From: Azolla caroliniana
Taxonomy: Eukaryota; Plantae; Polypodiophyta
NCBI GenBank assembly: GCA_043228905.1
Contig: JBHGNT010000007.1
Location: forward strand, 21,824,001-21,888,000
Direction: 5' to 3'
Length of the DNA stretch: 64,000 nt
In this document: positions 1 to 64,000 of the stretch, piece after piece
How positions within the stretch are numbered: position 1 is the first letter of the stretch
Layout: each line of letters starts with the position of its first letter
Notes under the pieces: model-generated
The model's database searches: none
What the model saw: the letters and a program-made list of their open reading frames with translations, nothing else
Told to the model about the DNA's origin: nothing
Translations under genes and position numbers: made by a program

Positions 1-161
1 ATCCGGCTCCGTAACCGGGTACTCTTCATCCGGCTCCGTAACCGGGTACTCTTCATCCGGCTTCATGCCGGGTACTCTTCATCATACGGTTCCGTAACAG
101 CCTCCGGGCTTGCCGTCATTCATCTCCGGACATCCCATCCGGAGGGACCGAAATCCCAACA
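1..161 (-). repeat. Copia-1 3' LTR (partial)
   Basis: 161/161 identical to 4815-4975; adjacent PPT GTGAAGGGGGAGTT (162-175, minus) overlaps the pol stop codon. Confidence 0.95.
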
Positions 162-171
162 AACTCCCCCT

Positions 172-3100
172 TCACTTCGGCATGGGATGTCTCTCCAACC
201 CGATCCTCTTCCGGCATGCTTCCAGCTTGTCGGGTGTGAGCACCTTGGTCAGCATATCCGACCCGTTCTCGTCCGTGTGGATCTTCGTCAGCACGAACTC
301 CTTGTCTTCTATCCTTTCCCGGATCCAGTGGTATCTACGCTGGATGTGCTTCGTCCGGGAGTGATAGGCCGCATTCTTCGCAAGGTGGATGGCACTCTGA
401 CTGTCGCAGTAGAGTCGGTACTCCTCCTGCCGGATACCGAGCTCTCTAATGAAGTCCTTCATCCATATTATTTCCTTGCCGGCTTCAACAGCCGCCATGT
501 ACTCCGCCTCCGTGGTTGACAACGCAACCGTCTTCTGCAGCCTCGACTGCCACGAAACAGCTCCCCCTGCATAAGTCATCACATACCCTGATGTGGACCG
601 GCTGGTATCTGCATCAGCCGACATATCCGAATCGGTGAAGCCGTCGAGTTCGGGCTTACCGGAGCCGAATCGGAGGCACACGTTTGCCGTGCCCTTCAGG
701 TATCGGAGTATCCACTTGACCGCGTTCCAGTGCTCTTTGCCGGGATTGCTCATGTACCGGCTCACTACTCCAACTGCATATCCGATGTCCGGTCTCGTAC
801 ACACCATGGCGTACATCAAGCTCCCGACGGCTGAGGCATACGGTACTTTCATCATATCCTCCTTTTCAGCCTTTGTCTTGGGACTTTGCTTGCTGGTCAG
901 CTTGCAGTTTGCCGGGAGGGTCGATCCGACCGGTCTTGCTTCCGACATGTTGAACCGGTGAAGCACCTTCGTCACGTACTTCTCCTGTGACAGCCACAAC
1001 TGCTTCTTCTTCCGGTCCCGGATGATGTGCATCCCTAGTATTTGCCTCGCCGGACCCAGGTCCTTCATTGAGAAGGTTCGGTGAAGAGCCTTCTTCAGCA
1101 TCCGTATCTTGACCTGGTCCCGTCCGACGATCAACATGTCGTCCACGTACAGGAGGAGTATTAGAGAGTCTCCTCCTTCGAACTTCTTCACAAACACGCA
1201 GTGGTCGGACTGCGTTTTGTGGTACCCTTCGTCGGTCATGAAGGAGTCAAACTTCCGGTACCATTGCCGGGGAGCCTGCTTCAGTCCGTAAAGGCTCTTC
1301 TTCAACCGGCATACCAGGTGCTCCTTCCCTTTCTTCTCGAATCCTTCCGGTTGCTGCATGTAGATCTCTTCTTCGAGGTCACCGTGAAGGAATGCCGTCT
1401 TCACGTCCATCTGTTCTACCTCGAGGTCCATGCTTGCCGCTATGCTCAGCACCGTCCGGATGGAGGTCATCTTCACTACCGGGGCAAATATCTCGTCGAA
1501 GTCGACGCCCTTCTTTTGCTGAAACCCCTTCACCACGATCCTGGCTTTGTATCTCGGGGGGTTTCCGGCATCTCCCGGTTTCAGCTTAAACACCCACTTG
1601 TTTCGAAGTGCCCGCTTACCTTTCGGCAACTCCACAAGTTCATATGTGTGGTTCTCATGCAGGGAATCCATCTCCTCCTGCATGGCACTTAACCACCTGC
1701 GACTATGGTTGTCAAGCTTTGCTTCTTCAAAACTTTCCGGCTCCCCCTCGTCGGTTAGCAGCACGTGCTCTGGTTCCGGAAATCTCCGGGGGGCCCTTCT
1801 CTCTCTTAGAGGATATCTCCGTTCCGGAGCTTCGGTAACCGGTTCTTCCGATTCTTCTTCATCCGAATCCATTTCGGGATCGGGGCCGGTTCCGGTATCA
1901 TTTTCATCTTCTTCGGCCGGTTCTGTTTCTTCGCCGTCTTCGGCCGGATCTTCGAGTGTTAACCGGTCCCTTGCCGGTCGGGACTGCTCTTCGTAGAGTC
2001 GATCCTCACCGGTCGACTTGGAGCTCTTCATCTTCTTCTCCGACTCCCAGTCGGCGAGTGTCTTGTCCTCCATGAAGATGATATCTCGACTCCTGAATAT
2101 CTTCTTGTCGACCGGGTCCCATACTCGGTAGCCGAACTCGTCATCGCCGTAACCGAGGAATATGCATGGCCGGGTCTTTGGATCTAGCTTTCCTCTCCGG
2201 TCCTTTGCCACATGCACGTATGCGAGACACCCGAACACCTTCAGATGCCGGTAGGACACTTCCTTACCGGTCCACACTCTCTGCGGCGTGTCTCCGTCCA
2301 AAGGTACTGAGGGTGATCGGTTTATCACATATGTCGCCGTAGACATTGCCTCAGCCCAAAACCCCTTGGGTAATTTCGCATGCGCCAGCATACTCCGAAC
2401 CCTCTCCATTATGGTCCGGTTCATCCTCTCGGCCAGCCCGTTCAGTTCCGGTGTCTTCGGCACAGTAAACTCGAGCCGGATTCCCTTCGAGCGACAGTAC
2501 TCCTGGAACTGCCCCCGGTATTCCCCTCCGTTATCCGCTCGTATCGCTTTCAGCTTCTTGCCGGATTCTCTTTCCACTCTCGCGTGGAGTTCTTTGAAGA
2601 CGGACAATACTTGGTCCTTTGTCTTCAACGGTGCCGTCCACAGTCTTCGGCTGTGATCATCTATGAATGTTACGAAGTACTGGGCTCCGCCATGTGACTT
2701 CGTTTCTACCTGACACACATCGGTGTGCACCAACTCCAATGGTGCGCTACGTCTCGTCGGTGGCCTTGAGTGGAAGGAGGTTCGGTTCTGCTTACCGGCC
2801 AGGCAATCGGTGCACTTCTCCAGGTGCACATGCTTCACTGGGATAAGGTTGTCTTCTGCAAGCCTCTTCATCCCCTTCTCACTCATGTGGCACAGTCTCT
2901 TGTGCCACAGCTCACCGGCAGTGTCGGCTGCCACGTTCAGCTCCTCCGGACATAGCCGGGAATTCATCAGGTACAGCGTGTTGACCTTCCGGGCCCGAGC
3001 CACTATCAGGCTCCCTTTGCTGAACTTCATAACACCGTTCCGGATGCTACCCGTGTAGCCTTCATCGTCTAGCCTCCCGGCCGAAATCAGGTTCAATCGA

Positions 3101-4245
3101 ACCTCCGGAACGTGTCGGACATCCTTCAGCAGCATCTTGCATCCGGTTGATGTCATCAGCCACACGTCTCCTATGCCGGCAATCCGGCATGTACCTTCAT
3201 TTCCCATCCGGACACAGCCGTGCTCACCGGCTATGTAGGATGAGAAGTATTTCTTCTCCGGGGTCAGGTGGAACGACGCTCCGGAATCGACCACCCAGGT
3301 CATCTCTTCACCGGCAAGGTTCAGCTCCCTCTCTTCGGTAATGAGCATTATCTCTTCATCACTTGCCGCGAGTGCCGTCGTTCCTTTCCGGTCCTGCCCT
3401 CGCCGATCCGGACCTCTCCGGTCCGTGGCTCCCCGGTATGCACCGTTTCGCTCCGGTGACTTCTTCGAATCGGTGTCGTCGGCTCCGTAGTCCTTTCGGT
3501 AATGCCGACAATTCTTCCGGAAGTGCCCCGGCTTCCCACAGTGGAAGCATGTGGGTCTTCCTCTTGACTGCGACCGGGTCCCCGACTTCTCCCGTCTTTG
3601 CGGACTCCGGTTCGATTGTCTTCCCCGTTCCGATTCGGTAAGCAGCGCCTTTGAGTCGGAGGCCGGTTCCTTATCTCTCCGACGCGCTTCTTCGTTCAAA
3701 ATACTTGTCTTTACCGTTTGTAGGGACAAGTTATCTTCGGTGCAGGAGGTGCTCAGAGTTACCACCAAGTTTTCCCAGCTTTCCGGCAATGTACACATCA
3801 GTATGATGGCTTGCATTGCATCCTCCAGCGGGAACTTGATCGCCGCAAGCTGGTTCACGAATCCCATGAACGTGCTTACGTGTTCCACCATACTCTCGCC
3901 GTCCCGGTACTTGAGATTCACAATCTTCCTCATCAGGGAGGTCCGGTTCAACGCATTCTTCCTCTCGTAGAGGCCCGACAGCTTCTTCCACATCTCATAT
4001 GCGTTGGTGTCATTCGCCACATGTTGTAGGACGCTTACATCGACATATTGTCGGATCGTCGCTACGGCTTTCCGGTTCAGGAGCTTCCACTCCGACTCAA
4101 GTACTCCCTTCGGTATTTCCGACCTGTCAATCGGTTCGTACAGGTCCCGAACAATCAGAAGATCCTCCATCTTGATCTTCCAGTCGGCGTAATTCTGTGC
4201 ATTCAGCACCATCATTCCCGGCTGCCCGCTGCCGCCGCCTTCCAT
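172..4245 (-). CDS. Copia-1 Gag-Pol polyprotein (~1357 aa from ATG 4245)
   Basis: Zinc knuckle CFHCGKPGHFRKNC, protease WVVDSGAS, GAG-pre-integrase WHKRLCH, integrase (HTDVC, RADNGGEY, NGLAER), RT YVDDM, RNase H (FTDSD, EAEY, RTKHI); no stops. The ORF track start at 4374 lies inside the LTR. Confidence 0.95.
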   Translation of the reverse strand: MEGGGSGQPGMMVLNAQNYADWKIKMEDLLIVRDLYEPIDRSEIPKGVLESEWKLLNRKAVATIRQYVDVSVLQHVANDTNAYEMWKKLSGLYERKNALNRTSLMRKIVNLKYRDGESMVEHVSTFMGFVNQLAAIKFPLEDAMQAIILMCTLPESWENLVVTLSTSCTEDNLSLQTVKTSILNEEARRRDKEPASDSKALLTESERGRQSNRSPQRREKSGTRSQSRGRPTCFHCGKPGHFRKNCRHYRKDYGADDTDSKKSPERNGAYRGATDRRGPDRRGQDRKGTTALAASDEEIMLITEERELNLAGEEMTWVVDSGASFHLTPEKKYFSSYIAGEHGCVRMGNEGTCRIAGIGDVWLMTSTGCKMLLKDVRHVPEVRLNLISAGRLDDEGYTGSIRNGVMKFSKGSLIVARARKVNTLYLMNSRLCPEELNVAADTAGELWHKRLCHMSEKGMKRLAEDNLIPVKHVHLEKCTDCLAGKQNRTSFHSRPPTRRSAPLELVHTDVCQVETKSHGGAQYFVTFIDDHSRRLWTAPLKTKDQVLSVFKELHARVERESGKKLKAIRADNGGEYRGQFQEYCRSKGIRLEFTVPKTPELNGLAERMNRTIMERVRSMLAHAKLPKGFWAEAMSTATYVINRSPSVPLDGDTPQRVWTGKEVSYRHLKVFGCLAYVHVAKDRRGKLDPKTRPCIFLGYGDDEFGYRVWDPVDKKIFRSRDIIFMEDKTLADWESEKKMKSSKSTGEDRLYEEQSRPARDRLTLEDPAEDGEETEPAEEDENDTGTGPDPEMDSDEEESEEPVTEAPERRYPLRERRAPRRFPEPEHVLLTDEGEPESFEEAKLDNHSRRWLSAMQEEMDSLHENHTYELVELPKGKRALRNKWVFKLKPGDAGNPPRYKARIVVKGFQQKKGVDFDEIFAPVVKMTSIRTVLSIAASMDLEVEQMDVKTAFLHGDLEEEIYMQQPEGFEKKGKEHLVCRLKKSLYGLKQAPRQWYRKFDSFMTDEGYHKTQSDHCVFVKKFEGGDSLILLLYVDDMLIVGRDQVKIRMLKKALHRTFSMKDLGPARQILGMHIIRDRKKKQLWLSQEKYVTKVLHRFNMSEARPVGSTLPANCKLTSKQSPKTKAEKEDMMKVPYASAVGSLMYAMVCTRPDIGYAVGVVSRYMSNPGKEHWNAVKWILRYLKGTANVCLRFGSGKPELDGFTDSDMSADADTSRSTSGYVMTYAGGAVSWQSRLQKTVALSTTEAEYMAAVEAGKEIIWMKDFIRELGIRQEEYRLYCDSQSAIHLAKNAAYHSRTKHIQRRYHWIRERIEDKEFVLTKIHTDENGSDMLTKVLTPDKLEACRKRIGLERHPMPK

Positions 4246-4260
4246 TTTCTGCAGCAGTTC

Positions 4261-4272
4261 GCTCTGATACCA
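4261..4272 (-). other. Copia-1 primer binding site (tRNA-iMet)
   Basis: Minus strand TGGTATCAGAGC, 3 nt after the LTR end. Confidence 0.95.
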
Positions 4273-4275
4273 GTT

Positions 4276-4975
4276 TGTTGGGAATCCACGCTTCGATTCA
4301 CCTTCTTCTTCCCGGCCACAACCGAGTAATCGCGATTCAATGCAGCAGAAAATAGGAAATACAGAGAAAGACACGATACACAGGGATTAACGTGGAAAAC
4401 CCTATACGGGAAAAACCACGGGAGTGCAAGACTCCAACTATCACTATGAACAGGGATGTACAATGGTGAAGCTACAAGGCAACAACCTTGTGCTCACTGT
4501 CTTCGCCACAGGCGGCGGCAATACACAGAGGCAACGACCTCTTCCTTACTCTTCCTCTCTCACTCTCTCTCGGCCGCTCTCACTTCGCTTCCTCTCAGTG
4601 GAAAACAGAAAATGAGCAACAACATAAACTGTTTGCCCTAAGTCATATTTATACACGTATGACTTTCGGGCTATTTACAAATATAGCCTCAAGGGCCCTT
4701 AGCAAACATATTCACAAATATGTCCCCGCATCCGGATCTCTCTCCGGGTACATACGTCATCCGGCTCCGTAACCGGGGTCTTCAGCATCCGGCTCTGTAA
4801 CCGGGGTCTTCAGCATCCGGCTCCGTAACCGGGTACTCTTCATCCGGCTCCGTAACCGGGTACTCTTCATCCGGCTTCATGCCGGGTACTCTTCATCATA
4901 CGGTTCCGTAACAGCCTCCGGGCTTGCCGTCATTCATCTCCGGACATCCCATCCGGAGGGACCGAAATCCCAACA
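4276..4975 (-). repeat. Copia-1 5' LTR (700 bp)
   Basis: TG...CA termini with 8-bp inverted repeat; minus-strand TATAAAT near 4650; U3 tandem repeats. Confidence 0.93.
4758..4900. repeat. 27-28 bp tandem repeat in Copia-1 U3
   Basis: About 5 units of CATCCGGCTCCGTAACCGGG(TACTCTT/GTCTTCAG); the same units occur at 1-80. Confidence 0.9.
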
Positions 4976-6054
4976 ATATACACATATGTTTACTTATCAC
5001 ATATATACGATCAAATACGTATATATGTGACCACATATGCCTATATTAAACATATCGTTATATTAAATAGCCACAAATGATGTGATCGAGATACGTAATC
5101 GAGGTATATACCTCTACGCACACGAAACATCCACAAATAAGAGATCATCGTAATACGCAATGGAGGTATTGACCTCTTACGCATACGAGACCAAACGCAT
5201 ATCGTTTACAACAAATCAAGGTATTAAACTCATATGCAAACGTAACATATGTTCGTGAACGTAATACGTAATTGAGGTATTAACCTCGTACGCATACGAC
5301 ACTCATCACATATTATTAATATGTCAAACGAGGTATTGACCTCGTGCACATATGTAAACGTTTTAGATAATCAATTAAAGACCACTACAACATCATTGAC
5401 TTAATGAAAAAAAATTACATATAAACTAAACACATGATTAGATGGGAGAAGAGAGAATAGAAAGAAAATTATGGAAAGAGTTACCGAAGTTCTTTGTTGA
5501 TCGTTGTCTGGATCAAGGCCAACCGCACAACGATCGATCAGCATCAATCAAAAGACAAATGAAAAACAAAGAAACATTAGTACAAAAATCTGATACCAAA
5601 GATTATAGATCATAATACTAATGTAAGCTTAAGATAAGGATAATGAAAAGATAGATAGAAAGGAGAAAGAGAAAGAAGGGTGCCGATCCACCCGACCACC
5701 CCCGAGCGAAGGGATCGAGACGGACTCGAGCCTCGATCGGCGTCCCATACCACCGCCGTGGCGTCGAGTCGTACCTGGTGCTGGCGCGCTTGCTACAAGA
5801 GTTGACCCACCACACGAGCAGAGTCTCGATGTAGTCAAAAGATGATCAAATGAGGGTAGCTAGGCCTCTTATTTATAGCGATACCCAAGGCCCCCAGGCA
5901 AGTTCACACTTGACCTAATGGGTTGTCTCAATCCCGAGGATAAAAGTAATCCTCCCCTTCTTTACACTCTCATTTAACACTCACACTTATCCACGTGTAT
6001 AGATTACTACGGTAAATTCTTACCACGGGATATTATATGGTCATGCCCGTAACA
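4976..6054 (-). mobile_element. Older LTR element 5' end (LTR ~5600-6054, PBS, leader) into which Copia-1 inserted
   Basis: Minus-strand TGGTATCAGA at 5589-5598; minus-strand start TGTTACGGG at 6054; minus-strand CTATAAAT at 5871-5878; inner LTR end degenerate. Confidence 0.6.
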
Positions 6055-6219
6055 ATACTTTTGGATTAACTATTTATTATGAGGTAAATAAACATTAAAA
6101 AAGGGAAAAAACAAAAAACACACACAACAATGTTTGAATAACATTCGCATTTGTTTTCCAACGTAGGAAAACGAATGTTATGCTAGACGAACATGAATTT
6201 TATGTACTATGGTATTAGG

Positions 6220-6726
6220 TGTCACAATACATTGACATAAAATGCATAGTTGATGCAGACTGAACTTGCAACCTCACATCAACAAGATGTCATGCACAAC
6301 CATTTTGATATGAGCATGTATTTATATATAATGTACTTGATATAGAAATATTCTCTAGTCACATACCTTTAGAAAGTTTTAGAACCATAAGGTTTTAGAA
6401 GGTTCTAGAATACTCTCGAGAATATTCTAATGCATTTTAGTTCACATTATAAATACTTGTAACTTCCTTGGTCCCTTTGAAGGGATCCAACACAAGTTAT
6501 TGACACATCAATCTAATATTATCATTTCATGCTATATTGTCTCCTTTATCTTCATATTCGTCCTCATGCTCTCCAGTTAATCCTAACTTCCTAAGTTCAT
6601 AGTCTCGTCACTCACAACTTCTAAAGTCCTTAGTCTTGTCACTTCTAGTTCCATGTTTGTAGCCTTATCAGTCATAGCCTTGTCATCTGTGCTCCATCGT
6701 AGTCGATGGTTGGTGTGCTCGTTACA
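6220..6726 (+). mobile_element. Solo LTR with 5-bp TSD
   Basis: TGTCAC...GTTACA flanked by TTAGG (6215-6219 and 6727-6731); TATAAATA at 6448. Confidence 0.8.
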
Positions 6727-7399
6727 TTAGGGGCGAACTTTGTGAGTGGAATGCATGATTCTCAGATTTCTATTAGTTTGCATTTCCCACGTTATGCTAT
6801 ATGTAAGAATAGATTGACACATGCGTGATATTTTCAATATTCGAGAATAGAGAAATGAGCTCAATAATATTATTAAAACTATTTGTTTTGTAGAATAAAA
6901 ATTAATTAATTCACTAAAAAAAGAACAATCACTCATTAATGCATTATAAAAATATGATTAGTGTTAACTCTCATATTTACTGTCAATAAAAAAATGAGGA
7001 GTTTATGAACCTTTATTTTATTTTATTTACTTATTATTTACTAATGATTTTTTTCTTTTAATTAAATTTTTTTTTATATCATATTATAGAAATGTGATCA
7101 GTGTCAAGTCCCCTTTTAAATGTTTTTAAATGCCAAAAATAAATATTCACAACATTTATTTATTTATTTTTCCAAAATAAAGCTACTTTCCCATTAGTTA
7201 GGAAGGATTATTACAAGGAGACTATACAAGGAAGCTTATACACAAAACGGGGAATCTCCCTCAGATCAAGATCAAGAAAATGAGACTACTTACATAGTTT
7301 TTCAAACCGACTACCTAAAGTAAGTAGATACCTATACCTAAAAGCAGTGGCCTTTAGTGTCGGCCAGAATGAGTCGACTCCCGGGGCCTACATCGAAGG

Positions 7400-9128
7400 G
7401 AGGGAGGCGTGAAAGAAGGAAACAACCATCGTGGGGGCTGGTAGTTCCACCTCGGTCCACTTTCTCCTAGCGTCACCAGAGGCGTGTTTCGCCATTTCAG
7501 CCAAAAGCGCAACCGGTAGTGGCCACGTCATTAGAGTGGTTGCAAACCTCATCTAATTGCCATCGTAGGCAACTGATAAGCGCGAACCATATATCCATGA
7601 TCACTTCCTTTGGGGGTTGTACCCGATCTTGGAAAACCTTTAAGCATCGTGCTTTCCAGACATACCATAAGGTGAAGCCCGTGATCAACCTCCAAATTTC
7701 CAGGAACCTAGGGGATGCGGACAACAAGTCTCTCTCGAAGCGGATCTTTCCGATTTGCCCTCCCGTGCATACATAACACCAAGTATCCGCATTAAAGGCG
7801 TCCGTCCACCTATCAGTCGAGTGGTCAATCCATGCCGCAACACTCCACGAGGTTGTTCCAACCACTTCACATGCCGCAAGGAAGCGTGTGACTCTGTCCC
7901 ATACCTTTTGAGCTTGAGGGCAATCCCAAAGACAGTGTCTCAGAGACTCAATGGGTGAAGAGCAAAGTGGGCAACCTATCGGGCCGCCCCTTTTACCAAG
8001 CCATTCCCCAACAGGAATCACATTGTGACCAATCTGCCACCAAAAGAGCTTGATTTTTTCAGGCATGTGGAGACGCCAGAGACCCTTCCAAAAGGTAATG
8101 AGCACCTCGTCAGGGATGCCCAATGTTCACCATCCATTACGAATGGGACCATCGAGCTGCAATTGTAAAGTCTGCCCCAATTTAATGCTATATTCAAAGA
8201 AGTGGCAGAGTTTGTCACCATGTTTCCACCTGAAATCCCCTGGGTCCCATTCTAGTTCAAGTAGGGTATGAGAACCATATACCCATAACTTCCAATGGGG
8301 TTCCACCTTAGTAACATATGGGTCTGTCTTCCAAATGTTATCAACCTCCGCCACCATTCGAACCGGAAGCCAAGTGCCCCTACTTTGCCTCTCCCCAAAA
8401 AATGTATCTCTTCCCAATCGACTCACACCCTTCACCAACTTAACCATTCCAACCTCATCAAAGAGACCGAACCATGCATCTTCTCGCACATTCCCCAACG
8501 GAATCCTATCAACTGCCTCAGCTATCAGGCTCTGCATCTTCATAACTCCCTTGAGGGGAGGGAATGGGTCCTCCTGGGCTCCCCTTGGAGAAACCATGCG
8601 TCTCCAATCGTCTATAGAGTGAAGCCCTGTCTGCGCCAACTTTCCCCATGCTAGGCCCTTAAGTTGCCCTAACATCATGTCATCGCTTGTTCGCACCTGA
8701 GGATTCCAAAATAAAGGTTGTCTAGCCCATTCGAAGAGACACATGAGTGTCTCTAGGGTGTGCTTGACCAAATGTTGTCGCACATGACACCACGCCCGCA
8801 AGATGGAGTTTGTTACCCTGTCCTCCTGTTGACAAGCCATCTTGGGTTGGATTCCACTCGTGCAACACCAATTGAAGGAGATAGGCCAAGGCCTACCATA
8901 CTTGGGAGTCCCTGCTTGCAACCGATTGCGAAGTAGTACCTTCCAACACCCCTTACTTGGGAGAAGGCAACGAACCACCAATTTGGCCAGCAATGCATGG
9001 CTCTGTGTTAAGGGGTCTATGAGGCCAAGCCCCCCTTTGGCTCATGGCTGCGATAACCAACGCCATGACACTCTGGCAACAACCATTGGGTTGTCCTTAC
9101 CGGACCATATAAATCCCCTGATGGCAAC
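7400..9128 (-). pseudogene. LINE-A ORF2 C-terminal part (post-RT region and zf-RVT)
   Basis: KGGLGLID motif near 9010-9040; ORFs 8127-8993 and 7497-8123 with KIKLFWW and CPLC..ESLRHCLWDC; internal stops and frameshift. Confidence 0.85.
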
Positions 9129-9481
9129 TGTCAAGATTCGAACTCTTGACATGACCATGTTATAATCTAGTATTATGAGTTAACCAAGATATCTAGTACT
9201 AGTTATGTATGTAATTGGTCCTTATTATTTTGCTAGCATCATGTGCATAGTTGCTCCCTTGTAGTATTTACACTTGGCACATGCATGCATACCTACATGC
9301 TCTATTGTAGATTCACATGCGTGCAACAAGTATGCATGCCATGTAGTATAAATAGAGGAGTTCACCTTGAAGGAATCCAAGGTGAACAACACCCGTTATG
9401 GAGTCTTTCCTTTAGTACTATCTTCTTTCTTGTCCATTTGGTTATCTTCTTGGTTGTCTCTTGAGTTTATGATCCGTGACA
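9129..9481 (+). repeat. Gypsy 5' LTR
   Basis: TGTCA...TGACA termini; TATAAATA at 9347; direct repeat of 14066-14418. Confidence 0.96.
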
Positions 9482-9483
9482 GT

Positions 9484-9494
9484 TTGTTCACCTT
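9484..9494 (+). other. Self-priming-type primer binding site
   Basis: TTGTTCACCTT is the exact reverse complement of LTR 9379-9389 (AAGGTGAACAA); no TGG tRNA-type PBS. Confidence 0.8.
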
Positions 9495-9531
9495 CCCATC
9501 CTCATAGCTCTCCCTCTCATAAGCCATAGCT

Positions 9532-10548
9532 ATGTCCGACTCAACTAGTGAGTTAGGCCAAATAATGGTAGCCTTACGACAACTACAGCTTGAAAATGAA
9601 ACTCTTCGAAATTCTTTACAAGAACTTCAAGTCGGTACCTCCCTATCCTCACAACCCCCGAACCCTAGTCTCCCACAACAACCTAGCCTAGAGCCCGATC
9701 TTCTCCCAACATCTAGCCTAACTTCGTCACAGTTTCTTGAGCCTAAGGTTAGCCTCCCAGAAAAATTTGATGGAACGAGGTCGCGTTTCCAAGGGTTCAT
9801 CAACCAAGTTCGACTTATCATTCGGCTACAACCTCAACGTTATGAAGATGGTCTTCGACAAGTCGGCCTTGTGGGCACCCTTCTCTCCGGTCCGGCCCAA
9901 GCTTGGTTTGCACCATTGGTAGAAACCTCATCACCTTTATTGGAGGACTTTCCCGCCTTCCTCGCCGAGTTAGAGGCCACATTTGGAGAGACGGACCGAC
10001 GACGTACAACTCTTAACAAGATTTATGCACTCGAACAAGGTTCACGTGTAGCTTCGGTCTATGCTTCCGAATTTCGACAACTAGCATGTGACGTCAATTG
10101 GGATGATCAAGCTTTAGCTGATCACTTTCGGCGCGGTCTTCGAAGCAATGTCAAGAATCTTCTCTTAAACTTTCTGGAGCCCACCTCGTTATCCCAAGCG
10201 ATTTCACAAGCAGTCCATTGTGACAATCGTCTTTTCGAATTTTGCCAAGAAGAGCGCCGAACTTGGGTTCCACCTCATTCACTTCCACGCCACGCCCCGG
10301 TCATACAACCCCAAGCATCCTCACACTCGCCTACTTCGGCAAATGCTCCTGTCCCCATGGAAATTGATCAAGCCCGATTTTGGCCATTGACTGATGCCGA
10401 ACGACAATTTCGGCGGGCTAATGGCTTGTGCATGTATTGTGGCGCCTCCGGTCATGTCGTTCGCCATTGTCCTAGGAGTACTCGCCCACAATTCCATCGA
10501 GCTAACAGACCCCAACATCCGGAAAACGACATCGTTCGGTTGCAGTAG
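9532..10548 (+). CDS. Gypsy Gag (PEG10/sushi-like capsid plus zinc knuckle), 338 aa
   Basis: LPEKFDG, LSGPAQAW, PVPMEID, CMYCGASGHVVRHC. Confidence 0.92.
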   Translation: MSDSTSELGQIMVALRQLQLENETLRNSLQELQVGTSLSSQPPNPSLPQQPSLEPDLLPTSSLTSSQFLEPKVSLPEKFDGTRSRFQGFINQVRLIIRLQPQRYEDGLRQVGLVGTLLSGPAQAWFAPLVETSSPLLEDFPAFLAELEATFGETDRRRTTLNKIYALEQGSRVASVYASEFRQLACDVNWDDQALADHFRRGLRSNVKNLLLNFLEPTSLSQAISQAVHCDNRLFEFCQEERRTWVPPHSLPRHAPVIQPQASSHSPTSANAPVPMEIDQARFWPLTDAERQFRRANGLCMYCGASGHVVRHCPRSTRPQFHRANRPQHPENDIVRLQ

Positions 10549-10571
10549 GAGCCAAGCAACTGGACATCTCC
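10521..10571 (+). promoter_or_regulatory. -1 programmed ribosomal frameshift signal (gag to pol)
   Basis: G GAA AAC at 10521-10527, 6-nt spacer, 10-bp stem 10534-10543/10556-10565, loop GGAG can pair with CTCC at 10568-10571; the -1 frame is open into pol. Confidence 0.75.
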
Positions 10572-13500
10572 CGTCGCCCACATTCTCTTGGTTCCATTGC
10601 CGGACCATCAGGCAATTTCACATTGGAGGTATGGCTTTCGTTTAACTCTAGTTCCATTCAGTCTGTTGCTTTACTTGATTCTGGGGCATCTTCTTGCTTC
10701 ATCGACGTCGCGTTTGCCCAAGCACATGGCGTACCTGTCGTTGGCCTCTCAAAACCCATTCCAGTTGAAGCCATCGACGGGTGCGTCCTCTCGTCAGGTG
10801 CAATTACTCAAGCTACAATCCCATTAGGGCTTCGGGTGGGCTCACACCAAGAGGAGCTCACCTTTTACTTCATCGCATCTCCTCGACATCCGATCGTCTT
10901 AGGACTAACGTGGTTGGAGGCGCACAATCCAATAGTGGATTGGTGCAACCGCTCGATCACATTTAGCAAGCCAAGATGCTTGTGCAAAAGTATGAAGGTA
11001 AATTCAGTTTCCTATCCTTCGGAGACGGTCGACTCCGAATTGACTACCCCATCATCCGTCCAGGATGGGTTTGTTTATGGCACTATTTCTAACACACTCC
11101 ATGTTATTCCCGAAAAATACCAACACTTCTCCGACGTATTTGAAAAATGTAATGCTGATCGGTTGCCTGAACACCGGCTCTACGACTGTCCGATTGATCT
11201 TCAAGAAGGTGCGTGTCCACCCTTTGGTCCTCTATATGCGTTGTCTGCACCAGAGTTGAAGGCCCTTTGTGTGTATCTCGATGAGAACCTCGAGAAAGGC
11301 TTTATTCAACCTTCTAAGTCACCAGCCGGGGCCCCCATTTTATTTGTGAAGAAGAAGGACGGCTCTCTACGCTTATGCGTTGACTACCGAGGTCTCAACA
11401 AACTCATTGTGCGCAACCGCTATCCGCTACCTCTGATCCCCGAACTCCTTGATGGGCTCCGAGTTGCGCATGTCTTCTCCAAAGTTGATCTGCGTGGAGC
11501 GTACAATCTAGTATGCATCAAGCCGGGGGATGAATGGAAAACCGCATTTCGAACACGGTATGGGCATTTCGAATACAAGGTAATGCCTTTTGGTCTTACT
11601 AATGCTCCTGCAGTTTTTCAACATATGATGAACGATATTTTCCGGGAATATCTTGATCTTTTTGTTGTCATTTACCTCGATGATATTCTCATTTTCTCGC
11701 CAAACATGGAGGAGCACACTCGCCAAGTCCGATTAGTTCTTGCCAAACTTCGTGAGCATGGCCTTTATGCCAAAGGCGAGAAATGCGAGTTCGACCGTAC
11801 CTCGATCGAATTTCTGGGCTACATCATCTCGTCCACTGGCATCACCATGGATATGAAGAAGGTCTTTGTCATTCAGGCGTGGGCGACTCCAAGGCGACTT
11901 AAAGATGTGCAATCCTTCCTCGGCTTCGCGAATTTTTACCGTCGCTTCATCAAGGGGTTTTCCACCCTAGCACAACCTCTTATCGCTCTCACCCATAAAG
12001 GCACTCCATTTTTATGGACCTCGGAGGCACAAAATGCGTTCGACTCACTCAAACACGCATTCATCACTGCCCCGGTGCTGCTACATGCCAACCCCACAAA
12101 ACCCTTCCAAGTCGAAACCGATGCCTCTGACTTTGCCATTGGCGCCATTTTATCCCAAGTAGACGACAACAATCTAATGCACCCAGTGGCTTACTATTCC
12201 CGAAAATTTACGGCATCCGAAATCAATTATCCCATTTATGACAAGGAGCTTGCTGCTATCATTGCTGCCTTTGAAGAATGGCGACCCTACTTGGCCGGCG
12301 CACAACATCGTGTCCAGGTAGTGACTGATCATAAAAATTTAGTTTATTTTTCCACCACTCGTACTTTGAATCGAAGGCAGGCCCGTTGGTCGACATTTCT
12401 CGCCGACTACGATTTTGAGATCGTATTTCGACCTGGTGGCCAACATGGGAAGGCTGATGCCCTTTCTCGCCGAGCTGACCTTGCACTCCACCCTGGGGAT
12501 GCTGTTTATGCTCAACAATCTAGACGTTTGTTGAAACCCGACCAATTGCATCTGTTTGCCACTTGTATGTTGTAGGATGATTCTTTACTCCAACAAATCA
12601 CTGATGCATCCAAGACCGATGCGTTCGCCAACGAGATTCGAGATAGTCTGCAAAACCCCTCCAAGGCGACCAAAAGGAAGGATCTTGACACCTTCACCAT
12701 ACAAGAGGGTTTGTTGTTCCGAGATCATCTCTTATACGTCCCAGAGGGCCCATGTCGCACCCGGGTGTTGCGGGAATGCCACGATGACCCACTTGCAGGT
12801 CATTTCGGGGTCGCGAAAACCCTCGAGCTAATCTCTCGGGGGTATTGGTGGCCACAACCATGGAAGCTGGTCAAAGAATACATAAAGAGTTGTGAGGTTT
12901 GTGCTCGCTCCAAAGCCATTCATCATCGGCCATACGGCTTACTACATCCGCTTCCATGTCCTCGTCGTCCTTGGGCCTCTACCTCTATGGACCTGATAAC
13001 TGATCTACCCTTGGTCAATAGCTATGACTCAGTGTTGGTCGTTGTCGATCGGTTTACGAAGATGGCTCACTTCACTCCATGCTCCAAAACCATTTCCGGA
13101 GAAGGAATGGTGCATCTCCTACTCAACAATGTAGTACGCTTGCATGGACTCCCCGATGATGTCATCTCGGATCGCGGACCCCAGTTTGTCTCTCACTTCT
13201 GGCAGCGCCTGCTACAAACTTTAGGCATCTCTGTCAAGTTGTCCTCCGCTTATCACCCCCAAACTGACGGGCAAACGGAGCGTGTCAACCAAATCCTTGA
13301 GCAGTATCTTCGGTGCTCGGTTAGTTACCAACAAGATGATTGGGTCAACTTACTTTCGCTCGCGGAATTCGCCTACAATAATTCTCTCCATGCATCGACT
13401 GGCGTCACTCCCTTCTTTGCTAACTACGGTTTACATCCTCGCTTCAACATTTCCCTTCCTACCACTTCCGTGAACCCTTCGGCGGAGGATCGTGCCCGCA

Positions 13501-14102
13501 TTTTGGAAGAAGTACATCATGATTTATCCTTGGAGCTTAGTCTTGCTAGTGAACGATACAAGAAGCAGGCTGATCGCCATCGATCTTCCACTCCACACTT
13601 TGTCGTTGGAGACATGGTCTGGTTGTTACGTCGACACATCTCTACTACTCGTCCATGTGTGAAACTTGATTACAAGAAGTTGGGACCATTCCGTATCATC
13701 GAGTGCATCAATCCCGTCGCCTTCCGGCTCGCCCTTCCATCCCACTTCCGGATTCATGATGTTTTTCATGTCTCCCTCCTCGAACCCCATTATGCTTCAC
13801 AACTCCCAGGACGTCAAGCCCCACCACCACCACCTGTGCAATTGACGACAGGGGAGGAATACGAGGTCGACCAAATCCTTGACTCGCGTTGGCACCGTCG
13901 ACACTTGCAATACCTCGTCATATGGAGGGGTTACCCCATGTCTGAGACCACATGGGAACCATCGGCAAATTTACAAAATGCCCCAGAGGTCGTCCAAGAT
14001 TTTCATCACCGATATCCCCACAAACCAGCGGCCGATTTGGGAAGGTGGCGTAAGAGGGGGGATAATGTCAAGATTCGAACTCTTGACACGACCATGTTAT
14101 AA
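10521..14102 (+). pseudogene. Gypsy Pol (PR-RT-RNase H-IN-chromodomain) with one in-frame TAG at 12573-12575
   Basis: LLDSGAS, YLDD, ETDASD, HDDPLAGHFG, SMDLI, SDRGPQF, DGQTER, GPF, chromodomain YEVDQILDSR...YLVIWRGY...TWEP; ORFs 10623-12575 and 12711-14102 share a frame. Confidence 0.92.
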
Positions 14103-14418
14103 TCTAGTATTATGAGTTAACCAAGATATCTAGTACTAGTTATGTATGTAATTGGTCCTTATTATTTTACTAGCATCATGTGCATAGTTGCTCCCTTGTA
14201 GTATTTACACTTGGCACATGCATGCATACCTACATGCTCTATTGTAGATTCACATGCGTGCAACAAGTATGCATGCCATGTAGTATAAATAGAGGAGTTC
14301 ACCTTGAAGGAATTCAAGGTGAACAACACCCGTTATGGAGTCTTTCCTTTAGTACTATCTTCTTTCTTGTCCATTTGGTTATCTTCTTGGTTGTCTCTTG
14401 ACTTTATGATCCGTGACA
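14066..14418 (+). repeat. Gypsy 3' LTR
   Basis: 353-bp direct repeat of 9129-9481, preceded by the PPT. Confidence 0.96.
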
Positions 14419-16971
14419 GCAGCCTTAATCGCATGCAAACCTGCCGGGTCCATAATCCAACATGAGACCGAGTACCACATGGTGGCGAGCATCACTTGGT
14501 TCGCAATAAGGACCCTACCAGCGAAGGATAATTTAGATCTACTCCATTGGTTCAGCTTCTTGCTTATTTTGGCTTGCACAAGGGACAATTGTGCTCCCTT
14601 GGGAATCGCCCTCCCCATAGTAAATCCTAGATACTTGAACGTCGTCCCGTTAGGGACCCATGTAAAATCGGCATGGGGATGCCACCTTGGTTTCTCTTGT
14701 TCACTGAACCAAAGGCCTTGGGTTTTATCCCAATTGACCTTGGCACCAGCAGCCTGACAAAAGTCCTCGACTAAATATTTAGCCTGCTGCAAATTCTCCT
14801 CATCACCTTGTAGGAAGAGGACCGTATCATCAGCATATTCGGATAGAAGAAGATCTTCACTCGCATTAGGGATGGGCAATCCCCTCAATCCGTTGCTTGG
14901 GGCTTGTAAGTAGGCAGAGAATGCCTCGGTTACGAATAGATAAAGATATGGGGCTAGGGGACAGCCTTGCCTCACTGAGCGTTGTAGTTTGAAGGAAGGT
15001 CCCCTAGTACCAGCGATCAACACACTACTGGTAGCTGCAGTCCGGTAGAGGGCAGAAGTGCATTTCCTCCATTTTTGGGGTAGGCCCATAGCTCTCATCA
15101 CATTTTCCAAGAAGGGCCAAAGGACCCTATCGTATGCCTTCTCGAAGTTAAGCATCAGAATAGCTGAGCTCGAGATGGACTGATCAGCCAATGCCATGGC
15201 TTCTCAGAGAAGCAACACATTATCAAAGATACACCTGCTCCTAATAAACCCTGTTTGATTCTCATGTATAATGTATGGTAAGAACCTTGCTAACTGTCGC
15301 GCGAGGACTTTTGCTAGAATCTTGTAAATCGTGTTAAGGATCGTTATAGGACGCCATTGGCGCAACTCCAGGCTTCGCTCTGCCGCTTTGGGAATGAGAT
15401 AGATCATCCCCTCAGCCAGCCCGGTCGGCATTGTTCCTGAGGACCAAATCTCTTGAACCTCGACTTCCAAGGATGGGATAACAATGTCCCAATGGATCTT
15501 GAAAAAATCTCGTGAGAGACCATCGGGGTCGGGGCATGCTCCTCTCCGCAAATCCCTGAGTGCCTCCGAGAGTTCTATACGAGAAATGGGGCTATCGAGC
15601 ACCATTTCCATCTCTTGGGATACCTTGGGGTGAATGCAAGTCATCACCCTATCAGCCAGCTCTACGTTTTGCCTCATATGCACAGGTGCAAGTAGGTCTT
15701 GATAGTATTGCGTTGCCATATGCAAAATCTCATCCTTGTCCTCCGTAATTGAGCCGTCTGGTTTACACAACTGTTGTATACGTCCACCACCACCCTTGGG
15801 AGCCTTGTAATGAAAGAAATGTCGGTTGACCCTATCGTCTATTCTAGCCCACCATGCCGCGGTCCTTCGAAATAACATTCGGTTCCTCTCCTCCGTCCTT
15901 TCCTGAACCTTCATCTTGGCTTCCTCTAGCTTAGATCTAGACCAAATGCAGCCAGGGTCCGTCTGTAGCAAGCGTTGCACTGCCGCAACGGACTTCCTTA
16001 ATTTTATTTCAATGGCACTGACCTGTTGGAGGGCCCGCTTGGTCTCTTGCTGTAAAAATGAGGAGGAGAGGGCCAGTTTTTTCTGCAAATCCTCACTAGC
16101 CGAGTCTCTTACAATGGTCTCCCCCCAAATACTCTGTAGACCCGCCTTCACCTCTTCACTCTTCATGATCTTTGTGGGGATTTTCATGTTGAGACTCCCG
16201 TGGGTGCCGTTGGGTGGGTTAAGGTCTAGTCTCATCAGTTGGTGATCAGAGAAGGTAAGGCCTGCCAAGATAGCGAAGGAACCCCCAACTCCTCAAGGGA
16301 CGAGCTGATGTATATGCGGTCTAACCGTGCAGGGCTACCACCCCTAACATTCACGGCGGCTCTCAAGAAGTGTGGCAAATGTGAGCATCTCCTAAGGGAA
16401 TAGCCCCATGTATCTTTCACCCCGATTTTGCCAATTAAGAGACCCCATGAGTCCAGCTCCGCACCATGAATTGGTCTTTGGGTCCCCCCTTTCCTGTCAC
16501 CCAGATGTTCAGTCATGTTGAAATCACCAGCCATTATCCATGCCTCTGCATCAGGTAATGTGGTCGCTAACATCCTCCAGAAGATTGCTCTCTCGAGGGA
16601 TGAGTTAGGGGCATAAATGTTTAGCACCCCAATCTGTAGGTGATTCCATTTCAAAAGCACATATAAAGCCCTACCCGCAACCAGCGTGCCATGTGATGTT
16701 ACTTCATATCGGGCCTTATCACTGATCGAGATGCAAACCCCTCCCCTTCTTTGAAGGTCACCCTGTGCCGCCGACCACCACGTGGTCCACCCACCCGACA
16801 AGGGGTTTACTATGCTCTGAATTCTCTCTTCAGAGAGATGGTGTTCCTACAACAACAATATATCGATCTTACCCCCAATATTAGAGCGATTCAACTCCTC
16901 TCGAAGTCTTTTGCACCTTGGTGTTGCCGGCCTCCACTAAGGCCATGTACATTCCATGTTAAGATCCTCAT
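14419..16971 (-). pseudogene. LINE-A ORF2 N-terminal part (APE endonuclease plus RT), frameshifted
   Basis: Start MRILTWNVHG at 16971; YAPN, AGDFN, RLDRIY, SDH; WRPITILN, NQTGF, FEKAYD, RQGCPLAP, YADD; split over three ORFs. Confidence 0.9.
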
Positions 16972-17066
16972 CCGAAAACGGTGAGGTTGACGCCCATGTC
17001 CGGGCTGACCCCCATGTCATGGGGCAAACTAGCGCCTATTTCTGGTGCTATGGGCTCCCACGAAGG

Positions 17067-17794
17067 CTAAAGAGCCCCTAAGGGGTTCTCGGCTTGTTGA
17101 TCCCGGCCCACTTCAAATAGTTCTTGCGATACATTTTGGCTCCTGAGTGGCTGTCCAACCTGCATCCCTTTATCCCAAATAGTCCTCACCAAACCAGGTG
17201 ATGGTTTGCTTGTACTTCCCTTCCCTTTGCCCTTGATCTTGCCCGTCCGGATCCACGATTTCAATAATCTGAGGTCACCACCACATTCACGTTCCATCAT
17301 GGGGGAGGCCTTAGCCAACATCTCCTCTGGGGTGGAAAGTACACGATGTGGTTGCAACTCCATCGGGGAGGGGAACATGAGATGAGGATTGTGTGGGGGA
17401 AGGGACCAAGAGTCACAAGGGGACAATGTTGTTGCCAACGCTTCTGGGTTGTCCTCTCCTAGCCCTTGGAGCAATGTAAATCTGTTGGTAGCCCTCCCCT
17501 TTAGGTCGTGTGATTCTGCACTCCTTGAGAGGATCTTCACCCGTTTCGAGGGTTGCTCGTCCGCACTTGCTGGTGACACTATAGTGGGACTATGGTCAAA
17601 GGGAAGGCCTTGAGAGGGGGGGGAGGCCGCACCTAGGCTTCCAGGTTTCCCCTTCTTCTTGACGGGCTGCCAAGGAACCTCGTCACCCTTGGTTGACACA
17701 GTCTTCCTAGAGTCTTGAGGTCCCGAGCTTCCCTTTCCAGTCTTATGAGGACAATTCTTAGCTAGGTGTCCTTTCTGTTTGCAAATAAAACACT
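17067..17794 (-). pseudogene. LINE-A ORF1 3' part
   Basis: Reads CFICKQKGHLAKNC...VSTKGDE in frame with ORF 17067-17699. Confidence 0.85.
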
Positions 17795-18095
17795 TGTCGA
17801 ATACAAGTGTATAATGGACGTATTCACACTATCCCTTTTGTATAGCTCAAGTTTGGGCCATTTGTGTAATTAGCATAAATGGTAGTTGCCCTAAGTCGGT
17901 CACTATATATAGTGACCTTGTAACCTTTTTGTAAGGTTGGGTGTTGTATTATTTCTTCTATTGAATAGAAAGTCTTTTGTGCCTCTCTCTCTCTCTCTCT
18001 CTCTCTCTCCCTATCTCAGAAACTGTCATACGCAGGTACTCAACCCTAAAAGAATGCTTCTTGATCTTCCGCATTGACGGCCCTTGCTTCCAACA
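17795..18095 (+). repeat. Copia-2 5' LTR (301 bp)
   Basis: TG...CA; differs from the 3' LTR by one substitution and one TC microsatellite unit. Confidence 0.96.
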
Positions 18096-18791
18096 TCTGG
18101 TATCAGAGCCTGCACAGCATTCGGTCCTTCAATCCGCTGTCGGCCGCCGTCTCAGCCTGCAAAGCATTCGGTTTCCTGCGTCATTCGAAGAAGAGAGAAG
18201 AAGAAGAAAAACGAGGCTTCCATCTCATCGCGTTAGATCATTTTCGCTTGGAGTAAGCCAGCCGGTTGTACTCTGCTCCTTGTGATCGTAACCACTCGAG
18301 GTGAAATCCCCTTGTGCAACATTGACACGATCGTGCTCCACTCGGTTAAACGGCATCCGAAGAGGTCAACAAACGCTGCTCGCCGCTCATTGTAACCACT
18401 CGGTGCAGATCGGTCTCAAGACAACAACCCCAATTCGTGCTTCATCCGGCTGATCGACATTCGAGAGGATCAGTTGGATCCGTCTCTCTCGTCACTGCAG
18501 TCACCCGAAGCAGAATCGGTCCAGACAATCGGTTTCAATAATCGGTATTCGGCATATATATCCGAAACGAACCGGGCTCACTCCGACTCGGCAACATTCG
18601 GGAAGACCAGTCGGTTCTGTCCCTCAAGTTACCGGAGTCAATTCGAGCAAGTTCAACAATACATATATCTGAAGCCGAACCGACTCGGGTTCAAATCCGA
18701 CTAGAACGATATCGGGTGAGCCAACCGGCTGCACTCCAACAAGGTTCATAGTCAACTCCGAACCGAGCTTCGTCAACCGAAACCGAATTTG

Positions 18792-21700
18792 ATGGCATCA
18801 ACATCCGGCTCGTCAGAAATGAGTCTACGAAAGTTCGATGGATCGAACTTTAACTTCTGGAAGGAGCAAATGCAGGACTATCTCATAGTCAAGGGGCAAA
18901 TCGATCCCATCGAAAATGAAGAACCTCCAGAAGGATACAAACCAATTGAGTGGCAGAAGCTGGACAGAATCGTCCGCGCCACGATTCGGATGCACCTATC
19001 GGAATCGGTATATTTTACGGTGCAATCGTGTACGACAGCATTCGAACTGTGGAAAACACTGTCGGACACTTACGAAAAGAAGGTCGCCGCAACGAAGATG
19101 TTTCTGATCCGGCGCCTCTACAACTTGCGGATGAAAGAATCCGATTCGGTTCAAGCACACCTCAATGAGTACGAAAGCATAAGCTCCCAAATCTCATCTC
19201 AGGGGACGGCAATCGAGGATGAACTCAGAGCAATGATACTCATGAGTAGCCTTCCCTCATCATGGGAAACTTTCGTCACAACCGTGTGCAACGCGTCAAC
19301 CACGGCTGTTAAATACTCCGAAGTCCCGAGCGCAATCCTCACCGAAGCAGCTCGGAGAAAGTCTTTCGCCAAAGACTCAACAAACGACGCTTATGTAGTA
19401 CAAGGTTCGACAGACCGATCGAACATACGAGGAAGAGATTCCTCACGACCGCCGAACAACCAGCGAAGACGGAGCCAGTCACGGGATAACCGAATCTGCA
19501 ACTATTGCAAGAAACCCGGACACATCAAAGCCGACTGCCGCGCACTCAAGAACAAGAACAACAAGAAGAGTGGCCGGCATGAGGAGATCAATTACGTCAG
19601 CTTCTCAGCTGATGTGCTACCAAACGACCCGAATATACTGTCAATCGAAAATCCAGTCGGATCAGAAGTTCTGCTCACGACTGAAGAATCGAGCACATGG
19701 CTCTTGGATTCGGGCGCGTCATTTCACGTGACTCCTCATAGATCCCAATTTCGGCAATATACGATCCGTCACTCCGACTCAGTTCGAGTCGGCAACTCAC
19801 AACACTGTGACATCATCGGAATCGGCACAGTAGAGCTCAACCTTGCAGGTGGCTCTACACTTGTACTTCACAATGTCCGACATGTACCCGAGCTCTCGAG
19901 GCCTTTGATCTCAGTCGGACAACTAGATGAAGACGGCATTCGTGCCGGTTTCTCTTCGGGAGGGTGGACACTCCACAGGGGGAACCTCCTGCTTGCTAGA
20001 GGACCCAAGATACACTCACTGTATCCGTTACATGTTACGCTCAGAGAGGGTAACCTGTTTTTGGTGGATATTCCTGTGTCATCACTATGGCACCGAAGAT
20101 TAGGACACCTCAGCAAGGCCGGCATTACGCATCTATCTAGAGCCGGGTACATCCCCAAACTCTCCTTCTCCGACCATCAATTCTGCGAGCATTGCCAGTA
20201 TGGCAAACAAGCAGCCGCATCACACCCGACATCAGCACCAAGAGAAACGAGACCTCTCGACTTAGTCCACTCGGACGTCTGTGGCCCAATGCCGCATCAG
20301 TCTCTTGGCGGTGCCTCTTACTTCGTCAGTTTTATTGACGATTCGACTCGAAAGGTGTGGGCTTATCCAATTCGCACCAAAGATCGTGTCTTCTCGATCT
20401 TCTCCGACTGGCTCGCTATGGTAGAAAATCAAACCGACCGAAAACTGAAATGCTTTCGGACCGATAATGGGGGAGAGTTCAAATCAGAAGAATTCGTCAA
20501 ATTCTGCCGACAACGCGGCATCCGACGTGAATTTACGGCACCACACAGTCCGGAGCAAAACGGGATTGCAGAACGAATGAATCGGACAATCCAAGAACGG
20601 ATAGTTTCCATGCTCCAACACTCCGGACTGTCGGATGGCTTCTGGGCAGAGGCTCTACTCACGGCAGTACACATAATCAATATGTCGCCAAGTAGACCTC
20701 TAGGACTTCAAATTCCTCAGGAACTATGGATCGGCAGTAAGCCGAATTACGACAAGCTGAGGATCTTCGGATGCGAGGCATACGCCCTTATTCCGAAAGA
20801 TGATCGCCGAAAACTTGCACCTCGGTCCAGGAAATGCATTTTCCTTGGATATGGATCAGACGGCGAAATGGGATACCGACTCTGGGACCCCGAACGCAGA
20901 CAAATCGTTCGAAGTTCGGACGTTGTGTTCAACGAGTCGGCTATGAATCCATCAGTCGAAAAACCGATTGAAGTCCGAAGGGTAACATTTTCCGATGTGC
21001 CGACCCTTCAAGAAGGCCCTGCTCTTAACACACGGTCAGCTTCACGGGTAGCTGAACCTTACACTCCCGACTCGGACAACTCCGACTCGGCACAGCCGAA
21101 TGATTCGCTTTCGGACCATCCGACCTCGATACCCGATGCGACCAGTCCAGTCATACCCCGACGATCCGAGAGACTGTCGCAACCTCCGGAGAGGTATTCT
21201 CCTGGAATTTTCTTCACCGACGCCGGCGAACCGACGTCTTACGAAGAAGCATCGACATCTGTCGATTCAGCCACCTGGCATCTGGCGATGGAGTCGGAAA
21301 TGCACTCCATTCGGGCAAACAAGACTTGGGACCTAGTCGAATTACCTCAGAACCGACGTGCTCTTCATTGCAAGTGGGTTTATCGACTAAAAGAGACGTC
21401 TGATTCGACCACCCCAAAGTACAAGGCCAGATTAGTTGCGAAGGGCTTCCGACAAGAATATGGCGTCGACTTCGACGAGATTTTTTCACCAGTGGTGAAA
21501 ATGACAACCCTTCGTTTCCTACTCGGCGTAGTGGCAGCCGACAACTTGGAGCTGATTCAGCTAGATGTCAAAACAGCCTTCCTCCATGGTGATCTTGAAG
21601 AGGAAATTTATATGGAGCAGCCAAAAGGCTTCGTGGCAACTAGCCAAGAACATCTAGTCTGCCGACTCAGGAAGAGTCTATACGGCCTCAAACAGGCACC

Positions 21701-22805
21701 GCGACAATGGTACAAGAAGTTCGACGACTTCATCCAATCGATCGGCTTCTCAAAAAGCGATGAGGACCATTGTCTCTTCACCAACACAGCTCAAGATGGA
21801 TCACCCATCTTCCTCATCATTTACGTGGACGACATGCTAATTTCTGGACGCCACGCGGGCGAACTTGCCGATCTCATTCGGCAACTGCGGTTGAAGTTTG
21901 CCATGAAGGACCTCGGTCCGGCACGACACATACTCGGCATGAAGATTAGTCGGCATCGCGATAAACGACATCTTTTTTTGTCTCAGACCGACTATATCGG
22001 ACGTGTCTTGGAACGCTTCAACATGCAATCAGCCAAATCTGCTTCAACCCCGCTCCCCATGAATCTTCGGCTCTCTCAGCGAGACTGCCCGACATCCGGT
22101 TCGGAGGGGGAAGATATGAAGTCGGTACCGTATGCACCGGCAGTCGGCTCCCTTATGTACCTGATGGTCGCGACACGGCCTGATATTTCTCATGCCGTAG
22201 GAGTCGTTAGCAGATTTATGCATAATCCTGGCCGATCGCATTGGAACGCAGTCAAGCATGTGTTCAGATATCTGGCTGGCACAAAAGACCACGGCATTCT
22301 TTTCGGTCCGAACCGAACCTCAGGCGTAGTCGGTTACACCGACTCGGACTTCGCCGGCTGTATAGACAGTCGGAAATCAACAACCGGATACTGCTTCAAA
22401 TTCGGCAATGGAGCAATCTCGTGGAAGTCGAAACTTCAGGAGTGCACAGCGACCTCAACGACCGAAGCAGAATATGTAGCTGCGTCCGACGCAGCAAAAG
22501 AAGCTTTGTGGCTCGGTCGGCTGGCGCACACGTTTCGACAAGTCGACCATGACTCGGCTCCAGTTGTCTATAGCGACAGTCAAGGTGCTGTTGCCTTGTC
22601 AAAAAATCCGGTTCACCACAACGCCTCCAAACATATCGACGTTCGATATCACTTCGTTCGGGACTGCGTCATTTCAGGGAAAATCGGTCTAGAGAAAATA
22701 TCCACAACTGACAATGTCGCAGATGGAATGACCAAGTGTCTTTCGGCAGACCGCTTTCGGTCTCTTCGGCATCAGATGGGCGTAACGACAAACCAGTCCG
22801 GTTAG
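18792..22805 (+). CDS. Copia-2 Gag-Pol polyprotein (~1337 aa)
   Basis: KFDGSNFNFWK, CNYCKKPGHIKADC, WLLDSGAS, WHRRLGH, HSDVCGP, RTDNGGEF, YVDDM, YTDSD, SKHID; uninterrupted. Confidence 0.96.
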   Translation: MASTSGSSEMSLRKFDGSNFNFWKEQMQDYLIVKGQIDPIENEEPPEGYKPIEWQKLDRIVRATIRMHLSESVYFTVQSCTTAFELWKTLSDTYEKKVAATKMFLIRRLYNLRMKESDSVQAHLNEYESISSQISSQGTAIEDELRAMILMSSLPSSWETFVTTVCNASTTAVKYSEVPSAILTEAARRKSFAKDSTNDAYVVQGSTDRSNIRGRDSSRPPNNQRRRSQSRDNRICNYCKKPGHIKADCRALKNKNNKKSGRHEEINYVSFSADVLPNDPNILSIENPVGSEVLLTTEESSTWLLDSGASFHVTPHRSQFRQYTIRHSDSVRVGNSQHCDIIGIGTVELNLAGGSTLVLHNVRHVPELSRPLISVGQLDEDGIRAGFSSGGWTLHRGNLLLARGPKIHSLYPLHVTLREGNLFLVDIPVSSLWHRRLGHLSKAGITHLSRAGYIPKLSFSDHQFCEHCQYGKQAAASHPTSAPRETRPLDLVHSDVCGPMPHQSLGGASYFVSFIDDSTRKVWAYPIRTKDRVFSIFSDWLAMVENQTDRKLKCFRTDNGGEFKSEEFVKFCRQRGIRREFTAPHSPEQNGIAERMNRTIQERIVSMLQHSGLSDGFWAEALLTAVHIINMSPSRPLGLQIPQELWIGSKPNYDKLRIFGCEAYALIPKDDRRKLAPRSRKCIFLGYGSDGEMGYRLWDPERRQIVRSSDVVFNESAMNPSVEKPIEVRRVTFSDVPTLQEGPALNTRSASRVAEPYTPDSDNSDSAQPNDSLSDHPTSIPDATSPVIPRRSERLSQPPERYSPGIFFTDAGEPTSYEEASTSVDSATWHLAMESEMHSIRANKTWDLVELPQNRRALHCKWVYRLKETSDSTTPKYKARLVAKGFRQEYGVDFDEIFSPVVKMTTLRFLLGVVAADNLELIQLDVKTAFLHGDLEEEIYMEQPKGFVATSQEHLVCRLRKSLYGLKQAPRQWYKKFDDFIQSIGFSKSDEDHCLFTNTAQDGSPIFLIIYVDDMLISGRHAGELADLIRQLRLKFAMKDLGPARHILGMKISRHRDKRHLFLSQTDYIGRVLERFNMQSAKSASTPLPMNLRLSQRDCPTSGSEGEDMKSVPYAPAVGSLMYLMVATRPDISHAVGVVSRFMHNPGRSHWNAVKHVFRYLAGTKDHGILFGPNRTSGVVGYTDSDFAGCIDSRKSTTGYCFKFGNGAISWKSKLQECTATSTTEAEYVAASDAAKEALWLGRLAHTFRQVDHDSAPVVYSDSQGAVALSKNPVHHNASKHIDVRYHFVRDCVISGKIGLEKISTTDNVADGMTKCLSADRFRSLRHQMGVTTNQSG

Positions 22806-22999
22806 AGCCGGACACAGCGCAGGATGGTTTCCGACAACCGACATCAGTTCCTTAATGATCGGCTTCGACACTTCCGACCCGACCAGTTCGGTCTTCTGCC
22901 TTCGGACCCTGCCGACTCGAACAAAAACTGATATGTCCGAGAACCTAGGTTCATACCTGTAATCTTAGATAACCCATGTATACGCCCATTACGGGGGAG

Positions 23000-23298
23000 T
23001 GTCGAATACAAGTGTATAATGGACGTATTCACACTATCCCTTTTGTATAGCTCAAGTTTGGGTCATTTGTGTAATTAGCATAAATGGTAGTTGCCCTAAG
23101 TCGGTCACTATATATAGTGACCTTGTAACCTTTTTGTAAGGTTGGGTGTTGTATTATTTCTTCTATTGAATAGAAAGTCTTTTGTGCCTCTCTCTCTCTC
23201 TCTCTCTCTCTCCCTATCTCAGAAACTGTCATACGCAGGTACTCAACCCTAAAAGAATGCTTCTTGATCTTCCGCATTGACGGCCCTTGCTTCCAACA
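23000..23298 (+). repeat. Copia-2 3' LTR (299 bp)
   Basis: Direct repeat of 17795-18095. Confidence 0.96.
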
Positions 23299-23886
23299 AC
23301 ACTGTCCAAGGAGTCCCTCGTAAACCACTTTCACCACTGTGAGACCTAGCTCTTCAAAGTAGAGCCTAATTCTTGTTGGCAATACATGGAGGGAAGGCAC
23401 TAAGATACGCACCTTAGGCACCTCCGCGATTGTGTTTGCCATAGACATTTTTTGAGGGAAAATCGTCCCTATCTGTTCACCGAAAAAAGGAAGCAAATGG
23501 CACAAATGGGGAGGGAGGCCAGGAAATGTTGCAGTGATCACCCTAGGGTTGTTAAGTTTTCGTAACTCTTCACTTGGATTGAACCCTGGTGACCATGGCT
23601 GGAGCAACACCTTGCCGTACTTCAATTCAAGTACCTTGAGCTCTACCAAGGGTTGCGCCAACGAATCATCACCCAATTCAATGTGGAAGAAATTTTTCCC
23701 TAAACCCTTGACACTCTTGATCGATGGCATGTTCTCCATCACGGCCACTTGGAGCATGTCTCGAACCATGCCACGATTTGGTCTACCTGCGAGAAACCTA
23801 CATACAAAGGACGTACGTCGTAGGCGTTCGATTTCCTCCCCTAAGAGTCGGTTGGCCTCCGGGGACAAGGTGATGTCTAAATCCAT
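23299..23886 (-). pseudogene. LINE-A ORF1 5' part (DUF4283-like RRM region)
   Basis: LGKNFFHIEL, LLQPWSPGFNP, FPGLPPHL, VVYEGLLGQC; joins 17794 in frame across the TSD to give ~436 aa. Confidence 0.85.
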
Positions 23887-24380
23887 ACTTCTCCTTGTAG
23901 CGAACTAGGGTCTGTTGGGAGTTTGGAGCCTCCCCCCACATTAGTTGGAAGTTCGGATCCTCCCACCATGTCAAGCTATACGTTCTGATTTTTTAGTTCT
24001 CTGTCTTCCTCTCCCCCCCCCCCCCCTCCCCCCCTCTTTTCTATCTTTTTTCTTTTTAAAAATTTTTTTCATTATTATTTGGGGGGAGGTATTGCGGTGG
24101 GTACCTGATGGCAAGTGTGCTAAAGCGGCGGCCGCAGAACAACCATTAGCCGTTGATGAGCGGCCGAAACTCCCTCTTGCGCTAGCAGCTGTTTCTCACT
24201 CGCTTTTGTGGGGCTGCTCCTCAGTTCCTTCTCACGACATGCCGCATGGTCCGCTCCTGCCTGCAAGTCTGCTGAAGCGGCAGCCGCAGAACAACCACCA
24301 GTTGCTGAAGAGCGGACCAACCTCCCTCCTACGCTCTTACTTTGTGGGGTAGCTCAACCTCCCTCCTACGCTCTTACGTT

Positions 24381-24480
24381 GATTCAAGTTTGAAAACTTC
24401 CAAACTGGTTAAGGATTAACCAGTTTGGTTTGTACAAGGCCAAATAGGTTAAGCCAAAACCGAACCATTGTCGATTCTTG
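24381..24480. mobile_element. hAT-type MITE end fragment
   Basis: AAACCG-like subterminal motifs; inverted homology to 27333-27430. Confidence 0.55.
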
Positions 24481-25160
24481 TGCACATCTATACACATGTT
24501 TGTCTTCGTATCTGTACTTGCAAAAACACACACTAGGATTGTCCTATCTCTTATATTTTTTATATCAGCCTATGAATGTTGTTAATAGATAATACAACGT
24601 ATAATAAAGAAAAAGTGCTTGCAAAAATCTACATTTATTTTGTTCGTGTTATGAAGGAACTTGTAACTAAAGAAAAGGGTTATGCATTAATTGAGAGATG
24701 TGACTAACGCGAGTAGAATCAAGAAGTTAATTAAGACATAGTTATTAAGCTAGTTTGAGATCAAGATGATGTAAACAATATTAAGTTAGGTTACACTCAA
24801 TTTGAGTCATGTGGGTAGTGCATGGTTTTTAAAGAGAACTCTTTGAATCGACAAGATTATTAAAATAGTAATAAACTTAAAATGAACTCCCCTCCAATCC
24901 ATCATAGTTCCTTTTTGTATCCTCTATTCTTTTGTAGAACGGTACTTATTATGCTTGTCTTGGACATACATATACTATCATATATGTAAGCTTTCTATTT
25001 GTCATGCGTCATGAGTCATGAGTCATGTGCCAAGCCATAATACAAAGTACCTTCTATAAATAAAGCTAATAAACTTACCCTTAGATGAGGAATTTTTGCT
25101 TTTGTTTCACCTAAGGTGGATTGCCTTGTTAATTAATATAAATGCCTCATATAGTAGAGG

Positions 25161-25879
25161 TGTAAGTGTCACACCTTGATTGGGATCAAGATGAACAATT
25201 GTATTTATACGTGTTCCTAAGAACTACATGTAGGCAAAGAATATTCCGAAAATATGCATGGATGCTCCATAAGTTTCTAAAACATTCCAAGGATTTCTAG
25301 AATGATGAAACTACTCTAAATGTACAAGTATTTTGTCACAACCACTTGATGTGTTGAGATGCATTGGCTATGTTAATTGGTTATGACATGGGACGTTTGG
25401 GGTTTAATTCTCGTTTATGATAATATGGCTTGAATACTACTAGTCTCCATAAAATACATGATTTTGGTCAATTAAACCTTTAATTGTTTTTGACATCATT
25501 TCCCTTGCCAGTTGAAATCAATGGGACATCATCAAGTTGCCCATCATGGTTTACGAAATTATGAGTAACCTAAATGTGGATGGTGGCGCCCTTTCCCATA
25601 TGCCACATTGAAAAATGTGGGAAGGAGGGGCCGAGGGGGAGTCTTGTATTATAAATTGAACACTCCTCCCTTAGGTTTTTCAATCGCATTCCAAACTCAT
25701 ATGTAATAGTTTGGTCTTATTTTCTTCTTCTTTTGTAATATTTCTTAACGAGATATTAATTTGGCTAGTGTCCAAGGACGTAGGCAAAATTAACCAAAAC
25801 TCGTTAGATTTCTGGTGTTTTTATTTTCGTATTTTCTTTTGCTTTTATTTAATAGCATTATTTTAATGATTTTGCAACA
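25161..25879. mobile_element. Degenerate or composite LTR remnant
   Basis: TG start, CAACA end, TATAAAT, copia U5-like GGACGTAGGC...; left part weakly resembles the reverse complement of 6220-6510; TSD not clean. Confidence 0.4.
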
Positions 25880-25917
25880 CTAGAGGAGTCTCTTAAAGGT
25901 CACCATACTCATGCATC

Positions 25918-26283
25918 TAACAGTCAACAACGGTTCCATTTGGACCGAACCGAACCACGCAACCTTGGCTTAACCATTTAAACAGTTCAGTTCGGTTCAG
26001 GTTCAAGTTTTAAAACGGTTCGGATGGGTTTCAACTGTTAGAAACCGCGGTTTAAATGGTTAACGGTTTATTTTAAACAATCTTCTCATTTTCAAGCCTT
26101 ATTCTCACATTTTAGGAAAATCTTTAAATTTTAAAATAAGGAAATATTTTAATATTTTATATTTTTTGACATAAGTTGAAAACCGAAAGCACAGTTTTAA
26201 CGGTTTCGTGGTTCGGTTCAAGTTTCAAACTTTTTTAACGGTTCGGTTTTGACACTCTCAAACCGAACCATTGCCAATTGCTA
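25918..26283. mobile_element. hAT-derived MITE (366 bp)
   Basis: Imperfect TIRs TAACAGTCAACAACGGTTC / GAACCATTGCCAATTGCTA; 8-bp TSD CATGCATC/CATGCATG; many AACCG/CGGTT motifs. Confidence 0.75.
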
Positions 26284-27332
26284 CATGCATGATGCAACAC
26301 ATCCAATTGTCTCCCCTCAATATTCAACACGTTGCGTTGCTCGCCCATTGACACCCGATTTTATATCACTTGGCTCACATCAACCCCTTGTTCAAAATCA
26401 CCTCCCTTGGACCACACATTCCACATCTTCTACTCCATCCCTATAGTCAAAAGCATCCACCCTTCCTTGACTCAGTAGACTTGGGATCGCAATCAAACTA
26501 TAGATAAACACAAAATCCAAAACTAGTGATAAGGCACAATCACACATTGACGGATAGTGTACCACAAGTATCGTGAGGGAAAAGCGAAAAGACCCCGTTG
26601 TATGTCGGGAGTGCAATAGAAAACCTGAAATCCAATGCAAACTATCAGTCGGAAGAGTGAAGCTGAGAAAATGCGGTATGTATCACAATTTGATACACTC
26701 GGGCCATCACATTATCGAAATTTACATACTTATAAAGTTATATCTATATGGTGATAAATGTCGGATGGTAGGCAAAGATAGGTATGGGTAACAAGTAGTA
26801 AGCAATTAATAGTTAATTGAGCAAAAGGATATGGTTATGTAATTTGACATTCTTAATCTATCTCCTCCCTTTTCAATATGGTATGCGATGTATGTATAAA
26901 CATTATAAATAGACTAGAGTCTAGGGCCATTTATGTGGCCCATTGCACAAGTTTTACTTGAAATGAATGGGATCACACACACAGGTGAACCCACATCATG
27001 TCACTCCTCTAGAGACATTCATGAAGGCTCGTATCTTTACGATAGTTCATGGAACACAAGCACAAGTGGATGTTTATATCTAAATCTTCAATGGAATAAG
27101 ATAACCCAGTGAACAATGCTAGCCCCCCCCCTGAAAAAAGAAAAAAGAAAAAAGACAAAAAACAAAAACAAAAGCATTGGGGATTAAGAGTCGAGAATCG
27201 AGGACTGTTTCGTCCATCGATCGAAGGGTTTTAGGAATCCACAGAAAAAGTACGATGATATCCGTCACTAATTTAACCACACTTTTTAAACGTATTGAGA
27301 ACCTATATTTGTCATTCTTTTAACGTATTGAG

Positions 27333-27610
27333 TAAGAGTCGGAAGCGATTCGGTTTCGGGCTTAACCGGTTTGGCCTTGTCCAAACTAAACCGATAATGC
27401 CTAACCGGTTTGGGAGTTCTCAAATTTGAACTAGACCCATCCCTAAACCGATTAAGCGTCGACCATGCAAGCCTAAACTGGGTTAGGAACCGGTTTGGCC
27501 CAAACCGAGCTCAAAGTGGTTAAGGAAGCTCTAGCCTAAACCGAACCGCCAAGCCAAATAGGTCGGTTGAACGGCTCGGTTCAGGCTTGAGCCAGAGCTG
27601 GTTCATCACA
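27333..27610. mobile_element. hAT-type MITE fragment upstream of DHNAT
   Basis: Starts TAAGAGTCGG; dense AAACCG/CGGTTT motifs; related to 24381-24480. Confidence 0.6.
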
Positions 27611-27885
27611 AGAAAGGCGAGAAAGAGAGAAACAATGGAAGCATGAGAGGTTGGAAGAGAGAGAGAGATATATAGAGAGAGAGAGAGAGAGAGAAAAAAA
27701 CAGGGTCCATTCCATCACGAGATTACAGATCACGCAGAGCACGTGATTTGTGTGTGTGTGTGTGGGCGATTTTCTCTTCCCTTCTTCATATCAATTCACT
27801 CACACACAGACTCTGATCAGACACAGATTGACAGATTCAAAGCCACAGACAGAGAGAGAGAGAGAGAGAGAAAGAGAGAAGATCA

Positions 27886-28026
27886 ATGGTTACATCTCGT
27901 GTGGAAGAATTAGAGGGTTTCCATGTCGTCTTGTCTGAGTCAATTAGGTTTATCGGTTTCATATCCGAGATCACAACGCCCCGACAAGTGGCCGGTCGTT
28001 TCACGGTCAGCAAGGCCTCTTGCCAG
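27886..28026 (+). CDS. DHNAT: DHNA-CoA thioesterase-like (PaaI/hotdog), exon 1
   Basis: ATG to ...IGF...VAGRFTVSKASCQ, 47 codons; donor CAG/GTAATG, phase 0. Confidence 0.85.
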
Positions 28027-28084
28027 GTAATGGTACCTTCCATCCCTTCTCATTCACTCCTTTTGGCCATCTAAGAATCAGGGC

Positions 28085-28558
28085 TTTAGGGTTTAGGGTT
28101 TTTATGGATCAGTTGGATATGATCCATTTCATTCCATGGTGCTAAACCCTGGACACAGACATTCAAATTACACAGAAACCCTAAAACCAACAATAGCAGG
28201 GGGTTTAGGGTTTATGGTTTTTATGGATCAGTTGGATATGATCCATTTCATTCCATGGTGCTAAACCCTGGACACAGACATTCAAATTACACAGAAACCC
28301 TAAAACCAACAGTAGCAGGGGGTTTAGGGTTTAGGGTTTTTATGGATCAGTTGGATATGATCCATTTCATTCCATGGTGCTAAACCCTGGACACAGACAT
28401 TCAAATTACACAGAAACCCTAAAACCAACAGTAGCAGGGGGTTTAGGGTTTAGGGTTTTTATGGATCAGTTGGATATGATCCATTTCATTCCATGGTGCT
28501 AAACCCTGGACACAGACATTCAAATTACACAGAAACCCTAAAACCAACAGTAGCAGGG
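28085..28558. repeat. 119-bp tandem repeat x4 in DHNAT intron 1
   Basis: TGGATCAGTTGG at 28105, 28224, 28343, 28462; units nearly identical. Confidence 0.95.
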
Positions 28559-28599
28559 CTCCCTTACCACCACCACCACCATCACTGCCACTACTCATA

Positions 28600-28695
28600 C
28601 CCCTAACCCTAACCCTAACACTAGCCCTAGCCATAACCCTAACCCTAACCCTACTCCTAATACTAACCTTAAAAACTAACACTCAACCTAACCCT
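28600..28695. repeat. Degenerate (CCCTAA)n telomere-like tract
   Basis: CCCTAACCCTAACCCTAACACTAGCCCTAGCCATAACCCTAACCCTAACCCTAC. Confidence 0.8.
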
Positions 28696-28730
28696 TGCCA
28701 TCCAAGGATAATTGACCGCTTTCATTGCAG

Positions 28731-28922
28731 CCTTTTAATGTGCTTCACGGAGGGGTGTCGGCACTGATCGCGGAGGCGCTCGCCAGTGCCGGGGCATTCC
28801 TAGCATCCGGTAAACAACGTGTGGCGGGGGTCGAGCTCAACATCAACCACTTGAAAGCGGCGCCCATTGGGACCGAAATCTTTGTATCGGCCGAGCCTGT
28901 TCATACCGGACGAACATTACAT
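28731..28922 (+). CDS. DHNAT: DHNA-CoA thioesterase-like, exon 2
   Basis: TTGCAG acceptor; PFNVLHGGVSALIAEALAS...RVAGVELNINHLK; donor CAT/GTAGGC. Confidence 0.92.
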
Positions 28923-28967
28923 GTAGGCATGATTGTGGCCCTGATCAAAGATCGATGTTAGGGTTTC

Positions 28968-29250
28968 ATATATGATATATATGTATGTTTCTATATATGT
29001 ATCTATGTATCTATGTTTATGTATGTATGTATGTATGTATATTTATGTGTATCTATATATTTATGTATGTATCTATATATGTATGTATATTTATTTATGT
29101 ATGTATGTATAATTATGTATGTATCTATATATGTATGTGTGTATGTATGTATACCTATGTATCTATATATGTATGTGTATAATTATGTATGTATATTTAT
29201 GTATGTATCTATATATGTATGTATCTATATATGTATGTATGTATGTATGT
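28968..29250. repeat. (TATG)n-type microsatellite in DHNAT intron 2
   Basis: Low-complexity TATG/TATC/TA run. Confidence 0.9.
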
Positions 29251-29474
29251 TTGACAAATGCATCATGATATTAGGGGCGAACATTATGTGTGGAATGCAT
29301 GATTCTCGGCATTCTTTTGGTTTTGCTTTCCCCAAGTTTTGTTGTATATTTAGGTAAAACCTTAAAAGAGGGTGTGGGGTTCCATGGGTCATCCATTACA
29401 TGGTTTGTGGTTTTTTGTTTGTTCTTCTCCTTGATTTAGTTTTGTGACCCCGTGTTTTTTTGTCATGTATGTAG

Positions 29475-29633
29475 GTGTGGGATGTGACCTTTTCGAAGGT
29501 TTCAAAGTCTGCTAAGGAAATCGTGGGGGCGGATGACACCAAGATAGCCGTGTCGAGAGTCACCCTCATGGTTGGATTAGATAAAGAACCCAATCAACAT
29601 GATCAAACCACAAAGCCATTGGCAAGGTTGTAA
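29475..29633 (+). CDS. DHNAT: DHNA-CoA thioesterase-like, exon 3 (total 163 aa, PTS1 -ARL)
   Basis: TGTAG acceptor; VWDVTFSK...AVSRVTL...PLARL then TAA. Confidence 0.88.
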   Translation: MWDVTFSKVSKSAKEIVGADDTKIAVSRVTLMVGLDKEPNQHDQTTKPLARL

Positions 29634-31923
29634 AAGTCTTACATAACTTCTCATAATATGATGAAACGTAAGGAGTGTCTGCATAAAAAAGCAGAAGGAT
29701 TTGGTCTCGGGTCGCATGAGGGGGTTTCATTCCAAATGCCCATAATTTCCAATACCCCTACATTGAAATGATCCAAAAACCTAAAGTCTATGATCTCTCA
29801 TCATCAAATTAGCATTTTAGGCATGTATTTAATAAGTATTATGCGGAATAATTCGTATTGTGTCAACTCACTTAACATCATTCATTATTCATGAACAAAG
29901 ATACCTAATATATTGATTATCAAAGTATCAAAGCATAAAATTGTAGTATAGGTATAAATATAGGTATATGTATTCCTACACCTATACCTAAGTGTGTATT
30001 TGTTATTTTTTTTCCCAAAAAAAAACTCCTTCCATTAGTTATAGAATTTTACATATGAGATTAATGTATACAAATCCTTGTAGGGACGCGATAGATCTAT
30101 CTTATGTGGATGCCCACCGACTCAATAAATGGGGAGGTCGACCATTTTTGGATGAAGGCTAGTCGTTCTCTTTCAACTCCATTAGAGTCGCCATTGAGAC
30201 CATTATATTGACTTTTTAGAGTGGCTACAACTTCACTCTATATCTCTTGCATTAACACTATTGGCTTCGCGGTTTGGTTAAAGAAGACTTGTCTACACCG
30301 TTGTTTCTATAGAGTCCAAAGAGTTATTGGGTTGACCAATTCCAACACTACTTGAGATTTGGCATTGATAGAAGTTGAGTGGACATTGTTGATGGTGGAG
30401 AAAAAAACCTCTTGTGCTTTGCCATCCCCTCCGGATGCTTATATTTGTCAATTGGGGCCTGCCATAATAGCCAATATATAGTTCCCCACATGATTAAGCC
30501 TTGCACCTGACATAATTGCAATAAGCGGCCAACCCCCTACCATATTCGATGGGTCTTTGGGCAACCCCACAAATCGTGTCAGATTGATTCTATTGCATTT
30601 GGGCACACTACACAATTAGGAGAGCTAAGGTTCTCACACTGTCATGCACCAACCGGTAGTAACCTATATATTAATAAGTGGTGATTCGCCGTGTGTGTTG
30701 TTTCCAACTTTTTTTCTAAAACTTGGTGATAATTGTGTGAGGAACTTGATTTGTGTGCAAGACCTTTGCAACAGCCAGCTCTCGGGCGGTTTGCTGTGAA
30801 TATGGCAACCCAATCTAGTTGTGAATTGAAAGAAAGGGATGGGTTTGCTTCCTTGCCTCGCGTAAGGATCATGCCAGGTCCATTACAAAGGGTCCTAACT
30901 AACCTTACGTAGCCATATGTTTTCGTGAGTACATATGTGCCAATTTGGTTGTACTTTGACAGGATTAGGATCTACAATCCATTTATGCCTAGTATACGCT
31001 AGTACTCGAATTGCCTTATTCTGTGTTGGTGTCTCCATGTCTTGCAATTTAGAGCTTGTGATCTTGTTTGGTGTTTCCCTACCTCTTGGGATCAAAGAAC
31101 CCTCCTCCTCGTAGCCTACCCATTTCTCTATTGTCGTTATTTGATGAGCAACTTCCCTAATCAATAAAGCATTGATGTTTTTACATCTCATAACCCATCT
31201 GCCCTTGATTCCATGGAGTATGTTGGCTTGGTCTTGTATTGGCAATGACATAAACCGTCTCCAACATTCTATACTTTTTCATGAACCTTTCGTAATGTAT
31301 CCCCATGACAACCCCTTGATCCAATTAATTGATTAGATTCATCTCTTATACATGGGTTCCATAGGATACATTGAATTGAGCTAAGCAGGTTCAGAGTTAG
31401 GTTGATCGCACTTGAGCCCTCGTCTAATGTCACACCACGCCTTCCACATGGATGCATTGAATCTATCCTCCAATTGGCCTCTTTTTTTGGCTTAAAGTAA
31501 GCGAACCATAATTGCAACAACATTTTCCAGCAATCATTCCTTGGTTGGAGTCCTCGCACCACAAATTTTGCGAGTAGGGCTTTTGATTGTGAGAGAGGAT
31601 CAGTAAGAGACCCAATCCTCCTCTCGACTTAGGTGATGTGAGTATAGGCCACACCACCTTGGCCCGAGTTGCATGATCTTCCTTACCATACCAAATGTTG
31701 TTGTGTACCAATCACTGAATTGGGTGTATACTTTCCTTGGAGAGTGTCCAACATGATAGGTTGTACCACGCTGTTGCGAGTAATACCTGATTTGCCATTG
31801 ATGCGCCCCACTAACGAGAGTTTTTTCAAACTCCAATGTATCAGCTTTTGTTGAATGGAGTGAATAACTAGTGCAATAATAGTCTTCGGAGGTATGTTGA
31901 ACCCAATTTGGAAACCCAAATAT

Positions 31924-32506
31924 TTGGTGCTCGCTCCTTGATTGATTCACTTGAAAACGGGATGGGGGTGCCATGCACGATGTTCTTCATGATAAAGCCA
32001 TATTGCACAGGATTTGTGCCAATTGATCATGGCATTGGATCTCGATGTGCTTCATGAGAAAGCCATATTGCACAGGATTGGTGCTCGCTCCTTAATTGAT
32101 TCACTTGAAAACGGGATGGGGGTGCCGTGCATGATGTGCTTCATGAGAAAGCCATATTGCACAGGATTTGTGCCAATTGATCATGGCATTGGATCTCGAT
32201 GTGCTTCATGAGAAAGCCATATTGCATAGGATTGGTGCTCGCTCCTTGATTGATTCACTTGAAAACGGGATGGGGGTGCCATGCATGATGTGCTTCATGA
32301 GAAAGCCATATTGCACAGGATTTGTGCCAATTGATCATGGCATTGGATCTCGATGTGCTTCATGAGAAAGCCATATTGCATAGGATTGGTGCTCGCTCCT
32401 TGATTGATTCACTTGAAAACAGGATGGGGGTGCCATGCATGATGTGCTTCATGAGAAAGCCATATTGCACAGGATTTGTGCCAATTGATCATGGCATTGG
32501 ATCTCT
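31924..32506. repeat. 154-bp compound tandem repeat inside LINE-B RT
   Basis: Near-identical ORFs at 32014, 32168, 32322; structure (ABCB)3ABC. Confidence 0.93.
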
Positions 32507-33016
32507 TGCAAAATACGTCTAAACCACTTTCTAGCTTTTGTAAATTTTCCAAATCCCCTTGTAGGTAGGCTGCGGTGTCATATGCAAATTCTATATCCAG
32601 TAGGCTTTGGTGAGAGTGCGGCACACGAAGAGCACATAGGTTTAGTTGTCGCGAGTTGAGAAAGCTAGAGAGTGCTTCGGCGTATAATAGAAATAAGGAT
32701 GGAGCCAATGGGTATCCCTGTCGTACAAACTGCGATAGTCGGAAGAAGGGGGCCCTTTCACCTGCTAATGAAACACAACTGCTGGCATTCCTATATATCC
32801 ATGACTTTATAGAAAGTTCTAGCATACCCTGTCATATGCTTTCTCAAAATCTAGGAGCACCACAACTACCTTGTTGTTGGTACGCTTGGAAAGGGCTACT
32901 ACATCCCAAAACGAGAAAAGGGTCTAGAATGCTTTGATTTCTAACGAAACCTGTCTAGGACGGATGAATGAGTTGAGGGAGAAGTGGTGTTAAGCGACGT
33001 GCCACGGTTTTTGCAA

Positions 33017-33422
33017 GCAACTTATAGACAATGTTGAGAAGAGTTATGGGTCACCACTTACTAATGTCGTTGGCACTCCCACCACTTTTAGGAATGAGAT
33101 GTATCATCCCTTGTCCAAATTCCTCCGGCATGTTTCCATTGGTGATGATCTCCTCATATGCCTGGAGGAGGTCTTCTTTAATAGTGTCACAAAGGCACGT
33201 GAAAAAGTGAGGAGTAAGGCAACTTATAGACAATGTTGAGAAGAGTTATGGGTCACCACTTACTAATGTCGTTGGCACTCCCACCACTTTTAGGAATGAG
33301 ATGTATCATCCCTTGTCCAAATTCTTCCGGCATGTTTCCATTGGTGATGATCTCCTCATATGCCTGGAGGAGGTCTTCTTTAATAGTGTCACAAAGGCAC
33401 GTGAAAAAGTGAGGAGTAAGGC
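33017..33422. repeat. 202-bp tandem duplication inside LINE-B
   Basis: GCAACTTATAGACAATG at 33017 and 33219; duplicated peptide LTPHFF...NDISKW. Confidence 0.93.
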
Positions 33423-36400
33423 CATCGATTCCGAGGCAACTATCTGCATCCAAATCGGAGAGGGCCTCCCATATCTTGATGTTTCTAAGGTATGCTTTGG
33501 AGGATAATATATTCTCGTGTGTCGTCCCCTGTGGCCATATAATCCTCATTTCGTCGTCATCCTTAGTGATCGTTCCATCCTGTCGGTTGAGGCTACGGAT
33601 TATTGGTCTAGCATGCCTCGGTCCCTTAGATCGGATGAATTCCCTCGTGGATTTGTCCTCTACTCGAATCCATCGAGCCATATTTCCATAGATTGTCTTT
33701 TTTGCCATGATGAGTTCATGTTTGGCCATGACAACCTGTCTCGCAATCCAACTACATGCCGAGTATCTTTGTTGGAGTCGTTGTAAGGCTATTAGTCCCC
33801 GTTTGGTTCTCTGTCGCTTTTCCTAAGCTTCCTTGCTTCTGGTCTTGACAATCTTGTGTAGTAGAGTTGAAGCTCTTGTTAATTTAGCTAGAAGTTTGTC
33901 AGATGCTAATGAGGCATTGACCGGTAATGACCATTGGTTAACAAGTTTATCCTTCACCTCTGTGATTGTGTAGATAGTGTGCGGGATTTGAGGTTGAAAT
34001 GGGCCCCACTTTCAGTGTAATTGAAAGTGACCAATTACCGGGTAATGGTCAGAGAAAGTCGTGCATGGAGTTATGCAGCACCACCCTCTCTTCGCTTCTA
34101 GGGCCTCGCCTACATAAATGCAGTCAATGCGAGATAGGGTGGGTCCACTATTTCGCCCATCTGATCAGGAGAATGAGAGTTAGTCCCTTTTTCGTTGGAA
34201 GTTGTCTGAGTGCCATAGATCTCTCAGGTTAAGGTGTAAACATAACTTCTCCCATTGTTTTCGTTCCCTTCCTTGTATAACTATGGGATTGTTGCTAGAG
34301 CTATCGTGAAAGGATTCGATCATATTAAAATCCCCTCCAATGCATCAGTCCTCCGCACCTGCTACTTGTAGTCGAATGCGCTCCCGGAATGTTGCCCTTT
34401 CTGTGCTGCTATTTGGAGAATAAACATTCATGAAATTCCAGCGTTGCCCTTGGATGGCCAATGTGCCCTACCAAGTATAAGTGATTCTTGATGTATTAAG
34501 CTTTGGGCTAGACATTCCCGAATCAAAGTGTAAATACCACCATGATTTCTATCCTCCCCTATTGCTGGCTCCCAAATTGTTCGCCATGATCCTGGTAGAA
34601 GGTCTCCGACTTCCTTTGAACGAGTACTATCAAGGTGGTGTTCCTGCAACATGATTATGTCAGGAACACCCCTAATATATATTCCTCAAGATCCCTTCTC
34701 AGTTTCCATCTGTTTTGCTAGTCTAGTCGACTCCTGAGTCCTTGGACGTTCCATATTACAATTTTCATACTCATGGAATAGGATGGGAGAATGCTAGTTT
34801 CCTGTTGCTTTGCACAACAGGTCGTGAGTGGAGAGCACTCACCATTTAGACATCCAATGATTTTCACTTATGGGATGATGGTCCAAATCCATGAGTGGAG
34901 TTTGTGGGCTATATGGCGAGCTTCAATCGCCCCTTCCTGCTTCTTATAGACATAGAAAAAACCTGGAGTTAGATGGGTGTCTATAATAGTCCGCAGGTGA
35001 ATGTGGCAGAGATGAGGTTCCTCTTCATCCATGGTGAACCAGAATTTAGTGTTATTCAAATGCCTTTTTAGTTCGTTCATGAGGTCTTCGTCTCTTATTT
35101 TTGTTACAAAACATGTTGCTTGGTTACGTAGTGTATCGTTAATCTTGGATTTGGAGGTAGCAAGAGTGGAAAGGATATTGAGGTCGTTCGTACTCCATTA
35201 TTGTGTATTGTCAATACATGTACGCTTATTTTTTCCACTGTCTCATGCCCGATACCTAGCCATTTCATGGTGTTTTGTGGGTGTCGTTCGAGGTCCTCAC
35301 TAGAGGTATCACACTCATTTGTGTCTGGGAAGACTATGGTTTGAGGTGTGATATTCAATCTTTTGCCTTGATTTGTTGCTTCTCCATTGGGTGTAGTTCC
35401 TCGCAAGCTCGGCATTAAGGTCTTAACATGACTTATCCTTCGTCGCTTTCCTGTTTTGTAAGTTTTAACACGAATTTTCTCATGTGTGCTCTTGTCACCA
35501 CAGGTCGTTCCTTAGGGCTTAAGAAAGAACTAGGGGAGTGTTCATCCGTGGGGGGGAGCTCTTGCAGTAGATCAAATCGATTGGGGCTCAAAGGCGATGG
35601 AGGATTTTGTGCTTGTGGAGTTTTGCGGCGGGCATGGGTGTTTCCCACCACTCGCCATTCCATCACAGCCTTATCGGGTCGTGGTGGGGGGGCTTCTCAT
35701 GGCCTATGGTGCCATGACTTTCTCGGGTCTCCTTGACGAGATCTTTAGTGCCTCTCGTGGGGCAATTCTTATTTTTAAAATGACCAAATTCTTTGCATGC
35801 AAAACATTACCTCGGTGCACCGATCACTTCTATGCGTTGTTCAAACCACATACCGTTTTTTCCAGGAATGAGGATCTTGGAAGGAAGTTTGTCGATGTTC
35901 GACACCAAAAGGCGTATAGAGGGAGGGCCTAGTTGCTTCTTTAGCCTGTCCACTAGCGTTAGGTCCTCATCCAACATCATACCAAAGGAGTTTCCAATAG
36001 TAGGAAGTAACATGTTGTATTCTAAGAATAAACCAGGAAACACCATTGTTACCTTTTTCATGGAGTCATCCTGTTGTGGAGCCTTGTCTAGGTTAAAACC
36101 ATGTGTCCACTTACGCATGAACAACCATGTGGTTCGGATCTGGCAGGGAGACATTGCTATGAGTTTCGCTGCGGCATCCTTGTCCTCTAGGATGATTTGA
36201 TAGAACCCTTTATGACATCCTTTATTCCACCTACTTGTGCATGGTACTTTCCTTACAACATATATAGGTATATGACCGTTATTTGCTCAAGAAGATCTAT
36301 CTCCTGCTCCAATTATAACATTTCTTCGCTAGTGAAACTAATCTCAACAGGGGCCGTGACGACCTCCACCCTGTAGGTCGTGGGCAGAAAGAGCAGGACC

Positions 36401-37816
36401 CACTGAGAGGGGATCTCTATGCCCCACATTTGTAGCCCGTTGTTAGGTGAGTGCGATTCAGCTCCTGCTCCTGCTCTTGCTTCATTCCCCAATGGCCTCT
36501 GCTCCTCTGCTCCTGCTCCTGCTAAGCATGATAATATGGTTTATGTGTCAACCTACCAATGTATAACACGAGATAATAAAGAAACGTGTTTGCAAGTATC
36601 CACATTAAATTTCTTTGTGTCATGAAGGAACTTTAACTATAGAAAAGGATTTTAACCTTAACATATTTCACAACATCACATGGCATGAGAACTTTAGAGT
36701 GTTATGTCAAGACCATTGCATTTCAAAATCCAATTCTGTTGTCCCATCATTTTAGAGTGTTAAACCCTAAACCATGGTAATGAGATTTAGATTCCATAAA
36801 TATGGGACTGTAACATTACTGGAATCATATTAATGATATTTATACTTCACACAGAAAGAACATTACTCATACAAGTTATGAATCATCACACCAATGTTGA
36901 AATTGTGACTGTGATTAAGGAAAATGTATGTAGAGTGATTAAGGAAAATTACAAACACAAGTTCATTACTTGGCCACTTGCTAAAGCCATTTGGGTTGTA
37001 ACATCACAAGCTTGGGCATCATTAACTAGTAGTGTTTTGTCACTTTTGAAAGGTTTTCTTATTGAGGGTGTTAGAGGTCTACCCACCCCATCATATTAGG
37101 CGATGTTTGATTGTCTACGGTATTGAGGAATGTGGTATAATTGGAGCTCGAGATATTGTTCTTGTTTGATGGATTTCATGGGGCACCACAACAAAGATTA
37201 ACGTCTTCTAAGACCAAAATTGGCCCATCAGATAATTGATAACAATAATGGGATATGTACCCAATCATCAAAAATAAAAATAAAAACAAAACATAAATAA
37301 AAGAGTTCTAGCAAGGTACAAAAAATGTGATGGGGTGTAACGTGTTCTATAAAAGAATGTGGTGTCTTGAGTAATGCTTAATGGGGGATTCTTAATGGGG
37401 GATTCACATAATATATTTGTCTCATGGCATGATGTGCTTTCCTTATTTGTATGTGAGATGTCAATTTTTGTCAGTGAGAAAAAATTGTTGCAAATACGTT
37501 GGAGGCTAAGATATCCGAGAATAAAATGCAATATTAAAGGTTCAAGTATCATGACAATCAAAGCAACAAGTAACTTGAAGGGATAAAGTTAGAGGCGTTT
37601 TTCAAAAGTGTCAAAAAGTAGAAAAGGCAAGGTGTGGAAACGAAGATTTAGATAGATAAAAAAAGCTCATAACTTCTTCATCCGATATTCACATTTTTAA
37701 AAGAAAAGATTCGTAAAAAAACTGGCAATGAGAGGTTTCCAAAAATATCTTGTATGCTAAATTGGGGATTACAAAGGAGAGATAATGGTATAAAAAACAC
37801 CCTACATAGACGTGTC

Positions 37817-37853
<37 letters not shown>

Positions 37854-40800
37854 TTAAAAGCAAGAATAAGGCAACCAAAAACGTATAAATAGGAGGGTAT
37901 TCTTAGCCATAAGGGGAGGAAAAAGAACAGGAATAGGTCTACAAGCAGTGAGAAGAGATTGGTAGAAGAAGGAAGTTGGGAAGTAGGAAAGTTTATTGTC
38001 ATTTAAAGTCATAAAAAGAAAAGGAGTTCTATGGAGTTGTGTTTGTATTTGGAGTCTACAAAGTCAATATTGTTCCCGAACTATATTATATAACATTATT
38101 TTCTTTTCCTCTTCTCTTCTCTATTGAGTCTCTTCTTTAGTATGGAAATTGTCATCTAGTAGATAACACTAGAATTCTTTTCAAAAAGAGTTATGTGTGT
38201 CTTCTTGGATATTATGTTGGTCTAGAAAGGCGAGTTTGCGCTCTTAGTTAAATCAATTGTTTCATTGGGGGTCAAAGAGGTGGGGGATATAGTTGAGGCT
38301 CGATCTCAAAAAAATTTAGAGTTTGTTGAAGCATGACAATAATTACACATCTCACCCAATTATGGGTTTATTTGGCAACAACTACAAAATATTATATTGA
38401 TGTAAGGTTCTTTACCTCTACAAACAAAAGAGTAATTGTGGGTTGATTGGTGTTTATGGGGTCGAACATTGGTTTTACAAGTGACTAGTAATATATTGTA
38501 TCATTGCTCTATTGAGTCTCTTTGATAGCTATCATCTAAGGCTAAACAAGAATGCAAAGTACATAACATTGATTATGGATCATTGTAGATCTTAAAACAT
38601 AGTTGGCATTGTAAATTGGTACTTGTAGTGAAAGTCCTTTTTTAGAGAGTTTTGATGTGGGGTTTGCCTTTAGGATCAACTCTAAAGCAACGTGGACTAG
38701 TAATGGGCTATTGCTTCTTTTGAACAGTTCAAGTGGAAGATAATACTCATCGTTCATATAATGTTAAATTTTTTGTTAGATTTAGGGTTACATTTCTCAA
38801 ATTTGGTAAGTTTTCTCACGGTGTTATTGATACCAAAACAATGGGTGTTTGCATAATTCACACAAGTTGGCCCAAAGTCAAAGATAAAGATTGTTTTCCT
38901 ATTTCTAAAGCATTGGGGATTGCATCATAATTGAGATATTTGCAATGCTTTCATATTTGATGGTAGACATGGAGTCAAACCATATATACGAAAGTTGGAG
39001 TACTAATGTGTCAATTTCTTTTATTGGAGCAAGTAGAAATTCTTTCCTAGATGGAGTGTTTGTCTTGCCTATTGGCGATTCAACATATTCCACTACATGT
39101 GTAGTTAGTAAGGGACCATACTCCATCACCCATTGTAAATAGTGTCTTTCACACACATTTATTAATGTTATTGTTTTTTTTCACCAAGAGAGAGAGAGAG
39201 AGAGAGCCTCGTTGTCTATGTCTTTCTTATAATTGCCTTGGTGTTTGTACCACGGCAACTACAAAAAATACAAATAGAGATTAGACTTGATGTTTTGCAA
39301 TCCAAGGAAAAATATGGGTGTTCCAATGTGACCTCATGTTAAGTACATCACGTACATAGCTTGATCCATGAAAACATCAACATCAGAGTTGATACTAAAC
39401 TAAATGCAAGATATATGTAACAAAATTGGCTCTAAAGCTTTTGTCCAAATGGTCACCCCAATGTGAAAGGGGACAACCTTTCTTTGAGTGAGCTATAAAT
39501 GTCACTTTTGTGACTTTTTTTAGCTCTTCTTTACTTTTGTACCCCTATGAACCTAAGCTATATAGCTCACTTCCGCCTCTCTATCATATGCTTGTAGTAA
39601 GTTGGGCGATTAGTGTTAAGTGCTACTGAGTTAAACCCTAATCAAGGTGTGATTAGTACTATTATGAGTAATCTCTCGCTTTTATGTGTGTGTATTTAAC
39701 ACTTACACCTTTTAAAGCATAGGTTCATTTCTAGATTAAAGTTGTCCTAGTAAAGTGAATGTGAGAGTTCATCAAGCTACCAGGTCGAGGCCAATTGGTA
39801 ATTGCAGTCACCCGACTCACCATCAATACGATATATGGCGACCTAGACCCCTTGGCTTAGGATTTTTGCAAGGAGAGAGAACTCAAACCGAGATGAAGAT
39901 GTACACTTGATGCAATGTACCTAGACACAATAAACCTCAAGTTATATATATATATATATATTGCAACCATGATCATGTGTATGTGCGTTTATATCCTATT
40001 TAGAAAAGCTGAAAGTACATTTATTTGGTTAGGTGCTAAACAATTAAGGAGGAGATATGAGGTTACCAAGAAAACCTTTTCGGACAACAAATTAAATGTC
40101 TTTTCTAAATACTTACGATCAACATCTAGAAAGATTTGAAAATGTATACTTGGCATACCTACTTTAGGGTGGGAAATGTATATTGTGAAAACACATACAT
40201 GTATGATGTGTCTACATATTTTGAGGCATTTTATTGAATTCTTGTGTATTTTTTTGTCATTTGCGTGTGCTCATAATCTTTGCACCTCATGCTTCGTCTT
40301 AATTTTTAAACATTGGATTAAGGTACCCATAAAGTTAAGTTCATAGAATATGGAAATTTGAGCACGTGGAATCTAAATCTCAATTGTCATTACCTCAACA
40401 ACCACGATAATTAACCACGTAATTATCCAAACTCTAAACATCATTTAGAGGTAAACAAAGCGTCCTTTCCAATGAAAAATAAATCGTATGACACATCACT
40501 AGTTTTTAAATTAGATCCTCATGTACACATGTGTATGTGTATGTATCATGGCATATCCATAAAAGATAGATAAGAGCACATGGAATCTACATACACCAAT
40601 CGTCATTACAGCCTAGGGTTCGACAAGTTGGTCCCAAGTCACTAATGTGCAAGTCAAGAAAAAAGGCTAGTGTTCTTTTACCAATACTTCATGTTTTATT
40701 TGTGAGGAAATTGGTAATTCTGCTCATCACAATTATGCATTTTCTTGATGCTTGATCTTTGCATTAAGTGCTTGTTTTGATGTTTTAAATGTCACATTGT

Positions 40801-43800
40801 ATAGTGCTTATTATTGTACCTATTGTCTGAAAATTCCAATTTGAATCTCTAGAGTTTGATTGACAACCTTAGATAGGCTAGGTTTAGGATCACAATCCTT
40901 AATTTTTTGCCTAGTTTGTCTCATAGCGATTGCTTTGATGAAATGAATGAAGAGCATGTTTTTCTTCGCTAGTAACACAATCCGAGGACAATGAAACTTA
41001 TATTAATTACGTGACACGTCTTCGAAGAGTTGGAATATATTGATAATAGGTCCCAATTAGGTTGGATGTGATGCACAATGACGTCTAATAAACACAATAT
41101 GAGTTCCAAAACTCATTTCCGAGGACCAAAGAGGTTAAGTTTGACATATACGCATTTTACTTTAGTTATCCACATGAACATCCAAGAGGTAGCTAAGTTC
41201 TTAAATATCATGGAAACTTTGTGTTGCGGTTGTGATTATTATTATTCCAAATTCCAATGCAACAAAGGTTAGCAGCATATATTCTCAATATTGGTAACAA
41301 AACTATGCACTTATAAGCTAAAAAAATAATTCCCTTGGTTCAAAATTACCTCGAATATCCAAATATGGCTCATTTGAACGAGATATAGACACTTCAATGC
41401 GCATGTCAGACAAGAATTCCTAATCTAGAATGCTCCATGTTCACAATGTTGAGGCCTCAAAAAGAACATAAATTAGGGTATATTGGAGAATGAACCCAAA
41501 AATGTGAACATGGGCATTTCTTAAATTCACCTTGTGATCATGTCTTCTTGAGAAGGGACGTGCTAATAGCAGTATTATGGGGCTTTCTTAATTACCCCAT
41601 TTTCATCTCGCATGTTCTTGATATGAGACACCATAAAATGTCGACATATCTATCGTTCATGTCATCATTTTCAAAGCACTTTAAATCATCCATAAAGATA
41701 GAGAGAGGCGAACATTTCAAGGAAGAGCTTTGTTCAAGGAAGAATAAAAGTATGACCTTTATATATGTATAAGGTAAAAAAAGATGGCATGTGTTTCAAT
41801 TCCTTATCAATTCATATGTATTTAAGTAAGACATGGATAGTGTCAACTTCATCTCTCATCCAAAAAATATAAAAATATGATTGTGGCAAGGTCATTAATA
41901 TAGAATTTTGTCTAAAAACATACAACTATAATATACATAAATACCGAGATGGTGCATTATTAAATTGCAATCTAATGTCCAGCTGATTAGGCAAAGTTTT
42001 AGAGCCAAATGCCCAAACAAAGAAAAATTTGTTTTCTTCCAAATTCAAGTGTAATTGATACACTTGACCATACATGGTGTGCTACAATTGTCCTTTACTA
42101 ATGACATTACCTTTTCTTTGTTTTGTTCTTGGTAGCCCTAATAACCCTAGCCAAGGTATTGTTGCTAAATTTGCAAGTTCCAAGACGGGGATCTGGGCAT
42201 ACAAAGGGTCGCAAGGACATATACAAAAAAAGAGTGGGTATCAAGCTTTATCAAGAGCTTAAAACTCTAATTGACCTTGACTGGAAACTCTAATTGCCCA
42301 ACACCATGAGATTGGTCTTATTTGCCCACTTGGTATATCCATATCTAAGATTCAACTTCATGTTAATATGGTTCATCATTCATGGTTGAGAACCTATTTG
42401 AAATCCCCCACTACTACTTATCGTGATACTCAGAACTTCTACTTGATTGGAGTCTACCTAAAATGGGACACTATTAATCTATGGGTTCTTACCTCTCAAA
42501 AGAAGTTACCAAGAAGTAAAAACTTTACACAATTTGTAATGTCTTCGTATACAAGAGATGGCAATTGAAAGGATAACAATGACAATGAAAATCTATCCCA
42601 AAGTAAAGGATAATGTTTATTACTTAATGAACAACAATAAATTCTTTACATTGTACTAAATAACAATTCCTCCCTTGAATAGTATGTCAATGGTTGCTTA
42701 CATTTTTCAAGACAACTTATCCATCCCACTATTTTATTGATGGTGTCTACCAAAAATTCTACCAAGGAAAAGAATGTAATGTTGTACCATTAGGAGTCAT
42801 AATCATGCCAATTGTATGTACGAAATTACCATCATATCGTAGGTATCGATTTTTTCGCTAAACTAAACAATTATTTTTACAACATTGTTGTAGATGTTTT
42901 TGACCAATAAGTGGCCATCAAAATGCTCAACTTGGGTATTGAGACCCAAGAGTCAAGCCAACAAAAGGTTCTCGAGACATTACGTAAGCAATCCTCATAG
43001 AGACATTACATAAGGATTCAGTCTTGAGACACCAGTGGTGTGGGCTAGGCTTTTGTCATGACAATCATGTCAAATCTCCCAAGGTTCTAATATGCGATGG
43101 TATGGGACGTCCGTGGTAGGTTGGATACGTCTCAATCATAGTTCAAAGGTGGTCAAGAGGATCAAGTTCCTCTATCCAATCTACTTACGTTTTGTTGATG
43201 ATCGACGACAATGGCGATAACCATTTCCTAACCAACAACATATAAATCAACAAGATCAACATAAAATATTTAAAACAATTTTTTACTTCAAAAGTGTACA
43301 ATTAATTAAAACAAACATTATTAAAACTAACCAAACCCTTGAAACTTCTCAAATGGGACCAATCACATGACTAACTATTCATTGTAACCAAATAACGTTT
43401 TGTAATCCGTCACTCACATACCATACAATGCGGATTTTTAAACCTTTGCTGATTGAATGTTCCTCAAAAGTAGCAACGACAGTAAAAAAAGAAGAAATAA
43501 TAAACAAATTTAATTTTGCAACATTATATAACTTGATTGATTCTTCTATAGTGCATAGAAACAAGAACTCTAACCACACATGAAAGCTTTTTACAAATGG
43601 TTCTCTTCGGTATATTTACATATTCACTGTTACAAAATTTGTCATGCCACATTGTCCTCTTTAGTGTGTTAACCGCAGTACCTGAATGCCTAGACCTAGC
43701 CATGTGTATGAACCACACTCAACTGGATCAGAGGTTAGCTAAGCTAGTTCTTGGTGCATACATAAGAGCAACACAAAAAAATGAAGATCCATATAATCCA

Positions 43801-44047
43801 ATAGGTCTTTTATGAAGGAATAGCGCATTTACTTCAGCGCATAAAAGAGCACTAGTTAGTACAAAAGAAAGGTTTAGATGGTTTCAATAAAGTCTTCACG
43901 CACAGAAAATAATGGCATAAAACTCAGCATATGCTGGTTTTAACTTTCAGCATATTCTTGTACCAGATTTAAATGCACTTAACCAAATCTCACCTTTTGA
44001 GAAAGTAGTCATAATCTTGGATTAAAATCAAGCAAGATGCCACGTGA

Positions 44048-44675
44048 AGAGAATGATATGATCTGCAATAGTTCACAAGGAAATCGTAACCTTGGGTTTA
44101 AATCAAGTAGGAATACCTCAAAAAGGGTTCAAAATCAAGTAAGAATACCTCATAAAGGGTTTAAATCAAGTAACAATCCTCATGAAGGGTTTAAATCAAG
44201 TAAGAATACTTCATAAAGAGAATGATATGTTCAGAAACAGTCGATAAAGAAATCATAACCTTGGGTTTAAATCAAGTTGGAATACCACATAAAGAGAATG
44301 ATATGTTCTGCAAAAATGTTAGTGTCATATGAAGGCATATCATCATTTTTCAAATAAACATAAGGATTTGAAACAATCATAAATGATGACAATAAGGGTT
44401 TAGTCAAGTAACTTAGTAAGAATACCTTATAAAGGGTTTAAATCAAGTAACAATCCTCATGAAGGGTTTAAATCAAGTAACCTAGAATACTTCATAAAGA
44501 GAATGATATGTTCAGAAGCAGTCGATAAAGAAATCATAACCTTGGGTTTAAATCAAGCAAGAATACCACATAAAGAGAATGATATGTTCTGCAACAGTGT
44601 TAGTGTCATATGAAGGCATATCATCACTTTCCAAATAAACATAAGGATTTGAAACAAATCATAAATGATGACACG
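44048..44675. repeat. Hierarchical minisatellite downstream of the GRP gene
   Basis: ~30-bp subunits GGGTTTAAATCAAGTAAGAATACC and AGAGAATGATATGTTC inside a ~281-bp duplication (44220 vs 44501). Confidence 0.85.
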
Positions 44676-45390
44676 AAGGCATTGTCACATCAAAACACTG
44701 TAGGATGAGTAAATCACTGTAACACCGTCTTTCCATTTACATTCCAATATTGTTTTGGTTATATCTTACAACAAAAATTCATCTTTCTTAACTAAGAAAG
44801 AAAGTTCAAACCTCAGGTTATTAAAGTCAAAAACCTAAAAATTAGAAGCAACTCATAAGAAACAACTTTGAATTCATTTAACTGAGATAATATCACGATG
44901 AGACCTTTGCTATGACTTAGTTATAGGCGGACATTACAATTACAAAAACAAGTTAGTGATCCAAGACCTTTAACACCGATTGAATCGAATTGGGAAAAAA
45001 ATCAATCACCATAGAACCATTTCCATATAAGGTCAATGATGGGAATCGCAGTACAAAAATATGTTGAAAACCTCCAAACGAAATCCTTGTATTTGAATAA
45101 AGAACCAACCTCTACTGTATCACTTAAATCATGAGAGAGACAGACAGACAGACAGAGTACTGAACTGAAACAAACTGCCATTCTTTCTTTCCAGTCTAAA
45201 TTAGAGTAACAATAATAAGTCACAATCCATCAAAAACAAAGTTGGGCACAAACACACATAACCAGAAACGCCCCCTACAAAGTAGTAAGTCTTTTAGAGA
45301 CTACCATACCATAACACCAGATATGATCATGATATACATGATATGGATCATAAGTCTACAAGAACAGCGAAACACCATGCTTTCTCTCTT

Positions 45391-45786
45391 TTAATTTCTA
45401 TCTCGGCTTCCATATCCACCACCGCTACCATAACCATCTCTACTGCCACCGCCAGATCGGCTACCATAGCTATCACCACCTTCATACCTTGATCCACCGC
45501 CATAGCCACCACCACCACCAGATCCTCTATATCCTCCACCACCACCACCACCACCACCACTCGATCGGCGATAGCCTCCTCCTCCACCTCCTCCCGATCC
45601 TCTATATCCTCCTCCACCGCCTCCGCCTCCGCCTCCAGATCTTGCTTGGGCTTGGTTCACAGTGATGTTACGGCCATCAAGCTCCTTACCGTTCATCGAA
45701 TCAATAGCATCAAGCATTGCTTGCTCGTCTGAGAATGTCACAAACCCAAAGCCACGGGACCTCCCTGTCTCTCGGTCATTGATTAT
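45391..45786 (-). CDS. GRP7: Glycine-rich RNA-binding protein (GRP7/GRP8-like), exon 2
   Basis: TTGCAG acceptor; IINDRETGRSRGFGFVTF (RNP1), ELDGRNITVNQAQ, Gly-rich tail, TAA. The symbol marks the family, not proven orthology. Confidence 0.93.
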   Translation of the reverse strand: MINDRETGRSRGFGFVTFSDEQAMLDAIDSMNGKELDGRNITVNQAQARSGGGGGGGGGGYRGSGGGGGGGYRRSSGGGGGGGGGYRGSGGGGGYGGGSRYEGGDSYGSRSGGGSRDGYGSGGGYGSRDRN

Positions 45787-47037
45787 CTGCAAGATAAGGG
45801 ATTGAAGTGGGGGTTAACCATGAGTGTTCAAAATACTGCTCTTCTACGATTTCAAGGGGAACTGGATATTTGCAAAAGAACATTTCTCAGGAAGTTTTAG
45901 CTAGTATATGAAAAGATGCATCGCTTATCACAAAAGACAACCTAAGCCCTTCAGAGAAGCAAAACAATGATGAACTTGTTCGAAAGACAAATACTGTCTT
46001 AAAACATTAGATCTGAAAAGGTTGGATGTACAAATTTAATGTTCCAGAACATACAAAGCACAAATGAGAAAGTTCCACAATCAGAGAAAGAAACAGTAAC
46101 TGAAATTAGATTTGGCATAAATAGAAAAAAATAAAGATTCTGATTTTTCAATCACGAGACTATATGGAACTCCAAAAGATTGTCACCCTAATTCAGAGAA
46201 AATTACAGATCTGAATACAGCATGACATAACCAGTTTTACAGATCTCATATGATCAAAGGAAAACAACATAAGCAAAACGAGATCTGTAATACCCGGCGG
46301 ATTAAAAATCTACTAATACACGACAGTAAGAAAAGTAACTATTACCGAGTTGTAACAAACAAAAATCGTAGAAGATTACTTTGCTTTCTTACTTGGTCTA
46401 AGCATCAATTAGGGGGGAAAACGTTACTGACAGCCAAAAAACTCCAAGTTTCCTTTGTTTTAGATTTCGCAAGTGAAATGAAACAGAATTGACAACGAGA
46501 AGAACAGATCTTACCAAAAACGGTAAACCAACTTCAAGTTCGCTCGAAGGAGAAGCACATGTACAAATCTCTAGAACATCTCTGATACATGTTCAGACAA
46601 AGACTCAAAGTGTCTATGTCACAAAGAGAAGATAACTAGCACAAAAGCGAAAATAAGAGAGAAAACACTCAAATCCAGAAGAATGAAAATGCACTGATAA
46701 GTGCAAACCACCAAGAACAGACAGAGGAAAAGCCGTTCCCTTGTCTGAGAAAAGATCAAACAAATCATTGAGAACTCTCATACGAGATGAAATAACACTG
46801 GAGGGGTACAGAAGAACACTGGAGGGGTATAGAACAACTAACAGAACTGGTACAGAAGCCCTTAAAACGCCATACAATGCTGACACACAAAATCTCTTCA
46901 TTAACACACACACACACACTATCACTGTCTTTCCCTCTTCAGGAAAGAGGCTCGCTCACTAGCAAATCTGACAGTTCAAAACTGGAAAGCAGAGATTAAA
47001 GAGGGAGGAGGAGGAGGAGGCTCGAATTGCAGCATAC

Positions 47038-47151
47038 CTTAGAGTCCACGATGTCGCCATAGGGCTGGAAGGCAACGCGGAGGCTTTCATCATCAGTGGC
47101 CCAGGCAAGGCCGCCGACGAAGCATCGGAACTCGACATCAGCAGCAGCCAT
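47038..47151 (-). CDS. GRP7: Glycine-rich RNA-binding protein, exon 1 (total 169 aa)
   Basis: [20 protein letters not shown] (RNP2)...VDSK; donor AAG/GTATGC, phase 0; 1251-bp intron. Confidence 0.93.
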
Positions 47152-47279
47152 GTCGAAGAAGAGGAGGAGGAGGAGGATTACAAGGAGTAGTTACAGAGAA
47201 AACAAGAGACAGATGGAGATGGAGCAGGAGCAGGAAACAGGAAGCAGAGAAAGAAGCAGAGAAACTGTGAGGGAACTGG

Positions 47280-47391
47280 AAACCCTAATTTTCCATGGCT
47301 GGCCTTTGGCCTCCTTTATATACAGTCGAGGGGGAGGGAAGGGAAGATATTTTCTCCTTGCCACGTGGCAAGGGGCGCGTTCACGTGGCAC
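47280..47391 (-). promoter_or_regulatory. GRP proximal promoter: telo-box, TATA, evening element, two G-box/ABRE
   Basis: AAACCCTAA near 47280; minus-strand TATATAAA near 47315-47322; minus-strand AAAATATCT at 47345-47353; CACGTGGC at 47362 and 47382. Confidence 0.75.
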
Positions 47392-47399
47392 TTGAGAAT

Positions 47400-47735
47400 T
47401 GAGACCTGGGCGGGTTCCCAGGTCTCACGTCTCAAGTCTCGGGTCTCAAGTCTCGGTCTCGAGGTCTCGGGTCTCAAGGTCTCAAGTCTCTGGGTCTCGG
47501 GTCTCAAGGCCTCAAGTCTCAGGTCTCGGGTCTCAAGTCTCAAGTCTGAGGGTGGTCTCAAGGCTCAAGTCTCAAGTCTGAGGGTCTCAAGTCTCTGGTC
47601 TCAGGTCTCAAGTCTCAAGTCTCGGGTCTCAGGTTCAGGGGTCTCTGGTCTCGGGATCTCAGAGCCTTGGGGTCTCGAGTCTCAATGTTTCAAAGTCTCG
47701 GGTCGGGGTATATATTGGATCTCGGGGTATCTGAG
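47400..47735. repeat. Heptamer minisatellite (GTCTCAA/GTCTCGG)n
   Basis: Dozens of GTCTC cores at ~7-bp period; begins with inverted repeat TGAGACCTGGG/CCCAGGTCTCA. Confidence 0.9.
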
Positions 47736-49219
47736 CCCGGTGAGCATCTCTCCAAGGCCTCAGGCCCATCAAATGAAAGCCCGCCGCTTCTCATTTTCAC
47801 TTGACCGGCCCAGTGGGCGGTGGTGTTCACACCTCGCCCCGAGGCTTGCTCTGCATGGACCTATTGTGAAGTTTGTTCCTATTGTGAACAGTTACACCAT
47901 GAGGAGGAAGAAGAAATTACTGACAAGTCATATGATCATCATTTGTGTTTTGTTATGCCTAAATGTGCGAGTCAGATGTTCACGCCCATATATCACATTG
48001 GTGTGGAAGAACATGGCTTCTCTCTAAGGAGTCAGAATTGCTTCTCGTGTTCCTTGGAAGCTCATATTACTAATATCATCTATTTTCCATGCTTCGACTC
48101 GAATCTTTAGTAAGCACAACGTTGTTCGTCACATAAATTTAACATTCATCGGTCTCTAGTATCGCCCCCAATAACATGAATACCCAAATCAACTATGGAG
48201 AAACACATATAAATACTCTCCCATTTGCCTTCATGGTTACCCAATGAGGTCGATGCATTCTCTTTTAATCCTAAACTTTCCATTTTTCTTTTACCATTTT
48301 ACTTACACGAGCATGCACATCTAGTCCTTTTCAATTGTGCATACCACAAATAATTGTGTTCCGCACGTCCACGCCGTTCCTTTGAATACCCAGATGACTT
48401 GCGTTTCGACCGTCGTGACATTCATGTTAAAGGGTGATAGACTTCACATGTGGTTGTACTGTTTTTCTGTTTTGGCAATATCTCATATCATATGTGGCAA
48501 AACTCAATGTAAGGTAGGAAAACCAAAGGAATCTACCCTAGCTATGAGATGAAAAACACTAAAAAGGAGAGGGTATATATGCGCCCTTCAATTTCATGGC
48601 AGACATAACAAGCAATTCCATTATGAGCTTAGCAAAAAACGTGGCTTATCTTTATAAATATTTGTTACCTATTGCTTTCAATCTTTGTATTGCGGAATAA
48701 ATTAAATGTCAAAGTCAACATTGTAAAGCTATATTTGAGGAGGAGGAAACGATGGTGTGCTTGCGCTCAAACTAAATTTTTTATGCGTTCTATTATGAGA
48801 ATAATGTCAAATTTAGAACCTTATTAGAAAGCTCAAATTTTAATCACATGGCCTAGGAAATCAAGTAAATGCAAATACAATTTACTGCTTCATTGCAACA
48901 AGTCTTGTTATTTGCATTGGCAATTATTTGACTAAGGATCCTTTTACAAGGTGTCATGTTCATGTGTGTCTTAATCTACAATACACTAAAGGCGCCTTCT
49001 AGTACAATTTCAGGAATAGAGGCAAAGAGGGAGATCCGCACATTGTAGTGGGGTACAAAGGTAGTATCTATAAACCTTTATATCTGCCAAGTGTGAAAGG
49101 AACATAGTTATAATTTAGTTAAATCAGGGAAAAGTATGAAATTATGTTCTTCCTCATTTTTAACATTCTTAGTGCTAAAGTTGAAGCCTCTCTCTCTCTC
49201 TCTTTTATCGTAATTACCT

Positions 49220-49275
49220 TACCCTAGTGGTAAGTCGATAACACTACAAGCATTGTGTCTTGGGTTCGAAACCCA
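49220..49275 (+). mobile_element. tRNA-derived SINE-like head, degenerate
   Basis: A-box-like CTAGTGGTAAG and B-box GGTTCGAAACC about 35 nt apart; no acceptor stem. Confidence 0.5.
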
Positions 49276-49340
49276 ATTCTCTCACCTCTCTATAATATAA
49301 TTCATATATATCTCTATTTCACTAGATGCCACTGTGGAAT

Positions 49341-49403
49341 GTAGGGGTTGAACCCATGACCACCTAGTCTCCATTGGGCAACCTTACCAACTGAGCTACA
49401 TCC
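49341..49403 (-). mobile_element. tRNA-derived SINE-like head
   Basis: Minus strand GGATGTAGCTCAGTTGGTAAGG...GGGTTCAACCCC (A and B boxes); too short and no anticodon arm for a tRNA. Confidence 0.6.
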
Positions 49404-49410
49404 ATATGGG

Positions 49411-49454
<44 letters not shown>

Positions 49455-50339
49455 TTAATCATCTTCTTAATTATAAGTTAAAAGTGTGGTTATTATCTTC
49501 CCACACACCTATCTTGAGGACGTTCTTAAGAAGAACACTCATGTAAGCAATAACTTTTAGTAGGGATATCAAAAGAAGTCATATCTATGGTACCTAGAGC
49601 TCAAACTTAAGCCTCTATCTCCATCTGGTTGATCATGTTTCTATTTATAAGTTAACAGTTTAACTTACATACAAGACGCTCATATGTACCTTTCAAGGGT
49701 TTTACTTCAAAGCTTTGAATCAGACAACCACACTCACCCACTCACTGTTTTCATGTTGAACAATAATGTAGAGGATTGAAACATTCAATAGGAACCATCG
49801 TGTTGACTATAAGTTCATAACCCTTTACTTTCTTTCCTTGTGTGAATAATCGTTTCTATCATGTAGATATAACCATCATTGCGTGGAGCTTGTATAAACA
49901 ACTTATGCGGTGCGGACAAACATTGTCAACCATCATGTTAAGGTTTAAAAACCTCAAAATCATGTAGTGGCACTACCAACCATTGTAATTAGTTGTGGGT
50001 ATGGGAGGTAGGTTAGAAATGTAAGCGTAACATGTGTATTCGTGTGAAAACCCTTGTAAGAGAATTCTCAAAAGTCTCATGTATATATTCTTCATATCCT
50101 ATAAGGAAATATATATTTATAAATTAGTTTGTTAATGTATTTCCAATTGATTGCAACACTGCCTTGGTAGAAGTTATGTAAGCACCTTTTCTTGTATCCT
50201 CATGTATTTTGTATACATCTCTCTCTACTATAAAAAGTCCACTTATCGTTATGTGTTTACCTTCATAGGAGCAGACTCTTGGATTTCGGGCTTTACAAGA
50301 GAGGAAGAAGAAAGTCACCAAGATTATTGGAGGACCGAA

Positions 50340-50430
50340 TCAAATGGTCACCTATAATTTTGATAAAAACAACTTCTCAATATGGAAACACAAAATAACC
50401 CATTTTCTAAACGGAAAGGTTATTGGTAGA
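50340..50430 (+). pseudogene. Copia gag N-terminal relic
   Basis: Reads NFDKNNFSIWKHKITHFLNGK, similar to FDGSNFNFWK of Copia-2. Confidence 0.4.
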
Positions 50431-53192
50431 ACCCTAAACCTTAGTTTAATGTTTTGAGAGGTGTTGTTCTTTTTGGGTGGTTCTTTTAGTTATTATCTAG
50501 AATCTTTAATGATGAGCCAACCCTAAGAGCTCATCTTAGTCTTTGAGAAAAGAGATCCATTTTCTACTCTCCACTTTGTATCTCTCTATTCCATTACAAA
50601 ACCTCAACCACTTAATCATGTATTCATTTCGTATCATGTTTATTGACCACAATATAGTGTGAGTGTTTATAATGGTTGACAATGTGAATAGGTAAGTGTA
50701 TGCATATTGAGGATTTGATGTTCGCATGTGAGAGTGGAGCCATGATCTCATCGTCCCCCATTACAACCCACGAGAACATTAATGTATGATGATGGTGATA
50801 AAGTCGGCACTGATGTCACTAAGGTGATGATGAAGATGATGTCATGGTTGAGTGATGATGATAATGATGTGGATGTGGATGAAGTGACGATAAAAATGAG
50901 ACACCTAAGATAAAAAAAGAGACACTTTGCATTACAATTAAAAGATATAATGAGAATCCATGTTTTGATTATAATTTTATGAATTACAAGAATAGAGGTG
51001 GTTAAACCCCTTCGGTTTAAATTATAGAAAGGAACATGATCAAGAAGGAGAACCCCAAGTTTTATAGATAGCCTTGAATACCACTTATCAAATATATTTG
51101 CTTTAGCTATTATTCTCTTACAGCATCTTGGGCATTTTTTCACTTTGTTGTACTTCGAGTTACCTTTTCTTTATTATCAAGGATGGGAGTCTACGTCATT
51201 GTAGCTTGTCATTTCTTACTCATGGCTTCCTGAAAGTAACTACTGAAATATTTGGTTTAGACTTGCAAAATTTGATTTGACAATATTTTGCTTTAACCAA
51301 TTAAGCTAGATCTTCATGTGAAATACTATTTACCTTGGTTTTTTCTTCAGTTTGTCTATACTTTGAATTCCATGAGAAACTTATCATACTTTGTTTTTCT
51401 TCCTTCACCCAACGACAATAAAATGTCCATCCCACCAAACATACATGTCCTCTAATAAGGGCTAAATAGAGAAGATGGAACCATTTCCATATTTAGTCAT
51501 CAATTGTAAGCCCAAAAGGTTGACAACCAATGATGTTAGAAAGAGTTGCATAAGATCAAATGATCTATTTGAGTCTTCCTATGTGATAATGGTGTCCCTA
51601 CCCTAAATGTTTGGGGGCCATCTTAATAATAAGATATTGATCTCCATGAACACTAGGGAAGCCTTGATAGTGGTTTGTTCTTGGCCTTGTACTAATATGG
51701 CCAATAGTGGCGGTTGCCTAGTCTTCTACACCTTTTTATTACTTCATAATCATTTTCTGAATTTTGGTGGTTGAATGCATGACCTTCTAGTCTCTACAAA
51801 CGACCTTACTTAGCTTAGATGCATTGTGATGTGAGATGGGGCATTGGGGCACAAGTGATGAGAGTGGTTAACTATGCACACTTTGCCCTAAACAAGTTCG
51901 AGAGTCTGAGCATCACACTTTGATACAATGCTCTGCCGTTGATCATATTCGACTATGCTTTCCACACATCTTCGACTCAAAACCACAATGTGCACTCTCA
52001 ATTGCAACATTCATTGGTAAAGTTCTTGAACACCGAGAGTCGTTACTCACTTTCACGTGAAATGTAATTTTTGGTCTCATGCGTCATATTTGACCTCCAA
52101 AGTCAATAATATAATCTATCCATCTAACTGGTCTATTGATTTACAACATAGAATCAAAATTCATAACATTGAGGGAGCCCAACTTGAACCCCCCCCCAAT
52201 GGGTTCAACTCCATTTGCATAGACCAATTTACTCTCATGAGTAATAAAGTGTTTCTCTCCCATTGGCTACCTAGAGGACACTATTTTTATGTTTAACTTC
52301 TCTTATTGATCAACTTCGATATTTAAATAGAGCTAAGAAAGTGTCCCATAGCTAAGAAGCTTTTGTATGAAATAGCCAATATCTTTACACATTTACTTCT
52401 ATATCTAACCTCATTGTCTCATCTCCATCAACTATGTAATCTCTTCATAAATTAGCTTTCCCATCATGCTCCGTCCAGTTTGTCAAACATTTTATTGGTT
52501 TACTTCTAGTTACTAGCATATCTACAAGCATATACCAAAATTATGTCAAAAAGATAGTAGAATGTGAAACATTCGATAAGTTAATGATAATGATTTTGCT
52601 TTAACCTAACCATAATTTCATTATGACACTTGGAACACAGATTATTATGTGTAACTCATTGTATCTCTATTGCAACATTAGCTTTTCTTGTACGAATTGG
52701 TGTGGAGCTTTATTTAACACCATTTTTTGCTAGTTCCAAGGTTATTGCACCATGACTTGGTGCAAAAGAAACCAGAAACCAAAGTTAAGGATAGAATAAC
52801 GATCATAACATATTACCATAAAAGATAGTGTCATAGACAAGGCTTTCAAGACCATTATTTTTTTAACCGAAGAAGCTATCACCAATTGACTTGTGATACG
52901 AATTCAGCTTCACAACTACATGGTTTACATATCCAAATTCAAGCCTAACCTTTCTAGTGATCCGGAAATCATCATCATCTCTTAACAAGAACCTCACAAT
53001 CACATCCTCCTCGAGATATTCGAATCCAACTTTAACAGGAACCAAATCATCAAATTGTTTCTCACTCTCATCTCCCACTTGGAGCATCACATTCACATGA
53101 CCATGGTCTCCACTTTTGAGCCAGATTTTTATATGTGATATCTCATTACTACCTTGCAAAAGAAATACCACATTCACATAGTCAGTATTTCT

Positions 53193-53772
53193 CTACTTTT
53201 GAGCAGAATCTCCACAAGGTTTTTCATTACTACCTTCCACAAGACACACAACATTCACATGGTTGCTATCTCCACTTTTGAGCAAAATCTTTACATGTGG
53301 CACTTCACAAAGATAATCCAAATCATTCTCTTCTCTATTGTTGTCCACTTTTGCACCAATCTTACAGTAAACTTTATGCAATACCTCTTTTTCATCAACT
53401 TCTACTTCCTTGGTTCCTACACTATGCTCGGCATCTTTTGGAATTTTACTATCTTGTTTACATCTTATTGATATAGACTGCGCGTCCAGGTGCTGGGCAC
53501 TCAAATTTTCAACTATATTGCTGTGCTTTTCATTTCTCCCGGGACTTTTGATGCCGAGCTCTGGAAAATCAGATCTATATGCATTGAGAAATGCTAAGAA
53601 ACCATCACTTAACACATGTTTGGCTAGATTCTCATCTCGAGGGGAGTTATTTAAGATTTTGAGAGAATCGATGCACAAATCATCGTAGAGATCATAGAAT
53701 TTGTCATGGAATACTAGTCTGAACCACGGTTGAGAAAAGAAATCTCCAATATTGAAGTCACCTTTGACATGG
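53193..53772 (-). CDS. CFAP61: CFAP61, last exon (acceptor at 53772, alternative 53816)
   Basis: DFFSQPWFRLVFHDKFYDL resembles the CFAP61 C-terminal motif; CTCAG acceptor is phase-compatible with the AG/GTATGA donor at 54093. Confidence 0.75.
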
Positions 53773-54093
53773 CTGAGAAATGACCATAAGAATAATAAAA
53801 AATCCATCAGTGAGATCTACAATTAAAACCTCAATATAGTGATACATTCATTATGATGCAAAACTCTGTGTGTGTGTGTGTTTGTGTGCGTGCGTATGTG
53901 TCTGCACATATAGTGATACATTCATTATGATGCAAAACCTCAATATGAGGTAAAAATCTACAAAAAAAAAACTACAATGGGCTGACCAGCAAAAATGATT
54001 GCATGCAAATAACAGGGTATATACATATAAATAAGGGTGTCAATGCATTCTTCATATTAGAATGAATTCATATGAAAGGAAACGTTCTCATAC

Positions 54094-54644
54094 CTACAAA
54101 CCAGATTGTTTATCAAAGGTTCATATGCACCGACAATCCTGATCAACTTCCATGCTTCCAACTTGTCTTTTCCACAATATACTATCTTTCTGATTTGTCC
54201 ACCTTGCCTCACATCTATTCTAAATACACACTCTTGTTTCTTCAAAATGAATTGCTGGAGAGCATTGTCTTCGTAAAGATCAAGTGAAGGGCCTTTGAGG
54301 TGGAAATAGACCAAATTCTCTGGCAATAAGGTGCCCACTCCTTTCGCTCGGATTAGACGTGGTAATGAGTTCCTGCGAGATGCTCGTATGTGTGGTATCA
54401 TCTCAAATGGAAAGGGCACAAGCCCACCAGAAAGATTACGCTGATCAGGAAGATATTTTCCAAATAAGGATATAATCGCATCTGCCAAACACATTCCCAG
54501 TTCACAAGAATTATAGGATTCCATGTTCAGACCTTTCCTGCATTTACGACTAAACTTGGCAGCACTTCCACACGCTAAGATGAAGTGATCATTGGTTTGG
54601 AAGTTACCATCCACCACAATTCGACCATTGAAAATAATACCTGC
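54094..54644 (-). CDS. CFAP61: CFAP61 exon
   Basis: AGIIFNGRIVVDGNFQTNDHFILACGSAAKFSR (FAD/NAD-fold TND motif); TATCAG acceptor, phase 0. Confidence 0.88.
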
Positions 54645-54899
54645 CTGATACATATCTATGGAACTCTTTTAGAAAGTGCCATTACTACAAACACTTGTAA
54701 CCTTTCATAAAAGAATGAACTATTGAAGCTAAAAATGGTGGCCTTTCTAATAGCTTCATGTAAACAATGTGATTCTCAGGATCAGTAATCACCAAAAAGA
54801 TGGTAATTTCTGCAAGAGCCAATGCCATTGAATCACAATCCCACTAAGGCATTAAAGTTGACAGTATGTTTACTGATGATATATATTGTTCTATATACA

Positions 54900-55160
54900 T
54901 AAAGGATGCATATGATTGTATCCACTTTTTCAGCCATATTTTCATATGGATGCATATGATGCGATACAAATTTCAGCCATATTTACATAGAGATGAATAT
55001 GATTGTGTACAAATTTCAGCCATATACACATATGGGTGCATATAATTGTACACAGTTTCAGCCATATTTACATTGGGACACTTATAAGCATATATAGTTT
55101 TCATCCATGTTTACATAGGGATGCCTATGTTGGTATACAGTCTTCAACCATATTTTACGA
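54900..55160. repeat. ~43-bp degenerate tandem repeat x6 in a CFAP61 intron
   Basis: CAGCCATATT-like core at 54931, 54974, 55017, 55059, 55103, 55145. Confidence 0.8.
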
Positions 55161-55517
55161 CTGAGATGCAATTTACAAGACACTCTAAACTGTAACATTT
55201 CGAGTATGCTTAGTGTCTACCATATCTTCAGTTTCAATCTTCACAATGAAAAGAGATCCATGGTCAATAACGAAAGTTAACATGCAGATGAAATAATTGT
55301 GAAAGTGTGGACTATTAGAGTTTACTAAGATTGAGGTTGGGAACCAATATATGAAAGTAATATTTGACTTTACTAACTCTATTACAAAAAAAACGCATGG
55401 AGGCTTAAATGTAGGAATTGACCCAAGCTAAATTTCACTTGAAGCACTCATTCTTCCTAGTTCAGATGAGATTATTAGTAATGTTTTCAGACTTGAGTCA
55501 AGGGTCAAAAGTTTCAC

Positions 55518-56908
55518 CTTTCTAATAGCCCGTAAGATGTCTTCGTCCACATGCTTTGTTGTACATGTTACAAGAAGCATGCATGGCTGGAAAATATACT
55601 TTCCTTTACAATCAGTTTCAGAATCAGCATGACCTTCCTTCAAACTGTAAGTTGTGTCCTGATTTTGCAAACCTTCTACTGGATCATGTTTCTGTGTATC
55701 TTCTAAGAGTATGCTTTCCAAAATACCCTTTTCTTCGCCACAGTTAACATTAACTAGTCTCAACCCAGATCTTATTGTAATGCCTGTCTGAATCAGCCCA
55801 GCCACCACCATTGAAGATACATTTTTATCCCCAAAGCACCGTTCTGCGAATGATGCTAAAGGCTCAATTTCAGGGTAAACTAGAACCAACCGATGCCCCG
55901 GTATACCTTTTGACATAAGAATCTGAAGAGCAGAGAACGTCTCCAAAGATAAACCATAAATAATTATAGGCGATCCTGTCTCTGTAGCATTTACATGTAT
56001 CCTGTTCTTTTCTATCATCATGGACAGCTCATCCATCCGAACAACCCCTGTATCCCTGTCTATCTTAAGCTTAGATCTCATTTGATCCTGTAATCCTGTG
56101 GTGAGTACCAAGTAATCGTATCTCATGTGTTTCCCATTTGACAAATGGATGCTTTTGGATTTTCTATCAAAGCCTAGTACTGTATCCGCAATGACGTTCA
56201 CGAGATAATCAATCCCCAACTTGTGAAAAGAGTTTGGAGGACCATGCTCTACATCAATAAGCATTTTCTCATTACTAGAAAGACTCTGTGTACCAAAAGG
56301 CGACACTAATGTGAGATTAGTGAACTTGAAGTTGGCACAAGATAAAAGTTTATCGAGACAAAACGCAGCTGTCCGAGATGCCCCAACAAAGACAATACGG
56401 GAGTTTATAATCACTCTATACCTGCTTATAAGCCTATGCGTCATTGTGAATAAAGCACAATTGAATCCAATGTATTGTCCAAACTTTGAAGGTGATCCAG
56501 AATCTGTAGTTTCTTGTGTTTTCCCACATTGACTTATGAGTTGTTTAGATGGAGGGGTTGTAAGTTGCCACCACATGCATGAGGATGACATGGATGGATG
56601 CCATCGACCAGGAACAAAAAGCATGTCTCTGATTAGATTAGTCAAATTATGAGATGAAAAAATTGGCATGAAAATTACGGTTTTCCCCATTTGACGCATG
56701 ATCTCCCTGAGAAACACCCGTCGGTGACTCCAAAAAAGAGGACTCAATTCAAAGAGTGTCATTACAGCATGTGTTCCTTCATTCTGTCTGTTTACGTTCA
56801 CAAAACGCCGAAGGTCAAAGTGGCTAAATAATGCTTCGGTTGGACATTCCCTCTCCACAAAGGCCAAACCCACTGGTTGCCTTTGGGAAACTGCCACAAA
56901 TACACTGC
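55518..56908 (-). CDS. CFAP61: CFAP61 large exon (oxidoreductase-like domain)
   Basis: INSRIVFVGAS...KFTNLTLVSP, YDYLVLTTGLQ, IIIYG; ATGCAG acceptor and AAG/GTGAAA donor. Confidence 0.92.
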
Positions 56909-57004
56909 CTGCATAGTACTACAAGGTTGAATAAATGAAATCTGTTAAAAAACATGCACAATTAACACCAAAACATGACGTAAAGCTTAGATTTAAAAAC
57001 TCAC

Positions 57005-57119
57005 ATCCATCCCTTAGCTGTTCCAAATGATCAAGAATGCTCCTACGATCTTCAAGACTGTCAACAAGATCCCTTATTATTTGCATGTCCTCAGATTTTG
57101 CTAATTGCACTTGAAATTC
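57005..57119 (-). CDS. CFAP61: CFAP61 exon
   Basis: EFQVQLAKSEDMQII...; TTACAG acceptor, T/GTGAGT donor, phase matches next exon. Confidence 0.8.
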
Positions 57120-57890
57120 CTGTAACCATAACAAATCTACCACATTTAACTACAATGCTTCCACTTCTCCAAATGAAAACATCCAGCCAAAAGCCAGTGA
57201 ACTCTAAAATCATCTAAGTTGAAATTAAACCCCTAAGCTCCAAAAGCCATCTAGAATAATCCTAAAATAGTCTCAAAACTAGGATTAAACGTCACCAAAG
57301 GAAGAGAAATGCACACGTAATTATTTTTTACAGAAAGAAATCAAGGGAGGACAGTTTGTGATACAGTCCTTGAACTATATGTCTAGCATTTGAGACCTTC
57401 AACAGTGTCCCAACAGTAGATGCATGTCCATATGCACACATCGAGTGTTGAGAACTAATAATATTCTTGAAAGACAAAAACATTGAACTAAGTTACGAAG
57501 TCTTCAAATTGGATCTACATATACTCTTTGTTTAGGTATTCTACTATATAGAATTTAGAAAAAAGTTATACATATGAACATCGTAGTACCTTTAGACAAA
57601 ATTGATAATTAGATGTTTTATATGATGAGTTTTCATAATAATGCAAGTTAATGCTATGTCTAGTTTAATAATTAAACGATTGATTGAAGTCTAGTGTGTG
57701 ACTTTCTAAGAAGTCTTACAGAGAAAAACAAAGACTCTTACATGCTACGTCTGGTCAAGTAACTAAATGGTTAATTAAAATTTTAATTAATGGTTTTGCA
57801 AGAACCTCAAGAAGAGCCAAAATTATAAAAGATGTCTTTTAAATCAATATAATTTTGCCAGAAAGTTAAGAAGAAAACAAAGATTATTAC

Positions 57891-58040
57891 ATGAGTTAAA
57901 GAGTGTTGATGGAGAATATGAACTGACATATTATGTTCAGTGACCCCTTCCTTCTTTGGAACACAACTGAAGTATTGAAGAGAATATGGTGCAGTAACAT
58001 TGTATGGCACTTCAATTATGCAATAATCCTTCCCTTCATA
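57891..58040 (-). CDS. CFAP61: CFAP61 exon
   Basis: YEGKDYCIIEVP...LQYFSCVP...VHILHQHSL; phase 0 both sides; acceptor position less sure. Confidence 0.72.
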
Positions 58041-58114
58041 CTTCATCAATTGTTTCAACAGATTTAGAAATCTATCATTGGAAATATAGACGATAAGTTG
58101 AAAAAAATACTTAC

Positions 58115-58227
58115 AGCAAATGCAGCAATAAGAAAATCCATCGCTCTATTTTGAACCTCCTCTTGTAAACAAAACATTGTAATTTGGAATGCATTTATGC
58201 ATGCATTTTGATCATTTTTTCTCTTCC
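58115..58227 (-). CDS. CFAP61: CFAP61 exon
   Basis: NAFQITMFCLQEEVQNRAMDFLIAAF; TTGTAG acceptor, GCT/GTAAGT donor. Confidence 0.85.
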
Positions 58228-58989
58228 CTACAAATCCATATTTAGGTTTTGATCAACATAGAGCATCTCTCCTTTAAAAAAGCTAGAAATAATCAACGAG
58301 AATTAGAAGAAGCGAAAAGGAAAGCTCATACACTGGATGTACAAGTTGTAAGGTGGGCTGAAAAAGAAAGCCAATGAAGTGTTGAGAATCGTGGAAAAAG
58401 GACAGGCATAGAATATCCGAATTCCTTCGGTGTGAAGGGTAGGTATAGACTAGTCTAGACCTAAGGCTTCAATCATCTGATTCATGGATACAAACAAAAC
58501 AAATCTTATCCAAGAGAAGGGCACTCAAGAGAGAAGATATTTCTAGATAAAAATTTCACGTCAGCTAAAGTAGCGCACCACAAAGAAAACATGCCATAAG
58601 TGCTTGCTGCAAGAAAGGATGGATAATAGGCAGACTACAGGGATCGCAGGGTCATTATTACAGACAAGAGTGCCGAATGACAGTGTATGGTCTATGATGC
58701 CTTATACATGACTCTACGGAATTGTCAAGGCTCTCTAAAGACAAATTCAAGGTATTTTAAAGATCCCTTCAAGAACACAGATATTGATTAAATGGTATCA
58801 GAGCACATATTGATGGTATCAGACGACACTTAAACCCTAAACCATTTAATCAAAAACCCTAAACCCTGCTCTCAAAGACAAGACAACACTTAAGATGTAG
58901 TCTCTTGTTTGGTCTTATAGGCCATTTTGGCCTTTTAAAAGACGGTAATACATCTTTCTTTCTTTCTCTATCTATCTAAAAGACACATG

Positions 58990-59780
58990 ATAAGGAGCAA
59001 AGATCAGTGCCCCATGATATAATCCGGGCAGAGATGGGATCAGAGCAGCACCTGTAATCACTGAGACATTGTTCCGATCAGTGACATGTATCCAACGTCT
59101 TTGGGAGCCCTTAAACAACAGTACCAAGTTGGCACTTATGTCATCAAGACAACTGGCTGAAAATGGAGACATTCATTGTTGGTATGCTGAAATGCAACAA
59201 TGGTTCGAGTCACATGGCATACATATAAATGCACTACCCTTGTTCCAATATAGCTTTGACTCTCCCCATCTAAATATGACCAAAGTGGAAAAGAATAGAG
59301 TGATCCGAACTGATATTATTAACTTGGAAAACAAGATAACATGGATCAGCCCCAAAATATCACTTGGTATGAAGATGGCCCACTACAAGACACTTTTTAC
59401 ACACATCAAAGGATGGATTCATCATCAGGCCACTTTATATGGACATACATCTATCCTATGCGCTGTGCAATGAGATAAGGGAGTTGCGAACTTCATCACA
59501 TTAGCTAGAGATTGAGGTAGGCAGATATGCAAAAATACCTGAAGAAGAAAGAATTTGTCAACTGTGTCATCAAGGAATGGAATCCGAAGAACACTATGTT
59601 TGTCACTGTAGTGTCGTTTATGAAATAAGAGGAAAATACCATTCATTGTCTCTTTAAACAGGGCTTTGGCCCACTACGAAAGGAAAGGAATATGAGGACC
59701 AACAGTGCCTAGGACTTTTCTTGTTAGAACTCAAGAGACACAAGGAAAAATTGTTAAAAGAAAACAATACATCACCCATT
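58990..59780 (+). mobile_element. 5'-truncated non-L1 LINE 3' fragment in CFAP61 intron
   Basis: Frameshifted LRTSSH.LEIEVGRYAKIPEE.RICQLC..GMESEEHYVCHC..YEIRGKY zinc-binding C-terminus. Confidence 0.6.
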
Positions 59781-60469
59781 TAAGAATGTGATGGATCCAT
59801 GATGAATACATTCAGAATTGGCCCATTGTCACCGCACCAAACTTGGACCACAAGCCCTTATACTTGCATATTGCAAACAAAAAATCGCAAAATGACCATA
59901 GCATTATAGTGCAAAAGGAAAAGATGTAGTTTAAGAGACCTTGTTATCAAAAAGTTGATCTATATGCAAATGAGGTTGAGAGTTACGTCATGAACCACTC
60001 CTTAGTAGTAAAGGTTAAAAACAAATTGGGAGCAATTGAAGGATTTTCATTCTCAAGGTAAGGTAACAATATTTCAATGCACATGTAGGTGGACATCGAA
60101 TGATTAGTTTCCATGTAATGTTTGGTTTGAAGAAGACTCCCATGCTCATCTCAAAATATTCAAGCGTACAAAAGATAAAAATGAAAAAGCTCTAACATTG
60201 TATCGCTAACAAAGACTGGTGAGGAGAAAAAAGAGCCAATAGTATCAAATGCTAGAAAGAAATATAACACAAATGTTTAAACTCCAAACAAAGTTAGCAT
60301 GGAGAGAACTCAAGGGGGAAAAGGAGATATAATGGGTGAATTCACCGATGAAGAGATGGTACAGTATGTACATAAACATTATATGCATGATGTGGTATGC
60401 CTATGACATTGAGTATCAAAACATCATATAATGCATGTGTGTCTATCAAAAATGTTCTTTGAGGGCCAA

Positions 60470-61000
60470 AAAGATGTCTAATGGCAAAGTGGCAGATGCA
60501 ACTCTAATTTGGGCCAAAGCCTTGTTTCAGATGTAGTGGTATATCTTCCTCTTATTTGATAAAAAGCAGCACAATGGCAGTCATAGTGTTCTTCCAATTC
60601 CATCCCCTAATTGAACAAATGGCAAGTCTACTTTTTCATAGATTTGCGTGCATTTAGCATATTTCAATTTCTAACCAATGTGAAGAGGAATTCAGCTGCG
60701 TACAATACCGAATGCATGAGATAGATGAGAGGAAGTATGCCACCCTCTACGTAGACTAAACCGCCATTTGACAAATGATGGAGAAGGCTCACCCACAACA
60801 CTTTTGCCAAATTTTTCTCAAGCTTCAAAAGTATAGGGAATCAGCCCTTACACTACTATGCAGGATGCAACAGCAATCACAAAATATTCATTTCTTCAAC
60901 AACTCCACTCTGCCACTTGGCACTGACACTATGCCAAGTAGTTATGCCAACAACAACGTAGATAGTGAGTATTAGGATATAAGGCACATGGGCCATACTA
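60470..61000 (-). mobile_element. Second copy of the same LINE family, inverted
   Basis: Reverse complement of 60505-60700 aligns with 59485-59675 (GAAGAACACTATG...AAATAAGAGGAA...GGCTTTGGCCCA). Confidence 0.6.
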
Positions 61001-62512
61001 TCACCAGATCATGGAGATCATTGCTCGCCATCTCAAACCCACACGGGGACACTCAAATGCACATGCTGGACTTTGTCATAGTTTCACTTCACTGCACCAA
61101 CCAGCCTTGGTTACAGAATATCAACAAGAGCCTCTTATCGTTGTCTCAATATATATTGAAAAGTCTTTCGCATGTTTTCATATGCCATGGGAAAGGTGTT
61201 GAGTGTGTCATTACCTCTATATGCACAATTTGGTAAGGCAAAGAGCCTGAGTCAAATGAGGAGACTCAAATATCGGATGCAAGTTGTTAGAAATATTGAG
61301 AATCGATTAGATAGGTATATAGAGTTACAATCACAGAGATGGATATATGAAAACAAAACTTCTATTACATATGAGAGTAGCTCACAATGGTAGTTCACCC
61401 ATGCGCTCACACCTTAGAGCTTAGATGGGATCTGGACCAACTCACTACAAAATTAGTGGGGACCGATGATCATCACACCACTGTGTAAGAGAGTGGATTA
61501 TATTCTCTATTTGGTCTGAGTGTAACATTAAATGTGCATGTCAGTTGATAGTAGTGGAGATATTCCTTTTCTATCAACTAACTTGTCATTTAATATGACC
61601 CAGCTCCCTAGATACAAGCTAGTTCTAGATAGTACTTATCTTAAAGTCAATGGCACATACTTCAAGACTAAGTACATCGTAACTTGCCTACAAAATATTC
61701 TTCTAGTTGACTTGATTAGCCAATCCTATTAGCCTACTTCGCTCTTTCCTAAAGACATTGTGTCCTACGCATCTACGGTTTCCTAGATTGACACCTTGTT
61801 GGCCCATATGGTTGAGTTGCACAATAGCTACTCCTCATTTGGGGCGCTATCACAAAATGTGCACTCTAAGAGTACATATGGGGTTAGATTTACAACTTGG
61901 GGTTGATCATTGATTATATCTAACACAAGTAGCCTCATGTAAGCTATGGTTGGTGTAACAAAAGACATTGTATTTGTGGTTGGAGTTGTGCACCAGTATA
62001 TAGAAGATCTTGTTTGTAAACATTGGGACTAATGAAGGATATATTTGTTTCCATATATATCTAACTTGAGAATCCCACATGTGCCGAAAACCAGATTCTT
62101 TAGTCTCTTTTTATTTTATTCACTTTTATATTTACTTCTTGTCCTCAAAGACCAGACAACACTTAAGATGTAGTCTCTTGTTTGGCTTTATAGGCCATTT
62201 AAGCCTCTTAAAAGACATTAATATATATATATATATTTCTTTCTTTCATAGACATGTGTTTCCAGATTATGTAGCAGATACACAGATTCCATTTTTGCAA
62301 GAAATGCTAATAACAGGAGATTCACATCACACAATCTGCTCACATTGTCTGCGCCATTTTATGAATATCTCATGAACAGATGTGTGCTGCCTCATCTAGA
62401 GATGAGGTGGAGCACATTGTTGCAACCAAGGGATGTCAGTAAGATATATGGCGTGGCCGCCTTGTGAGAGATTTGGATACCATCATGTATTTGAAACTAG
62501 AACAATACTTAC

Positions 62513-62621
62513 CATGATCACCAGGGGTATTCGTGTCATCAATATCTATTCTTTGAGTTCTCTCATTGTTTGATTGGCATTCAGCTTTCCTTGCTTGATA
62601 ATTACAACCTTCATTTCCATT
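62513..62621 (-). CDS. CFAP61: CFAP61 probable linker exon
   Basis: ATGCAG acceptor and G/GTAAGT donor; phases fit both neighbours; little recognisable homology. Confidence 0.6.
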
Positions 62622-62729
62622 CTGCATTTAACAAGTCTAGATATCAATCATCCCAAGAAGGAATAATAAAAAAATCATCAATTATGTGTACATTAAACCC
62701 ATGAAAAAGAGATCAGTATTCCAATTAAC

Positions 62730-62834
62730 CTCAGTAGAAATCAACCCATTATAAGTATCTAGTTGAAAATGGGTTAGAATTTTGGAATCCAATGCTCCTG
62801 TCACGGCGATCATACCAACTGGTTTACTGTCAAC
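62730..62834 (-). CDS. CFAP61: CFAP61 exon (N-terminal domain); gene continues upstream
   Basis: VDSKPVGMIAVTG...HFQLDTYNGL resembles the CFAP61 VG(F/M)...F.L..(F/Y).GL motif; TGGCAG acceptor, GAG/GT donor. Confidence 0.75.
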
Positions 62835-62957
62835 CTGCCAAAACGTGTTTAAACAAATATGGCAAAAGTAGGGATCAATATAGGATATTAGACATCACTT
62901 TAAGTCTCATAAAGCCATATGGCTAAGAAGAATCGTGAAAATATGAGAAAGGCCTAC

Positions 62958-62995
62958 AGGTTCTTCATTTTGATGAATTAGGGCAGCATGCCTAC
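62958..62995 (-). CDS. CFAP61: Possible small CFAP61 exon
   Basis: GTATAG acceptor, RHAALIHQNEEP, CCT/GTAGGC donor, phase 0 into the next exon; weak support. Confidence 0.35.
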
Positions 62996-64000
62996 CTATA
63001 CAAAACAACATATTCAATTGTCACCTACTAATCGATAGGGAATACTTAAAAAAGACATCAACCCTACCTAGGCACTTCAATGTTTCTCATGTAAGGTTCT
63101 TGAAGTACACTACCAATTAATTATGTTCATAAAGATGTTCCATAAATTTCTCTATGGAAGCCACCCACATATGCCAAGCTGCCATGCACTACCAATGATT
63201 CCTCATCTCTCGGAGTATTAGATATGGTGAAATAAGGATAATACTGATTGATTGTAACTATGCAGTAAAATAAACTCAAGAGTTAAATTAGAATTTCAAA
63301 TATATCATAGAGTAAATATAATGGTTGATGCAACTGATTACCTCAGATAATGACTAAAAACTGTGAGCTAAGGGACTGATGATACTATATTTTTTTATGG
63401 ACGTCAAATGTAGTGTAACAGTGAGAATATAGACGGCTGACACGATTCTTACACCTTCAATTGCGGTGTAACAGTAAATTCATTAGCTGCTGCCTCCAAA
63501 CTTCCCCTAACTTTGAGAACGAAGGGCTACCTTCCACGTATAGCCTAATCGACATGGCAGACTCCACAATGAATGGTCTCAGCATCACTTCTTCTGTTTA
63601 AATGAGATACTTAATGCTACCTTATATGGAACCCTTTCAAAACTGAACCTTGGTTTGGTGGGTAAATTTCATGGGAGCTGTGTATTTGAGCCAGCTATAG
63701 TTTGTCACTTTGAGAGAAGTTTGAAATATCTCATATACACGGAAATCAAATGAATGCATGTTATATTCTTAGTTAAATCAATAGCTAGCTTCAAAAACCT
63801 AGCTATTCAATTTGCATTCATCTTAGTTTATTATGCTTTGACCTGATGACCATCAAAGGCATAGTTTAATAATCAAATACTAGCATGCATATATATATTC
63901 CGCAAGAAAAATAAGAAATTATATCCTATGAAAATAAATGGAAGAAATCATATAGCCCAATCAGTCAATTGTGCCTACTATTCCTCTCTTGAGAGCGTTT

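What the first reader, a model, noticed from the sequence alone, without database searches (positions are those of the whole stretch)
9347..9494. tRNA-independent self-priming design in a plant chromovirus
Seen: no TGG tRNA site follows the 5' LTR. Instead 9484-9494 (TTGTTCACCTT) is the exact reverse complement of 9379-9389 (AAGGTGAACAA), which begins 32 nt after TATAAATA at a C/A dinucleotide, a plausible start site. The flanking R and U5 segments (CACCCGTTATGGAGTC and GA(C/G)TTTATGATCCGTG) can extend the stem with G-U pairs. Known: S. pombe Tf1 primes with the first 11 nt of its own RNA, whereas typical seed-plant LTR elements use tRNAs. Inference: this element self-primes.
Basis: partly seen in the sequence, partly recalled or inferred. 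Interest (0 to 1): 0.8.

Follow-up and report, generated by a model that had tools for sequence, protein, structure and literature searches.

The report
Fern self-priming retrotransposon with decoy hairpin
A young jumping gene, likely in a fern genome, has a primer site that matches the predicted first 11 letters of its own RNA instead of a tRNA, a layout already predicted for moss relatives, and related elements also keep a matching hairpin just upstream that would hide the spare copy of this primer at the RNA's far end.

Summary
Observation confirmed. The element (9129-14418; 353-bp LTRs, gag, -1-frame pol, chromodomain) has no TGG site; 9484-9494 is the exact reverse complement of 9379-9389, 32 nt after the TATA box. 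In 28 of 40 evaluable metagenome relatives the 11-mers match perfectly, and they change together in several lineages. Self-priming is therefore likely, but it is not new: Neumann et al. 2019 predicted it for 83% of 1,500 plant Tcn1 elements, and this scan noted it in two moss genomes. Two things are extra. (1) The host looks like a fern; the papers read found Tcn1 only in mosses and spikemosses. It occurs in 22 of 23 elements and changes in step with primer and PBS. It can form only in RNA that carries U3, so it would mask the 3' copy of the primer or set the poly(A) site. No start site was mapped and no function was tested.

The parts
9124..9128 (.). Left target-site duplication (GCAAC); the right copy at 14419-14423 differs at one base
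9129..9481 (+). 5' LTR, 353 bp, TG...CA; 4 differences from the 3' LTR (9152, 9232, 9377, 9465)
9347..9354 (+). TATA box; TATAA begins 32 nt before the primer in 22 of 23 elements, 31 nt in one
9360..9387 (+). U3/R hairpin over the predicted start site: 5' arm 9360-9371 holds a 9-nt copy of the PBS, 3' arm holds the first 9 nt of the primer; 12 bp perfect in the 3' LTR (14297-14324), one mismatch (9377) in the 5' LTR
9379..9389 (+). Predicted first 11 nt of the RNA = predicted self-primer
   Evidence: start site inferred from TATA spacing and C|A, not mapped
9395..9402 (+). R arm of the second stem (pairs with 9473-9480)
9473..9480 (+). U5-end arm of the second stem
9482..9483 (+). 2-nt spacer between LTR end and PBS, 2 nt in all matched relatives; likely the dinucleotide that integrase trims
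   Evidence: role inferred
9484..9494 (+). Primer-binding site, no TGG, complementary to 9379-9389
9532..10548 (+). gag (Retrotrans_gag, DUF4939, Ty3_capsid)
10521..10527 (+). Candidate -1 slippery site GGAAAAC near the gag end; such a motif found in 24 of 29 rows tested
   Evidence: frameshifting inferred
10506..14102 (+). pol in the -1 frame: protease, RT, RNase H, integrase, SH3, chromodomain; interrupted by one stop codon at 12573-12575 in this copy
13860..14012 (+). Chromodomain with the three aromatic-cage positions filled (Y, W, Y)
14053..14065 (+). Polypurine tract before the 3' LTR
14066..14418 (+). 3' LTR with the perfect hairpin at 14297-14324

Best explanation
This is a recently inserted Ty3/gypsy chromovirus of the Tf1/sushi (Tcn1-like) group, likely in a fern, that likely primes reverse transcription with the predicted first 11 nucleotides of its own RNA, and whose conserved hairpin over the start site would hide the second copy of that primer at the RNA's 3' end. 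Steps: (1) shown: LTRs, TATA box, 11-nt complement of the PBS, second stem, U3/R hairpin, and their joint changes across relatives; (2) inferred: RNA starts at 9379, inside the hairpin, so the 5' end lacks the upstream arm and pairs with the PBS (predicted pairing 0.95 here), helped by the R/U5 stem; (3) inferred from Tf1: RNase H cuts after base 11 and RT extends from there, copying the 2-nt spacer first; (4) inferred: at the 3' end the RNA carries U3, so the same 11-mer folds back on the upstream arm and cannot compete for the PBS; plus-strand copying of the primer would re-template the PBS each cycle, whereas the U3 arm must follow by selection, which fits its looser match.
For: Exact 11-nt complement at LTR+2, unique in the window once TATA spacing is required. 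28 of 40 evaluable relatives match 11/11 and 35 of 40 have the best match 31-34 nt after a TATA box (many rows are copies of the same families). On 21 aligned elements, primer:PBS plus second stem are 96.6% paired with 18 two-sided changes; 0 of 500 shuffles reach that; slid controls 32-53%. The T/C change at primer position 5 sits in three separate well-supported Gag clades, each with matching PBS and U3 arm. Five primer types each pair best with their own PBS and own U3 arm. Hairpin -14 to -24 kcal/mol in 22 of 23 elements, at most 1 of 300 shuffles as stable; 91.7% paired, 17 two-sided changes, 0 of 500 shuffles on covariation score. RT core 53-71% identical to frog elements and 61% to an Ustilago element; no seed-plant name among the named top hits; Gag look-alikes in Chordata and Basidiomycota. 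5-bp TSD, overlapping gag/pol frames, cage-type chromodomain and self-priming are the listed Tcn1 traits. Tf1 mechanism as summarised in PMC7175516.
Against: No RNA run was available, so the start site is unmapped. The third duplex of the Tf1 'pretzel' (3' of the PBS) was not found in any of 23 elements. The second stem is weak in 5 of 23. One related group (L061; Gag 45-46%) keeps a 10-nt primer match but has no hairpin, so the hairpin is not required for self-priming in general. With 26 nt of U3 added, the PBS still wins the primer in 9 of 23 predicted folds, including this copy's mismatched 5' LTR, so the hairpin is a local, kinetic mask rather than an absolute one. 5 of 40 evaluable loci show no match near a TATA box, and 39 of 79 loci could not be scored. 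Shuffle control (a) ignores relatedness. Clade membership rests on similarity and traits, not on a tree with reference Tcn1 sequences. The fern call rests on one gene and a tree without mosses or hornworts.
Confidence: 0.8

Rival explanations
1. Self-priming is right, but the hairpin's job is 3'-end formation: in the 3' LTR it shortens the path between an AT-rich signal (the TATA box doubling as poly(A) signal) and the cleavage site, so that R extends far enough past the 11 removed bases for minus-strand transfer.
For: The hairpin covers -19 to +9, directly behind TATAAATA, in 22 of 23 elements; stem-loops that set poly(A) spacing are recalled from HTLV-1 and HIV (no call). Any such hairpin must use the primer as one arm, so the covariation fits equally well.
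Against: No poly(A) site is known. L052 keeps a hairpin of different position and loop that still pairs the primer, which fits masking better than fixed spacing.
Confidence: 0.3
2. The hairpin is a by-product: RT template switching at a quasi-palindrome keeps copying one arm onto the other, with no function.
For: Such repair would also give two-sided changes; the hairpin is absent in L061.
Against: Arms keep stable mismatches, G-U pairs and a bulge in whole clades; the hairpin is kept in two geometries over 48-92% Gag identity while the rest of R/U5 does not align.
Confidence: 0.15
3. RNA starts upstream of the hairpin, or a host tRNA or tRNA half primes at this site, and the LTR match is a relic.
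For: Start site not mapped; no host tRNA set could be compared (no genome held; no tRNA in the window).
Against: No TGG; at least five PBS types that each track their own LTR; fixed TATA spacing and C|A in 21 of 23. The two copia elements of the window serve as contrast: the one checked has an ordinary TGGTATCAGAGC site and no LTR complement.
Confidence: 0.08

Closest known systems
Plant Tcn1 clade of chromoviruses (REXdb; Neumann et al. 2019, PMC6317226; Novikova et al. 2010, PMC2864245)
   Same: 5-bp TSD, gag and pol in overlapping frames, chromodomain with aromatic cage, no tRNA PBS, at least 10 nt LTR complement starting 0-5 bp after the LTR (their own criterion), closest named kin in fungi and vertebrates.
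   Different: Reported from mosses and Selaginella only; PCR of 26 ferns and horsetails found none. This host groups with Adiantum. Length 5,290 bp is just under their range (5,466-9,444). No U3/R hairpin in the passages read.
Tf1/Tf2 of Schizosaccharomyces pombe and the Tf1/sushi group (via PMC7175516 and bioRxiv 2022.12.06.519325)
   Same: 11-nt primer complementary to the PBS, a second duplex between the sequence 5' of the PBS and LTR sequence behind the primer, chromodomain integrase.
   Different: The duplex 3' of the PBS was not found here; Tf1 has one ORF, this element a -1 frame arrangement; a PBS-like arm in U3 is not mentioned for Tf1 in the passages read (primary Tf1 papers were not held).
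TAR lineage of Ty1/copia (Houba, Osr-1)
   Same: Plant LTR elements predicted to self-prime (89% of 203).
   Different: Other superfamily; shows that self-priming is predicted even in seed plants.

Membership tests
Ty3/gypsy chromovirus | Domain order PR-RT-RH-INT with C-terminal chromodomain, LTRs, TSD, PPT | tested here: met
Plant Tcn1 clade | Chromodomain with aromatic cage (group I) | tested here: met
   Y, W, Y at the cage positions in alignment with CDY chromodomains; definition
Plant Tcn1 clade | No tRNA PBS; LTR complement of 10 nt or more within 0-5 bp of the LTR end | tested here: met
   criterion
Plant Tcn1 clade | 5-bp TSD; gag and pol in overlapping frames | tested here: met
   TSD 4 of 5 identical; frames; traits
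Plant Tcn1 clade | RT-RH-INT clusters with Tcn1, PpatensLTR and SM-Tcn1 in a tree | tested here: inconclusive
   No reference Tcn1 or seed-plant chromovirus sequence was available; named neighbours are frog, Ustilago, Closterium and Cetraspora proteins
Tf1-type self-priming | Primer and PBS complementary and covarying | tested here: met
Tf1-type self-priming | Primer is the actual 5' end of the RNA | not testable with these tools
   Only contigs were offered; inferred from TATA spacing
Tf1-type self-priming | Duplex between the sequence 5' of the PBS and LTR sequence behind the primer | tested here: met
   18 of 23 elements at most 5 of 200 shuffles; two-sided changes
Tf1-type self-priming | Duplex between the sequence 3' of the PBS and the LTR (third 'pretzel' duplex) | tested here: not met
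   0 of 23 elements better than 18 of 200 shuffles; only the first 12 nt after the PBS were tested
Tf1-type self-priming | RNase H cleavage after base 11 | not testable with these tools
   RNase H domain present; cleavage known for Tf1

The most novel reading that the evidence does not exclude
A fern lineage of Tcn1-like elements carries a positional switch: transcription starts inside a palindrome, so the self-primer is free only at the RNA's 5' end, while every U3-containing form (the RNA's 3' end, and both cDNA strands) locks the duplicate primer in a hairpin with a decoy PBS. This would answer how self-primed elements avoid interference from their second R copy.
Probability: 0.4. Interest if true: 0.62.

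Novelty: new variant of a known kind. Interest (0 to 1): 0.42.

Why it matters
Self-priming has been shown by experiment only in yeast Tf1 (per the papers read); for plant Tcn1 it was a single-sequence prediction, and one paper found no sign of it in SM-Tcn1. The covariation here is comparative support in plants and likely extends the clade to ferns, which bears on its proposed transfer from fungi. The three-way covarying hairpin is a concrete, cheaply testable element that may explain how the duplicate primer in the 3' R is handled.

Tried and rejected
No whole genome was held, so no in-genome copy set or host tRNA set. Viral contigs gave no relative. Sequencing runs: no RNA holder listed; the eight layings were contigs only and cannot show a start site; they showed T at 9377 in nearly all contig depth of seven runs and listed no change inside primer or PBS, but the lists are filtered and cut. 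A first free search for inverted repeats gave spurious 8-12-nt hits in loci with long leaders; replaced by an LTR-end anchor, whose motif was chosen. MAFFT misplaced L052 by three columns and the L024 group's hairpin by one, which lowers the counts; anchored folds handle them. The third pretzel duplex was sought and not found. The RT tree has no outgroup and cannot place the clade. Four primary or review papers on Tf1 were not held. Paper searches for Tcn1 in ferns and for a hairpin at the start of self-primed elements listed nothing that describes either; the library lacks most subscription papers, and Additional files 1 and 3 of PMC6317226 were too large to read and may hold relevant PBS data. 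Earlier scan findings near or like this sequence: none.

Full report
Element. The finding lies in the 5' LTR of a 5,290-bp LTR retrotransposon at 9129-14418. The LTRs are 353 bp, begin TG and end CA, and differ at 4 positions; the flanks GCAAC and GCAGC are a 5-bp target duplication with one difference, and a purine tract precedes the 3' LTR. Gag (9532-10548) is followed by pol in the -1 frame with protease, RT, RNase H, integrase, SH3 and chromodomain; one stop codon interrupts pol in this copy. The chromodomain keeps Y, W and Y at the cage positions. A GGAAAAC-type motif near the gag end recurs in 24 of 29 rows tested, so the frame change is probably natural. The element sits inside a LINE on the minus strand.

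Observation. 9484-9494 is the exact reverse complement of 9379-9389; the site starts 2 nt after the LTR and has no TGG. Two of 20,000 shuffled LTRs hold such a match; 133 of 63,500 pseudo LTR ends in the window do, but only the real site among 126,960 does so 30-34 nt behind a TATA box. RNA from 9379 folds with the 11 pairs plus a stem 9395-9402:9473-9480 (z -2.9, 1 of 200 shuffles). The neighbouring copia element at 17795-23298 has an ordinary TGG site and no LTR complement.

Relatives. A Gag alignment (54 sequences) found 428 related stretches in metagenome contigs, of which the best 80 gave 79 loci. Anchoring on an LTR-end motif rather than on the inverted repeat, 40 loci could be scored, 5 had too little upstream DNA and 34 had no motif within 1 kb. 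Of the 40, 28 match 11/11; 7 more have 1-3 mismatches with the best match behind a TATA box; 5 show nothing. Many are copies of the same families. In a set of 23 (window plus 22 loci picked by eye as non-redundant), TATAA begins at -32 in 22 and -31 in one, and the -1/+1 pair is C|A in 21. On the MAFFT alignment of 21 of these, primer:PBS and the second stem are 96.6% paired; position 5 appears as U-A (13), C-G (4) and A-U (3), position 8 as A-U (17) and U-A (3); no shuffle of 500 reaches the score and slid structures give 32-53%. On the Gag tree the C variant falls in three separate supported clades, and three more primer types occur elsewhere, so the changes are repeated events, not one inherited change. 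This is what self-priming predicts, since plus-strand copying of the primer would re-template the PBS (inference from the general retroviral cycle).

The PBS 9-mer also occurs at 9360 and 14297. With the primer it forms a 12-bp hairpin, perfect in the 3' LTR (-18.9 kcal/mol, z -5.4) and with one mismatch in the 5' LTR; laid contigs from seven runs read T at 9377, as in the 3' LTR. The hairpin is present in 22 of 23 elements (-14 to -24 kcal/mol; at most 1 of 300 shuffles), with 17 two-sided changes, including pairs near the loop outside the primer. Each of five primer types pairs best with its own U3 arm. L052, with a wholly different primer, has the hairpin in another geometry; L061 lacks it. 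The arm is looser than the PBS (6-10 shared letters). Because the predicted start lies inside the hairpin, the 5' end of the RNA lacks the upstream arm (predicted primer:PBS pairing 0.72-0.97), while RNA containing U3 can close it; the whole 3' LTR folds it. With U3 added to the 5' region, the hairpin wins in 14 of 23 predicted folds and the PBS in 9, so it is a competitive local mask. I favour masking of the 3' primer copy; setting the poly(A) site is the main rival and is not exclusive.

Host and clade. The window holds a CFAP61 gene, so the host has flagellated cells; its long exon is 47% identical to two Adiantum proteins, 39% to Ginkgo and 34-36% to Selaginella and liverworts, and groups with Adiantum at 98/100 (no moss or hornwort row). 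A fern distant from Adiantum is the likely host. The element's RT is 53-71% identical to frog elements and 61% to an Ustilago element; Gag look-alikes are in Chordata and Basidiomycota; no named seed-plant hit is among the top 120 of either search, though most hits are unnamed.

What is known. Neumann et al. 2019 (PMC6317226; passages; Additional file 5) predict self-priming for 83% of 1,500 Tcn1 elements from moss and clubmoss and 89% of TAR copia elements. Novikova et al. 2010 (PMC2864245; passages and sections 6-7) found Tcn1 in mosses and Selaginella, none by PCR in 26 ferns and horsetails, and saw no priming signal in SM-Tcn1. Novikov et al. 2012 (PMC3350952; passages) define group I chromodomains. 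The Tf1 mechanism and three-duplex structure were read in PMC7175516 and bioRxiv 2022.12.06.519325 (passages); the primary papers were not held. PMC3601003 (passages) mentions hairpin priming but no U3 arm. The third Tf1 duplex was not found here. Earlier scan notes report the same priming layout in two moss genomes and in fungi, protists and fishes (unchecked); none with hairpin, decoy and fern as words.

Verdict. Real feature, likely Tf1-type self-priming (about 0.9 for priming alone, 0.8 for the whole reading as worded), a known kind. The additions are comparative covariation in plants, a likely fern host and a conserved decoy hairpin that I did not find described in the searches named. Interest 0.42.

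Noticed in passing
window 7497-9041 and 14379-17828 (-): A LINE (zinc knuckle, endonuclease, RT, zf-RVT pieces) is split by the chromovirus; a copia element at 17795-23298 abuts or interrupts its first ORF.
   Followed up: partly
window 17795-23298 (+): Young copia element, 301/299-bp LTRs, single 1,361-codon open frame, three bases between LTR and a TGG-type PBS.
   Followed up: partly
window 1-4976 (-): Copia element with a 1,404-codon open frame; its LTRs hold 27-bp GC-rich tandem repeats; runs off the window.
   Followed up: no
window 9280-9338: Overlapping CATGCA palindromes in U3 (4 hits), resembling RY elements bound by B3 factors (recalled); could point to spore or embryo expression.
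   Followed up: no
window 9390-9397 and relatives: A CAC(C/A)AGT motif directly behind the primer is nearly invariant across relatives, even where the primer changes; it lies at the predicted cut site. This copy has C in place of A at 9394.
   Followed up: partly
window 9335-9405: Contig depth over TATA-hairpin-primer is several times that over the PBS in laid runs, suggesting many solo LTRs or families share this core; depth is not a copy number.
   Followed up: no
window 53193-56918 (-): CFAP61 exons, one of 496 codons without a stop; used to place the host near ferns.
   Followed up: yes
window 45391-45813 (-): Glycine-rich RNA-binding protein (RRM plus Gly tail) exon.
   Followed up: no
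L050, L061, L071, L078: A sister group with a 385-790-nt leader, about 10-nt primer match, same TATA spacing and no U3 hairpin.
   Followed up: partly
window 27962-33420: Tandem arrays of 119, 154 and 202 bp and an AT-rich microsatellite at 28949-29288.
   Followed up: no
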